Part shown: one piece after another, positions 1 to 64,000 of the stretch
How the letters are laid out: each line of letters opens with the position of its first letter
Numbering within the stretch: the stretch's first letter is position 1
Assembly (NCBI RefSeq): GCF_009914755.1
Contig: NC_060931.1
Source of the DNA: the human T2T-CHM13v2.0 reference genome, Homo sapiens
Strand: one strand, 5' to 3'
DNA length: 64,000 nucleotides
Position numbers and translations under genes: made by a program
The notes under the pieces: generated by a model
What the model saw: the letters and a program-made list of their open reading frames with translations, nothing else
Told to the model about the DNA's origin: nothing
The model's database searches: none

Positions 1-339
1 TGTCCATTTTCATGCTGCTGATAGAGACATACCCGAGACTGCATGGTCTATACAGGAAAAAGGATTTAAGGGACTTACAGTTCCACATGGCTGGGGAGGC
101 CTCACAATCATGATGGAAGGCAAGGAGGAGCAAGTTATGTCTTACATGGATGGTAGCAGGCAAAGAGAGAGAGAACTCCTCTTTATAAAATGATCAGGTC
201 TTGTGAGACTTATTCATTTTCATGAGAACAGCACAGGAAAGACTTCCCCCCATGACTGAATTATCTCACACTTGGTCTGTCTCACAACACATGGGAATTC
301 AAGATGAGATCTGGGTGAGGACACAGCCCACTCATATCA
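1..339 (-). mobile_element. THE1-type MaLR LTR (runs off window start)
   Basis: catgctgctgatagagacatacccgagactg...cacagcccactcatatca is the typical THE1 LTR text. Confidence 0.75.
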
Positions 340-1240
340 GCCAGCATGAAAATTTTCCAAACTCTTAAGCTCTGCTTCCCTTTTAAATATAAGGTCCAGT
401 TTCAGGTCATTTCTTTGCTCGCACATATAAGCATTGGCTGTTCGAATCAACTAGGCCACTTCTGGAACACTTTGCTGCTTAGAAATTTCTACTGCTAGAT
501 ACCCTAGGTCATCACTCTTAAGTTGAAACTTCCACAGAGCCTTAGGGCCTGGACAAAATGCAGCCAAGCTCTTTACTAAAGCATAACATGGGTGACTTTA
601 CTCCAGTTCCTAATAACTTCATTTCCATCTGAGACCTCATCAGCCTGGACTTCAATATCTCTATCAGCATTTTGGTCACAACCATTTAGCCAGTCTACAA
701 GTTGCAAACTTTTCTTCATCTTCCTGTCTTCTTCTGAAACTTCGAAATTCTTCCAATCTCTGCCCATTACCCAGTTCCAATGCTGGATCCACATTTTTAG
801 GTATCTTTATAGCAATGCCCCTCTCCTCAGTACTTATTTTGTATTATGCCATTCTTGCATTGCTATAAAAAAGTACCTGAGGCTGGCTAATTTATAGAGA
901 AAAAAAGGTTTAATTGGCTCATGATTCTGCAGGCTTTACATGAAGCATGGTGCTGGCACCCGCTTCTGGGGAGCCCTCAGGGAGCTTACACCATGGTGAA
1001 AGGTGAAGGGGGAGCCAATGTGTCACATGGTCAGAGCAGGAGCAAGAGAGAGACAGAGGTATCACACTCTTTTAAACAACCAGATCTCACATGAACTACC
1101 AGAGCAAGAACTCACTCTTCACCAAGTGGATAGGGCTAAGCCATTCATGAGGGAGCCACCTCCTACCAGGCTGCCCTTCCAACATTGGGGGTTACATTTC
1201 AACATGAGATTTGGAGGGGACAAACATCCAAACCATAACA
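340..1240 (-). mobile_element. MST internal fragment plus MST LTR (MaLR)
   Basis: Internal part gives the ORF-like text DQNADRDIEVQADEVSDGNE, typical of MaLR-int. The LTR runs from tgtattatgccattcttgcattgctataa (~840) to accataaca (~1240). Confidence 0.75.
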
Positions 1241-4043
1241 GAGATGAATGCCAAGACAGCTGGACTAGGTGGGGCAAGCCAGGAACAGGCTTCAGAAACA
1301 GCCTAGGCAGGAGGCAGGAAGACAAGACGGCAGGAAGCAGTGCAGAACAAAGCAGGCTCCTCATCATTCAACCTCCCCTGAGTGCAGCAAAGGGGCCTTA
1401 TTGTCAGCCCCTAACTGATCATTGATAACTAAAGTTACAACAACTCATACCTGTAAGGGCCATGGTGAGTTAGAGCTGGCAAGAGCCCTAATGATACACA
1501 GTCTTCTCTTGAAAGAGGAGAAGACTGAGGCCCAGAGAAGTGAGTAAATTTCCCAACAAGCAGAGAGTTGAGACTGGAATCTGGCTTCCCACCCCAGCCC
1601 AGTGCTCTTGGAACCAGAGGACGGTCCTCACCCAGTCAGCTAAGGGGAGCCTTGGCATGCTGGCCACCACCAGCCCAGTGATGCTAGGAAAGTTGCAGTG
1701 CTTATCTATCTGTGTGTGCCTCCCTTTGTTCAAATGTAATGTAGAAACAATAATACTGCCTTTCAGGATCTTCCTGTAAGAATTAAATTACTTAATATTT
1801 TAAAACATAGTGGTGTCATATTTGAGCTCACATTACCCTAAGATTCACCCTACCATCAGGCTGCTACAAGGAATTCAAAGATTCCTGGGTAGAGACCTGA
1901 TGAAAATGGGCACCGGTTAAAATAAAAAAAGGAGGGATAATTTGGGGGTGGGGGTGTCATTTACGTTGTCCCCAGGTCCTACCCCTGGAATTGCGCAAGG
2001 GCCACAATAGTCAGAAATGGATTATTTCATGGGATGTTCAATGAAACCTCAGTTAAACCGTGAGACCATCTTGTCTTATTGCTTAAAACCACTGAAAGCT
2101 GAAAGGGTTAGATTTATGGAGCTTCTGGGTAACATCCTCTGAGGACCCTAGGAATGGTGAATGAGGGAGGAAGGGAGTAGGGAGAGAATAATTTAAACAG
2201 AGCAGAGCCAGGCAAACTCTCCCTGCATGAGAAACTAACAGGAAAACCCAGGTCCCATGTGAGTACCAAGTTAAAGGACCCCAGCAGGCCATGTTGGTTC
2301 CCTTTCCCCTTTCTGGACTTACTGCTCCATCAAGGCTAAGCAGACCATTGGCTCTCCCTTTTCCTCTGTTCTCCTGGCTCCCACTACCTCTGCTTTTTTC
2401 AACAACAGATGTATTTTTCAAGGATCCTGCTCCTGGGAAGTACTTCTTCTAGCACTTCACTTATCTCACCTGATGCACTATACCTAATTATCAGCTTAAT
2501 TGCCTTCTTCCACCACTGACCAGTTACAATCAGGTATATTCTATCTTCGTCCCTGTGGCATTATCGCGCCAAAACAATAGTAGACACTGCATATTTATTG
2601 GATGAATGAGTTAATGAATGAATGCTTGGAACTCTTCCTGACAATCAAATTCAGGCCCTAGTCCCACACATAAGTAATTAAAAGTCGAAGTGACCATACT
2701 GAGCAAGTTCCTGAGCTCTTGCTAGTAAAAACAAGGCCCTTGGAGCAACATTGGTTTTTCTCAGAAGCTTATTAAAAATACAGACTCTCAGGCTGAATCT
2801 AAACTTGCATTTTAACAAGATCCCCAGATGATTCCCACACATTGAAGGTTAAGAAGCCCTGTTCTAAGGGGTAACGTCTTCCAGAGAGCTTAGCTGCTTC
2901 CAGTGCCCTACCTCAAGGGTCTGATTCAAGGAATGAGATGGAAGTCTGCAAATGCAGGCAGATCACTAAGGTTTCTGGCCCTGGGGCTCCATCATCAGTC
3001 TACCCTCCACTCCAGATTGGCCTAGAGATCCCCAAGTGTGAGGCAAGGAATCAAGCGCTCCCTGAGAGGGTGTCAAGCCCCAGCGCCTCCTGGAGGCCTC
3101 CAGCTGTGCAGAATCATGCTCTTGGCAGCACCTGGCTGCTATTGTTAGGAGAGAATGAGGAGCTGCGAGGACAGTGGCACTGTACATGCTGACTAAAAGG
3201 CGGGGCTCCTATCTGCATTTGGAATGACATACCCGATTCTATTTGCGAAGGAAACACAATGGCCCTTTACTACAGGATTTGAATGGCAGGAACCAGCTAA
3301 ATGGACTAGGAAATGATTAAGAGACAAAAGTCAAGGCATTGTGTGTGCACCATGCTTAGCCCAGTCCTGAAAGCCCTATTATAATGGCCACTGTTCCTGT
3401 AGCCCCTCCTGAGCCCCACCACCCTCCTCAGAAACACTGTGGCTCCTTGGACACACTGCAAGGCCTATTTGTCTCTCCTCAAGGAAAAGGGTGGAAAGCT
3501 ACAGCAAACTTTGCCAGGGACTGGGAGGGATGGTGAGGCAGGGAGAGATGAAGGGGCAAAAGACAGGTGGGACAGGAGGTGACAGCCATAGACCACAAGC
3601 GGATCAGGGAAGGATGCAGACGGCAGAATTTGCAAATGTTGTACTGCAGCTTGGAAGAGAGGAGAGAAAGAAGGGGGCAGGGAAATATCCACTGCTGTCC
3701 CACATCATGGGGCAGGATGTCAGGAAGCCCAAGTTCAAAACCCTTGCCCCACATACTGGCTATGTGACTAAGGCATTTTGCTTGTGCTTTCTGGATCTCC
3801 TTTTCCTGGTCTGCAACATGCAGATGCTGATATTAGCCGTATGTGGTGATATGCCAATGAAATTAACTGAAATGAAGCATAGGAAAGTGCTTAGCACAGT
3901 TCTTGACACATAAACTGTCAATTCTAGATCAGAAAGAACAAGAAATTGCTTCCTTTGCCTGTCAACTAGTACATACCGCACCACCCCAGTCCTGCCCATG
4001 TCACCCCCTGAGAAAGGCTTAAGGCATGATTCATCTCAACATA

Positions 4044-4102
4044 TTAGAGGTTGGTGCAAAAGCTATTGCACTTTTTGCCATTACTTTTAATACAACCTAA
4101 TA
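4044..4102. mobile_element. MADE1 (Hsmar1 MITE), internally deleted
   Basis: ggttggtgcaaaagctattgcactttttgccattactttt...caacctaata; the right arm is largely missing. Confidence 0.75.
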
Positions 4103-4161
4103 TTTGTATTTAAGTGGGGACTTCAAAAGAGTCAATGGCTTCTGTTTCAAAAGAAACACTC

Positions 4162-4574
<413 letters not shown>

Positions 4575-5940
4575 CTAGGCTGATATCTCTTGAGTCATGA
4601 CCGCAATGGGACCACTTTCCTACTCAGCCTCTGTCTGAGACCATTGAATATGATCTGAATCCAGCTTTCTTTGAGCAAGGTTAGAGAGAAATGCTCTGAC
4701 AGCAGAAAAAGACTTGGAATGCCAGGAGCTCTGCAGCATGACTCCAGCAGTGGGGGTCAGTGGGTGGCAGGAGTCACTGGGGAATCAGGCCTGGGAGAGT
4801 CAGGGCTGCAGGTCACATGGCAGAGCCTGAGTCCCCCATACAGACATACAACCTGGGCCTGCCCCCCACTCCTGGACAGTAGAGACCCGTAACCACTGCT
4901 CCATAGGAGTTGGGAAGTTAGAAGGTCTACATTTGGTTCATGAACCACAAGATGGGGCCACCAAGATGACAATCATTCTGATAGCCAAAAGGATCTGGAT
5001 CTCAGCATGGAGAGTGTAGCCACTGAGCACTGATGAGCCACAATTCTCATGGGGTGGGGCCAGGAAGGTAATGTTCTGACAGGTGGTGGGACTTGGATGC
5101 ATGGGGGTGTGGGGGTGGCAAGAGCACAGAGCCAAGCTGAGATCAAAATGGTGGCCCTTAGGGCCCCTTATCCAAAACCTGACACAAAGAGGGTGGCCCA
5201 CTCCTGCCTCCTTGCAGACAGTCTTGAGGAGAGGGCAGTGGAAGACAAGACAAGGGCTTCTAGAGAGAGTGTGGCAGCCAGGCCGCGGATGTTGGGACAA
5301 GTGTCACTGCACTATTTGGGGGTCTGGGAAGGGGATGGAGGTCAGGGTCAGAGGCACAGCCTCAGAAAAGCTGGACGGAGCAATAGTGAGTGCCCAGGTA
5401 GCAGACTGCACATGCCTGATGAGGACTGGTCCACCCACTCAAGGAGTCCAGGGAGACCAGAGGCAGAGGGGTCAGTTGGCTGAGAGGCGGCCGTCAGGGT
5501 AGAATTGGTGACAGATATGGGAGAACATGTTGGTGCCCATTAGAATCATAAAACTGAAATGGCTGCAGAATCACTAGAGTAATTCTAAAGCCTCCAGGGA
5601 GGCTTTGAGTCAGGTGCTCAAAGATCCTGTCCACATTCAGCTGGAGTGGCCACAATGCCAGTCGTCACTTCAAAACAGACACCCAGAAGAGGCAGCAGGG
5701 CCCAGCCCTTAGGAAAGAGTTGGAGAAGATGAATGAAGCAGAGCTGTCACCCAAAATAAAAGGCTATTTGTGGTGGTATTAAGTACAAAGTGAAGAACCA
5801 AGGTGGGAGGTAGACTATATCTTATGAGAAATGACCACAGTGAGGTCACACATTCCTTCCTTTTATGCAAATAGGAAGACCCAGGTCCCTATACATTTCA
5901 ATAAGCCTTTCTTCTTTCCCAGGGTCATCCCTCCCTGTAA

Positions 5941-6501
<561 letters not shown>

Positions 6502-7947
6502 AAAGAAGGCAGACTTCTAAACCTAGAAATTCTGATGCAATAACATGTAGGAAAGAGCCTAGGAATTTGCAAAAATGTTTCAACCCCCAGACAATTGTGA
6601 AGCACGGCCAAATTTGGAAAATATTGATCTACACAAAACAATGCAACTATCCAAATATTAAAAATGACTTCACAAAAGATAGCTAAGAGTTTGTGTCCAA
6701 TTTTGTAAATATATAAGCAATATACATTGTGGTATATAATAAATGTATAACTCCGATTCTATAAACACACACACACATGCGCATATATCTGAGTTGTAGG
6801 ATGATAGAGGTTTTTCTTCTTTATTCCTTTCTCAGTTGACTTTCTATAATAAACACTTATTCTGTTCATAAAGAAAATATGATTTTGTGAGTGCTGGGGA
6901 GCAGATTATGACATATTTGGACTCCCAGAGAGGCTTAGCTCAGATTCCGTGTGTGGGTTTCCTAAAAACGCAATGCCTCCCAGCGAGGCGTGCTGTCCCC
7001 TTCCTTTCTTCTGGAGAGTCTTCGTATGTGTTTGTTTCAATACACTCTTCATTCTGACTAGCAGACTGCACGGCTGGCTTTTGTAAATGAACACTCATTT
7101 CGCTCTATTAAATTAATATATTGACTTTTTTTTTCCACAGGAGTTAAGGAGGAGATCGGGGCTGGGGGGCTGGGCATGCATTCAGGATAGGGCTCTAGTC
7201 AGCAGGAAATGAAAGAGCTGAGCAAGGAAACTGAGGTTGATATCAACATGGTGGGGAGGAGAGGCTGCTGTGCGGAGGCTCCCCTGTGCTGCAGGTCGCC
7301 CTGTGCCTGGTGCCAGGGCTCTCACTGGGGACCCTAGACCCCTCTCAAGCCAGAGCCCCATCATGCCAGGGCTGAGTCTGCTGTTGCTCTCCCTGGGGCA
7401 GGAGGGGAGAAGATCTGGTATGAGTCCAGCGTGAGTGCTTCACACTGGTGAAGAACAAGTTTCTGGAGTGAGAAAGAACTGGATTCAAAATCTGAGTCTG
7501 GCACTGAACACTCAGGCATGTTACTGTCCTTCACTAAGCCCAGTTTCCTCTCATCTAGTAGGGATGATAACAGTATCTACTCAATGGATTTCTTGATCAC
7601 GACCATCGTCCAGCTCCCACAGACCCCATCGCCACCCACCCTCCTCAGGATGCAGTGACAATGTGGGCCTGCTCTGAAGACTCAGGGTTGGGGCCAGATG
7701 GTTAGAGAAGATGTCTGCTTTTTTCTCCCCTTCAGCCATTGAGACAAATATTTGTTATGAATACTGAGATTCTTCATTCTCTGCTTCACTTCTGACTGGA
7801 GGCAGCCTGAGGGGAAGACTTTTTTGAGAGGGAGAAACTGCTGGGAAGGTCCCTGGCTCTTGAGGGAGTGACACTGAATATTAAGGGTCTGGAGTGATGT
7901 CTGGAACGGCTGCAGCAAATCACTTCATCCCTCTGAGCATCAATTTC

Positions 7948-8243
<296 letters not shown>

Positions 8244-10109
8244 CCAGTTTCCTTTTCTTTCCAACTAGGGATAATAGTGCCTTCTTCACAAGGCTGTTGT
8301 GAGAATTACATAAGATATTATTTGTGAGAGACTGTAGCATCATGATTGGCATATAACAGCACCCAGCAAATGTTAGTTTCTTTCCTCTTTTAATAGCCAA
8401 CGTGCAGGGAGAGTTTAATTCTGGAAATATTTGTTGACCACTTATTATGACTTCTGTAATATTTGAACGTGAATCATTGACAAGTCAGTCTGAAAACTGG
8501 CTGAGAGTCTGCGGGCAGGGGATTTGGAAAGAAAGGCAGTGGGACGACTCACCCTGGGGAAGAGAGGAATGTGTTTGCTCCTGAGGGAATGAGCCCCTAG
8601 GTTCTTTCTGGTGGGGGAAGAAGTCTGGAGCTGGAGGAGGCTGTCTGGGAGGTGGTGTGGCCTCTGACTTGCACTCTCAGCCTTAAGCCAATGGCTCACA
8701 CAATGCTAGTGTGATTGCATTTTCTGTGAAAATCTGGCAGAACTGAGTTCCACAGCTGACATGACTGGAACAAGAGGCTCCATTCATGGACTTAGAATAG
8801 AACCAACATTAGGGCAAGGGCTCTAGAAGCTTCCAGGGGTGGGGTGCTGGAGCGTTTGAGTCAAGGGCACTTACGTCTCTGACAAGTGAAGAACCTCAGC
8901 AGATCTCTGCTTTACCCATACATTTTACAAGATGCCCTGAGTGCAGCTGTAGAGGGATTTCTCCAGTCAAGGATCCTTGACATGAATGCTCAAAAGATAC
9001 ATTCTTCCTCTACGGTGCAGTCATCAAGGACAGCAGGACAAGCAGATTTATCCTCACCTGAAGTCATAACCAGGATCAGTTTTCCCCAATTCCAGCTCTT
9101 CAATTCTCCAAAGAGGACTTTCTGTAACTACCTTAGGAGAAACACACTACAGAATAAACATCAGCAACCAGCACAGGTGTGAGTGGAGACATTTGATCCC
9201 CAGCCCTGTCATTGTTGAATCTGGTGTGTCTAAAACCTCACGAAGGGGCAGAGGAGAACATGGTGCAGTAAACAACCTGCCCCATGCCCCAACTTACACT
9301 GCTGGCAGTAAATGACCCTCACAACTATCTCCTCCACTCATTCCCACAGATAGTGATATGTTGGCATTAACAACACATCTCTTTAAAAATTCAATTATAT
9401 TTGCGTCTATTTGACAGACTAGAATAATTACTATCTGCTGCTAAGGTTTCCCCTGCAGATGCAAGAAAAAAGTGACCTTACATTTTCTGTCTGTCTGATT
9501 GTGGCAGCCAAGATTGAATAGGGAAATACAGAGGGTAGAAATCTAATTATATAACAGTATTGTGGTCATTTTTTTAAAGTTCTTATCTTTTGGAGACACA
9601 TATTGAAATATTTATGAATACAATGATATGATTGTGGGATTAGCTTCAAATAATGCAGGATGGGTATGATTTCATTTACATGAAGTACAAAAGCAAAAAG
9701 AAAATCACAAACCCATGCTGTTGAGGTGAGGAGAGTGGGGCGGAGGGTGGAGATAGTGACCAGTAGATAGGACGAGGTGGGTATCTGGGATTTGCATTTA
9801 CACAAATGGCTTTGGGTTATGAAAATTCACTGTGCTTTAATTTTATAGCATATGCTTTTCTGTGCCTGTGTATATGTATACATGTGTATGAACATCATAC
9901 TTCAACAAACCTTTTTGAAAAATCATAATGTGGGAGGAGGGGTAACTGACGTGGGGGTGGGAGTGGGGAGTGACCAAAACAGGATTGTCTGGGTGTTCAC
10001 TGCTGAAGCTGGGTGGTGGGCACGCAGCGGTTTATTTTACTAATCTCCTATTTGTGTCAATGCTTGACATTTTCCACAAGAAAAATTTTATGAAAGTATC
10101 CCTGGAGGT

Positions 10110-10423
<314 letters not shown>

Positions 10424-10462
10424 AAAGTATCCCTGGAGGTGTTACGTCTCATGTATTCTTAA

Positions 10463-11344
10463 TTTTTTTTTAATTATACTTTAAGTTGTAGGGTACATGC
10501 GCACAACGTGCAGGGTAGTTACATATGTATACATGTGCCATGTTGGTGTGCTGCACCCAGTAACTCATCATTTAACATTAGGTATATCTCCCTCCCCCCT
10601 CCCCCCACCCCACAACAGTTCCCAGAGTGTGATGTTCCCCTTCCTGTGTCCATGTGTTCTCATTGTTCAATTCCCACCTATGAGTGAGAACATGCGGTGT
10701 TTGGTTTTTTGTCCTTGCGATAGTTTGCTGAGAATGATGGTTTCCAGCTTCATCCATGTCCCTACAAAGGACACGAACTCATCCTTTTTTATGGCTGCAT
10801 AGTATTCCATGGTGTATATGTGCCACATTTTCTTAATCCAGTCTATCATTGTTGGACATTTGGCTTGGTTCCAAGTCTTTGCTATTGTGAATAGTGCCAC
10901 AATAAACATACGTGTGCATGGGTCTTTAGAGCAGCATGATTTATAGTCCTTTGGGTATATACCCAGTAATGGGATGGCTGGGTCAAATGGTATTTCTAGT
11001 TCTAGATCCCTGAGGAATCGCCACACTGACTTCCACAATGGTTGAACTAGTTGACAGTCCCACCAACAGTGTAAAAGTGTTCCTATTTCTCCACATCCTC
11101 TCCAGCACCTGTTGTTTCCTGACTTTTTAATGATTGCCATTCTAACTGGTGTGAGATGGTATCTCATTGTGGTTTTGATTTGCATTTGTCTGATGGCCAG
11201 TGATGATGAGCATTTTTTCATGTGTCTTTTGGCTGCATAAATGTCTTCTTTTGAGAAGTCTCTATTCATATCCTTCGCCCACTTTTTGATGGGATTGTTT
11301 GTTTTTTTCTTGTAAATTTGTTTGAGTTCACTATAGATTCTGAA
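10463..11344 (-). mobile_element. 5'-truncated L1PA (ORF2 C-terminus + 3'UTR)
   Basis: ORF 10667..11269 is the L1 ORF2 C-terminal Cys-rich region ([18 protein letters not shown]); 17-bp TSD GTCTCATGTATTCTTAA at 10446-10462 and 11345-11361. Confidence 0.95.
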
Positions 11345-11371
11345 GTCTCATGTATTCTTAAATATTATTAG

Positions 11372-11753
<382 letters not shown>

Positions 11754-12515
11754 AAAAATGTTAATTTTTTAAAACCAAAGGCTCAGTACGACAGGAGTTG
11801 AAGCTCTGATCGGTCAGAGAAGAGGATGGGTCATTTGAATATGAGCCAGAGTGCTGAGTGTTTGTGCAAATGTGATTTTTTTTTGCCTACCCTGGTGAAG
11901 CCACCTTAAATTAGTAATTGTCATTTAAAAGGGAAACAGAGAGATATATGTTAGCATTTGCCAATATTTGTATTTATTTACTAATTTTATTGATTACTTA
12001 TTAATATTTCTAGACTTCATATCTGTACTATGTACAAATATAGTATAAATATCATAATGCACATTTGACAAAAAGCTTTTAAAGGAAGAGATAAAATATG
12101 TAAATAGATATTCTAATGTATTATTTCTACATGCCAATGGATCTTTTTTGGGTGCCTCCAGGGTATATGATTTGGAAAACATACTTTTTCTTTTCACAAT
12201 AAGAACTCGCAACAAAGAAAAAATAGATTTAAACTACACACACACAAAATCTAAATTCTGCTTTGAATATCTTCTATTAGACACCAGCCTTTGCCCTAGG
12301 CATATATGAATATCCTGGGCCTTGAGGGGCTAGTAGTCCAATAAGGGAGAAGGCATATAAAAATATAACTTCAATATGATATGGTGGTGCCACCAAGATG
12401 GAAATGGGAGCAAGGCATCTTGGAATTCTTCCTGCAGGAAAGAAAACCTGAGAGGAGATTTGAATCTTAACAAAGAACTTGGCATGCAAATAAATGTAAG
12501 AAAGATATTCCCAAC

Positions 12516-12740
12516 TGTTACGGGTTGAATTGCGTCTCCAAAAAGATATGCCAAAATCCTAACCCCGGTACCTGAGAATGTGACCTTATTTGGAAATAGG
12601 GTCTTTGCAGATGTAATCAAGTTATGATAAAGTCATTAGGGTGCACCTTAATCCAATATGACTGGTGTCCTTATAAGAGGGAAAGAGTCACAGAGACTCA
12701 CACAGAGAGGAGAATGCCATGTGTAGACACAGACATACAG

Positions 12741-12742
<2 letters not shown>
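12516..12742 (+). mobile_element. MLT1 (MaLR) LTR, 3' part missing
   Basis: tgttacgggttgaattgcgtctcca...gaatgtgaccttatttggaaatagggtctttgcagatgtaatcaag. Confidence 0.8.
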
Positions 12743-13648
<906 letters not shown>

Positions 13649-15419
13649 TAAACGATCATTCCTAGCTGATTTTTATGCAGCCTGCTCATTTCTTCAATAT
13701 CTTTAACCTCTCTAAAGGAAAAACAGCCAAACCATTTTAAAAACAAAGATCTTTCTCGCCTCAACTCTTTCCCTCTTCTCCCCTTCACAAACCTTGTTCC
13801 ATGCCTTGTCTTCCGATGAACCACAATTCTCCACTGAACCGAGGTGAGAGTGATTTGTGCAACTATCACTCCACTGAAGTTGAAACTTCAATCTTTTTAA
13901 AGTTCAGAGGCTACTTGTCTCATTGACACATGATAGTAATCCACACTGAACACTTTGTGTGAAACACTCTGAACTGGACTTCTGATGTTATGCTTCCCTG
14001 GTTTTCTTCCTATCTTGGGATTTTCTCAGCCTCTTGCTGATCTCACCTCTAACCATCTCAGATCTTGGCCTTCCTCTATTCATACATGCCGTAGGCAGTC
14101 TTGTTCATTACAGTGAATCACCGCCCAGACCATTACCTGAGAGTCTGCCTTGGATATCCACCTTGGATATCTCAAAGGTCTCAAATTTAACATGTCTGAA
14201 GAACCTCTGGCTCTTATCTACCCCACACCTGCCTGTGGTTCAGGTTCAGTAAGTGGCACCATCCCCCACTGGCTTTCTAAGGTAGAAACTTGAAAGTCAA
14301 CTTCGACTCTTCCCTCTTCCTCACCTCCATGAATTCTGTGCGTCACAAGGCCTGGTAGGTTCTCAAATCTCTTGAATTCATCCTCACTTCTAACACATGA
14401 ATCGAGCCCCTATCATCTGTCACCTGGAGAATTTAATAAATTTCTAAGTGATCCGTTTTTCAAAATTAACTGCATTATCGAGCTATAATTCACATTCCAT
14501 ACATTTCACCCATTTAACATGTACAATCCATTGATCTTTAGAGTATTCACAGAGTTGTGCACCTATCAATCCATTGTGTAACATTTTCATGACCCCCAAA
14601 ACCCATACCACTCTCCGTTCCCTCCCCAGATGATCTCTTTGGTGCAGTTCTTTGCTCACATTTTCTCCACACTGCAATCAGATATTTTTCAATACAATTT
14701 TAATGTCATGCTTTTGTTTAGAACATTTATTACCCTTGAAATAAAATCCAGGTTATTTTCTGATTTATAAGGCCTTTTGAATCTGGTCTTTGCTTGCTTT
14801 TCTGGACTAATTTCCTTCTTTACAATTTACAAACTGACCAAATTGAATGTTTTAGTTACTTTAATGGGCCTTCTTTTCATACAGTTTTTTCTGCCTTAAG
14901 CACCATTCCCCATGGACTGGTTAAATCTTAGGTAACCATACATCCTAGTTTATGCTTGTTTTCACTATCACTCTCAAAAGTGTGCCTGTTTGGATGGTAA
15001 ATGATATGGTAACCCTGGTTAAGTTCAATTTACACCTCATGTAACTTCCTCCAGGAGGCTTTAACAAAAATTCTATCTTGGTTCCTTTTGTTTAAATTTC
15101 AAATGCACCTCATATTACTTAACACCAAACTGTATTAGTCATTTTGATTGTCTTCACTGCTGTGAGGACAAGGGCTTGTGTCTACCCTATTTATCTCTTT
15201 ATCTTCAACACCTAAAAGTGTGTGGCACATAACAAGCACAGAACTGAACAAAACCTATGTAAAGGAGTGTATAGGTCATGAAGAAAAATTTAATTTCAGT
15301 AAAGTCATTCAGGCAACTATTTTGGAATTCTAATTAATACTGAAATGTCTCTGACACCATGGAGAAAGGATTTGTCAAATAACCATCAAATGAGTTGGAA
15401 TTAAAAAAAAAAAAAAACT

Positions 15420-17560
<2,141 letters not shown>

Positions 17561-17572
17561 ATAGTCCATATA

Positions 17573-17588
<16 letters not shown>

Positions 17589-17606
<18 letters not shown>

Positions 17607-17887
17607 TTTTTGAGATGGAGTCTTGCTCTGCTGCACAGGCTGGAGTGCAGTGGTGTGATCTTGGCTCACTGAATCCTCTGCCTCCCAGGTTCAAGTGATT
17701 CTCCTGCCTCAGTCCCCCAAGTAGCTGGGATTACAAGTGTGAACACCCAGCTAATTTTTGTATTTTTAGTAGAGACAGGGTTTCACCATGTTGGCTGGGC
17801 TGGTCTCAAACTTCTGACCTCAAGTGATCCGCCTGCCTCTGCCTCCCAAAGTGCTGGGATTACAGACGTGAACCACAGCGCCTGGCC
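17589..17887 (-). mobile_element. AluS with (TA)n tail extension
   Basis: Alu dimer; TSD TGTATAGTC(C/A)ATAT, with the right copy split by LTR13. Confidence 0.85.
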
Positions 17888-17895
17888 TGTATAGT

Positions 17896-18905
17896 TGTGG
17901 GTGGCAAGCCACCTAGATGCCAAGGCAAGAGACCGAGGGCACGAGCCGCTCCAATATAATAAAATATATAAAACAACAAGAGTTATACTAGATCTAGATC
18001 ATAGACATGATTATATATGAATATCATTAATCATTAGTTTGTAGCAATTACTCTTTATTCCAATATTATAATAATCCTCGCTCTATAATCATAACCTAGG
18101 AAAAACCAGGCCATACAGAGATAGGAGCTGAGGGGACATAGTGAGAAGTGACCAGAAGACAAGAGTGCGAGCCTCTGTTATGCCCGGACAGGGCCACCAG
18201 AGGGCTCCTTGGTCTAGCAGTAACGCCAGCATCTGGGAAGACACCTGTTGCCAAGCAGACCGTGGTCTAGCAGTAGCGTCAGTGTCAAGTTAAAACACTA
18301 GCTACTTAGCAGACCAGGAAAGGGAGTCTCCCTTTCCCCAGGAGAGTTTAGAGAAGGCTCTAATCCTCCACCTCTTGTGGAGGGCCTGACTGATGTCAGG
18401 CCCACCAGCAGTTATCTGGAGGCCTAACCATCTCCCTGTGATGCTGTGCTTCAGTGGTCATGCTCCTTAGTCCACTTTCATGTTCCATCCTGTACACCTG
18501 GCTCTGCCTTTTAGATAATAGTAGCAAAATTAGTGAAAGTGCTAAAAGTGTCTGATATGCAGAAATAATGGCATAAGCTGTCTCTCTTTCCCTCTCTCTC
18601 TCTCTGCCTCTTCAGCTGCCAGGCAGGGAAGGGTCCCCTGTCCAGTGGACATGTGACCCACATGACCTTCCCTATCATTGGAGATGGCTCACACTCCTTA
18701 CCCTGCCCCTTTGTCTTGTATCCAATAAATATCAGCGCAGCCTGGCATTTGGGGCCACTACTGGTCTCCGCCTCTTGGTGGTAGTGGTCCCCCGGGCCCA
18801 GCTGTCCTTTCTTTTATCTCTTTGTTTTGTGTCTTTATTTCTACAATCTCTCATCTCTGCACAAGGGGAGAAAAACCCACCGACCCCGTGGGGCTGGACC
18901 CTACA
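17896..18905 (+). mobile_element. LTR13 solo LTR (HERV-K13/HML-4 group, ERVK)
   Basis: TG...CA ends (tgtgggtggcaagccacc...ggggctggaccctaca), 1010 bp, AATAAA near 18724, 6-bp TSD TATAGT at 17890-17895 and 18906-18911. Confidence 0.85.
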
Positions 18906-19003
18906 TATAGTCAATATTTTTAATAAAAGTATTCAACAGGGAGAGGATAGTCTTTTCAAAAATGGTGCTTGAACAATTGTAGATATATAAGTTCATAGAA
19001 TAA

Positions 19004-21329
19004 TGTATTAGTCTGTTCTCACACTGCTATAAAGATACTACAAGAGACTAGGTAATTTATAAACAAAAGAAGCTTGATTCACAGTTCTGAATGGCTGGGA
19101 GGCCTCAGGAAACTTACAATCATGGCAGAAGATGAAAGAGAAGCAAGGCACATCTTACATGGTGGCAGGAGAAAGGGAGAGAGAGTGAAGTGGAACTGTC
19201 ATACTTTAAAACCATTAGATCTCAGGCAAACTCCCTCACTAGCATGAGGACAACATAGGAGAAACAACCCCCATGATCCAATCATCTCCCAGTTCCCTTC
19301 CTTGACACATGGGGATTACAATTTGAGATGAGATTTGGGTGGGGACACAGAGCCAAACCATATCATTCTGCCCCGGCCCCTCCTAAATCTGACAACCTTT
19401 TCACATTTCAAAATCAATTATACCTTCTCAACAGTCTCCCAAAGTCTACTCATTCCATCATTAACTCAAAAGTCCAAGTTCAAAGTCTCATCTTAGACAA
19501 GGCAAGTCCCTTCCACCTATGAACCTGTAAAATCAATAAGTTAGTTACTTCCAAGATTCAATGGGGGTAAAGGCATTAGGTAAATGTTCCCATTCCAAAT
19601 TGGACAAACTGGCTAAAACAAAGGGGCCACAGGCCCCATGCACATCCGAAACCCAATAGGGCACTCATTAAATCTTCAAGCTCCAAAATATCCTTTGACT
19701 TCATGTCTCACATCGAGGGCATGCTGATGCAAGGGGTGGGCTCCCATGGCCTTGGGCAGCCCTGCCCCTGTGGCTCTGCAGAGTACAGCCCTGCAGCTGT
19801 TCTCATGGGCTGATGTTGAGTGGCTTTTCCAGGTTCATGGTGCAAACTACCATTCTGGGGTCTGAACGACAGTGGCCCTCTTCTCAGCTCCACTAGACAG
19901 TGCCCCAGTGGGGAGTCTGTATGGGGGCTCCAGCCCCACATTTGCCTTCCACACTGCCTTAGGAGAGGTTCTCCATGAGGGCTCTGCCTCTGCAGCAGAC
20001 TTCTGCCTGGACATGCAGGTATTTCCATACACCCTCTGAAATCTAGGCAGAAGTTCCCAAAGCTCAACTCTTGTCTTCACACCCACAGGCCCAACACCAC
20101 ATAGAAGCTTCCAAATCATGGGGCTTACACCCTCTGAAGCAACAATCAAAGCTTTACCTTGGCCCCTTTTAGCCACAGCTCAAGCCAGAGCAGGCGGGAA
20201 ACAAGTCACCAAGTCCTGAAGCTGCACAGAGCAGTGGGGCCCTGGGCCTGGCCCATGAAACCATTTTTCCCTCCTAGGCCTCCAGGCCTGTGATGAAAAC
20301 GGCTTCCATGAAGGTCTTTGATATGCCCTGGAGACATTTTCCCCATTGTCTTGGCTATTAACAGTTGACTGTTTTTTACTTGTGCAAACTTCAGCAGCTC
20401 ACTTGAGTTCCTCCCCAGAAAATGGGTTTTTCTTTTCTTCCATATGGTCAGGCTGCAAATTTTCCAAATTTCTGCTTCCTGTGAATTTTCCAAACCTATG
20501 CTTTGCTTCCCTTTTAAACTTAAGTTTCAATTTCAAACCATCTATTTGTGAACGTATAGTGGAATGCTTTCAGAATAAGCCAGGACACCTCTTGAATGCT
20601 TTGCTACTTAGAAATTTCTTCAGACAGATACACTAAATCATCTCTCTGTACTTCAAAATTCTGCAGATCTCTAGGGCAGGGACAAAATGTCAATGTCTCT
20701 TTGCTAAAATATAACAAGAATGACCTTTGCTCCAGTTCCTCTTCTCCATCTGAGACCACCTCATCTTGGACTTCATTGTCCATGTCACTGTCAGCATTTT
20801 GGTCAAAAACATTCAACAAATCTCTAGGAAGTTCCAAACTTTCCTATATCTTCCTGTCTTCTTCTAAGCCCTCCAAACTGTTCCAACCTCTGCCCATTGC
20901 CCAGTTCCAAAGTCACTTCCACATTTTCAAGTTATCTTTATAGCAGTGCCCCACTACCAATTCTCAGCAGTTCTCACACTGCTATAAAGATACTACCTGA
21001 GACTGGATAATTTATAAACAAAAGAGGTTTAATTGACTCAAAGTTCTGCATGGCTGGGAGGCTCTCTCAGGAAACTTACAATCATGGTGGAAGGCAAAGG
21101 GGAAGCAAGGCACAACTTATATGGCAGCAGGAGAGAGGGAACATGAGCAATGGGGAAGTCCCATGCTTTAAAAACATCAGACCTCATGAGAACTCTCTCA
21201 CTATCATGAGAACAGCATGGGGGAAACTGCCCCATGATCCAGTCACCTCCCACCAGATCCCTCCCTTAACACATGGGGATTACAATTTGAGATAAGATTT
21301 GGGTGGGGACACAGAGCCAAACCATTTCA
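19004..21329 (-). mobile_element. Full-structure MST (MaLR) provirus: LTR-int-LTR
   Basis: LTRs ~19004-19365 and ~20966-21329 share cacactgctataaagatactac...acagagccaaacca; 1.6 kb internal region; near-TSD AATAA/AAGAA. Confidence 0.85.
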
Positions 21330-21999
21330 AAGAAACATAGGTGATTTCCTCTATAACCAGGGAGTAGGGAAAACTTTCCTAACTGTGGCTCAAATTCCAG
21401 AAGTATAATTTTGCTTACCAAAAATTAAGCATTTGCAAGTAACAAGACATCACAGGCAAAGTAAACAGACAAATGACAAAATGGGCAAAGGTACTCCTAG
21501 TGTTAGTATCTCTAATATATAAACAACCTATACAAATAAAAAGCTGGGCATGATGGCTTAAGCCTGTAATCCCAGCTACTCAGGAGACTGAAGTGGGAGG
21601 ATCACTTGAGGCCAGGAGTTTAGGACCATCCTATGCAACATAGCGAGACCCCCATCTCAAAAATAAATAAGTAAAATAAACAGATAATAATAAAAGAACC
21701 CAAACCTTAGGAAAATGAGCTTGTAGGATGAACAATAAACAGGAAAAGAAATTCAAATGATTCTTTATCATATGAAAATATGCTTATCTCATTCATACTA
21801 ACAGAAATGTAAAAAAATAAAATCACAGATTCTCTTTCTCACATATTAAATTGGCAAAAATTAGAAAGTTTGACATGACTGCTGATGGGTAAACAGCCAT
21901 GCTCACATTGCTGATGGTCCTGTAAATTACCCTCTTACTATGGTGGTTGTGGAGGATTGGGCAGAATTTGGTAAAATTACTAATGCATACGCCCTTTGA

Positions 22000-22179
<180 letters not shown>

Positions 22180-22214
22180 TGAGACCACAGACATGTGCCA
22201 CCATGCGTGGCTAA

Positions 22215-22370
<156 letters not shown>

Positions 22371-22707
22371 TGAGACGGAGTCTCACTCTGTCACCAGGCT
22401 GGAGTGAAGTGGTGCGATCTCAGCCCACTGCAAGCTCCGCCTCCCAGGTTCATGCTATTCTCCTGCCTCAGCCTCCTGAGTAGCTGGGACTACAGGCACC
22501 CGCCACCACGCCCAGCTAACTTTTTGTATTTTTAGTAGAGACAGGGTTTCACCATGTTAGCCAGGATGGTCTCGATCTCCTGACCTCGTGATCTGCTCGC
22601 CTCGGCCTCCCAAAGTGCTGGGTGCTGGGATTACAGGTGTGAGCCACCACACCCAGCCACAAAAAATACTTTTTAAATGTACACACAAGGCTGTTAGTCC
22701 TTACAAC

Positions 22708-22768
<61 letters not shown>

Positions 22769-22825
22769 CATACATACATACATACATACATACATACATA
22801 CATACATACACACACATATATATAT
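22708..22825 (+). repeat. Compound microsatellite (TAGA)n(TACA)n(CA)n(TA)n
   Basis: Direct reading. Confidence 0.95.
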
Positions 22826-22828
22826 TAG

Positions 22829-22978
<150 letters not shown>

Positions 22979-23237
22979 TAATTTTAGAAAATTTTCTATA
23001 GAGATGAGGTCTTCTGTTTCCCAGGCTGGTCTCAAATTCCTGGCTCAAGCAATCCTCCCACTACAGCCTCCTACGGTGCTGGGATTACAGGCATGGCCCA
23101 CCACATACAGCCATCCTTACAACAATATTTGTAGGAGCAAAAAGGACAGAAACAACCCAATTGTCCACCAATAGAGGATTGATTATACAAATAATGTCAG
23201 ATTGATAGAGTAGATCTTCAAAACATATTATTATTAA

Positions 23238-23525
<288 letters not shown>

Positions 23526-23803
23526 TAGCCAGGATGGTCTCGGTCTCCTGACCTCATGATCCGCCCACCTCGGCCTCCCAAAGTGCTGGGATTACAGGCA
23601 TGAGCCACTGTGCCCGGCCAGTACTTGCTATATTTTTTAAATGGAAGGATAAACTATAAACATTTAAGAATGGTTAATTACAGGAAGAGGGAAGTAACAA
23701 AGTGAGGGATAAAAATAAAAGTTATGGGAGGTTAAGGTGGGTGATTTGCTTTAGTTTAGGAGTTGGAGACCAGCCTGAGCAACACGATGAAATCTGATCT
23801 CTA

Positions 23804-24345
<542 letters not shown>

Positions 24346-25369
24346 TTATGAAACCAAAGTAAAAGATTTGAGGATGAAGCTGGTGCATCTAAATGAGTAT
24401 CCAGGGGGTAGCATAACCATACCAATAATAGCTTTTTATCAAAACAGTAATTTGTGCATCACTAGTGGAATATACCTCAAAGAAAATAAGATAGTAAAAA
24501 TATGTATTTTCAGTCATATTATTAGTGGTGATGTTGGTATTAGTATTCTGAGACCGTTGCATGTGTACTGTGGGTTAAAGCAAATGAGCAATAATCTAAT
24601 CTGTCATTAGTAGTGTAGTTCAGAACTGAGATTCTCTGCATAGGAGAAAGGAGATGTAAAATAGAAGTAAAACCCTGTGGTCCTGAGTTTGCATTGCAAT
24701 TATCTGTATGAATGCACTCTGTATTTTACTGTAAAAGAAAACAAAACATATCTCCTTTTTATTTATACTGAAGAGGCCTAAAAATAATCACCAATCCTAT
24801 GGCAGCGAGCATCCTAGCCCTTGGACAGTAATTTTGAATTGACCTTTCCCACTAAAGGAGCCAAGAATTTTTGGAGAAAAGGCTGATTCCAGATGAGAGT
24901 CAGGAAATATAGAAAGGAGCCTAGAACATCTCATTCTACCAGATATCAAGGAAGCTATCAAAGACTACTAGAGTTGGCCAGGCACGGAGGCTCACGCCTG
25001 CAATCCCAGCACTTTGGGTGGCTGAGGTGCGTGGATCATCTGAGGTCAGGAGTTCGACACCAGCCTGACCAATATGGTGAAACCCTGTCTCTACTAAAAA
25101 TACAAAAATTAGCTGAGTGTGGTGGTGTGCGCCTGTAATCCTAGCTACTCAGGAAGCTGAGGCAGGAGAGTCACTTGAACCTGGGAGGCGGAGGTTGCAG
25201 TGGGCCAAGATCACGCCATTGAACTCCAGCCTGGGTGACAGAGCGAGACTCTATCTCAAACAAAACAAAACAAAACAAAACAAAATAACCGCTAGAGTCC
25301 GAAGACTTGTAACCCAACTAGGCAACAAGAGCCATTTGCCAAAAGTATGAGCAACGGTAAGAATAATAA

Positions 25370-25633
<264 letters not shown>

Positions 25634-26602
25634 TGAAATCCTAAGCTCAAGCAATCAGTCTGCCTTGGCTTCCAAAGTGCTGGGATTACAGGCGTGAGCC
25701 GCCCAGCCCAGTTTTTTCTTTATACCATATTCCAGCTAGTAAAGAAGGAATGACAGAATTAGACTATCACTATTTCTCATTCCGTAATGGATCTAGGCAA
25801 TGATCACCAATGGCTATTAATATTTTTAAAAAGAGAGACTGCTAAACATTACGTTGGTAGAATTAACAGACTATCTATAATGTAATCTTGCCTCCAACCT
25901 CCCCATCAAGTCTGAATCTAATCAAGCCTCTATACCCAGCTACCAATTTATAAAACTATAGATATTAGAAGAACGTGTTAAATTATACCAAGAGGATGCA
26001 ATCAGCAAAATCTAGGTTTTGTGCTTCATGGTGGCTCATGCCTGTAATCCTAGCACTTTGGGAGGCTGAGGCAGGAGGATTCACTTGAGTCCAGGAGTTG
26101 TGACACCAGTTTGGGCAACATAGTGAGACTTTGTCTCTATGAAAAAGAAACAAAACTAGCCAGTCATGGTGGTGCATGCCTGCAGTCTCAGCCACTTGGG
26201 AGACTGAGGTGGGAGAATCACTTGAGCCCAGGAGATCAAGGCTGTGGTAAGCTGAGATCAGGCCACTGCACCCCAGCCTGGGTGACAGAGCAAGACTCTG
26301 TCTCAAAAAAAAAAAAAAAAAAAGAAAAGAAAAAGAAAAAAAAATCTTCATTTTGTAGACTTGTACAGGTTAAATTATTCATTTTCTTCCACAAATTGGA
26401 AAAAAATATAAAGGAATGGAGGAGGAACCCACAGGGACGTACAAGATGTATCAACCAATGGCATCATTATGTGTTGACTTTATTTTGGTCCTAATTCAAA
26501 CAAATAGCTAAAAATAAATATGACTCCAACAAAAACTTGTACACAGGTATCCATAGCAGCATTATTCATAACAGCTGAAAATATATGATGAACTATTATT
26601 CA

Positions 26603-26953
<351 letters not shown>

Positions 26954-27403
26954 TTAAAGGTGTTAAAAAAAATTTTTTAAAGAAATAAAAAAAAAAATTA
27001 TGATAAGTGAAATAAGCCAGACACAGCACCACAAAGTATATGATTCCATTTATATGAAATGTCTAGAATAGTGAAATTTATAGAAATAGAAAGTATATTA
27101 GTGGGTTCCAGGGGCTGGATGAGAAAGGGGAAGTGACTGCTAATGGGTACAGGGTTTCTTTGTGGAGTGATGGAATTCAATACTGGTGATGGTTGTATTA
27201 TTTTGTGAATATACTATAAACTACTGAATTGGGCCAGGTGTGGTGGTTCGTGCCTGTAATCCTAGCACTTTGGGAGGCTGAGGAGCGTGGATTGCTTGAG
27301 CCCAGGAGTTAGAGACCAGACTGGGTAACATGGTGAATCCCTGCCTCTACTAAAAATACAAAAATTAGCCAGGTGTGGTGGCATGCACCTGCAGTCCCAG
27401 CTA

Positions 27404-27805
<402 letters not shown>

Positions 27806-27810
27806 AATAT

Positions 27811-27920
27811 TGACACAGGATTCTTTCTGTGAAGCTTCACCATCTGGAAATCTCCGCAGCCAGCAGCACCCCTGCCTGGCACTCACTTGGCTCCGGGCTT
27901 GCCTCTGGGCTTATTCTGTC
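27811..27920. mobile_element. MER52-like LTR end, truncated
   Basis: tgacacaggattctttctgtg...ctggaaatctccgcagccagc, joined abruptly to an Alu middle. Confidence 0.5.
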
Positions 27921-28145
27921 CATCTCTACAAAAACTTTTTAAAAAAATCAGCCTGGCATAGCGGTACGTGCCTGTAGTCCTCGCTACTCGGGAGGCTGTG
28001 TTAGGAGGATCTCTGGAGCCTAGGGGTTGGAGGCTGCAGTGAGCTATGATCATGCCACTGCACTCCAGACTGACTGACAGAGACCCTGTCTCATAATAAT
28101 AATAATACAGAAGCCAGGCATGGTGGCACACACCTGTAGTCATAG

Positions 28146-28886
<741 letters not shown>

Positions 28887-30355
28887 TTAAAAATATTTCA
28901 CTTGTGTTCAAGGATAATGTGTATTCTCTTTGTAAAGTTTATATTCTCTGTGAGCTAATTGATTGTATTCAGCTTTTATGTTAACTTTTGTCAACTTTTT
29001 TATTCTAGGAGGCAGTGTTTAACATTTTCAATGAACACTGTCAACTTTTCTATTTCTTCCTTTAGTTTTTGTCAGTTCTTATTCTGTGTACTTTGAATCC
29101 ATATTTTTAACTGCAGATATGTTGGCAATATGTATAATCTTGCTTCTTTGTTAATTTTACTAGCATATAATATTTATTGTCTCTTTTCATGTATTTTTTG
29201 CTTGAATTCAGTTTTGTGAGACATAATTGTTAACAGATTTCTTTGTTTTAAACTTACCTGGTATATCTTTTTCCATTCTTCTATTTTCAACCTTTCAGCA
29301 TACTTTTAAGTATTTCTTTTGGTGACAACATAATATTAGATTTTTTTCCCTTAAGTCCAATTTGAGCGTCTGTCCCTTAATTAGTGAATTTATGCTCTTT
29401 ACATATATGGTAATTGTCATAATACTAGGACTTATTTCTTTCATTTTGTTTGGGATTTGTTTTCTTATGCTATTTTAGGTGCTGCATATTCTTCCTATTG
29501 ATCTCTTACGCTTATCAGCATACATTTCTTCCCCCAACAAGACATAGTATTTTGAAATGCTTCATCACATACCTGCCACCATCTAGTTCCTACTCTTACC
29601 CTGTTCCTTCTGCTTCATGTAGATATCATACAGAATTTTAGTCATGGTTTGTCCTAGATATAATTTCTCCTCTTTTCTTTGGTTGTTGCTTTTTTTAGAC
29701 TATAGTGAACTTGAACATTTGGCAAATGTTTTATGTCTTTGTGCCCTAGTTTTCTTATTTATAAAGTGAAAATAATTCCACCTTCCTCACGTGGCTTTTT
29801 GTGGGAGGTAAATGTGGCAGTGTGAGTGAGAATGCTTGATAACATGTGAATAATTATGTGAGAGGTGATTATCAGTCAAAAATTACCTTTTATTCCAATG
29901 CCCACCCTTTTCTACTTCACTCAAGTACTCTTTTCAATCTCCTTTTCAGAATTCGTATTTCCTTTTCTTTACCCCATAATCCTTTGTGCTTTTATGATTA
30001 AAAGAAGTCTGTATGTGTTCCCAAGCCCAGAGCTGCTGGTAGGCTCCAGCAAGGGAGATGCTGTGCGGCCTGTTTCACCAGGTTTAGCACAGTAAGCTGG
30101 GAAAACCCAAGGGAAAAAGCCTTTGGGATGTCGATGAGTGTGGAAGGTAGGGTGTCATTGGAGCTATCACTATTCAGCAAAAGAAGGGAACTGTGAAGGT
30201 GGAGGATATAGCATTTCCTTCTTTAACAAAAGCAGGCTTGGTGTGGGAACAGTGGGCTCTATAATGTAATGAAAACTATTTTCAGATACTATTGAAATTA
30301 AAATGTATTATTGCAGTGTATGGCTTAATGTAATGGTAACTTTATTTCTTACCAG

Positions 30356-30457
30356 GCTCATATTGGCAACTTATTAACATCAAAATTCTTCAGTTATAAG
30401 GATTTTGATACTTTATTATATACCTGTGCAGCAGAGTTTGACTTTATGGAAAAAGAG
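30356..30457 (+). pseudogene. DPY19L1-like exon A (102 nt)
   Basis: ttaccag|GCT...GAG|gtaaga; AHIGNLLTSKFFSYKDFDTLLYTCAAEFDFMEKE. Confidence 0.92.
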
Positions 30458-32118
30458 GTAAGATGTGATTTCTAGTTCTGTTTCCTAAGGTTTTGGCCCA
30501 TACATTTTTCATAAAGGGTGCCCCTCTTATATCAGACTCTTTATGTACTGTTATCTCAGTTTGAAGGAAAAGGAAAATCTGGCAACTTAGAGAAAGATTT
30601 TTCTATTTACTTTAGTGCAGCTCCCTGAAATATATGGCCTTTACTCATTTCGATAATTTAGAAATACACATTCAGACTAGCAGTGGTTTTCTAGGTGAGT
30701 AAACACAGAGGCATTAAAAGTTGCCATTTTTCAGTGATAGCATTAATTTAGTCAAGCTTTCAAGCTCTTACATTTCCACTCATTTTGTGGTTATTTAAAC
30801 AGATATTTGCTTTGAAACATCAAGTCCAAGCTTTTCCTTCCAACAGCATTTTTCTTTCTAAAACTGTATTCAGAGATTTAGAAGGAAAGCAGAGAGTAGT
30901 TTAGTGGATTGTGAGACAGAAGCCTGCAATTTTGCTTGATGTTCTTGAACAAGCAACTCTCATTCCTTGTGTTACAGTTTACTAGTTTCTAGTAGCATGC
31001 CATAAACAGATATTGTGAAGACAAAATGAGATAATACAAAGGAAAGTACTTTGATATTTTAAATAAATAAATATTTAAATAAACAAAATATTAATTTGCA
31101 ATACTTTATGAGCTGGTTTAGTTCAATAAACATGTATATATGTGCATTTTTAACACCATCCACGTGGTACTGATTAATTATATTATCTGTGTCACTCCTT
31201 CAGAGTGGTATGTGTGTGTATATGAAACTGGCCAACAATACTCTATTGACATGTTAGTTTCCCTCATGATCCCACTGTGTTAGCCCAGTGTCCAGAGTTC
31301 CAGACCAGTGGATGAGAGGGCACCACACAGGAAACTTTTATCTACCGGCCATTTGGAGTTGAGTGTGTTCTGCAGAGGTACTGTTTACTCCAGTGGCCTG
31401 TCAGTCTTCATTTATTGTGTTCCGGCAAATGGTTTTGACACACAGTGGCTGACAAAGGTATATGAGTTTTAGTGTTAAACCTGCTGAAACAAACAAAGGA
31501 AGCATATCTTGCAAGACATTGAAATGCATGTTCATAGGGGTTCAAGACTCCTTCACATATTAGAGAATTAGGATGTGGTGAAGTTGTTTAATGTTATTGA
31601 GAACATCATACATACTGCTACAATCTGAGAGTATTAAATGTAAGTTATGTAATGAAAGAAATAATTTATTGAGGCATAGCATGACTTCAGCTAATTTGAA
31701 GAAAATAGCAAAGCTGTTTCCAGCATACCATTCCTCATCACTGTAAGTATCTGAATTCTTAGGGACTGTGCCATAGAGACAGAGTAGTGTCAATTCAGGG
31801 AATATATGTTCCAATTATACACCCATACAATACCTATAACATGGTATTTCCTAACATGATATCATACTGACATGGAAAGATGCTTAAGATATATAAGGGA
31901 GTAAACAAAATGATATAGTCTTATTAATGCATAATTAACAAAAGTAAAAAAAAGTGTAAAAGAGCAAAATTTTAAGAGTGGTTTTTTGGGTGGAGAGATA
32001 ATCGAGAGGTATAGGGCTTTGTTATTAAACTTATTTCTATTTTTTTTCTGCTACTAAAGAAAATGTAAAAGTCTTTTGTTCCCCTCAAACATCAATCATT
32101 ATTTTGTTTATGTGTGAG

Positions 32119-32122
<4 letters not shown>

Positions 32123-32149
<27 letters not shown>

Positions 32150-32162
32150 TTGTGTGTGTGTA
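32123..32162 (+). repeat. (TG)n microsatellite
   Basis: Direct reading. Confidence 0.95.
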
Positions 32163-32544
32163 TGTTTCAATGATAATATTTTTATCCCCCACAAAATATA
32201 CAGGAAAAGCTTATTCCATTTAAGGAGCTTTACGTACCTTAGATGAATATTAAGTTGGTCTCTCTAGTTAGATAAGTAGCATGCAAAAAGTGAGCAGTAA
32301 TCTTTTCAGTGACATTTCACACTTACAGGTGTTTGGGTACTGTATTTTTAGTGTTTCAACTCAGCATTTTGGGGAAGTTCATTTCTATGGAAATGCACTT
32401 TCCTTTTTATGATGGCAGTCAGTGAGAAGATTGGTGAATGTTCATATTTCTCTACTTTTAGAAATTTACCTATTTCATTATTTGAAATGAAACTTTATTT
32501 GGTTAAAATGTTTCCTTCTAACAAAACATCTCTTTGAATTTCAG

Positions 32545-32616
32545 ACTCCACTGAGATACACAAAGACATTATTGTTTCCAGTTGTTCTTGTAGTGTTTGT
32601 TGCTATTGTTAGAAAG
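32545..32616 (+). pseudogene. DPY19L1-like exon B (72 nt, TM segment)
   Basis: tttcag|ACT...AAG|gtatgt; TPLRYTKTLLFPVVLVVFVAIVRK. Confidence 0.92.
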
Positions 32617-33615
32617 GTATGTCTATCACTTAAGAGCTCTTTCTTATAATAGAATATTTTCTTGTTTTTACATAGTAGTTGCATATACTTGGCCACATAT
32701 TAATCTGATACAATGTTTTGTATGGGCTTACTGTAACATATTCTATGTTTTCTTAATGATAGTTTTTGATAGACATTTATATATCTTCAAAATATTCTAT
32801 CTGCTAGCATAAAATAGACATCGGAAAATGATGGCTCAAGTTTCAATAGTCATGTATTTTGGAAGGCATGATCAGAGACCATATTGACCCAGATACAACT
32901 TGCCTGTGTAAATTATTACTGGCTTTTACCTTTAATGTAATATTTCCCTAAAATATTTAATACATACCTTTCTAAGTGATTTGTGCAGTGTGCAGTAACT
33001 CCTGGATTGTGTTTATTATTAATCAGAAAGAAAAAACAGTATTTGCAATGTGTTGATGAACTAGATAAAATGTTTAGGATCCCCAACTTGGCTTTGATAA
33101 TAAAATTCTAAGCCCAGATATAAATAAGGTCAAAGCAAGTGTGATATTCCCTCTCTTTTTTTCTTTCAAGAATTGTGCACTCTGTAACCCAATGTGTCTT
33201 AAGAGAATGAATAGAAGTTGATCTGTGATGGAAAAAGAGATGACAGAACTTAAAAGTTTCCTGATCTGTAGCCAGTGATTTCTGTGTTAATACAATTTCA
33301 TTTATTTGTAGAATATTCTGTATTATAACAATTGTTCATATTATATATTTGTACTCTGCTTTGTATAGAACAATTTCACGTGAGTATTTAAATTGTTTAT
33401 TCGACAGCCCTATGGGGTAGACAAATGTTATCTCCATTTTAACATACGGAACTGAAAGATCAAAGATGTTAGGAACCTCACATCATGTCCACTTAAAAGC
33501 AAGGGAAGAGTATGACTCGGGCTCTGCACCTTCCCCCATCATTGGGCTACGTCTGGTATTCAGCTATGCACTCCAACAGCACTTTTCATCTCTAATCAGT
33601 TAATAGTCAGTTCCT

Positions 33616-34145
<530 letters not shown>

Positions 34146-34866
34146 TTACTTTGAAATATGTTAAAAGCCTGCCCCTTGAAAATAAGGTTACACACAATCT
34201 GGCTCCTTAGAATCATGGCCAATTCCAGGCGGTAGGACTTTTGACCAGAACTGATCTCAACTGATAAGGAAAGTGTTATAGATTCAAGCAGCAGCTGGTG
34301 GATTCTAAGGGCTGGATTACAGCCTGTCATCAGTGTTGTAGAGAATATTTGTACTGGAGATAGGATTTTAGATTAGATGACCTCCTCGTTATTGCTAAAT
34401 ATGAAAGCACAGTGACTGTGTTTTGAATGCTTCCAGCTGTGATTATCAACCTCTGAGCCAGCTCTCCAGTTTTCTGAGTGCACTGTTAAGAAGAGGTGTT
34501 GCCAACAACGTTGGCATGGTGGAAGCAGCGCTGAATGTGAATTTGAAGCCAGAAGATCTGGTTTCAAGACTGCAGTTCTTCTTAGTAGTTGTCTACCTAC
34601 AGGGCGATCATTTAATCCATATGAGCCTGTTGCTCATTTACAAAATGAGGATGATATAATCTACCCAACAGGGTTGTTGAATATTAGTGTTGATCAAATA
34701 CTACACAAATATAAGATTATGTTGTTGTGATTATTATTTTCTGAGTTATCTCTTATCTCTATACTTATATTTTTCATTAAAAGTTTTACAGTTTAGAAGA
34801 TACTTTAGTTAAAATATCATTTTTCCCAACACAGCTTTTCTAAAGTGTTTCAAAATCTATTTACAG

Positions 34867-34916
34867 ATTATTAGTGATATGTGGGGTGTCTTAGCTAAAC
34901 AACAGACACACATAAG
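34867..34916 (+). pseudogene. DPY19L1-like exon C (50 nt)
   Basis: ttacag|ATT...AG|gtaaat; IISDMWGVLAKQQTHI(R). Confidence 0.9.
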
Positions 34917-35982
34917 GTAAATATGCTATTAAGAATTTTGTTACCTCCTCTGTTCATTTATTAAATAGATATTTACAGTGTATTAATTTTATACTCACAT
35001 GTTGTGTACCTAATATTTGATAATTGATGTTTTTATTGTGGTCATTTCCCTTCTTGGTGTTTCTTCTTATTTCCTATCTGTGCAGAACACAGCACATCAC
35101 TTATTCATCCTTCAGATGTTATCCAGTACAATCTGACAGTAGCCCTGCACATAATCTACACTCGAAGGACACAGTTTTATACTTCAGTTCAGCAGGGAAA
35201 GTAAATTATTATGTGAGTGGTTTTAGGACCAGTGGACTGCCTTTTGGGAAATGAGCAGGGAAATATAAAACTGGATTCATACCTCACTTTTTGCAGAAAA
35301 TAAATTTCAGATGAAGCAGAGAATTAGGTATAGAAAAAAAATAAAGCCCCAAAATTAACTAAGAGGGTAGGTTTATAATCTGAGAGTTAGGGAGGCCTAC
35401 AGTATGCTTGGTATTTTCTGCCATCACACCCTTTCATCTTACTCTCTTACCATTTATCACCCTTTGTACTTAAATGTTGATGTGTGACCTGTATCTCCTG
35501 AAGGGAGGGATCATTTTTGTTCAACAGTTTATATACAGTGCCTGCAAGATAGTAAAGGATAGTAGTTGAATGAGTGAGTATTTACATATGACTAATGAAC
35601 ATGAAAAGGTAGTCTTGATCCTATGGTAAAGACATTCAGGTTGAAGTGAAGACCTTTTCACTTCTCATATTTCTAAAAATTAATAGTATACCCAATGCTT
35701 GCAAGAGTGGGAGGTAGTAGATGGGAGGGAAATTTGGCAATAAACAGTAAAACATATAGTGGGCCTGTACTTTAGCCCTGCAGGTTCTACCAGTGCAAGT
35801 GTACTCTCCAGAGATGCTCACAGAAATACAGAGATGATGGGGAGAAATGTCTTTTGTAGTATTGTGTGTAATGTGAGAAATGGAAACATCCAAAATATCT
35901 ACTATGATCCAATCATAGAGTGGAATGTTAGGCCATCTTTCTGGAAATAGGTCCAGTATACATTATTGAATTTTAAAAATTG

Positions 35983-35983
<1 letters not shown>

Positions 35984-36030
<47 letters not shown>
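35984..36030 (+). repeat. (TG)n microsatellite
   Basis: Direct reading, about 22 units. Confidence 0.95.
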
Positions 36031-36032
<2 letters not shown>

Positions 36033-36230
36033 GGATGATTATACTTCTGTTTAAAATTTGGAGATTTTTATGTGTTTGTGCATAGAAGTGATCTGGAAAG
36101 ATAAATCCTGTAATTATTAAGAGTGTGGGATTGGAAGATGGAGTGAAGGTAGTTTTAACTTTACTTTTATTCTTTTGTAGGATTTTGGGAGGACAAGGAT
36201 TGTCTAATGTATGTATCTATATTTTCTGTT

Positions 36231-36535
36231 CTTTTTTTTTTTTTTTTTTTTGAGACAGAGCCTGGCTCTGTCGCCCAGGCTGGAGGAGTGCAGTGGCACG
36301 ATCTTGGCTCACTGCAACCTCTGCCTCCCGGGTTCAGGCAATTTCATCTGCCTCAGCCTCCTGAATAGCTAAGACTACAGGCGACCACCACCATGCCTAG
36401 CTTATTTTTGTATTTTTAGTAGAGACAGGGTTTCACCATATTGGCCAGGCTGGTCTTGAACTCATGATGTCGTGATCTGCCTGCCTCAGCCTCCCAAAGT
36501 GCTGGGATTATAGGCATGAGCCACCTCACCTGGCC
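36231..36535 (-). mobile_element. AluS
   Basis: Alu dimer flanked by ctatattttct repeats. Confidence 0.88.
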
Positions 36536-37455
36536 CTATATTTTCTTTTATAATTTGAATATACACACCCTTATATTATTCCCTCACCTCCAAGTCTCTG
36601 CCAACATAATGATAAATTATTGCACATACTCCTGAGAGAATCCTTGTTCTCACTTAGAAACAATTTACTGTAACATATACAGGTATATGTTTATACCTGT
36701 AACATTTGAGTTGAGGGCTAAGGGGGAAAGAAAAACGTTCTGGTTTACAATGCCAAAATTTTTCTTCATTTGAGGTGAAATTACTTTTGAAGAGCTCAGG
36801 AAGAAGCTACAAAGTTTCAGCTGTAGTATGCAGCTCTGGAAGAGGAAGGTGGAACTTCTCACAGAAACAAAGCTGTCCCTTCAAGAGTAATAACTCACCT
36901 ATAGAAATAATTATAGGAAACCATTAAGCTTCATGGGGTTGTCAGTTCAAATAGGATCAGAGCTCTTTTTTGGAAGAGGAGTGGCAATGTTGACATTTTA
37001 TTTTGCATAGCTACCAAAGCCAGTGTAAAAAGGAGAAGAGTAGGACATAAATTTTAACTATGAAAGACGTGAATGCCAATATTCTCTTTACTCAAAGACC
37101 CAGGAAGTAAAGTGGGTTAGAGGCAGCATGATGTAGTAAAAAGTATATTGGCTCTGAAGTCAGGCAGAATATAGTCCTGGCTGCCACTTAGCAGCTCTGT
37201 GATTCCCTTTCCTTGGCTGTAAATTGGGGTAATAAATGGTTGTAGGATTAGAGTTAATGGAATGTACTAAGCATATTAACATTGTAAGTACTCAACAAAT
37301 GGTAACTGATAGTTTTTATGTGGAGTGAAACAAGAATAAAGAAAGAACTGTTTCATCTCCTTCACTAGCCCCCTATGTACTACTGAGTTTGCTAATATAT
37401 CAGTCTTTTTGAGGCCAAATTCTCAAATTAGATTATATGCTACCTGGATTAACAG

Positions 37456-37766
37456 TTTTTTGTTTTTTTGTTTGTTTGTTTGAGACGGAGTCTCGCTGTG
37501 TTGCCCAGAATGGAGTGCAGCGGCACTATCTCGGCTCGCTGCAAGCTCCGCCTCCCAAGTTCACGCCATTCTCCTGCCTCAGCCTCCTGAGTAGCTGGGA
37601 CTACAGGCGCCCGCCACCACACCTGGCTAATTTTTTGTATGTTTTTTTGGTAGAGACGGGGTTTCATTGTGTTAGCCAGGATGGTCTCGATCTCCTGACC
37701 TTGTGATCCGCCCACCTCAGCCTCCCAAAGTGCTGGGATTACAGGCGTGAGCCACCGCACCTGGCC
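37456..37766 (-). mobile_element. AluY
   Basis: Alu dimer with TSD TGGATTAACAGTTTT. Confidence 0.9.
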
Positions 37767-38310
37767 TGGATTAACAGTTTATTGATACACTTGTTCATTC
37801 ATTAAAAATGTTGAGCTGTAAGTGCCAGGTATTACTCTAGAACTTGGGAACATATCAGTGCTTAAGAAAGAGAAGGTGTGCGTTGTCAACTCACACATTT
37901 CTGTCTCTGACACAGACTTCTCCCTTGAACTCAGATTTACACATATAACCACCTATTTGTCATCTCTACTTGGTTGCCTAGTGAAAATCTCAAAGGTTTT
38001 TTTCATTCCATGCTTTGCTGGGTTATCACCAGTGAGGGAGCTGGGACACCACAGTGTGCCTTTGTTGTCCTAATAAATACCCATGTAGTCAAATAGGATA
38101 TAATACAACATTGTCATTCTTCATAAATTTTCTTAAAATAGTATAGCACCAGTTTTGGCATGTAACTTTTAGTTATTTTGATTTGCCTATATGTGTCCTG
38201 AGAGAATGTTATAGAAGTTGTAAAACTCCTATTTGCAAGATGAAAATGCAAATATATGAAATAAGTGCTTCAATAATGAATTGATAGCAATATATTTTTT
38301 TCTGTTCCAG

Positions 38311-38335
38311 AAAACACCAGTTTGATCATGGAGAG
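38311..38335 (+). pseudogene. DPY19L1-like micro-exon D (25 nt)
   Basis: gttccag|A AAA CAC CAG TTT GAT CAT GGA GAG|gtaaag; KHQFDHGE; its phase complements the 50-nt exon C. Confidence 0.88.
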
Positions 38336-39067
38336 GTAAAGACTTAATATCACTATAATTTTACTTATCTTAAAGTTGCATGCATTTGGACTTTCCTTTC
38401 TAGTTCCAGTTTCTAACTTTGTTGGAATTATCAGCAATCATCTTGAAAATAGCCTGTTATGTGTTTTTATGAGAATGCTACATGCAGATTCACTGACCAT
38501 TCATTTGTTAAAATTAACTAGGAAACTTATTTGTTCTGCTCTGATCATCTTTACGCTAACAGCAGTTGATTTCTGGAGCCCATTTAGACATACGTGTGAG
38601 GTGTCTATTGCATGATTGGAAATCACTTTCCTCTCTGCTCACCTTGCTTGAGGCCTCAGAGATGTGATTGGTTACTGCTCCCATCTCCTAGTGGTCCAGT
38701 CTGGTTTTGAGGGCAGTTCCAAGGTGGAGCCCTCAGATCTTGAGGCAGCAGTCATTTCTTTTACCACTGTCTTTTCTTGGTCTGATGGTAGCATCAAGGT
38801 AGATTAAAAAATGTGGGCTTTATTAACCACAGGTTTGACTCTGAGAATCACAGAAACACTTGCCTTAATGACTTTATAATTTCAGCCTTCCACTAAAATA
38901 GAACAGTTTGAAAGTGAATTTTAAGAATTGTTTTAGAAATTTCAGAAACCAAAGTAGTAGTATTTTTTGTTACTAAGGAGAACATACCCCTTTCTGCATA
39001 TTGCCAGCTTAGTATTCTTAAACTTCACAAACAGTAGGAGTAAAAAACATTTTCTTCTTTCTTTCAG

Positions 39068-39185
39068 CTGGTTTACCATGCATTGCAATTGTTAGCATAT
39101 ACAGCCCTTGGTATTTTAATTATGAGACTAAAACTCTTCTTGACACCACACGTGTGTTATGGCATCACTGATCTGCTCAAGACAG
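39068..39185 (+). pseudogene. DPY19L1-like exon E (118 nt; 2-nt frameshift deletion near 39151)
   Basis: ctttcag|CTG...CAG|gtaaca; LVYHALQLLAYTALGILIMRLKLFLTPH, then the MASLICSRQ motif continues in another frame. Confidence 0.92.
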
Positions 39186-40118
39186 GTAACATGTTATGTT
39201 GGAGTATAGGCACTGTGATAATTTTAGCCTTTATTATTGAGTGGCCCTAAAATAATGAATTACAAAGTCTTTTAAGTGATTATAGTTAAAGCTCTTCATG
39301 GTTTTGTACTTATCTTTCTTAAAGGGTAAGGGCCAAAGCTGATCATTTTCTATCTTTCTAAAGATTTAAAATAGTTGTTGGTGTACAACAAATACCGATT
39401 TAGTACAGACTGAGTTCATGAGTGATTACTGCAGGTGCTGATAGAAAGCAGAGCTTAATTGTACAAATAATAACTTTTTTTTGTTTTGACATTCACATCA
39501 CAAAGAATTCTAACAATTTCAAGTTATAAGTGCTTGAAAATTATATGTTCCTTTTTTAGTATCAAACTTACTCTTTTTTTCTCATTTGGTGCACATTTGT
39601 GTGCACATTCTTGACTTGTGCTTTTTAAAATTTAGTTTAAACCTTCCTTGGTGGTTTGTTGCTTATTTTTCCTGGATAACTGCCTCCTTGTTCTGTATTT
39701 ACAGATTTATGCTTCTCCATAGTGTCACCTTTCCATCAGTCAACCAGCCTAGGTACAACAGCAGCACCTCCCTTAAACATAGCAGATAGTCAGTGAGCAC
39801 CTACACTGTGCACTCTAGGGATGGAGGAGAGAGTAGTAGACAGAAAAGTCAAAAGCCAGTGTTTATAAGCCCTCAAGAAACTTGAAATCTAGCTCTGTAG
39901 ACTTGTAGAGAAAGATCAAGAGAGCAAAGTGTTGTTATGGTGTGTGGACTATTTGGATGTGGAAAAAATTAGCCAGCCTGGAGGTTCCCAATCAGAATGT
40001 TGTATTATGTTAGAAAGGCACTACTTTCCACCTTTCTGACCCCTTCAGGCTGGCACAAGAAAGGAGGCTGGTTGGAAGCCTTTAATCTTGAGTCTTATCC
40101 CACAGCATGACTGATGAT

Positions 40119-40196
40119 ATAGGTTGATGCAAAAGTAATTGCGGGTTTTGGCATTAAAATAGCAAAACCTGCAATTGCTTTTTCACCAACCTAATA
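40119..40196 (+). mobile_element. MADE1 palindromic MITE; miR-548-type hairpin
   Basis: taggttgatgcaaaagtaattgcgggttttg-gcattaaaatag-caaaacctgcaattgctttttcaccaaccta forms a near-perfect inverted repeat. Confidence 0.88.
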
Positions 40197-40641
40197 GAAA
40201 GTGTCACCCAGGGCAGGTTTTGCAAGTGTGGGGTTCCTGCTGGTCACACAGGACCTCGCATTCAGAATGACCCTGAACTTGGTTGAATGTTTGCTGCTGC
40301 TGTTTTGAACGTCTTAATACTTTTTTAACAAGAGACCCCACATTTTTGTTTTGCATTGGGCCTTGTAAATTGCATAGGTGGTTGTGGCTTTACTTGAATC
40401 TGGGAGTAGAGAAAGCAGGTTGAGAAAAGAGCTTCCTACATTGTGTTCCACTTATATGAGGCTGATGGTAGAATTCTTTTGATCTCAAAGATTATTATTT
40501 TGGGGCTTTTTCTTTAGGATAATTAATCCTTTATTTGGGACTCTAGCAGAGGCCACATTCTTCTCTGGGAAGAAGTTTTGCATGACAGATGCATACTACT
40601 TTATACTAACAATTACCGATGTATTCTTAATTTGGTTTCAG

Positions 40642-40813
40642 CTATTTGGATGGCTCTTTTGCAAAGTACATCCTGGTGCTGTTGTTTTTGCTATATTAGC
40701 AGCAATGTCAATACCAGGTTCAGCAAATCTGCAAACCCAGTGGAATACTGTAGGGGAGTTCAGCAACTTGCCACAAGAATTTATAGAATGGATCAAATAT
40801 AGTACTAAACCAG
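40642..40813 (+). pseudogene. DPY19L1-like exon F (172 nt)
   Basis: tttcag|CTA...CCA G|gtaaaa; LFGWLFCKVHPGAVVFAILAAMSIPGSANLQTQWNTVGEFSNLPQEFIEWIKYSTKP (ORF 40582..40896); one Glu codon missing versus the recalled PQEELIEW. Confidence 0.92.
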
Positions 40814-41440
40814 GTAAAAAAAAAAAAGTCATATTATTTAACTGTTTTTCCCACAATTTTATATACCACTGCAAACTCCAAACTCTTAAACCCTAGTTAC
40901 TTCCACTGATCTCACTCTTTCTAAGCAATGTTGCTTTTAGAATATCTAAAACAAAGGAGATATCAATCCTGTTTAAATGGTTTGCATGGGAAATGTTATA
41001 CATATGTTCTTAGTAATTTATTCTGCCACTTTTTATAGATTTTAATTTTTTCAAAATTTATTCACAGTCATAAATGCCACATTTAAAATAATTTTACTGT
41101 GCTTATTTTTTTAATGAATTTTTAATATTAGTCCTTCACATTCCTTCTTGAAATAAACTCATGGAATGTGGTATTTTATTCATGTGTGGAAAGGGAGACT
41201 TCGTTGTCATCTGAGTATCAAATGATTGAATACTAAATCATCTTCCAGAACTCTTTGTTACTATAAAGCTTTCCTAGTCCATTTCATACTTCTTTTCTAG
41301 ATTCAGGAAAGATTTCTAAGATTTTTCTTTAAAGAAAGAAATCTTTAATGATGAGATGATGAAGCTCTATTTTCCAAGGAAAATAGTTTACCCAGGCCTG
41401 GCTGCCAACTGCTACTTTATCAGCCATCTGACTTCATTCT

Positions 41441-43611
<2,171 letters not shown>

Positions 43612-43762
43612 TGACTTCATTCTAGTTCTGCCATTGAATCTTGAAGTCATGAACCTGCTGGGCCTCCACTCTGCTACCTGTGAAATAATTGATTTACACT
43701 TGAAGGAGACCCCTTCTCACCCTCACTGAGTGTCTTCCTGAGACATTCCTCTTGACTTCCAG

Positions 43763-43862
43763 ATGCAATGTTTGCAGGTGCCACGCCCAGGATGGCAAGT
43801 GTTAAGCTCTCTGTGCTTCAGCCCATTGTGAATCATCCACATTATGAAGATGCAGGCTTGAG
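43763..43862 (+). pseudogene. DPY19L1-like exon G (100 nt), donor destroyed
   Basis: ttccag|AT GCA...TTG AG|atcaaa; (D)AMFAGATPRMASVKLSVLQPIVNHPHYEDAGL(R), with the conserved NHPHYED motif; the intron starts AT, not GT. Confidence 0.9.
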
Positions 43863-44994
43863 ATCAAACCTTCCATGCAAACAGACAGTGAGTGGAGGAC
43901 ACCAGCAAAGTAATGAGGAATGTTCCAAAAGGATATGATGAACTGAGGTTTATCAAGTCGGGGAGCAGAAGGCTGAAATAAGACTGCTAAGCTCTAAACA
44001 AATCCTTTAAGTCTTCACAGGGCAGGAAAGCGACAACTTTGGGGGCTATCTTCTCTAGCAGGCAGAAAAAAGAAGTAATACTGTAGCACTTTCCCACAGG
44101 TTAACAGGGCTCTAAAATGTCCAAGTCCTTTTCATCCTGTAACTCCCTGAAGAGTTTAGCTTAGAGTGTTTAGTAAGGTTTTCTCATAGGTGATTTTTCT
44201 TGAGTTTGGAGAAGTCATTTGAAATATAATCCCATTCAAAGAGGAGTTTATTCTGGTTTTCACCAGTATAGCCTGTTAGAATGATCTTGGGTGTTTTCTT
44301 TATTTTTAGATTTTTTTGAGACTTTAAAAAATAATTTAGAGATGTGTTGTCTAAATTATTTTTTTAAAAAGATTAAATTTTTCATGCAGTTTCTAAGGCA
44401 GGTGAAGCTATTCATTTTCTAAGTGATTAGATGAATCTTATTAGCATCTTCTTTTGCATAACAATGGCATGTACATTTACAAATAAGATTTTTCATTAAA
44501 AAATCAATCTCATCAAGCTAATTTCCAGACCAATTTTGTTAAATAAGTTTAGTATTTCTAAAATCTAGAAAAAAAATGAAGAACCACTTAATGTGAATTA
44601 TTGTTGATATCAAAGTTGGGACTGTTGCAGCTTCAGAGTAGTCCTGTAGTTGTATTTCTTGTAGTTCATCCCTGTTCACACACAGGGTACCTTACTCTTA
44701 TATGTGATAGAGTAGTGAAGAATTTAAGACAAATAAATAAGTGAACAAACACAAAGAGACCAAGTTTGGGAATGTAGGGGTGTGTTAAAGGTCACCCTCT
44801 TCTCCACAACTTGTCCTCCTCCTGCCTTCTGCTTTTGACCTCACTGATGCCCCTTCGCAGGAACTTCCATGGGGAATTTCCTCCTGACTGGATTCTTCTT
44901 CATTGTCTTCTAGTCTAATTCAGTGCTTTCTTCCAAATGTGTTATTGTATCATTTTAATCTTGAAATTTTGTTCCCAATTATTTTTCTTTAAAG

Positions 44995-45118
44995 TGCCAG
45001 AACAAAAATAGTATACTCAATGTATAGTCAGAAAGCAGCTGAAGAAGTGAAGCGAGAACTGATAGTTAAAAGTGAACTATTACATTCTAGAAAAGTCATG
45101 GTGTGTAAGAAGATCCAA
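44995..45118 (+). pseudogene. DPY19L1-like exon H (124 nt; 2-nt frameshift deletion near 45064)
   Basis: tttaaag|T GCC AGA...TCC AA|gtgagt; ARTKIVYSMYSQKAAEEVKRELI, then LKVNYYILEKSWCVRRS in a shifted frame. Confidence 0.9.
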
Positions 45119-45239
45119 GTGAGTATCAACACAGTTAACATTTTATAATCATAAGACACGAAGGTTAATTCAAGCACATGGCACATGCTTTGCTGGTGGC
45201 GGGGGTGTGTATATAACATAAAGTATACGTGGAAAAAAC

Positions 45240-45454
45240 TTTTTTTTTTTTAAATAGGCTCTCTGTTGCCCAGGCTGGAGTGCAGTGGCATAATCTAAGC
45301 TCACTGCAGCCTCCGCCTAATTTTTGTATTTTTAGTGGAGATGGGGTTTTGCCATGTTGTCCCAGGCTGGTCTCAAACTCCTGGCCTCAAGTGCTACTCC
45401 TGCCTTGGCCTCCCGAAGTGCTGGGACTACAGGCGTGAGCCACCATGCCTGGCC
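45240..45454 (-). mobile_element. Alu with internal deletion
   Basis: ctgcagcctccgcc joins directly to taatttttgtatttttag. Confidence 0.85.
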
Positions 45455-48198
45455 TGAAAAAACCTTCTTGATAATGATTTGGAGACTTTCTTTTCTAGTC
45501 TTTATAAATATCTTTTTTTAAAATAATGGTTTGTATGTGCATACTACCTTAAAGAGATTTTATTGGAACTAGTTGATAATCTCCCAAATTGTTCATATTT
45601 GCTTTTGATGTTTTTAAAGAAACTTTTATTTAAAGTTGGATGTATTTTCTTTCAAAAGACTTCCAGGGTCTGAAACCAAGTAATGGGGAGTCTCTTTTGG
45701 TGAAGTCAGGCAGCTGAGCACCAGGGGTCACATTATCCTTACTGGGTCTCTGTGCTACACCATGTCCTGTCGATGGATGGGATACCCTGTCAGCAAAAAC
45801 TCAGAATGAAACTTTTCTTTCCTGGTGTTTCACATCTTACTTGAATGGGAAAATGACTCTACTGTGACCCACATTCTCTTGGGTTTATAGTTTTTAAGTT
45901 TCTATTTCCAAAGAGATGTTTACTAAGCTGAGTATAGCTCCAAGTGACAGTAAGATCTTCAAAGCAGATGTGAATCTAAAGCTATCTAGAAATGTGGCAC
46001 GTAAGTGACTGGACACCAGGTGACAGTAGCCTGCTTTTAAAGTACCAAAACATTCACTTCATGAAGAGCACAGTACAGGAACAATTTTATCAGAAATAAA
46101 CACTATTTTATGGAATAATAATATTTTTAAAATTCTTACTACTCTGTAACTAAACAAAAGTGTTCAAGAGATTGCTATATTTGTGGCTTGATCATACTTG
46201 CCCACCATATATTTCAATGACACATATGGTATTAAGACAACATTGTTAAATACTGAGTCGTGAGTGAAAAATAGTTCTGTGACATAGTATCTACAGCTTT
46301 GCTCATAAGGCAACTAAAATAATTGTCGATTATAAAATGATTTTCCTATGAATGTGTGCTATGTGGTTTGAATTCAGTCAGGATTTATAGAAAATGTTAT
46401 TTTGTAATAATTTAGAAAATGCTTTAAGCGTTTGTGAATATATATGAAATTCATATACTCACCTTTCACATTGTTATATAAATTTAGGACAGAAAAGTTC
46501 TAAGCATCTCATGACGATCAGGAAATTATATGAAATGAATGATAGGCTGACATTTGCAATAGGAAGAACTCTGTTCTTAGCATAGCTTTCCACCAGAATG
46601 GGGATCTTCTTTATTTCTTTGGGCTTCACTCTCTTGAAACAACTGTAAGTTACTGGAACATAAAAATAATTTTCGTAACCTTTTTTCTCCAAGCTAACAA
46701 TGAGCCTTTGAGAGTTCATTTTTTGCCTAGACCCCTGCATAGAGTTTGAATATGTGAAAGTTGCAGAGGCTTTGTGCTGTAGAGTGTTGGGAGAGCTCCC
46801 TGGATTTGCATAGCTCTAACAGTCTCATGTTTGGGTAGGCAGAGCACTGTTTTACCCACACAAGAAGGGATATGAAGGCAAATTCAGGATGTATGGCAAT
46901 AAACTTTGCACACTAAACAAAATCAGCAGACATTGAACTGACTTCAAGTCACTTACAAGCACTCAGACTGAGAGTTGGGGTGCAGAAGAGGGTGTGCTGG
47001 ATTTCCCCATCTGGGCCTTGACTTGCCATTTATTGTGTCTGTCACAGCAGGAGTTGAGTGGGAGGAAGCTACGAAAGTGACTCTCTCATCTGTTTTCCCC
47101 ACTCATTAAAACAACACTCTCCATCTAGTACAAGATCTAAGCCAGGCTGATGACACACTGTCAGGAAACCTTGGACAGGTCCACTCTGCTTCAACCTTGA
47201 CACAAAACAAAAGCTGTGCTTTCTGTCCTGACAGGGAAGCAAATGGGGAGTTCAGATAGGAGAGGAAAGTGAAGAATGACTAATATTTATCTAGTGTTTA
47301 CATTTACAGTAGGAAGTTTCTTGACAAAGCTTTCTGCCAGGTTTGGGACCTTCCTTATTTCCTTGGCCTTCACTCTCCATTTCAGTTATGATCAGCCTGA
47401 AACCCCTGTAGATTGCTGGGACGTGAAAGTATGTCCGAATGGGGGAAGCAGATGGGGAACTCAGTTAGGAGAGGAAGGGGAAGAGGGACCAATATTTATC
47501 TAGTGCTTAATCTGTGCCTGGCAATTGGTGAGCACTATGTTTAAATGATCTCATTTACAAGTGGCTTAATTGTATGGCTTGATTATTCCTTAAATATTTG
47601 ACACTGAGTTTAAATATAAACATTCAAATCTATTTGCATGCAAGTTGTAGATTAGTTTTAAATTAACTACAGTTCTCTGCTTTCTTTTACTCCAATAATA
47701 GAGTTGACATAGAATACATGTATTTAGAAGGAAATTATTCAGATTTTCACTAATGCTATTTGCAGATGGCTGGCCTGGGGAAACCTTGGGAAACTCAGAT
47801 GAGGACTAAATAGTGTTGCACAAGGCAAACAGAGCTCCCCAAGACAGCTGTTTGCCCTCTCTTTTTCCTAAAAGCTGTTGAACTCAGGAAAACTGTGGGT
47901 CGTTCTCTACTTTCTGTGCGTCTCACTCTCTGCCACCGTGGGCCCTCAGTGTTGTAACAGTTCAGCCTTGACGTGTAGGAGAAAATTCCAAGGTAGAAAA
48001 CCCATGCCCAGCCATATGATCATAGGTGTTCCATGTCAGTAGAAACCAGTGTCAGCAAGGGTGTGCAAAAAGTGTGTACTTGAGCCCTCTTCATGGGAAC
48101 ACTCGCTGGCAAAACATTTCTAGGGGATAGTTTGATGAAGGGAAGGTAAGAAAAAAATTGTGCAGTCCTTTGGCAGAGTGATAATGTTGCCTCTAGAG

Positions 48199-48538
48199 CA
48201 GGGGTCTCCAAGCCCCCGGCCATGAACCAGTACTGGTCTGTGGCCTGTTAGGAACCCAGTCTCACAGCAGGAGGTGAGCGGAGGGTGAACAAGCATTACA
48301 GCCTGAGCTCTGGCTCCTGACAGATGAGTGGCAGCATTAGATTCTCATAGGAGTATGAACCCTATTGTGAACTGCACATGCGGGGGATCTAGGGTACGTG
48401 CTCCTTATGAGAATCTAATGCCTGATGATCTGAGGTGAAACACTTTCATCCCAAAACCATTGCCCCCACCCTCCAATCCATGGAAAAATTGCCTTGCACA
48501 AAACCAGTCCCTGGTGCAAAAAATGTTGGGGACTGCTG
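48199..48538 (+). mobile_element. MER1B (hAT-Charlie) DNA transposon
   Basis: cagggg...ctgctg ends, 340 bp, 8-bp TSD CTCTAGAG at 48191-48198 and 48539-48546. Confidence 0.9.
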
Positions 48539-48897
48539 CTCTAGAGGTTTAGCTTGCAGAAGGGAGCACCGCACAAGACTGCTTGTAGCTGCATTGCTTT
48601 ATAATGGCAAAATGGGAAAAAATTAAAGTATCTGTCTGTAAAGAACTCGTTAAATAATACATATGAGAACTAGCAGCTTTTAAAAACAATAGAGTAGGTC
48701 TTTATGCACTGAGATGGAAAAATAGTGCCACATTTTATTGTTCAGTATAGAGTCCCAGAATAATTCCATTTTTGTAAAAACAACTCAAGAGCATCTGTCA
48801 GGGTTTTCCAGAGGGACAGAATTAATAGGATAAACTTATATATATGATGTCTGTGTCTGTATGTGTATCTGACATTGGATAAGAAAAGATCCAGCAG

Positions 48898-49155
48898 ATA
48901 GCAAATATTGTATGTTCTCACTTATAAATGGGAACTAAGCTACCAGGATGCAAAGCAAAAGAATGATATGGACTATGGGGACTCCGGGGAAGCAAGGAGT
49001 GGGGTGAGGGATAAAAGACTACACACTGAGTATACTTGATACTGCTCTGGTGATGGGTGCACCAAAATCTCAGTAACTGCCATTGAAGAACTTATCCATG
49101 TAACCAAAAACCACCTGTTTTGCAAAAGCTATTGAAATAATTTTTTTTTTTAAAA
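48898..49155 (+). mobile_element. L1 3' end (L1PB/L1MA1-like), 5'-truncated
   Basis: atgttctcacttataaatgggaactaagc...gggtgcaccaaaatctcag...ctattgaaataa; flanked by aaaag(a/g)tccagcag. Confidence 0.75.
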
Positions 49156-49754
49156 AAGGTCCAGCAGGATATATGCTGGATTGTTTATAGAAGTCACCTC
49201 TGAGAAATGCTATTGGAGATGATGGTGACTTTCATTTCTTAAAATGTATGTAGGTCTATATTTGGTACTTTTATAATGACTGATTACTTATAAATTAAAT
49301 ATGTTATTTAAAAAGGGAAAATGATGTACATCCCTGCTACAGTGTTTGCCTCATGGTGGAGAGTGAGGAAGGGACTGCTACTAAACATAAGAGGGACTTG
49401 TTGGGAATTTTTTTTCTCTTATTTAGAAATAAAACTAAAAAGGGAAGCAATTATGACAAAACATGAGCAGTTGTCAATTCTCTATAATTTTCCCATATGT
49501 TTTTCTGTTTTTTAAAATTCCTCAAAAGGTAGATAGCAGTATCCAACAGTTCTATCTATAAAACTGTTCTTGATTTAAAATAAATGGTACTGTTATTTTG
49601 AAGGACTTATTTAGGCAAATGTCATATGATGCCAATTTTACTTATTCTATTCTTTATATATATTGCTTTTGAGATTTAATTATGTATTTAGCTAAGATGT
49701 ATGTCCAACACTACCAGAATTTCTTTAAATTGATTCATTCTAGAATATCAACTG

Positions 49755-50097
49755 TCCAGTTTAAGATGTTTTGACCTACTGATTTTTTTACTTTATGACA
49801 GTGTTAAAGCCATATGCATTCAGTAGAAAGCATACTTCAAATACCCATACAACCATTCTGTTTTTCAGTGTCAGTACAGCATTCAATAAATTACATGAGA
49901 TGTTCAACATTTTGTTATAAAACAGCATTTGTATTAGATGATTTTGTCAAACTGTAAGCTAATACAAGTGTTCCTAGCATGTTTAAGGTAGGCTAGGCTA
50001 AGCCGTGATGTTGGGTAGATTAGGTGTATTAAATGCATTTTCAACTTATGATGGGTTTATTGGAACATACCCCATTGTAAGTTGAGGAGCATCTATA
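49755..50097. mobile_element. Tigger4-like DNA transposon remnant
   Basis: ccccattgtaagttgaggagcatct terminal motif; gtaggctaggctaagc internal motif. Confidence 0.7.
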
Positions 50098-50161
50098 CAA
50101 TTAATGCAACTTGCCTGTGAATTAAGCATATTTGTTCTTTATAATTTTTTTAAATCAATAT

Positions 50162-50620
50162 TGTCAGGCCTCTGAGCCCAAGCTAAGCCATCACATCCCC
50201 TGTGACCTGCACTTATACATCCAGATGGCCTGAAGTAACTGAAGAATCACAAAAGAAGTGATACTTAAATGGCCTGTTCCTGCCTTAACTGATGACATTC
50301 CACCACAAAAGAAGTGAAAATGGCCGGTCCTTGCCTTAACTGATGACATTACCTTGTGAAATTCCTTCTCCTGGCTCATCCTGGCTCAAAAAGCTCCCCT
50401 ACTGAGCACCTTGTGACCCCTCACTCCGGCCTGCCAGAGAACAACCCCCCTTTGACTGTAATTTTCCTTTACCTACCAAAATCTTAGAAAATGGCCCCAC
50501 CCCATCTCCCTTTGCTGACTCTCTTTTCAGACTCAGCCCACCTGCACCCAGGTGAAATAAACAGCCTTGTTGCTCACACAAAGCCTGTTTGGTGGTCTCT
50601 TCACACAGATGCGAGTAAAA
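50162..50620 (+). promoter_or_regulatory. 5' LTR7 of provirus #1 (459 bp)
   Basis: tgtcaggcctctgagcccaagc...gcgagtaaaa; two ACAAAAGA motifs (50249, 50305); TATA position reads TAGAAAA; AATAAA at 50556-50561. Confidence 0.9.
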
Positions 50621-50622
50621 TT

Positions 50623-50640
50623 TGGTGCCATGACTCGGAT
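50623..50640 (+). other. tRNA-His primer binding site
   Basis: TGGTGCCATGACTCGGAT, one mismatch to the canonical TGGTGCCGTGACTCGGAT. Confidence 0.9.
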
Positions 50641-53600
50641 TGGGGGACCTCCCTTAGGAGATCAATCCCCTATCCTCCTGCTCTTTGCTCCATGAGAAAG
50701 ATCGACCTACGACCTCAGGTCCTCAGACTGACCAGCCCAAGGAACATTTCACCAATTTTAAATCGGGTAAGCGGCCTCTCTTTACTCTCTTCTCCAACCT
50801 CTCTCACTATCCCTCAACCTCTTTCTCCTTTCAATCTTGGCACCACACTTAAATCTCTCCCTTCTCTTAATTTCAGTTCCTTTCCTTTTCTGGTAGAGAC
50901 AAAGGTGAAGCGTTTTATCTGTGAACCCAAAACTCCGGCGCCGGTCACAGAATCAGGAAGAGTCTTCCCTTGGTGTTTAACCACATGGGGATGCCTACAT
51001 GATTATTCACCCATGTTTCAGAGGTGTCTGACCACGGAGGGATGCCTGTCTTGGTCCTTCACCCTTAGCGGCAAGTACCACTTTTTGGGGGGCAAGAACC
51101 CCCCGACCCCTTCCCTCCATGTCTCTACCTCTTCTCCACTTTCCTGGGGGCAAGCATCCCCCCACCCCTTCTCTCTGTGTCTCTACCCTCTATTTTCTCT
51201 GGACTTGCCTCCTTCACTATAGGTAAACTTCCACCCTCCATTCTCCTTCTCCCTTAGCCTGTGTTCTCAAAGACTTAATACCTCTTCAACTCACATGTGA
51301 CCTAAAACCTAAATGCCTTATTTTCTTCTGCAATGCCACTTGACCCCAATACAAACTCGACAGTGGTTCCAAATAGCCAGAAAATGGCACTTTCGATTTT
51401 TCCATCCTACAAGATCTAAATAATCCTTGTCGTAAAATGGGCAAACAGTCTGAGATGCCTGACGTCCAGGCATTCTTTTACACATCGGTCCCTCCCTAGT
51501 CTCTGTTCCCAATGCAACTTGTCCCAAATCTTCCTTCTTTCCCTCCCACCTGTCCCCTCAGTCCCAACCCCAAGCGTCGCTGAGTCTTTCTTCTTTCCAA
51601 TCTTCCTTTTCTATAGACCCATCTGACCTCTCCCCTCCTCCCCAGGCTGCTCCTCGCCAGGCTGAGCTAGGTCCCAATTCTTCCTCAGCCTCCGCTCCCC
51701 TACCCTATAATCCTTTTATCACCTCCCCTCCTCACACCCGGTCGGGCTTACAGTTTCCTTCCGCAACAAGCCCTCCCGCACCTGCCCAGCAATTTCCTCT
51801 TAAAAAGGTGGCTGGAGCTAAAGGCATAGTCAAGGTTAATGCTCCTTCTTCTTTATCCCAAATCAGAGAGCGTTAGGCTCTTTTTCACCAAATAAAAAAC
51901 CCAGCCCAGTTCATGGCTGCTTGGCAGCAACCCTGAGACGCTTTACAGCCCTAGACCCTAAAAGGTCAAAAGGCTGTCTTATTCTCAATATACATTTTAT
52001 TACCCAATTTGCTCCCGACATTAAATAAAACTCCAAAAATTAAATTCCAGCCCTCAAACCCCATAACAGGACTTAACTAACCTCGCCTTCAAGGTGTACA
52101 ATAATAAAGTGGAGGCAGCCAAGTAGCAATGTATTTCTGAGTTGCAATTCCTTGCCTCCACTGTGAGACAAATCCCAGCCATATCTCCAGCACACAAGAA
52201 CTTCCAAATGCCTGGACCACAGCTGCCAGGGGTTCCTCCAGAATCTCCTCCCCAAGCCCTGGAAATCTGGCCACTGGGCCAAGGAATGCCCATGGCCCAG
52301 GATTCTTCCTAAGCTGTGTCCCATCTGTTCAGGACCCCACTGAAAATCGGACTGTTCAACTCACCTGGCAGCCACTTCCAGAGCCCCTGGAACTCTGGCC
52401 CAAGGCTCTCTGACACCTTCCCAGACCTTCTTGGCTTAGCAGCTGAAGACTGACACTGCCCGATCGCCTCAGAAGCCTATAGGACCTTCACAGATGCTCT
52501 GGGTAACCCTCACAGTGGAGGGTAAGTCTGTCCCCTTCTTAATCAATACAGAGGCTACCCACTGCACATTACCTTTTTTTCAAGGGCCTATTTCCCTTAC
52601 CTCCATAACTGTTGTGGGTATTGACAGCCAGGCTTCTAAACCTCTTAAAATTCCCCAACTCTGGTGCCAACTTAGACAATATGCTTTTAAGCACTCCTTT
52701 TTAGTTTTCCCCACCTGCCCAGTTCCCTTGTTAGGCCAAGACACTTTAACTAAATTATCTTCTTCCCTGACTATTCCTGGGCTACAGCCACACCTCATTG
52801 CTGCCTTTTCCCCCAGTTCAAAGCCTCCTTCACATCCTCCCCTTATATCTCCCCACCTTAACCCACAAGTATAGGACACCTCTACTCCCTCCTTAGCGAC
52901 CGATCATGCACCCCTTACCATCCCATTAAAACCTAATCACCCTTACCCCGCTCAATGCCAATATCCCATCCCACAGCATGCTTTAAAAGGATTAAAGTCT
53001 GTTATCACTCACCTGCTACAGCATGGCCTTTTAAAGCCTATAAACTCCCCTTACGATTCCCCCATTTTACCTGTCCTAAAACCAGACAAGGCTTACAGGT
53101 TAGTTCAGGATCTGCACCTTATCAACCAAATTGTTTTGCCTATCCACACCGTGGTGCCCAACACATATACTCTCTGCCTCAATACCTCCCTCCACAACCC
53201 ATTATTCTGTTCTGGATCTCAAACATGCTTTCTTTACTATTCGTTTGCACCCTTCATCCCAGCCTCTCTTCGCTTTCACTTGGACTGACCCTGACACCCA
53301 TCAGGTTCAGCAAATTACCTGGGCTATACTGCCACAAGGCCTCACAGACAGCCCCTATTACTTCAGTCAAGCCCAAATTTCTTCCTCATCAGTTACCTAT
53401 CTTGGCTTCTCATAAAAACACATGTGCCCTCCCTGCCGATCATGTCCACCTGATCTCTTAAAACCCAGCACTTTCTACAAAACAACAATTCCTTTCCTTC
53501 CTAGGCATGGTTGGATACTTTCAACTTTAGATGCCTGGTTTTGCCATTCTAAAACCATTTTATAAACTCACAAAAGGAAACCTAGCTGACCCCATAGATC

Positions 53601-55474
53601 CTAAATCCTTTCCCCACTCCTTTCCGTTCCTTGAAGACAGCTTTAGAGACTGCCCCCACTCTAGCTCTCCCTGACTCATCCCAACCCTTTTCATTACACA
53701 CTGCTGAAGTGCAGGGCTGTGCAGTCAGAATTCTTACACAAGGACCAGGATGGCATCCTGTAGCCTTTTTGTCCAAACAACTTGACCTTATTGTTTTAAG
53801 CTGGCCATTATGTCTCCATGCAGTGGCTGCTGCCGCTCTAATACTTTTAAAGGCCCTTAAAATCACAAACTATGCTCAACTCACTCTCTACAGCTCTCAT
53901 AATTTCCAAAATCTATTTTCTTCCTCACACCTGACGCATATACTTTCTGCTCCCTGGCTCCTTCAGCTGTACTCACTCTTTGCTGTGTCTCCCACAATTA
54001 CCATTGTTCCTGGCCCGGACTTCAATCCAGCCTCCCACATTATTCCTGATACCACACCTGACCCTCATGACTGCATCTCTCTGATCCACCTGACGTTCAC
54101 CCCATTTCCCCACATTTCCTTCTTCCCTGTTTCTCACCCTGATCACACTTGGTTTATTGATGGCAGTTCCACCAGGCCTAATTGCCACACACCAGCAAAG
54201 GCAGGCTATGCTGTAGCACAAGCCACTAGCCCGCCTCTTAAAACCTCTCATTTCCTTTCCATTGTAGAAAACTGTCCTCAAGGAAATAACTTCTCAGTGT
54301 TCCATCTGCTATTCTACTACTCCTCAAGGATTATTCAGGCCCCCTCCCTTCCCTACACATCAAGCTTAAGGATTTGCCCCCACCCAGGACTGGCAAATTA
54401 GCTTTACTCAACATGCCCTGAGTCACAAAAACTAAAATACCTCTTAGTCTAAGTAGACACTTTCACTAGATAGGTAGAGGCCTTTCCTACAGGGTCTGAG
54501 AAGGCCACCACAGACATTTCTTCCCTTCTGTCAGACATAATTCCTCAGTTTAGCCTTCCCACCTCTATACAGTCTGATAACAGACCAGCCTTTATTAGTC
54601 AAATCAGCCAAGCAGTTTTTCAGACTCTTAGTATTCAGTGAAACCTTTATATCCCTTACAGTCCTCAGTCTTCAGGAAAAGTAGAACAGACTAAAGGTCT
54701 TTTAAAAACACACCTTACCAAGCTCAGCCACCAACTTAAAAAGGAATAGACAATACTTTTACCACTTTCCCTTCTCAGAATTCAGGCCTGTCCTCAGAAT
54801 GCTACAAAGTACAGCCCATTTGAGCTCCCATATAGATGCTCCTTTTTATTAGGCCCCAGTATCATTCCAGACACCAGACCAACTTGGACTGTGCCCCAAA
54901 AAACTTGTCATCCCTACTGTCTTCTGTCTAGTCATACTCCTATTCACTGTTCTCAGCTACTCATACGTGCCCTGCTCTTGTTTACACTGCCAGTTTACAC
55001 TGTTTCTCCAAGCCATCACAGCTGATATCTCCTGGTGCTAGCCCCAAACCGCCACTCTTAACTCTTATAGTAAATAAATAATCTTTGCAGGCAAGGCTAT
55101 GCTGAACCTCCTTAGGCACTCTCTAATTAGATGTCCTAGGTCCTCCCAATTCTTAGTCCTTTAATACCTGTTTTTCTCCTTGTCTTATTCCATTTAGTTT
55201 TTCAATTCATACAAAACTGTATCCAGGTCATCACCAATAATTCTAAATGACAAATGTTTCTTCTAACAACCCCACAATATCACCCCTTACCACAAAATCT
55301 TCCTTCAGCTTAATCTCTCCCACTCTAGGTTCCCACGCCACCCCTAATCCCGCTCAAAGAAGCCCTGAGAAACATCGCCCATTATCTCTCCATACCACCC
55401 CCAAAAATTTTTGCCGTCCCAACACTTTACCACTATTTCATTTTATTTTTCTTATTAATATAAGAAGACAGGAA

Positions 55475-55875
55475 TGTCAGGTCTCTGAGCCCAAGCTAAG
55501 CCATCGTATCCCCTGTGACCTGCATGTACACATCCAGATGGTGGGTTCCTGCCTTAACTGATGACATTCCACCACAAAAGAAGTGAAAATGGCCTGTTCC
55601 TGCCTTAACTGATGACATCGTCTTGTGAAATTCCTTCTCCTGGCTCATCCTGGCTCAAAAGCTCCCCAACTGAGTACCTTGTGACCCCCACTCCTGCCCA
55701 CCGGAGAAAAACCCCCCTTTTTCCTTTACCTACCCCAATCCTACAGAAGGGCCCCACCCCATCTCCCTTCGCTGACTCTCTTTTCGGACTCAGCCCGCCT
55801 GCACCCAGGTGATTAAAAGCTTTATTGCTCACACAAAGCCTGTTTGTTGGTCTCTTCACATGGACGCGCATGAAA
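55475..55875 (+). promoter_or_regulatory. 3' LTR7 of provirus #1 (401 bp, different subtype from its 5' LTR)
   Basis: tgtcaggtctctgag...gcgcatgaaa; polyA signal ATTAAA at 55812-55817. Confidence 0.9.
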
Positions 55876-56015
55876 GCTACATGACAGGATTGTTTAAAAA
55901 CTAAAGTAATTTAAGGGGAAAAAAGGAAATGAGATCAGGAATGTAAGAAGTGCCCTGCTTTCTCTGCAGTTATATAATGCATACTGATTTTTAACATGTA
56001 CATTCATTTTTCTAG

Positions 56016-56172
56016 GCCTGGTTGCAGTATGCCTGAAATTTGGGATGTAGAAGATCCTGCCAATGCTGGGAAAACTCCCTTATGTAACCTCTTGGTGAAG
56101 GATTCCAAACCTCACTTCACCACTGTATTCCAGAACAGTGTTTACAAAGTCCTAGAAGTTGTAAAAGAATGA
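56016..56172 (+). pseudogene. DPY19L1-like terminal exon I, coding part (open, TGA at 56170-56172)
   Basis: ttttctag|G CCT GGT TGC...; PGCSMPEIWDVEDPANAGKTPLCNLLVKDSKPHFTTVFQNSVYKVLEVVKE*. Confidence 0.93.
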
Positions 56173-56343
56173 CTGCTACATGACCTGCTGCCTACGGAGA
56201 ACTACATCTCTAATGGTTTTAATGTTTTGCTAAGTCATGTGTTGTTCATATCCCAAAAACTTTTATAGGTAACTGTTTTCAAATAGAAAATGTTTTATTT
56301 GGTCAATTTGAATGTCATTCTAATTATAAAAATGACTCATACC

Positions 56344-56784
56344 TTTCATGCGCGTCCGTGTGAAGAGACCACCAAACAGGCTTTGTGTGAGCAACATGGC
56401 TGTTTATTTCACCTGGGTGCAGGTGGGCTGAGTCCGAAAAGACAGTCAGCATAGGGAGATAAGGGTGGGGCCATTTTATAGGATTTGGGAAGGTAATGGA
56501 AAATTACAATCAAAGGGGGTTGTTCTCTGGTGGGCAGGGGTGGATCTCACAAAGTACATTCTCAAGTGTGGGGAGAATTACAAAGAACCTTCTTAAGGGT
56601 GGGGGAGATTACAAAGTACATTGATCAGTTAGGGTGGGGCAGGAACAAATCACAATGGTGGAATGTCATCAGTTAAGGCTGTTTTTACTTCTTTTGTGGA
56701 TCTTCAGTTACTTTAGGCCATCTGAATGTATACGTGCAAGTCACAGGGGATGCGATGGCCTGGCCTGGGCTCAGAGGCCTGACA
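56344..56784 (-). promoter_or_regulatory. 3' LTR of provirus #2
   Basis: Reverse complement of tgtcaggcctctgagcccaggccaggcc...gcatgaaa; AATAAA on - strand at 56403-56408. Confidence 0.92.
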
Positions 56785-59700
56785 TTCCTGCCTTCTTATA
56801 TTAATAAGACAAATAAAACAAAATAGTGTTGAAGTGTTGGGGCGGCGAAAATTTTTGGGGGGTGGTATGGAGAGAGAATGGGTGATGTTTCTCAGGGCTG
56901 CTTCAAGCGGGATTAGGGGTGGCGTGGGAACCTAGAGTGGGAGAGATTAAGCTGAAGGGAGGTCTTGTGGTAAGGGGTGATATTGTGGGGATGTTAGAAG
57001 AAACATTTGTCGTATAGAATGATTGGTGATGGCCTGGATACGGTTTTGGATGAATTGAGAGAGCTTAATGTGTAGGGAAGGGAGGGGGCCTGAATAATCC
57101 CTGAGGAGTAGTAGAATAGCAGATGGAACACTGAGAAGTTATTTCCTTGAGGATAGATTTCCACGATGGAAAGGAAATGAGAGGTTCTAAGAGGTGGGAT
57201 AGTGGCTTGTGCTATAGCATAGCCTGCCTTTGCTGGTGTGTGGCGATTAGGCCTGGTGGAACTGCCATCAATAAATCAAGCGTGATCAGGGTGAGGAACA
57301 GGAAAGAAGGAAATATGGGGAAATGGGGTGAATGTCAGGTGGATCAGAGAGATACAGTCATGGGGGTCAGGTGTGGTATCAGGAATAATGTGGGAGGCCA
57401 GATTGAAGTCCGGGCCAGGAACAATGGTAATTGTGGGACTTAACAAAGAGTGAGTACAGCTGAAGGAGCTGGGGAGCAGAAAGTATATGCGTCAGGTATA
57501 AGGAAGAAAAAGATTTCGGAAGTTATGAGAAATGTAGAGTGAGTTGAGCATAGTTTGTGATTTTTAGGGCCTCTAGAAGTATTAAAGCATCGGCAGCCGC
57601 TGCATGCAGACATGAGGGCTAGGCTAAAACAGTAAGGTCAAGTTGTTTGGACAGAAACGCTGCAGGGTGTGGTCCTGGCTCTTGTGTAAGAATTCTGACC
57701 ATGCTAACCATGCCTAGGAAGGAAAGGAGTTGTTGTTTTGTAAGGGATTGAGGTTTGGGAGATTAATCGGACACGATCAGCAGGGAGAGCATGTGCGTTT
57801 TTATGAGAATTATGCTGAGATAGGTAACAGATGAGGATGAAATTTGGGCTTGACTGAAGTAATGGGGGCTGTCTGTGAAGCCTTGCGGCAGTACAGCCCA
57901 GGTAATTTGCTGAGCCTAATGGGTGTCAGGGTCAGTCTAAGTGAAGGCAAAGAGAGGCTGGGATGAAGGGTGCAAAGAAATAGTAAAGAAAGCATGTTTG
58001 AGATCCAGAACAGAATAATGGGTAATAGAGGGAGGTATTGAGGATAGGAGAATATATGGGTTGGGCACCATGGGGTGGATAGGCAAAACAATTTGGTTGA
58101 TAAGGCGCAGATCCTGAACTAACTTGTAAGCCTTGTCTGGTTTTAGGACAGGTAAAATGGGGGAATGGTAAGGAGAGTTTATAGGTTTTAGAAGCCCATA
58201 CTGTAGCAGGCGAGTGATAACAGGCTTTAATCCTTTTAAAGCATGCTGTGGGATGGGATATTGGCGTTGAGCAGGGTAAGGGTGATTCGATTTTAACGGG
58301 ATGGTAATGGGCATGTGATCGGTTGCCAGGGAAGGAGTAGAGATGTCCCATATTTGTGGGTTAAGGTGGGGGGATATGAGAGGAAGATGCAAAGGAGGCT
58401 TTGGGCTGGGGAGAAGGGTGGCAATGAGATGCAGCTGTAGTCCAGGAATAGTCAGGGAAGCAGATAATTTGGTTAAAATATCTCGGCCTAATAAGGGAAC
58501 TGGGCAGGTGGGGATAACTAAAAAAGAGTGCATAAGAGTGTTGTCCAAGTTGGCACCAGAGTGGGGGAGTTTTCAGGGGTTTTGAAGCTTGGCCGTCAAT
58601 ACCCACAACAGTTATGGAGGCAAGGGAAACAGGCCCTTGAAAAGAAGGTAATGTGGAGTGGGTAGCCTCCGTATTGATTAAGAAGGGGACGGACTTATCT
58701 TCCACTGTGAGAGTTACCCAAAGCTCGGCGTCCGTGATGGTCTACAGGGCTTCTGAGGCGATCGGGCAGCATGAGTCTTCAGCCGCTAAGCCGAGAAGGA
58801 GTCAGTCAGAGAGCCTTGGGCCAGAGTTCCAGGGGCTCCGGGAGTGGCTGCCAGGTGAGTTGAACAGTCCGGTTTCCAGTGGGGTCCCACACAGATGGGA
58901 CACGGCTTAGGAGGAATCCTGGGCTGCAGGCATTCCTTGGCCTGGTGGTCAGATTTCTGGCACTTGTAGCAAGCTCCTGGGGGAGGAGGTTCTGGAGGAA
59001 CGCCTGGCCGCTGCGGTTCAGGCGTTTGGAAGTTCTTGTGTGCTGGAGATGTGGCTGGGATTTGTCTCACAGTGGAGGCAAGGAATTGCAACTTTTTTCT
59101 ATTATTGTACACCTTGAACGCGAGGTTAATTAAATCCTATTGTGGGGTTTGAGGGCCGGAATTTAATTTTTGGAGTTTTATTTAATGTCGGGAGCAGATT
59201 GGGTAATAAAATGTATATTGAGAATAAGATGGCCTTTTGACCTTTTAGTTTCTAGGGCTGTAAAGCATCTCAGGGTTGCTGCTGAACGAGCCATGAACTG
59301 GGCTGGGTTTTTATATTTGATGAAAAAGAGCCTAAACGCTTCTGATTTGGGATAAAGAAAAAGGAGCATGAACCTTGACTATGCCTTTGGCTCCAGCCAC
59401 CTTTTTAAGAGTAAATTGCTGGGCAGGTGGGGGAGGGCTAGTCACAGAACGAAACTGTAAGCCGGACCAGGTGTGAGGAGGGGAGGCGATAAAAAGATTA
59501 CAGGGTGGAGGAGCGGAGGCTGAGGAAGAATTGGGACCTAGCTTGGACTGGCGAGGAGGGGAGAGGTCAGATGGGTCTGTAGAAAAGGAAGATTAGAAAC
59601 ACTTGGTGATGCTTGGGGTTGGGACTGAGGGGACAGGCGGGAGGGAAAGAAGGAAGATTTGGGACGAGTTGCACTGGGCACAGAGACTAGGAAGGGACTG

Positions 59701-60096
59701 ATGTGTAAAAGAATGCCTGGATGTCAGGCACCTCAGACCATTTGACCCTTTTACGACAAGGATTATTTAGATCTTGTAGGATGGAAAAATTCAAAGTGCC
59801 ATTTTCCGGCTATTTGGAACTACTGTCGAGTTTGTATTGGGGCCAAGCGGTGTTGCAGAAGAAAATAAGGTGTTTAGGTTTTAGGTGAGGTGTAAGTTGA
59901 AGAGGTTTTAAGTTCTTGAGCACACAGGCTAAGGGAGAAGAGGGAGGAATGGAGGGTGGAAGGTTGCCTATATTGAAGGAAGCAAACCCAGAGAAAAGAG
60001 AACGTAGAGACATGAAGGGAAGGGGTTTGGGGGTTCTTTCCCCCTAGAAAAGCGGGACTTGCCACTAAGGGTGAAGGAGAAGGGGTTGAGGGGTAC

Positions 60097-60230
60097 TTGC
60101 CCCTGCCCCAGGAAAGCAGAGAAGGGGTAGAGACAAGGAGAGAAGGGGTTGGGGTACTTGGCCATTCCCCAGGAAAGCAGAGAAGGGGTAGAGACAAGGA
60201 GAGAAGGGGTTGGGGTAATTGCCCTTTCCC
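60097..60230. repeat. ~60-bp tandem duplication in the HERV-H leader
   Basis: ccccaggaaagcagagaaggggtagagacaaggagagaaggggttggggta occurs twice. Confidence 0.8.
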
Positions 60231-60680
60231 CAGAAAAGCGGGACTTGCCGCTAAGGGTGAAGGACCAAGGCAGGCGTCCCTGCGTGGTCTGACACCCTTG
60301 AAACGTGGGTGTATAATCAGAGAGGCGTCCCTGCAATGATTAAACACCAAGGGAAGACTGCCTTCCCAGTCCGTGACCGGCGCCGGAGTTTTGGGTCCAC
60401 GGATAAAACGTGTCTCTTTTGTCTCTACCAGAAAATGAAAGGAATTGAAATTAAGAGAAGGGAGAGATTGAAGTGTAGCACCAAGATTGAAAGGAGAAAG
60501 AGGTTGACGGATAGTGAAGGAAGTTGGAGAAGAGAGTAAAGAGAGGCCGCTTACCGGATTTGAAATTGGTGAGATGTTTCTTGGGCTGGTCTGTCTGAGG
60601 ACCTGAGGTCGTAGGTGGATCTTTCTCATGGAGCAAAGAGCAGAAGGAGGGGGGATTGATCTCCCAAGGGAGGTCCCCCG

Positions 60681-60698
60681 ATCCAAGTCACGGCACCA
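60681..60698 (-). other. tRNA-His primer binding site
   Basis: Reverse complement reads TGGTGCCGTGACTTGGAT. Confidence 0.9.
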
Positions 60699-60700
60699 AA

Positions 60701-61141
60701 TTTCATGCGCGTCCATGTGAAGAGACCACCAAACAGGCTTTGTGTGAGCAACATGGCTGTTTATTTCACCTGGGTGCAGGTGGGCTGAGTCCGAAAAGAG
60801 AGTCAGCATAGGGAGATAAGGGTGGGGCCGTTTTATAGGACTTGGGAAGGTAATGGAAAATTACAATCAAAGGGGGTTGTTCTCTGGTGGGCAGGGGTGG
60901 ATCTCACAAAGTACATTCTCAAGTGTGGGGAGAATTACAAAGAACCTTCTTAAGGGTGGGGGAGATTACAAAGTACATTGATCAGTTAGGGTGGGGCAGG
61001 AACAAATCACAATGGTGGAATGTCATCAGTTAAGGCTGTTTTTACTTCTTTTGTGGATCTTCAGTTACTTTAGGCCATATGGATGTATATGTGCAAGTCA
61101 CAGGGGATGCGATGGCCTGGCCTGGGCTCAGAGGCCTGACA
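60701..61141 (-). promoter_or_regulatory. 5' LTR (LTR7Y-like) of provirus #2, intact TATA
   Basis: TATAAAA on - strand at 60831-60837; GGGTGGGG (KLF-type) boxes; splice donor CCG|GTAAGC downstream at 60549-60554. Confidence 0.88.
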
Positions 61142-61146
61142 ATACC

Positions 61147-63660
61147 TTTATCAATTGGTTACTATTTCAATGCCCCCTTTAAAATTTGCTATGCAAATGA
61201 GTATATGCTTGTACTTGACTTCCATATTTGTGCTAAAGTGAGCAAAGTTATCTATATAAAGAAAACACAATGAGTTGTGACAAGGATGACGTGAAAATAC
61301 AGGACAATTCTGACAATGTAGGGGCTGATTTTATAGTGTAAGAACTATTAATGCCCCTTGCTTCTTTTTTCTGCCTCTTGCTCTTGTCTTTTGGACATTT
61401 CAGTGATTGTAAGTTCTTCGGTCATGTCAGCCCCTGTCATCAACTTGAGTTACAGTAGATGGGGCAGACATGGAGTGTTTGCTTTGCGGAACTATCTGTC
61501 TGTTTTGCTTCCTTGTGCTCTTTTTGTTCTCTGTTCTCCTGTTAATGAAGCTTTTCCTGCCCATTATTAATCCAAACTCTTGGGCCTTGTGGTTAGGAAA
61601 TTCCCTTAACTTCCAGCCATGTGGCATTATCATGTCTCTTTCTCTCTCTCGCTCTCTCTCCTCTCCTCCTCCCCCCAACATTTTCTGTCAAATAAGTACT
61701 GTTTACTCATTTAGTTGCTTATCAAATACTTATTCTTGGTTTTAAAAAAATTATTGGTAACTGTACTTTTCTTATTTTTTAGCATTATTCAAATGTTTAC
61801 ATTTTAATACTTTAAACCACTTTAAAATTTTTTCATGTTTAATTGTAGTTTTAAGAAAAACTATTTTGAACAACCCCAAATATAGTGCATCTAGAAACTA
61901 ATGTATATTTGAGTAGACATCACTTATAGTGGAACAGTAGACTGTAGTACATGGTAATTTTCCTTTTACTCTTAAGATACAATAAAACATGACTAATTTT
62001 CCTGTCAAAAATGTAAAGAATAACAATAAATGAAGTTTTTATATTTTACTTTTAAGATTGCCTGTCTTTACTAAGACAAAGCCTTAAGCCTTATGTTATA
62101 ATTTTGGTTCTAAAAATCATCATTTCAGTATGAGGAATGAGTATATTTCGTCCTCCTCTTTAGTTTTCTTCTTCCTATTTATTTTTATTTTGAGAAATTT
62201 CTACACCTTCTTTGAATTCCTTGTATGAATTTTTGTTTCCTAGAAGTTAATTTGTGTGAAATGAGATTCTTCAAAACGATGAAACCTCGTAGCTCTGAGA
62301 AAAGGTTTTAGGGTTTTAAATTCTAAGCAAACCATGACTATGGCTGACTGACTACACATTTAATTATACAGCTTCTCTTTCTTAACCACAGGCAGATTAA
62401 CCTCATTGTGGATTGTCCTTCAGACCTTAGTCCTCAGGCATGGTTTCTGGTGCCCATTCCTGGAAGCCGCTGTTCCCTTTCTACCTTCTTACCAGAGCCC
62501 AAGGGCAGGCCTGGTCTCGAGGAAGCAGCAGCTTGCTGACATGAGTCAGCTGCAAAGGCTGAGGAGTGTGCCCTCAGAGAAGCAGCGCCCCCCAGTCCTG
62601 CCCCAGTGCCCAGAGCCGCAGCTCCTAGGGATGCTCCTTCCCTGGAGGCGGCCCAGGAGAGGGACTCTGGCAGCGTTCTTCAGATTTGTGACCACTGTTT
62701 CTCATTTGCTGGTTGACTATTTTTATTTCTTAGGCTTTTGCTAGTTTTAGAAAATAGGAAAGCAGCCCGTGATTTGTGGATTAAAAGCAACATTTGAGCG
62801 ATGATGCACAACAGTCCAGGAAAATGGGCAGTGACACTTGAGGCTGAGGATGGGAGTCGACATGAGCAGGGAGAGGGAGGTGCGCGCTGCTTATCTGTGA
62901 TTGTTGCTCACCTGAGTGTGGCTGATTGTGTACATCCAGCAGCTACAATTTTTAAAAATTATATTTTTACATTTATTTTATATTTTTCTCACCCCCAGTA
63001 ATTTCCTTCCAAATAAGTTCACATGTAATAAGTAGAAATTCTGTACAGGAAAAAAGCATTAAAAATACTATTATAACTGCTTCATTTGCTGGGAACCATT
63101 ACAAGTAGTATAAATTAGCTTTTTCCAGAAGGATCCTCTTGTAGCAGGGTTTATGAATGTAACCCCCAGCAAAATGTGACTATATATTAGGAGAGCCAGT
63201 TTGGAGCAGAGGCCTGAAGGTCCCTGCTATGCAGCCGTGGCCACAGCTCACAGCACCAGTGCTGTGGAGCATCCACACCTTTGATGGCAATGCAGAGTGA
63301 TAGCAGGTTCCATAGGTGTGACAAAACAGCATTAAAGCTCAGTATTTTGCATATTTTTAGCATTTAAAAATATTTTTGCTTTAGTGTGAGGAAAGTAAGG
63401 ATGGGCAAAGAGGCGATCAAAATAGCTATTGCTATGACATTTTAGAAAACAAAGTTGGGGCCGTATTTCTTTAAAAAGATAAGCCTCTAAAAATGCTTGG
63501 CAAAAAAACTATAGTGTTAAAATAGGCCAGTGATATTAATGAGAAAATGAAAGTATATATCAGGAATAAAGTGATATTGCATAGGAGTATTGTATTTTTA
63601 TGAATTTTGTGCCAGTTGTTTACATGTACTATATATGTTAAATAAAAAAATCATGAAAAA
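61147..63660 (+). other. Remainder of the DPY19L1-derived 3'UTR
   Basis: Non-repetitive, mostly AT-rich sequence resuming after the ATACC TSD and ending at AATAAA signals; extent inferred. Confidence 0.6.
63641..63646 (+). terminator. Probable polyadenylation signal (alternative AATAAA at 63565-63570)
   Basis: AATAAA with upstream TGTA elements and a downstream GT/T-rich tract (gtttttcttgattgttatttt). Confidence 0.55.
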
Positions 63661-64000
63661 TGAGGGAAATGTTTTTCTTGATTGTTATTTTCATTTCCAC
63701 CTTGACTGTGATCAAGTTCGGCCTCGTTTTGTAGTCAGATAGCCATGAACTGGTTTGAGTCAGATGGCAGTCCTGAGAAGAGAGGGAGGGATCATAACAG
63801 TGGGGGTAGACTCTGGTCTTGTTGTTGGTAGTGGTAGGCACTGAGATTATCCGAACTTTTCCTGTATTTATGGTAGAGTCACTTACATTCCTTTATCCTT
63901 TTCATCAAGGGACACAGTAATTCATTCAAACTATATATTGGGAATAATTAAAGGGTTGCTAAAAGCTGCTTTAATGTATTTAAAAAATACGTTGGTATCA

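What the first reader, a model, noticed from the sequence alone, without database searches (positions are those of the whole stretch)
50157..55880. HERV-H provirus #1 looks like a recombinant of two different proviruses
Seen: the flanks are AATAT (50157-50161) and GCTAC (55876-55880), so there is no TSD, while neighbouring provirus #2 has a perfect one. The LTRs are 459 vs 401 bp. The 3' LTR lacks a 44-bp block (50229-50272) and a 10-bp GACTGTAATT block, uses GATTAAAAGCTTTATTG instead of GAAATAAACAGCCTTGTTG around the polyA signal, and has many substitutions. Established: the two LTRs are identical at integration and integrase makes a ~5-bp TSD. Inference: two independent same-orientation HERV-H insertions (in this intron, or in two paralogous duplicons) recombined in the internal region. 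That left one hybrid provirus and deleted the intronic DNA between the two sites. Gene conversion alone would explain the LTR mismatch but not the missing TSD.
Basis: partly seen in the sequence, partly recalled or inferred. Interest (0 to 1): 0.8.

Follow-up and report, generated by a model that had tools for sequence, protein, structure and literature searches.

The report
Hybrid HERV-H provirus from two insertions
This endogenous retrovirus copy in a DPY19L1 pseudogene intron is a fusion of two neighbouring HERV-H insertions that recombined and deleted the 295 bases between them, a well-documented example of a known kind of rearrangement.

Summary

**The provirus.** It spans window 50162-55875, with complete LTR ends of 459 and 401 bp. 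The flanks are AATAT and GCTAC, so there is no target-site duplication. Five of 5 control HERV-H proviruses have perfect 5-bp duplications.

**The empty site.** The paralogous site in the parent DPY19L1 intron (chr7, about 35.07 Mb) carries 295 bp of unique DNA between the two flanks. The provirus replaces exactly that stretch.

**The LTRs.**
- They differ at 42 of 401 aligned sites, plus indels of 44, 10, 2, 1 and 1 bp.
- This is about three times the 3.5% divergence between the two duplicons, which bounds the age of the insertion.
- Each LTR has dozens of full-length relatives at 92-95% identity, and the two sets of relatives do not overlap.
- The 3' LTR sits in a 100/100-supported clade that excludes the 5' LTR. 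An AU test rejects the two as sisters (p 0.006).

**The crossover.** Diagnostic sites switch from the 5'-LTR type (68 of 85) to the 3'-LTR type (48 of 49) between 53524 and 53698, in pol.

**Best reading.** Two same-orientation HERV-H insertions of different LTR7 sublineages, 300 bp apart, recombined homologously.

This is a new member of a known kind and of modest interest. One curiosity remains: three independent HERV-H integrations within about 770 bp of target DNA.

The parts
50157..50161 (+). 5' flank pentamer AATAT: the left copy of the target-site duplication of the upstream parental provirus ('A'); AATGT in the parent gene
   Evidence: the flank matches the parent DPY19L1 intron up to the last base before the LTR, with one substitution
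50162..50620 (+). 5' LTR, 459 bp, of the longer LTR7 sublineage ('A-type'), with complete termini
   Evidence: 39 other genomic copies at 92-95% identity over nearly full length; the 44-bp block is present in 28 of 29 relatives; it lies outside the 100/100 clade that holds the 3' LTR
50621..53524 (+). Internal region derived from provirus A: primer-binding site, degenerate gag and a protease remnant. It also holds three exons of the RefSeq transcript NR_132360.1
   Evidence: the A state at 68 of 85 diagnostic sites; the B-derived state at 2 of 16 sites and the A-derived state at 49 of 64; the best genomic match abuts an A-type LTR. Pfam RVP in 52440-52874
53525..53697 (+). Crossover interval (173 bp with no diagnostic difference), in pol just upstream of the RNase H-like remnant
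   Evidence: the last A-state site is 53524 and the first B-state site is 53698. Maximum chi-square 75.6, reached by 0 of 2000 permutations
53698..55474 (+). Internal region derived from the downstream parental provirus ('B'): an RNase H-like remnant and the 3' internal part up to the polypurine tract
   Evidence: the B state at 48 of 49 sites; 18 of 18 sites with six references per type; 100/100 clade with all six B references; the five best genomic matches (95%) all abut 401-bp-type LTRs. RT_RNaseH_2 in 53598-54401
55475..55875 (+). 3' LTR, 401 bp, of the shorter LTR7 sublineage ('B-type'), with complete termini
   Evidence: 39 other genomic copies at 92-95% identity over the full 401 bp, none shared; 100/100 clade with 20 of 20 B-type LTRs; the 44-bp block is present in 0 of 20 relatives
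55876..55880 (+). 3' flank pentamer GCTAC: the right copy of the target-site duplication of provirus B; GCTAT in the parent (CA versus TG at the next step looks like CpG decay in both copies)
56344..61141 (-). Neighbour, not part of the hybrid: HERV-H provirus #2, a third independent integration 463 bp downstream, in a different LTR7 lineage, with a perfect ATACC duplication
   Evidence: its LTRs are sisters, 100/95

Best explanation
After the 3' part of DPY19L1 was duplicated to this locus, two HERV-H proviruses of different LTR7 sublineages integrated in the same orientation into the copied last intron. Their integration sites were 300 bp apart. Provirus A has 459-bp LTRs and target site AATGT/AATAT. 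Provirus B has 401-bp LTRs and target site GCTAC. Homologous recombination between their internal regions then fused the two. The exchange lies within a 173-bp tract in pol (53525-53697) that has no diagnostic differences between the two types. It could have been an intrachromatid loop-out or an unequal exchange between sister chromatids or homologues. The fusion joined the 5' 3.4 kb of A to the 3' 2.2 kb of B. It deleted A's 3' part, the 295 bp of intron between the sites, and B's 5' part.

Shown: the missing TSD, the 295-bp gap relative to the paralogue, the non-sister LTRs, and the single switch of affinity. Inferred: the order of events and the mode of exchange.
For: **Missing TSD.** The flanks are AATAT and GCTAC. 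Five of 5 controls have perfect 5-bp duplications: provirus #2 and four reference proviruses.

**Empty site.**
- Only one other copy of either flank exists in the genome, the parent DPY19L1 intron.
- There the flanks are separated by 295 bp.
- Those 295 bp have no copy above 80% identity elsewhere (2 weak hits of 74-79%). They are therefore old unique DNA and not a young insertion in the parent.

**LTR divergence.** It is 42 of 401 sites (10.5%) plus five indels. The window and the parent differ at only 752 of 21,696 aligned sites (3.47%). That figure bounds the age of anything absent from the parent.

**LTR lineages.**
- The two LTRs' best 39 genomic relatives each do not overlap.
- In the ML tree of 60 LTRs, the 3' LTR lies in a 100/100 clade with 20 of 20 B-type LTRs and the 5' LTR lies outside it.
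- As controls, provirus #2's LTRs (100/95) and the LTRs of reference provirus A1 (99/84) pair as sisters. Those of reference A2 pair with weaker support (92/72).
- Holding the two LTRs together costs 55.5 lnL units (p-AU 0.006).
- Indel markers are lineage-typical.

**Crossover.**
- Of 134 diagnostic sites, the provirus carries the A state at 68 of 85 sites before the break and the B state at 48 of 49 after it (0 of 2000 permutations reach this).
- Polarised with provirus #2 as outgroup, the B-derived state is present at 2 of 16 sites upstream and 24 of 25 downstream. The A-derived state is present at 49 of 64 upstream and 0 of 11 downstream.
- With six references per type, 2 of 2 sites are A and then 18 of 18 are B.
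- In partition trees the right part joins all six B references (100/100). The left part joins A references with moderate support of 80-88.
Against: - **Polarity.** The direction of the 295-bp difference rests on a paralogue, not on an orthologous empty site in another primate. No unrecombined allele (A + 295 bp + B) has been seen.
- **Choice of references.** The reference LTRs and proviruses were picked by similarity to this provirus's own LTRs, and only 40 candidates per search were scored. The marker counts are therefore partly circular.
- **Weak support on the left of the break.** Within 52775-53610 only 2 near-fixed sites distinguish the types when six references each are used. The left partition tree has no starred branch.
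- **Off-type sites upstream.** Seventeen of 85 upstream sites carry the B state, concentrated around 51300-52300. I attribute this to the two A references being a side branch of the A grade. A short conversion tract is not excluded.
- **Prior odds.** Two integrations 300 bp apart are improbable a priori.
Confidence: 0.82

Rival explanations
1. The same recombination happened between proviruses in two different paralogous copies of the DPY19L1 3' duplicon. Provirus A sat in one copy and provirus B sat 300 bp further along in the other. Non-allelic exchange then left one hybrid duplicon and removed everything between the two copies.
For: One hybrid copy is what such an exchange between direct repeats would leave. 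BLAST identity to the parent looks different on the two sides (92.4% on the 5' flank against 97.3% on the 3' flank).
Against: The difference is due to gaps. By substitutions alone, the 5' flank differs at 55 of 1279 sites (4.3%) and the 3' flank at 12 of 478 (2.5%). The next 2.9 kb downstream is 4.0%, and the overall figure is 3.47%. The duplicon is colinear with the parent from 28841 to 64000. No third copy of either flank exists. This model also needs an extra duplication followed by its loss.
Confidence: 0.06
2. A single provirus had one half, LTR included, overwritten by ectopic gene conversion from an HERV-H copy of another lineage. A separate 295-bp deletion then removed the flank, with its TSD copy, right up to the LTR edge.
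For: Gene conversion among LTRs is reported as extensive in the human genome (PMC4921805, search listing and abstract only). It would explain the LTR mismatch and the switch in the internal region.
Against: This model needs a second, independent deletion whose end coincides to the base with the LTR terminus. Both LTR termini are complete. Both flanks match the parent right up to the LTR.
Confidence: 0.04
3. A single aberrant integration occurred: a non-classical double-strand-break capture, or a non-concerted insertion of the two ends. It deleted 295 bp of target DNA, and the LTRs diverged later.
For: Non-classical HERV-K insertions with target deletions of 6 bp to 10 kb and without TSDs are described (PMC3625200, passages read). 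BLAST extends the 3' flank alignment 7 bp into the LTR end, a small chance similarity.
Against: The described non-classical insertions are truncated at both ends, whereas both LTRs here are complete. Both LTRs of one cDNA are identical at insertion. These two differ three times more than the duplicons do, and each belongs to its own multi-copy lineage. The internal crossover is also left unexplained.
Confidence: 0.03

Closest known systems
Recombinant HERV-K(HML-2) proviruses (Hughes and Coffin 2001, 2005). The papers are recalled: the 2005 paper is not held. Recombinant proviruses are flagged in the tables of PMC3228705 (passages read)
   Same: A provirus whose two flanks carry different target-site sequences and whose LTRs are not sisters, read as a crossover between two integrated proviruses with loss or rearrangement of the host DNA between them.
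   Different: The family here is HERV-H, not HML-2. The two parents lay only 300 bp apart in one intron, so the host DNA lost is tiny. A paralogous empty site and a mapped crossover are available for this case.
Homologous recombination between HERV-H elements causing a recurrent translocation (PMC3292815, search listing and abstract only)
   Same: HERV-H copies act as substrates for non-allelic homologous recombination.
   Different: That case is an interchromosomal, recurrent, pathogenic event. This one is an old local deletion that appears in the reference assembly.
Solo-LTR formation by LTR-LTR recombination within one provirus (PMC6298018, passages read)
   Same: Homologous recombination between direct repeats of retroviral origin, with loss of the DNA between them.
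   Different: Solo-LTR formation keeps the original TSD and leaves a single LTR. Here the exchange took place between the internal regions of two proviruses, leaving a full-length hybrid without a TSD.
Inter-element recombination that founded LTR7 subfamilies (PMC8912925, passages read)
   Same: The result is a mosaic of sequence blocks from different HERV-H lineages.
   Different: Those mosaics are thought to arise by template switching before integration and then to amplify, with both LTRs alike. This mosaic arose after integration, is a single locus, and has unlike LTRs.
Non-classical HERV-K insertions with target-site deletion (PMC3625200, passages read)
   Same: No TSD, and host DNA is missing at the insertion site.
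   Different: Those elements are truncated at both ends and are explained by break repair. This element has two complete LTRs from two lineages.

Membership tests
Recombinant provirus formed by crossover between two integrated proviruses | Complete LTR termini at both junctions with host DNA | tested here: met
   the ends read TGTCAGG... and ...CATGAAA, the same boundaries as in 5 controls
Recombinant provirus formed by crossover between two integrated proviruses | The two flanking target-site sequences differ | tested here: met
   AATAT against GCTAC, 2 of 5 positions alike. Five of 5 controls are perfect
Recombinant provirus formed by crossover between two integrated proviruses | The 5' and 3' LTRs are not sister sequences | tested here: met
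   a 100/100 clade separates them; AU p 0.006
Recombinant provirus formed by crossover between two integrated proviruses | The flanks are not adjacent in the pre-integration sequence | tested here: met
   A 295-bp gap relative to the paralogous DPY19L1 intron. This rests on a paralogue only
Recombinant provirus formed by crossover between two integrated proviruses | Orthologous empty site or unrecombined allele in other primates or human haplotypes | not testable with these tools
   No primate genomes or pangenome are held
Recombinant provirus formed by crossover between two integrated proviruses | A switch of phylogenetic affinity inside the element | tested here: met
   the break lies between 53524 and 53698
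HERV-H (LTR7-group gammaretrovirus-like ERV) | LTR7-type LTRs and a colinear internal region shared with the genome's many copies | tested here: met
   in each search all 40 scored candidates matched, out of 1164-3384 candidates found at first look; protease and RNase H-like remnants. That the primer-binding site is of the tRNA-His type is recalled, not tested
Named LTR7 subfamilies (LTR7B, LTR7C and others) | Best match to a curated subfamily consensus | not tested
   No Dfam or Repbase library is on hand. From recall, the 5' LTR looks like LTR7B and the 3' LTR like a shorter 7B/7C-like form. Only unnamed lineages were shown
Non-classical (break-repair) ERV insertion | Element truncated at its 5' and 3' ends | tested here: not met
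   against the description in PMC3625200

The most novel reading that the evidence does not exclude
The locus records an HERV-H integration hot spot. Three independent integrations from three LTR7 lineages (A, B and provirus #2) hit about 770 bp of target DNA in the pseudogene copy. None hit the parent copy.

My own arithmetic, using the 2,497 LTR7-group insertions counted in PMC8912925 and a uniform model, expects about 5e-4 such triplets in the whole genome.

A second case turned up by accident: a solo LTR with its own TSD lies 399 bp downstream of a provirus, in the same orientation (L048). That is 1 of 36 fetched non-window loci that have 1.5-kb flanks.

The bold reading is that a resident HERV-H, active in the germ line or early embryo, attracts further HERV-H integrations. 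Gammaretroviral integrases are known to be drawn to active enhancers (recalled). On this reading, such clusters then feed provirus-provirus recombination.
Probability: 0.2. Interest if true: 0.6.

Novelty: new member of a known kind. Interest (0 to 1): 0.3.

Why it matters
- **Dating.** This copy would be badly misdated by the usual LTR-LTR divergence method. The 10.5% divergence does not measure its age. Surveys of HERV-H that assume paired LTRs would also misclassify it.
- **Worked example.** It is a clean case with an internal control. The parent gene supplies the empty site, so both original integration sites, the exact host deletion (295 bp) and the crossover interval (173 bp) can all be read off.
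- **Transcription.** The hybrid supplies three exons of the annotated DPY19L1P2 transcript, and RefSeq lists an enhancer that overlaps its 5' LTR. Its mixed origin therefore bears on which LTR lineage drives expression here.
- **Clustering.** Three integrations within about 770 bp is the only feature that might point beyond textbook knowledge.

Tried and rejected
- **Hughes and Coffin 2005.** The paper (PMC1456821) is not held, so it is cited from recall and from a reference list.
- **Literature on this locus.** 'DPY19L1P2' gave 3 papers, none about HERV. PMC1475853 only names the pseudogene. Searches on HERV-H with target site duplication, recombination, paired LTRs or LTR7 subfamilies found no description of this hybrid. 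These searches cover only the held library.
- **Central internal part (52300-53520).** Its best genomic matches were 90-93% identical and did not line up with the A-type LTR hits. Nearest-neighbour searching is therefore uninformative for that stretch.
- **The 295 bp as a young insertion in the parent.** Rejected, because no similar copies exist elsewhere. That it is MIR-like is my reading by eye plus two weak hits, and is not a tested classification.
- **Template switching during reverse transcription as the source of the mosaic.** Rejected on established retrovirology. That process makes both LTRs alike and gives a normal TSD.
- **Assembly error.** Not tested directly. It seems unlikely, because a curated RefSeq transcript is annotated with exons inside the 5' part of the provirus and a last exon beyond it (splice signals read).
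- **Tandem repeats in the provirus.** Only one trivial 15-bp array was found.


Full report
**What is there.** Window 50162-55875 (+ strand) is a 5,714-bp HERV-H provirus.
- The 5' LTR runs 50162-50620 (459 bp) and is followed by the primer-binding site. The 3' LTR runs 55475-55875 (401 bp).
- Both LTRs have complete ends, TGTCAGG... and ...CATGAAA.
- The host pentamers on either side are AATAT and GCTAC, alike at only 2 of 5 positions.
- A global alignment of the two LTRs has 359 matches and 42 mismatches (89.5% identity, K2P 0.114). It has five gaps of 44, 1, 1, 10 and 2 bp, all missing from the 3' LTR.
- No open frame exceeds 267 codons. Pfam finds a retroviral protease remnant in 52440-52874 and RNase H-like remnants in 53598-54401.

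**Controls for the missing duplication.** Provirus #2 lies at 56344-61141 on the minus strand and has 441-bp LTRs that are 98.4% identical. It is flanked by a perfect ATACC/ATACC. Four full-length HERV-H proviruses fetched from the same genome, two of each LTR type, all have perfect 5-bp duplications at the same LTR boundaries. That makes 5 of 5 controls with a TSD, so its absence here is real.

**The empty site.**
- The window is part of a duplicon (28841-64000) that is colinear with the 3' part of DPY19L1 at chr7 35,069,215-35,092,091, on the minus strand.
- Each flank of the provirus has exactly one other copy in the genome, in that parent.
- In the parent the two flanks are not adjacent. 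The 5' flank ends ...AATGT and the 3' flank begins GCTAT..., and 295 bp lie between them.
- The window's flanks match the parent right up to the LTR edges.
- The 295 bp have no close copy anywhere else. One search found only two hits of 74-79% over 65-90 bp. The stretch is therefore old, essentially unique intron DNA and not a young insertion in the parent. To my eye it resembles a MIR, but that is recall, not a test.

**The LTRs cannot come from one integration.**
- The provirus is absent from the parent, so it arrived after the duplication.
- The two duplicons differ at 752 of 21,696 aligned sites (3.47%; segments range from 2.5 to 4.3%). Two LTRs that were identical at integration should differ by no more than about that. 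They differ by 10.5% plus indels.
- Each LTR is a normal member of its own multi-copy lineage. The 459-bp LTR has 39 other genomic matches at 92-95% identity, full length or nearly so. The 401-bp LTR has 39 others at 92-95% over essentially its full 401 bp. The two lists share no locus.
- The 44-bp block is present in 28 of 29 relatives of the 5' LTR and in 0 of 20 relatives of the 3' LTR. The 10-bp block is present in 26 of 29 against 3 of 20. The two poly(A) variants split 20 of 29 against 2 of 20, and 8 of 29 against 17 of 20. These relatives were chosen by similarity, so the counts show that both forms are recurrent types. They are not an unbiased frequency.
- In a maximum-likelihood tree of 60 LTRs, the 3' LTR lies in a 100/100 clade with all 20 B-type LTRs. 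The 5' LTR lies outside it, among the A-type copies.
- As controls in the same tree, the LTR pairs of provirus #2 (100/95) and of reference A1 (99/84) come out as sisters. The pair of reference A2 does so with weaker support (92/72).
- Forcing the two LTRs of provirus #1 together lowers the log-likelihood by 55.5 (p-AU 0.006).

**The crossover.** I aligned the provirus with two A-type references, two B-type references and provirus #2.
- Similarity to the A types is higher from the 5' LTR to about 53.5 kb. Similarity to the B types is higher from about 53.6 kb to the end.
- There are 134 sites where the two A references agree, the two B references agree and the types differ. The provirus carries the A state at 68 of 85 such sites up to 53524, and the B state at 48 of 49 from 53698 on. 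The maximum chi-square is 75.6, reached by 0 of 2000 permutations.
- Polarised with provirus #2 as outgroup, it has the B-derived state at 2 of 16 sites upstream and 24 of 25 downstream. It has the A-derived state at 49 of 64 upstream and 0 of 11 downstream.
- With six references of each type around the break (52775-54475), 20 near-fixed differences remain. The two at 53470 and 53524 are A, and the 18 from 53698 to 54125 are B.
- In partition trees, the right part (53611-54475) joins all six B references with 100/100 support. The left part (52775-53610) joins A references with support of only 80-88.
- In genome-wide searches, the five best matches (95%) of 53700-55474 all abut 401-bp-type LTRs listed. 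The best match (91%) of 50621-52300 abuts a 459-bp-type LTR listed.
- The middle stretch, 52300-53520, was uninformative by this test.
- The 17 off-type sites upstream cluster around 51300-52300. They probably reflect the two A references being a side branch of the A grade. A short conversion tract is not excluded.

**Mechanism.**
- Template switching during reverse transcription makes both LTRs alike and gives a normal TSD, so it cannot produce this structure. This follows from established retrovirology.
- A single integration followed by gene conversion needs an extra deletion that ends exactly at an LTR edge.
- Break-repair insertions, as described for HERV-K, are truncated at both ends (PMC3625200, passages read). 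This element is not truncated.
- The simplest account is two same-orientation integrations 300 bp apart, followed by homologous recombination in pol. That recombination removed A's 3' part, the 295 bp and B's 5' part.
- The variant with two paralogous duplicons has no support. The apparent 92% against 97% identity of the flanks comes from gaps, and the substitution divergences are 4.3% and 2.5%. It cannot be excluded.

**Timing (inferred).**
- The 3.5% duplicon divergence and the LTRs' terminal branches of 0.030 and 0.024 place the A and B insertions not long after the duplication.
- This is compatible with the 9-20 million-year wave that PMC8912925 assigns to LTR7B-like elements (passages read).
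- Provirus #2 is younger, with LTRs 1.6% apart.
- Subfamily names were not assigned by any tool.

**What is known.**
- Recombinant proviruses recognised by discordant TSDs and non-sister LTRs are established for HERV-K(HML-2). Hughes and Coffin 2001 and 2005 are recalled, and recombinant proviruses are flagged in PMC3228705.
- HERV-H copies are known substrates of non-allelic recombination (PMC3292815, search listing and abstract only).
- I found no description of this locus in the held library. Supplements were not opened.
- This is therefore a new, well-documented member of a known kind.

**Limits.**
- There is no orthologous outgroup and no population data.
- The references were chosen by similarity, with 40 scored candidates per search.
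- Subfamily names are untested.

**The open curiosity.** Three independent HERV-H integrations hit about 770 bp of target DNA, and a second close pair was found by accident at L048.

Noticed in passing
window 50157-61146: Three independent HERV-H integrations hit about 770 bp of pre-integration sequence in the pseudogene copy. They are parental provirus A, parental provirus B and provirus #2, they come from three LTR lineages, and two orientations are represented. The parent copy has none. My arithmetic under a uniform model expects about 5e-4 such triplets genome-wide.
   Followed up: partly
L048 (G000:C4:120900902-120904359), LTRs at locus 1501-1958 and 2358-2805: This is another close same-orientation pair. 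A provirus's 3' LTR, preceded by the internal polypurine end, is followed after 399 bp of non-HERV-H DNA by a solo LTR with its own perfect CTATT duplication. This is the kind of configuration proposed as the precursor of the hybrid.
   Followed up: partly
window 50597-50614 and exons 50609-50766, 50877-51070, 52333-52521: RefSeq NR_132360.1 takes three exons from the A-derived half of the provirus. The first acceptor (cacag|ATGCGA) lies inside U5 of the 5' LTR, 12 bp before its end. The donor after 51070 is a GC donor. The last HERV-H exon splices past the crossover, the B-derived half and the 3' LTR to the DPY19L1-derived exon at 56016.
   Followed up: partly
window 56339-56346 and 61142-61146: Provirus #2 sits inside what is the last exon (3' UTR) in the parent. 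The annotated last exon of DPY19L1P2 ends 3 bp into its LTR. The homology to the parent resumes at 61144, after the duplicated ATACC.
   Followed up: partly
window 41437-43610; also 10462-11342: This 2.2-kb stretch is absent from the parent at this place. It is made of two copies, each about 1.1 kb, in opposite orientations (head to head), of a repeat. The same repeat occurs as two direct copies about 3.9 kb apart just downstream of the parent gene (C7:35051839-35056827), at 95-97% identity. It looks like the LTRs of another ERV and was not identified.
   Followed up: no
window 48832/48837 against G000:C7:35074124-35074945: The parent has about 820 bp that the window lacks, 1.3 kb upstream of the provirus. 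The next 200 bp in the window are the most diverged part of the flank (7.3%).
   Followed up: no
window 55880-55883 against L012 1967-1964: Just after the 3' junction the window reads CA where the parent reads TG. This is the pattern expected if an ancestral CpG decayed in both copies. The original target pentamer of provirus B was therefore probably GCTAC, as in the window.
   Followed up: no

What the first reader, a model, noticed from the sequence alone, without database searches (positions are those of the whole stretch)
50162..61141. Terminal exon sandwiched between two convergent HERV-H proviruses, forming a ~5-kb inverted repeat
Seen: provirus #1 (+) ends at 55875 and provirus #2 (-) begins at 56344. 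The 468-bp spacer holds the last coding exon (acceptor 140 bp after LTR #1, stop 171 bp before LTR #2). Homologous gag/pol/leader segments face each other. Inference: read-through from either side gives a multi-kb intramolecular dsRNA with the exon in its loop (ADAR substrate, MDA5/PKR ligand or endo-siRNA source). The DNA is also a substrate for inversion of the exon by ectopic recombination. Two or three HERV-H hits within ~6 kb suggest a locus that is open in early embryo or germ line.
Basis: partly seen in the sequence, partly recalled or inferred. Interest (0 to 1): 0.7.

Follow-up and report, generated by a model that had tools for sequence, protein, structure and literature searches.

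The report
Three viral insertions, one fused provirus
Two ancient retrovirus copies (HERV-H) face each other around the last exon of a dead gene duplicate; one of them is a hybrid that likely formed when two insertions only 300 bases apart recombined, and no evidence was found that the pair makes functional double-stranded RNA.

Summary
The anatomy is confirmed: HERV-H P1 (+, 50162-55875) and P2 (-, 56344-61141) face each other across 468 bp that hold a DPY19L1-type terminal exon. The arms pair over about 4.9 kb at only 84% identity; the longest perfect run is 53 bp. The exon belongs to the pseudogene DPY19L1P2, a partial segmental duplicate; the parent DPY19L1 lacks both proviruses. The RefSeq transcript splices out most of P1 and ends at P2's edge, so its mature RNA lacks the repeat. 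No sign of inversion or gene conversion between the arms was found.

New here: P1 is a hybrid. It has no target-site duplication, its LTRs differ by 9.7% plus 6 indels, 295 bp of host intron are missing, and its internal sequence switches lineage once, between 53524 and 53698. It most likely arose by recombination between two separate insertions 300 bp apart. With P2 (LTR7Y, intact duplication), that gives three HERV-H integrations within 763 bp of original host DNA. Other close HERV-H neighbours occur on chr3, chr13 and chr2.

Verdict: an unreported example of a known kind (recombinant provirus), with a testable hint of very local HERV-H insertion clustering. The dsRNA idea is possible but unsupported.

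The parts
28814..64000 (+). Segmental duplicate of the 3' part of DPY19L1 (LOC124906663 / DPY19L1P2); continues beyond the window
   Evidence: Collinear with chr7:35.069-35.092 Mb (-) at 92-98% per block; 760 of 21,679 substitutions, 3.5%; 2-bp deletions in two exon copies
50162..50620 (+). P1 5' LTR, lineage A (7d1 in Carter's tree, 7up1 in their remask; three-block 7u-like layout by eye)
   Evidence: 91-94% identical to LTRs of four type-A copies; carries a motif found 64 times genome-wide
50621..53524 (+). P1 internal left half (leader, gag, pro, 5' pol remnants), lineage A
   Evidence: 75 A / 18 B diagnostic sites; grouping with lineage B rejected, p-AU 2.5e-4, for 52200-53524
53525..53697 (+). 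Inferred crossover interval within pol
   Evidence: Best single split, permutation p 0.0005
53698..55474 (+). P1 internal right half, lineage B (7d)
   Evidence: 4 A / 56 B sites; groups with four 7d copies at 100/98; grouping with A rejected, p-AU 5e-8
55475..55875 (+). P1 3' LTR (7d type), poly(A) hexamer ATTAAA at 55812; no target-site duplication with the left flank; 295 host bases lost across P1
55876..56343 (+). 468-bp host spacer: intron end, terminal exon copy (acceptor 56016, stop 56170-56172), start of 3' UTR, TATAAA at 56325
   Evidence: 97.7% identical to parent; coding exon with 10-bp margins 177 of 177 identical
56344..61141 (-). P2, LTR7Y HERV-H, single clean insertion, target-site duplication ATACC
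   Evidence: LTRs 434 of 441 identical; flanks; listed LTR7Y 'full'; age 1-14 My across rates and intervals
50609..56346 (+). HERV-H-derived and terminal exons of RefSeq NR_132360.1 (50609-50766, 50877-51070, 52333-52521, 56016-56346)
   Evidence: Hub annotation; AG acceptors, GT donors and one GC donor seen in sequence

Best explanation
This is likely a neutral fossil of three separate HERV-H insertions into a DPY19L1 pseudogene copy, two of which likely recombined into the hybrid provirus P1, while the third (P2) lies in the opposite direction and makes the inverted repeat as a probable by-product. Steps: (1) shown: the 3' part of DPY19L1 was duplicated (3.5% divergence) and the parent has empty sites; (2) inferred: lineage-A and lineage-B proviruses integrated in the same direction 300 bp apart in the last intron; (3) inferred from four shown signs (no target-site duplication, discordant LTRs, 295 bp host loss, one lineage switch in pol): homologous recombination between them removed A's 3' part, the 295 bp and B's 5' part; (4) shown: a younger LTR7Y provirus integrated in reverse 463 bp further on; (5) from annotation: the pseudogene transcript splices through P1 and ends at P2's edge; (6) inferred: any duplex is limited to nascent or read-through RNA and has no selected role. 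Tolerance in a pseudogene likely let all three persist; a local integration bias likely helped.
For: Parent lacks both elements. P1 flanks match 2 of 5 at the duplication position; 15 of 16 control proviruses match 4-5 of 5 and the 16th matches 5 of 5 after a 1-base shift. P1 LTRs differ by 9.7% with 6 indels against 2.2-6.2% in 14 of 16 controls. Diagnostic sites switch from 75A/18B to 4A/56B, p 0.0005; strict set 22A/4B to 0A/23B. Trees of the two halves disagree. Both outer LTR ends are intact and abut parent-homologous DNA, as expected of integrase-made ends. U3 and U5 of each LTR follow that end's lineage, which reverse-transcription recombination would not give. The lost 295 bp survive only in the parent. 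The likely precursor state exists elsewhere: a solo LTR with its own duplication 575 bp from a provirus on chr13, and a divergent element about 104 bp from one on chr3. No conversion between P1 and P2: 3 private shared sites against 0-8 for 6 unrelated copies.
Against: Only one genome was available, so no intermediate state was seen. Two controls (L021, L023) also scored 15.6% and 10.7% LTR divergence, apparently from truncated 5' LTRs. The left-half tree supports P1+A only weakly (46/79), and gag shows mixed A/B sites. The B panel was chosen by similarity to P1. Three insertions in 765 bp are improbable under uniform insertion (expected 0.0005 genome-wide), so an unexplained local bias is needed. 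Carter's tree and remask label both LTRs within the 7d1/7up1 range rather than as clearly distant subfamilies. Lack of function is not shown: no RNA data for P2 or embryos were seen.
Confidence: 0.75

Rival explanations
1. One reading: read-through from the pseudogene, P1 or P2 yields a multi-kb hairpin RNA that is edited by ADAR or sensed by MDA5/PKR or diced, with biological effect.
For: Geometry is right; about 4.9 kb could pair at 84-88%; the inner 1.3 kb folds arm to arm in silico (334 of 401 nt, no shuffle control). The RefSeq end uses a weak TATAAA. LTR7Y as a subfamily is expressed at 8-cell, morula and epiblast stages (PMC8912925). A read-through mRNA would keep 541 nt of P1 exons, 471 of them matching P2.
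Against: Annotated RNA ends at 56346. A plus-strand read-through meets 3 AATAAA and 3 ATTAAA in P2; a minus-strand one meets AATAAA at 56408, 56299 and 55826. Longest perfect duplex 53 bp; wild-type MDA5 is reported to need unedited or perfectly paired duplexes (PMC8208052). P1: RNA 0, KAP1 1, H3K9me3 1 in ESC, though the authors say these marks correlate poorly with activity. No paper on the locus.
Confidence: 0.12
2. P1 arose from one resident provirus (A) whose 3' half was replaced by an incoming lineage-B viral DNA: one end recombined by homology, the other was integrated 300 bp away, deleting the host bases. No second full insertion ever existed.
For: Gives the same four signs and explains closeness without a hotspot.
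Against: P2 and the chr13 and chr3 neighbours show that ordinary two-ended insertions land this close. The mechanism is recalled from other retroelements, not shown for HERV-H.
Confidence: 0.08
3. P1 is one insertion whose 3' half was gene-converted by a distant 7d copy, with an unrelated 295-bp deletion that removed the duplication.
For: LTR gene conversion is reported in humans (PMC4921805, search listing only). The top match to P1's 3' end lies 1.37 Mb away on chr7 at 96%; it could not be inspected.
Against: Needs a 2.2-kb tract and a separate deletion ending exactly at the LTR terminus.
Confidence: 0.05

Closest known systems
Recombinant proviruses with discordant LTRs and mismatched target-site duplications (Hughes and Coffin 2001, 2005, not read; described in PMC11379458 passages)
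   Same: Mismatched duplications, LTRs of different lineage, crossover between two proviruses.
   Different: Those cases are HERV-K type and join distant loci; here the partners lay 300 bp apart and only 295 bp of host DNA were lost, so the product passes for an ordinary provirus.
HERV-H-mediated non-allelic homologous recombination (Campbell 2014, PMC4195946 passages)
   Same: Directly oriented HERV-H pairs, internal crossover, deletion without long perfect identity.
   Different: Those are present-day large copy-number variants; this is an old, tiny event present in both CHM13 and (by coordinates) hg38.
Inverted Alu pairs as dsRNA sources (PMC8208052 passages)
   Same: Opposed repeats under 1 kb apart, imperfect pairing.
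   Different: Arms are about 15 times longer, but one arm is intronic and the other lies past the annotated RNA end; no RNA evidence.
Gammaretroviral integration hotspots (KoRV, PMC7910482; MLV integrase-BET tethering, PMC4027182)
   Same: Germline insertions closer together than chance.
   Different: Scale here is under 1 kb and beside earlier copies of the same family; the strict BET-binding motif was not found in HERV-H.

Membership tests
HERV-H provirus (P1, P2) | LTR7-family LTRs flanking gag/pro/pol remnants | tested here: met
   Carter supplement rows and sequences at matching places
HERV-H provirus (P1, P2) | Primer-binding site for tRNA-His | tested here: inconclusive
   Site present after each 5' LTR and shared with 557 genomic matches; the His assignment is recalled, not compared with a tRNA
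Single-event provirus (P2) | 5-bp target-site duplication and near-identical LTRs | tested here: met
   ATACC both sides; 434 of 441
Single-event provirus (P1) | 5-bp target-site duplication and near-identical LTRs | tested here: not met
   2 of 5; 9.7% plus 6 indels
Post-integration recombinant provirus (P1) | Mismatched duplications with rearranged flanks | tested here: met
   295 bp of parent sequence missing
Post-integration recombinant provirus (P1) | 5' and 3' parts from different lineages with a crossover | tested here: met
Post-integration recombinant provirus (P1) | Parental or reciprocal alleles observed | not testable with these tools
   No reciprocal product in this genome; no ape genomes or other haplotypes held
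Inverted-repeat dsRNA locus | Both arms on one transcript | tested here: inconclusive
   Not so in the annotated RNA (hub annotation); other isoforms unknown
Inverted-repeat dsRNA locus | Editing, dsRNA pull-down or small RNAs | not testable with these tools
   No RNA data available
Inversion mediated by inverted repeats | Flipped spacer or exchanged arms | tested here: not met
   Spacer collinear with parent; no conversion; one haplotype only
BET-tethered gammaretroviral integration | W-x7-PLK(I/L)R motif in the integrase tail | tested here: not met
   No strict match in 19 sequences scanned; the tail of the putative integrase frame in L049 has only a loose W...LKL resemblance

The most novel reading that the evidence does not exclude
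HERV-H germline integrations preferentially landed within about 1 kb of earlier HERV-H LTRs, a self-reinforcing hotspot. Such neighbours then fused by recombination, so a fraction of apparently ordinary full-length HERV-H proviruses are hidden two-insertion hybrids with tiny host deletions, and opposed neighbours form multi-kb inverted repeats.
Probability: 0.3. Interest if true: 0.62.

Novelty: new member of a known kind. Interest (0 to 1): 0.4.

Why it matters
A hybrid like P1 is mis-dated by LTR divergence and mis-typed by subfamily catalogues; Carter's remask splits it into two truncated elements of different subfamily. If such hybrids and sub-kb neighbours are common, they record where HERV-H integrated in the ape germ line, which is otherwise hidden by selection, and this can be tested with existing assemblies. 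The locus is also a clear test site for whether kb-long imperfect HERV inverted repeats yield dsRNA, though nothing yet says it does.

Tried and rejected
Past inversion or conversion between P1 and P2: rejected (P2 closest to P1 in 1 of 71 windows; 3 private shared sites). Recombination during reverse transcription as P1's origin: rejected, since it would give two identical LTRs and a duplication. The 295 bp as an insertion into the parent: unlikely; no flanking duplication, and it has weak 74-79% matches elsewhere like an old repeat (MIR resemblance recalled). Strict BET-binding motif in HERV-H integrase: not found. Locus-specific literature: DPY19L1P2 appears in 3 papers, of which one names it as a duplicate and two were seen only as listings; 0 papers for HERVH 7p14.3, NR_132360 or LOC124906663; no locus hits in supplements of PMC6298018, PMC6629862, PMC9483895 (the hg19 numbers searched were estimated from a recalled offset, so these blanks are weak). 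No genome-wide count of tail-to-tail LTR pairs was obtained. The chr7:31.6 Mb copy and the chr2:34.80 Mb pair were not inspected.

Full report
Observation. The window holds two HERV-H elements tail to tail. P1 (+) runs 50162-55875 with LTRs of 459 and 401 bp; P2 (-) runs 56344-61141 with two 441-bp LTRs. The arms align over 4,958 columns (five collinear hits, one 78-column hit overlapping another) with 84.2% Watson-Crick pairs, 87.8% with G-U; 19 perfect runs reach 30 bp and the longest is 53 bp. The arms nearest the spacer are the worst (78.5%), and two stretches of P1 have no partner.

Host context. The spacer has one close match in the genome, the parent DPY19L1 at chr7:35.07 Mb (98%; 6 matches in all). 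The window from 28814 on is a collinear copy of the parent's 3' part, 3.5% diverged, about 15 My at a recalled rate of 0.12% per My. Carson 2006 (PMC1475853, passages) names DPY19L1P2 as a partial duplicate and places the mouse-syntenic copy at the parent locus. Two exon copies carry 2-bp deletions. The parent has neither provirus nor a solo LTR at these sites, so all insertions postdate the duplication and the exon is a pseudogene exon.

P2 is an ordinary insertion: ATACC on both sides, 7 differences in 441 between LTRs, 3-7 My by point estimate and 1-14 My with intervals over three recalled rates. Carter 2022 (PMC8912925; supplement rows, supplement 7, first part of Results, passages) lists it as full LTR7Y, a subfamily of the youngest wave.

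P1 is not. Its flanks match at 2 of 5 positions, 3 at best with shifts; of 16 control proviruses 12 match 5 of 5, three match 4 of 5 and one matches 5 of 5 after a one-base shift. Its LTRs differ at 39 of 401 columns with 6 indels; 14 of 16 controls differ by 2.2-6.2%, and the two higher values come from copies with truncated 5' LTRs. Against the parent, 295 bp of intron are missing exactly between the two intact LTR ends and are found nowhere else at high identity. The 5' LTR carries a motif seen 64 times in the genome, in 14 places as a pair 5-6.5 kb apart; the 3' LTR lacks it. I fetched 4 of those 14 (lineage A) and took the 4 full copies closest to the 3' LTR out of the 12 full copies (lineage B). 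At 153 internal sites that separate the groups, P1 follows A 75 to 18 left of 53524 and B 56 to 4 right of 53698 (permutation p 0.0005; strict set 22:4 and 0:23). In trees of 18 rows, 52200-53524 rejects P1+B (p-AU 2.5e-4; P1+A only 46/79) and 53698-55474 places P1 with B at 100/98 and rejects P1+A (p-AU 5e-8). Carter's remask lists P1 as two truncated elements, 7up1 and 7d1, while their tree calls the 5' LTR 7d1; the rows and passages I saw do not remark on this.

Mechanism. Template switching in a virion would give identical LTRs and a duplication; conversion would keep the flanks. The simplest account is two same-direction insertions 300 bp apart and a crossover in pol that removed about 6 kb, either on one chromosome or between two alleles; one genome cannot tell these apart. 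This is the class described for HERV-K-like proviruses (PMC11379458, passages, citing Hughes and Coffin, not read), and HERV-H pairs are known recombination substrates without long perfect identity (PMC4195946, passages). With P2 463 bp further, three integrations fall within 763 bp of original host DNA.

Is that chance? With 2,497 HERV-H elements (counts) spread evenly, about 1.5 pairs but 0.0005 triples within 765 bp are expected; a 30-fold regional enrichment would be needed to make a triple ordinary. Close neighbours do recur. Among 93 primer-site matches on chr1 and chr2 (of 557 genome-wide; only the first 100 were listed), 4 pairs lie within 20 kb against 0.35 expected; against the local 20-500 kb background p is 0.004, or 0.024 without a probable tandem array. 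Two of these pairs are convergent, and the one inspected is a nested antisense copy with 687 bp of inverted repeat, so opposed HERV-H pairs are not unique. Of the 12 full copies, two have another HERV-H LTR close upstream: a solo LTR with its own duplication 575 bp away on chr13, and a 75-78% divergent element about 104 bp away on chr3. That search scored only 22 of 2,710 candidates and may favour loci with extra matches, so this is a lead. KoRV insertions also cluster within 10 kb (PMC7910482, passages). Tethering to active LTR chromatin is one possible cause, but the strict MLV BET-binding motif (PMC4027182, passages) was not found in HERV-H.

RNA. RefSeq NR_132360.1 (hub annotation) splices from DPY19L1-type exons into three P1 exons and then to the terminal exon; the splice sites are present. 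It passes both P1 poly(A) hexamers inside introns and ends at 56346, about 16 nt after TATAAA, so the mature RNA has no inverted repeat. Nascent or read-through RNA could pair: the inner LTRs fold together in silico (no control), and the three P1 exons match P2 at 471 of 541 nt. Against this stand several poly(A) hexamers on either route, the imperfect duplex, and ESC calls for P1 of RNA 0, KAP1 1, H3K9me3 1, H3K27ac 1. No such calls for P2 were seen. Searches found no paper on dsRNA, editing or variation at this locus; subscription papers and bioRxiv supplements are not covered.

DNA stability. The spacer is in the parent's orientation, P2 is intact, and P1 shares no more private sites with P2 (3) than with six unrelated copies (0-8). 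hg38 coordinates give the same layout and near-equal lengths. Polymorphism could not be tested.

Verdict. Real anatomy, a different story from the one proposed: a pseudogene that took three HERV-H hits, two now fused. New member of a known kind; interest 0.4, carried mainly by the clustering lead.

Noticed in passing
window 41441-43604: 2.2-kb L1-like insertion (RT-like 354-aa frame, poly-T end, partly inverted relative to a similar element, flanking direct repeat) absent from the parent; it separates the LOC124906663 model from DPY19L1P2, which look like one split duplicate (L1 label recalled).
   Followed up: partly
window 28558-28814: The duplicate's left boundary falls exactly at the end of an Alu-like element, as in Alu-associated duplication junctions.
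   Followed up: partly
window 33617-33937 and 37463-37764: Two Alu-like insertions with flanking direct repeats, absent from the parent; the parent has about 820 bp starting with an Alu that the window lacks near 48832-48837.
   Followed up: partly
window 56006-56182: The terminal exon copy is 177 of 177 identical to the parent against a 3.5% background; chance, conversion or leftover constraint.
   Followed up: no
G000:C2:34.70 Mb (L048) and 34.80-34.81 Mb: Four HERV-H primer sites within 110 kb: a nested antisense copy with inverted repeats of 687 bp (87%) and 319 bp (94%), and a second convergent pair 16 kb apart that was not inspected.
   Followed up: partly
G000:C7:31604560-31605237: Best match to P1's 3' end (96%), 1.37 Mb away and in reverse orientation; sibling copy or donor.
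   Followed up: no
window 50162-50620 and 63 other matches: A small LTR7 sub-lineage with a three-block layout that fits neither the 7d1 nor the 7u1 published pattern cleanly; possibly an unnamed intermediate.
   Followed up: partly
L013 and L022: These copies group with lineage A in the left pol segment but carry other LTR types, so mosaic HERV-H genomes are common and LTR type does not fix internal lineage.
   Followed up: no
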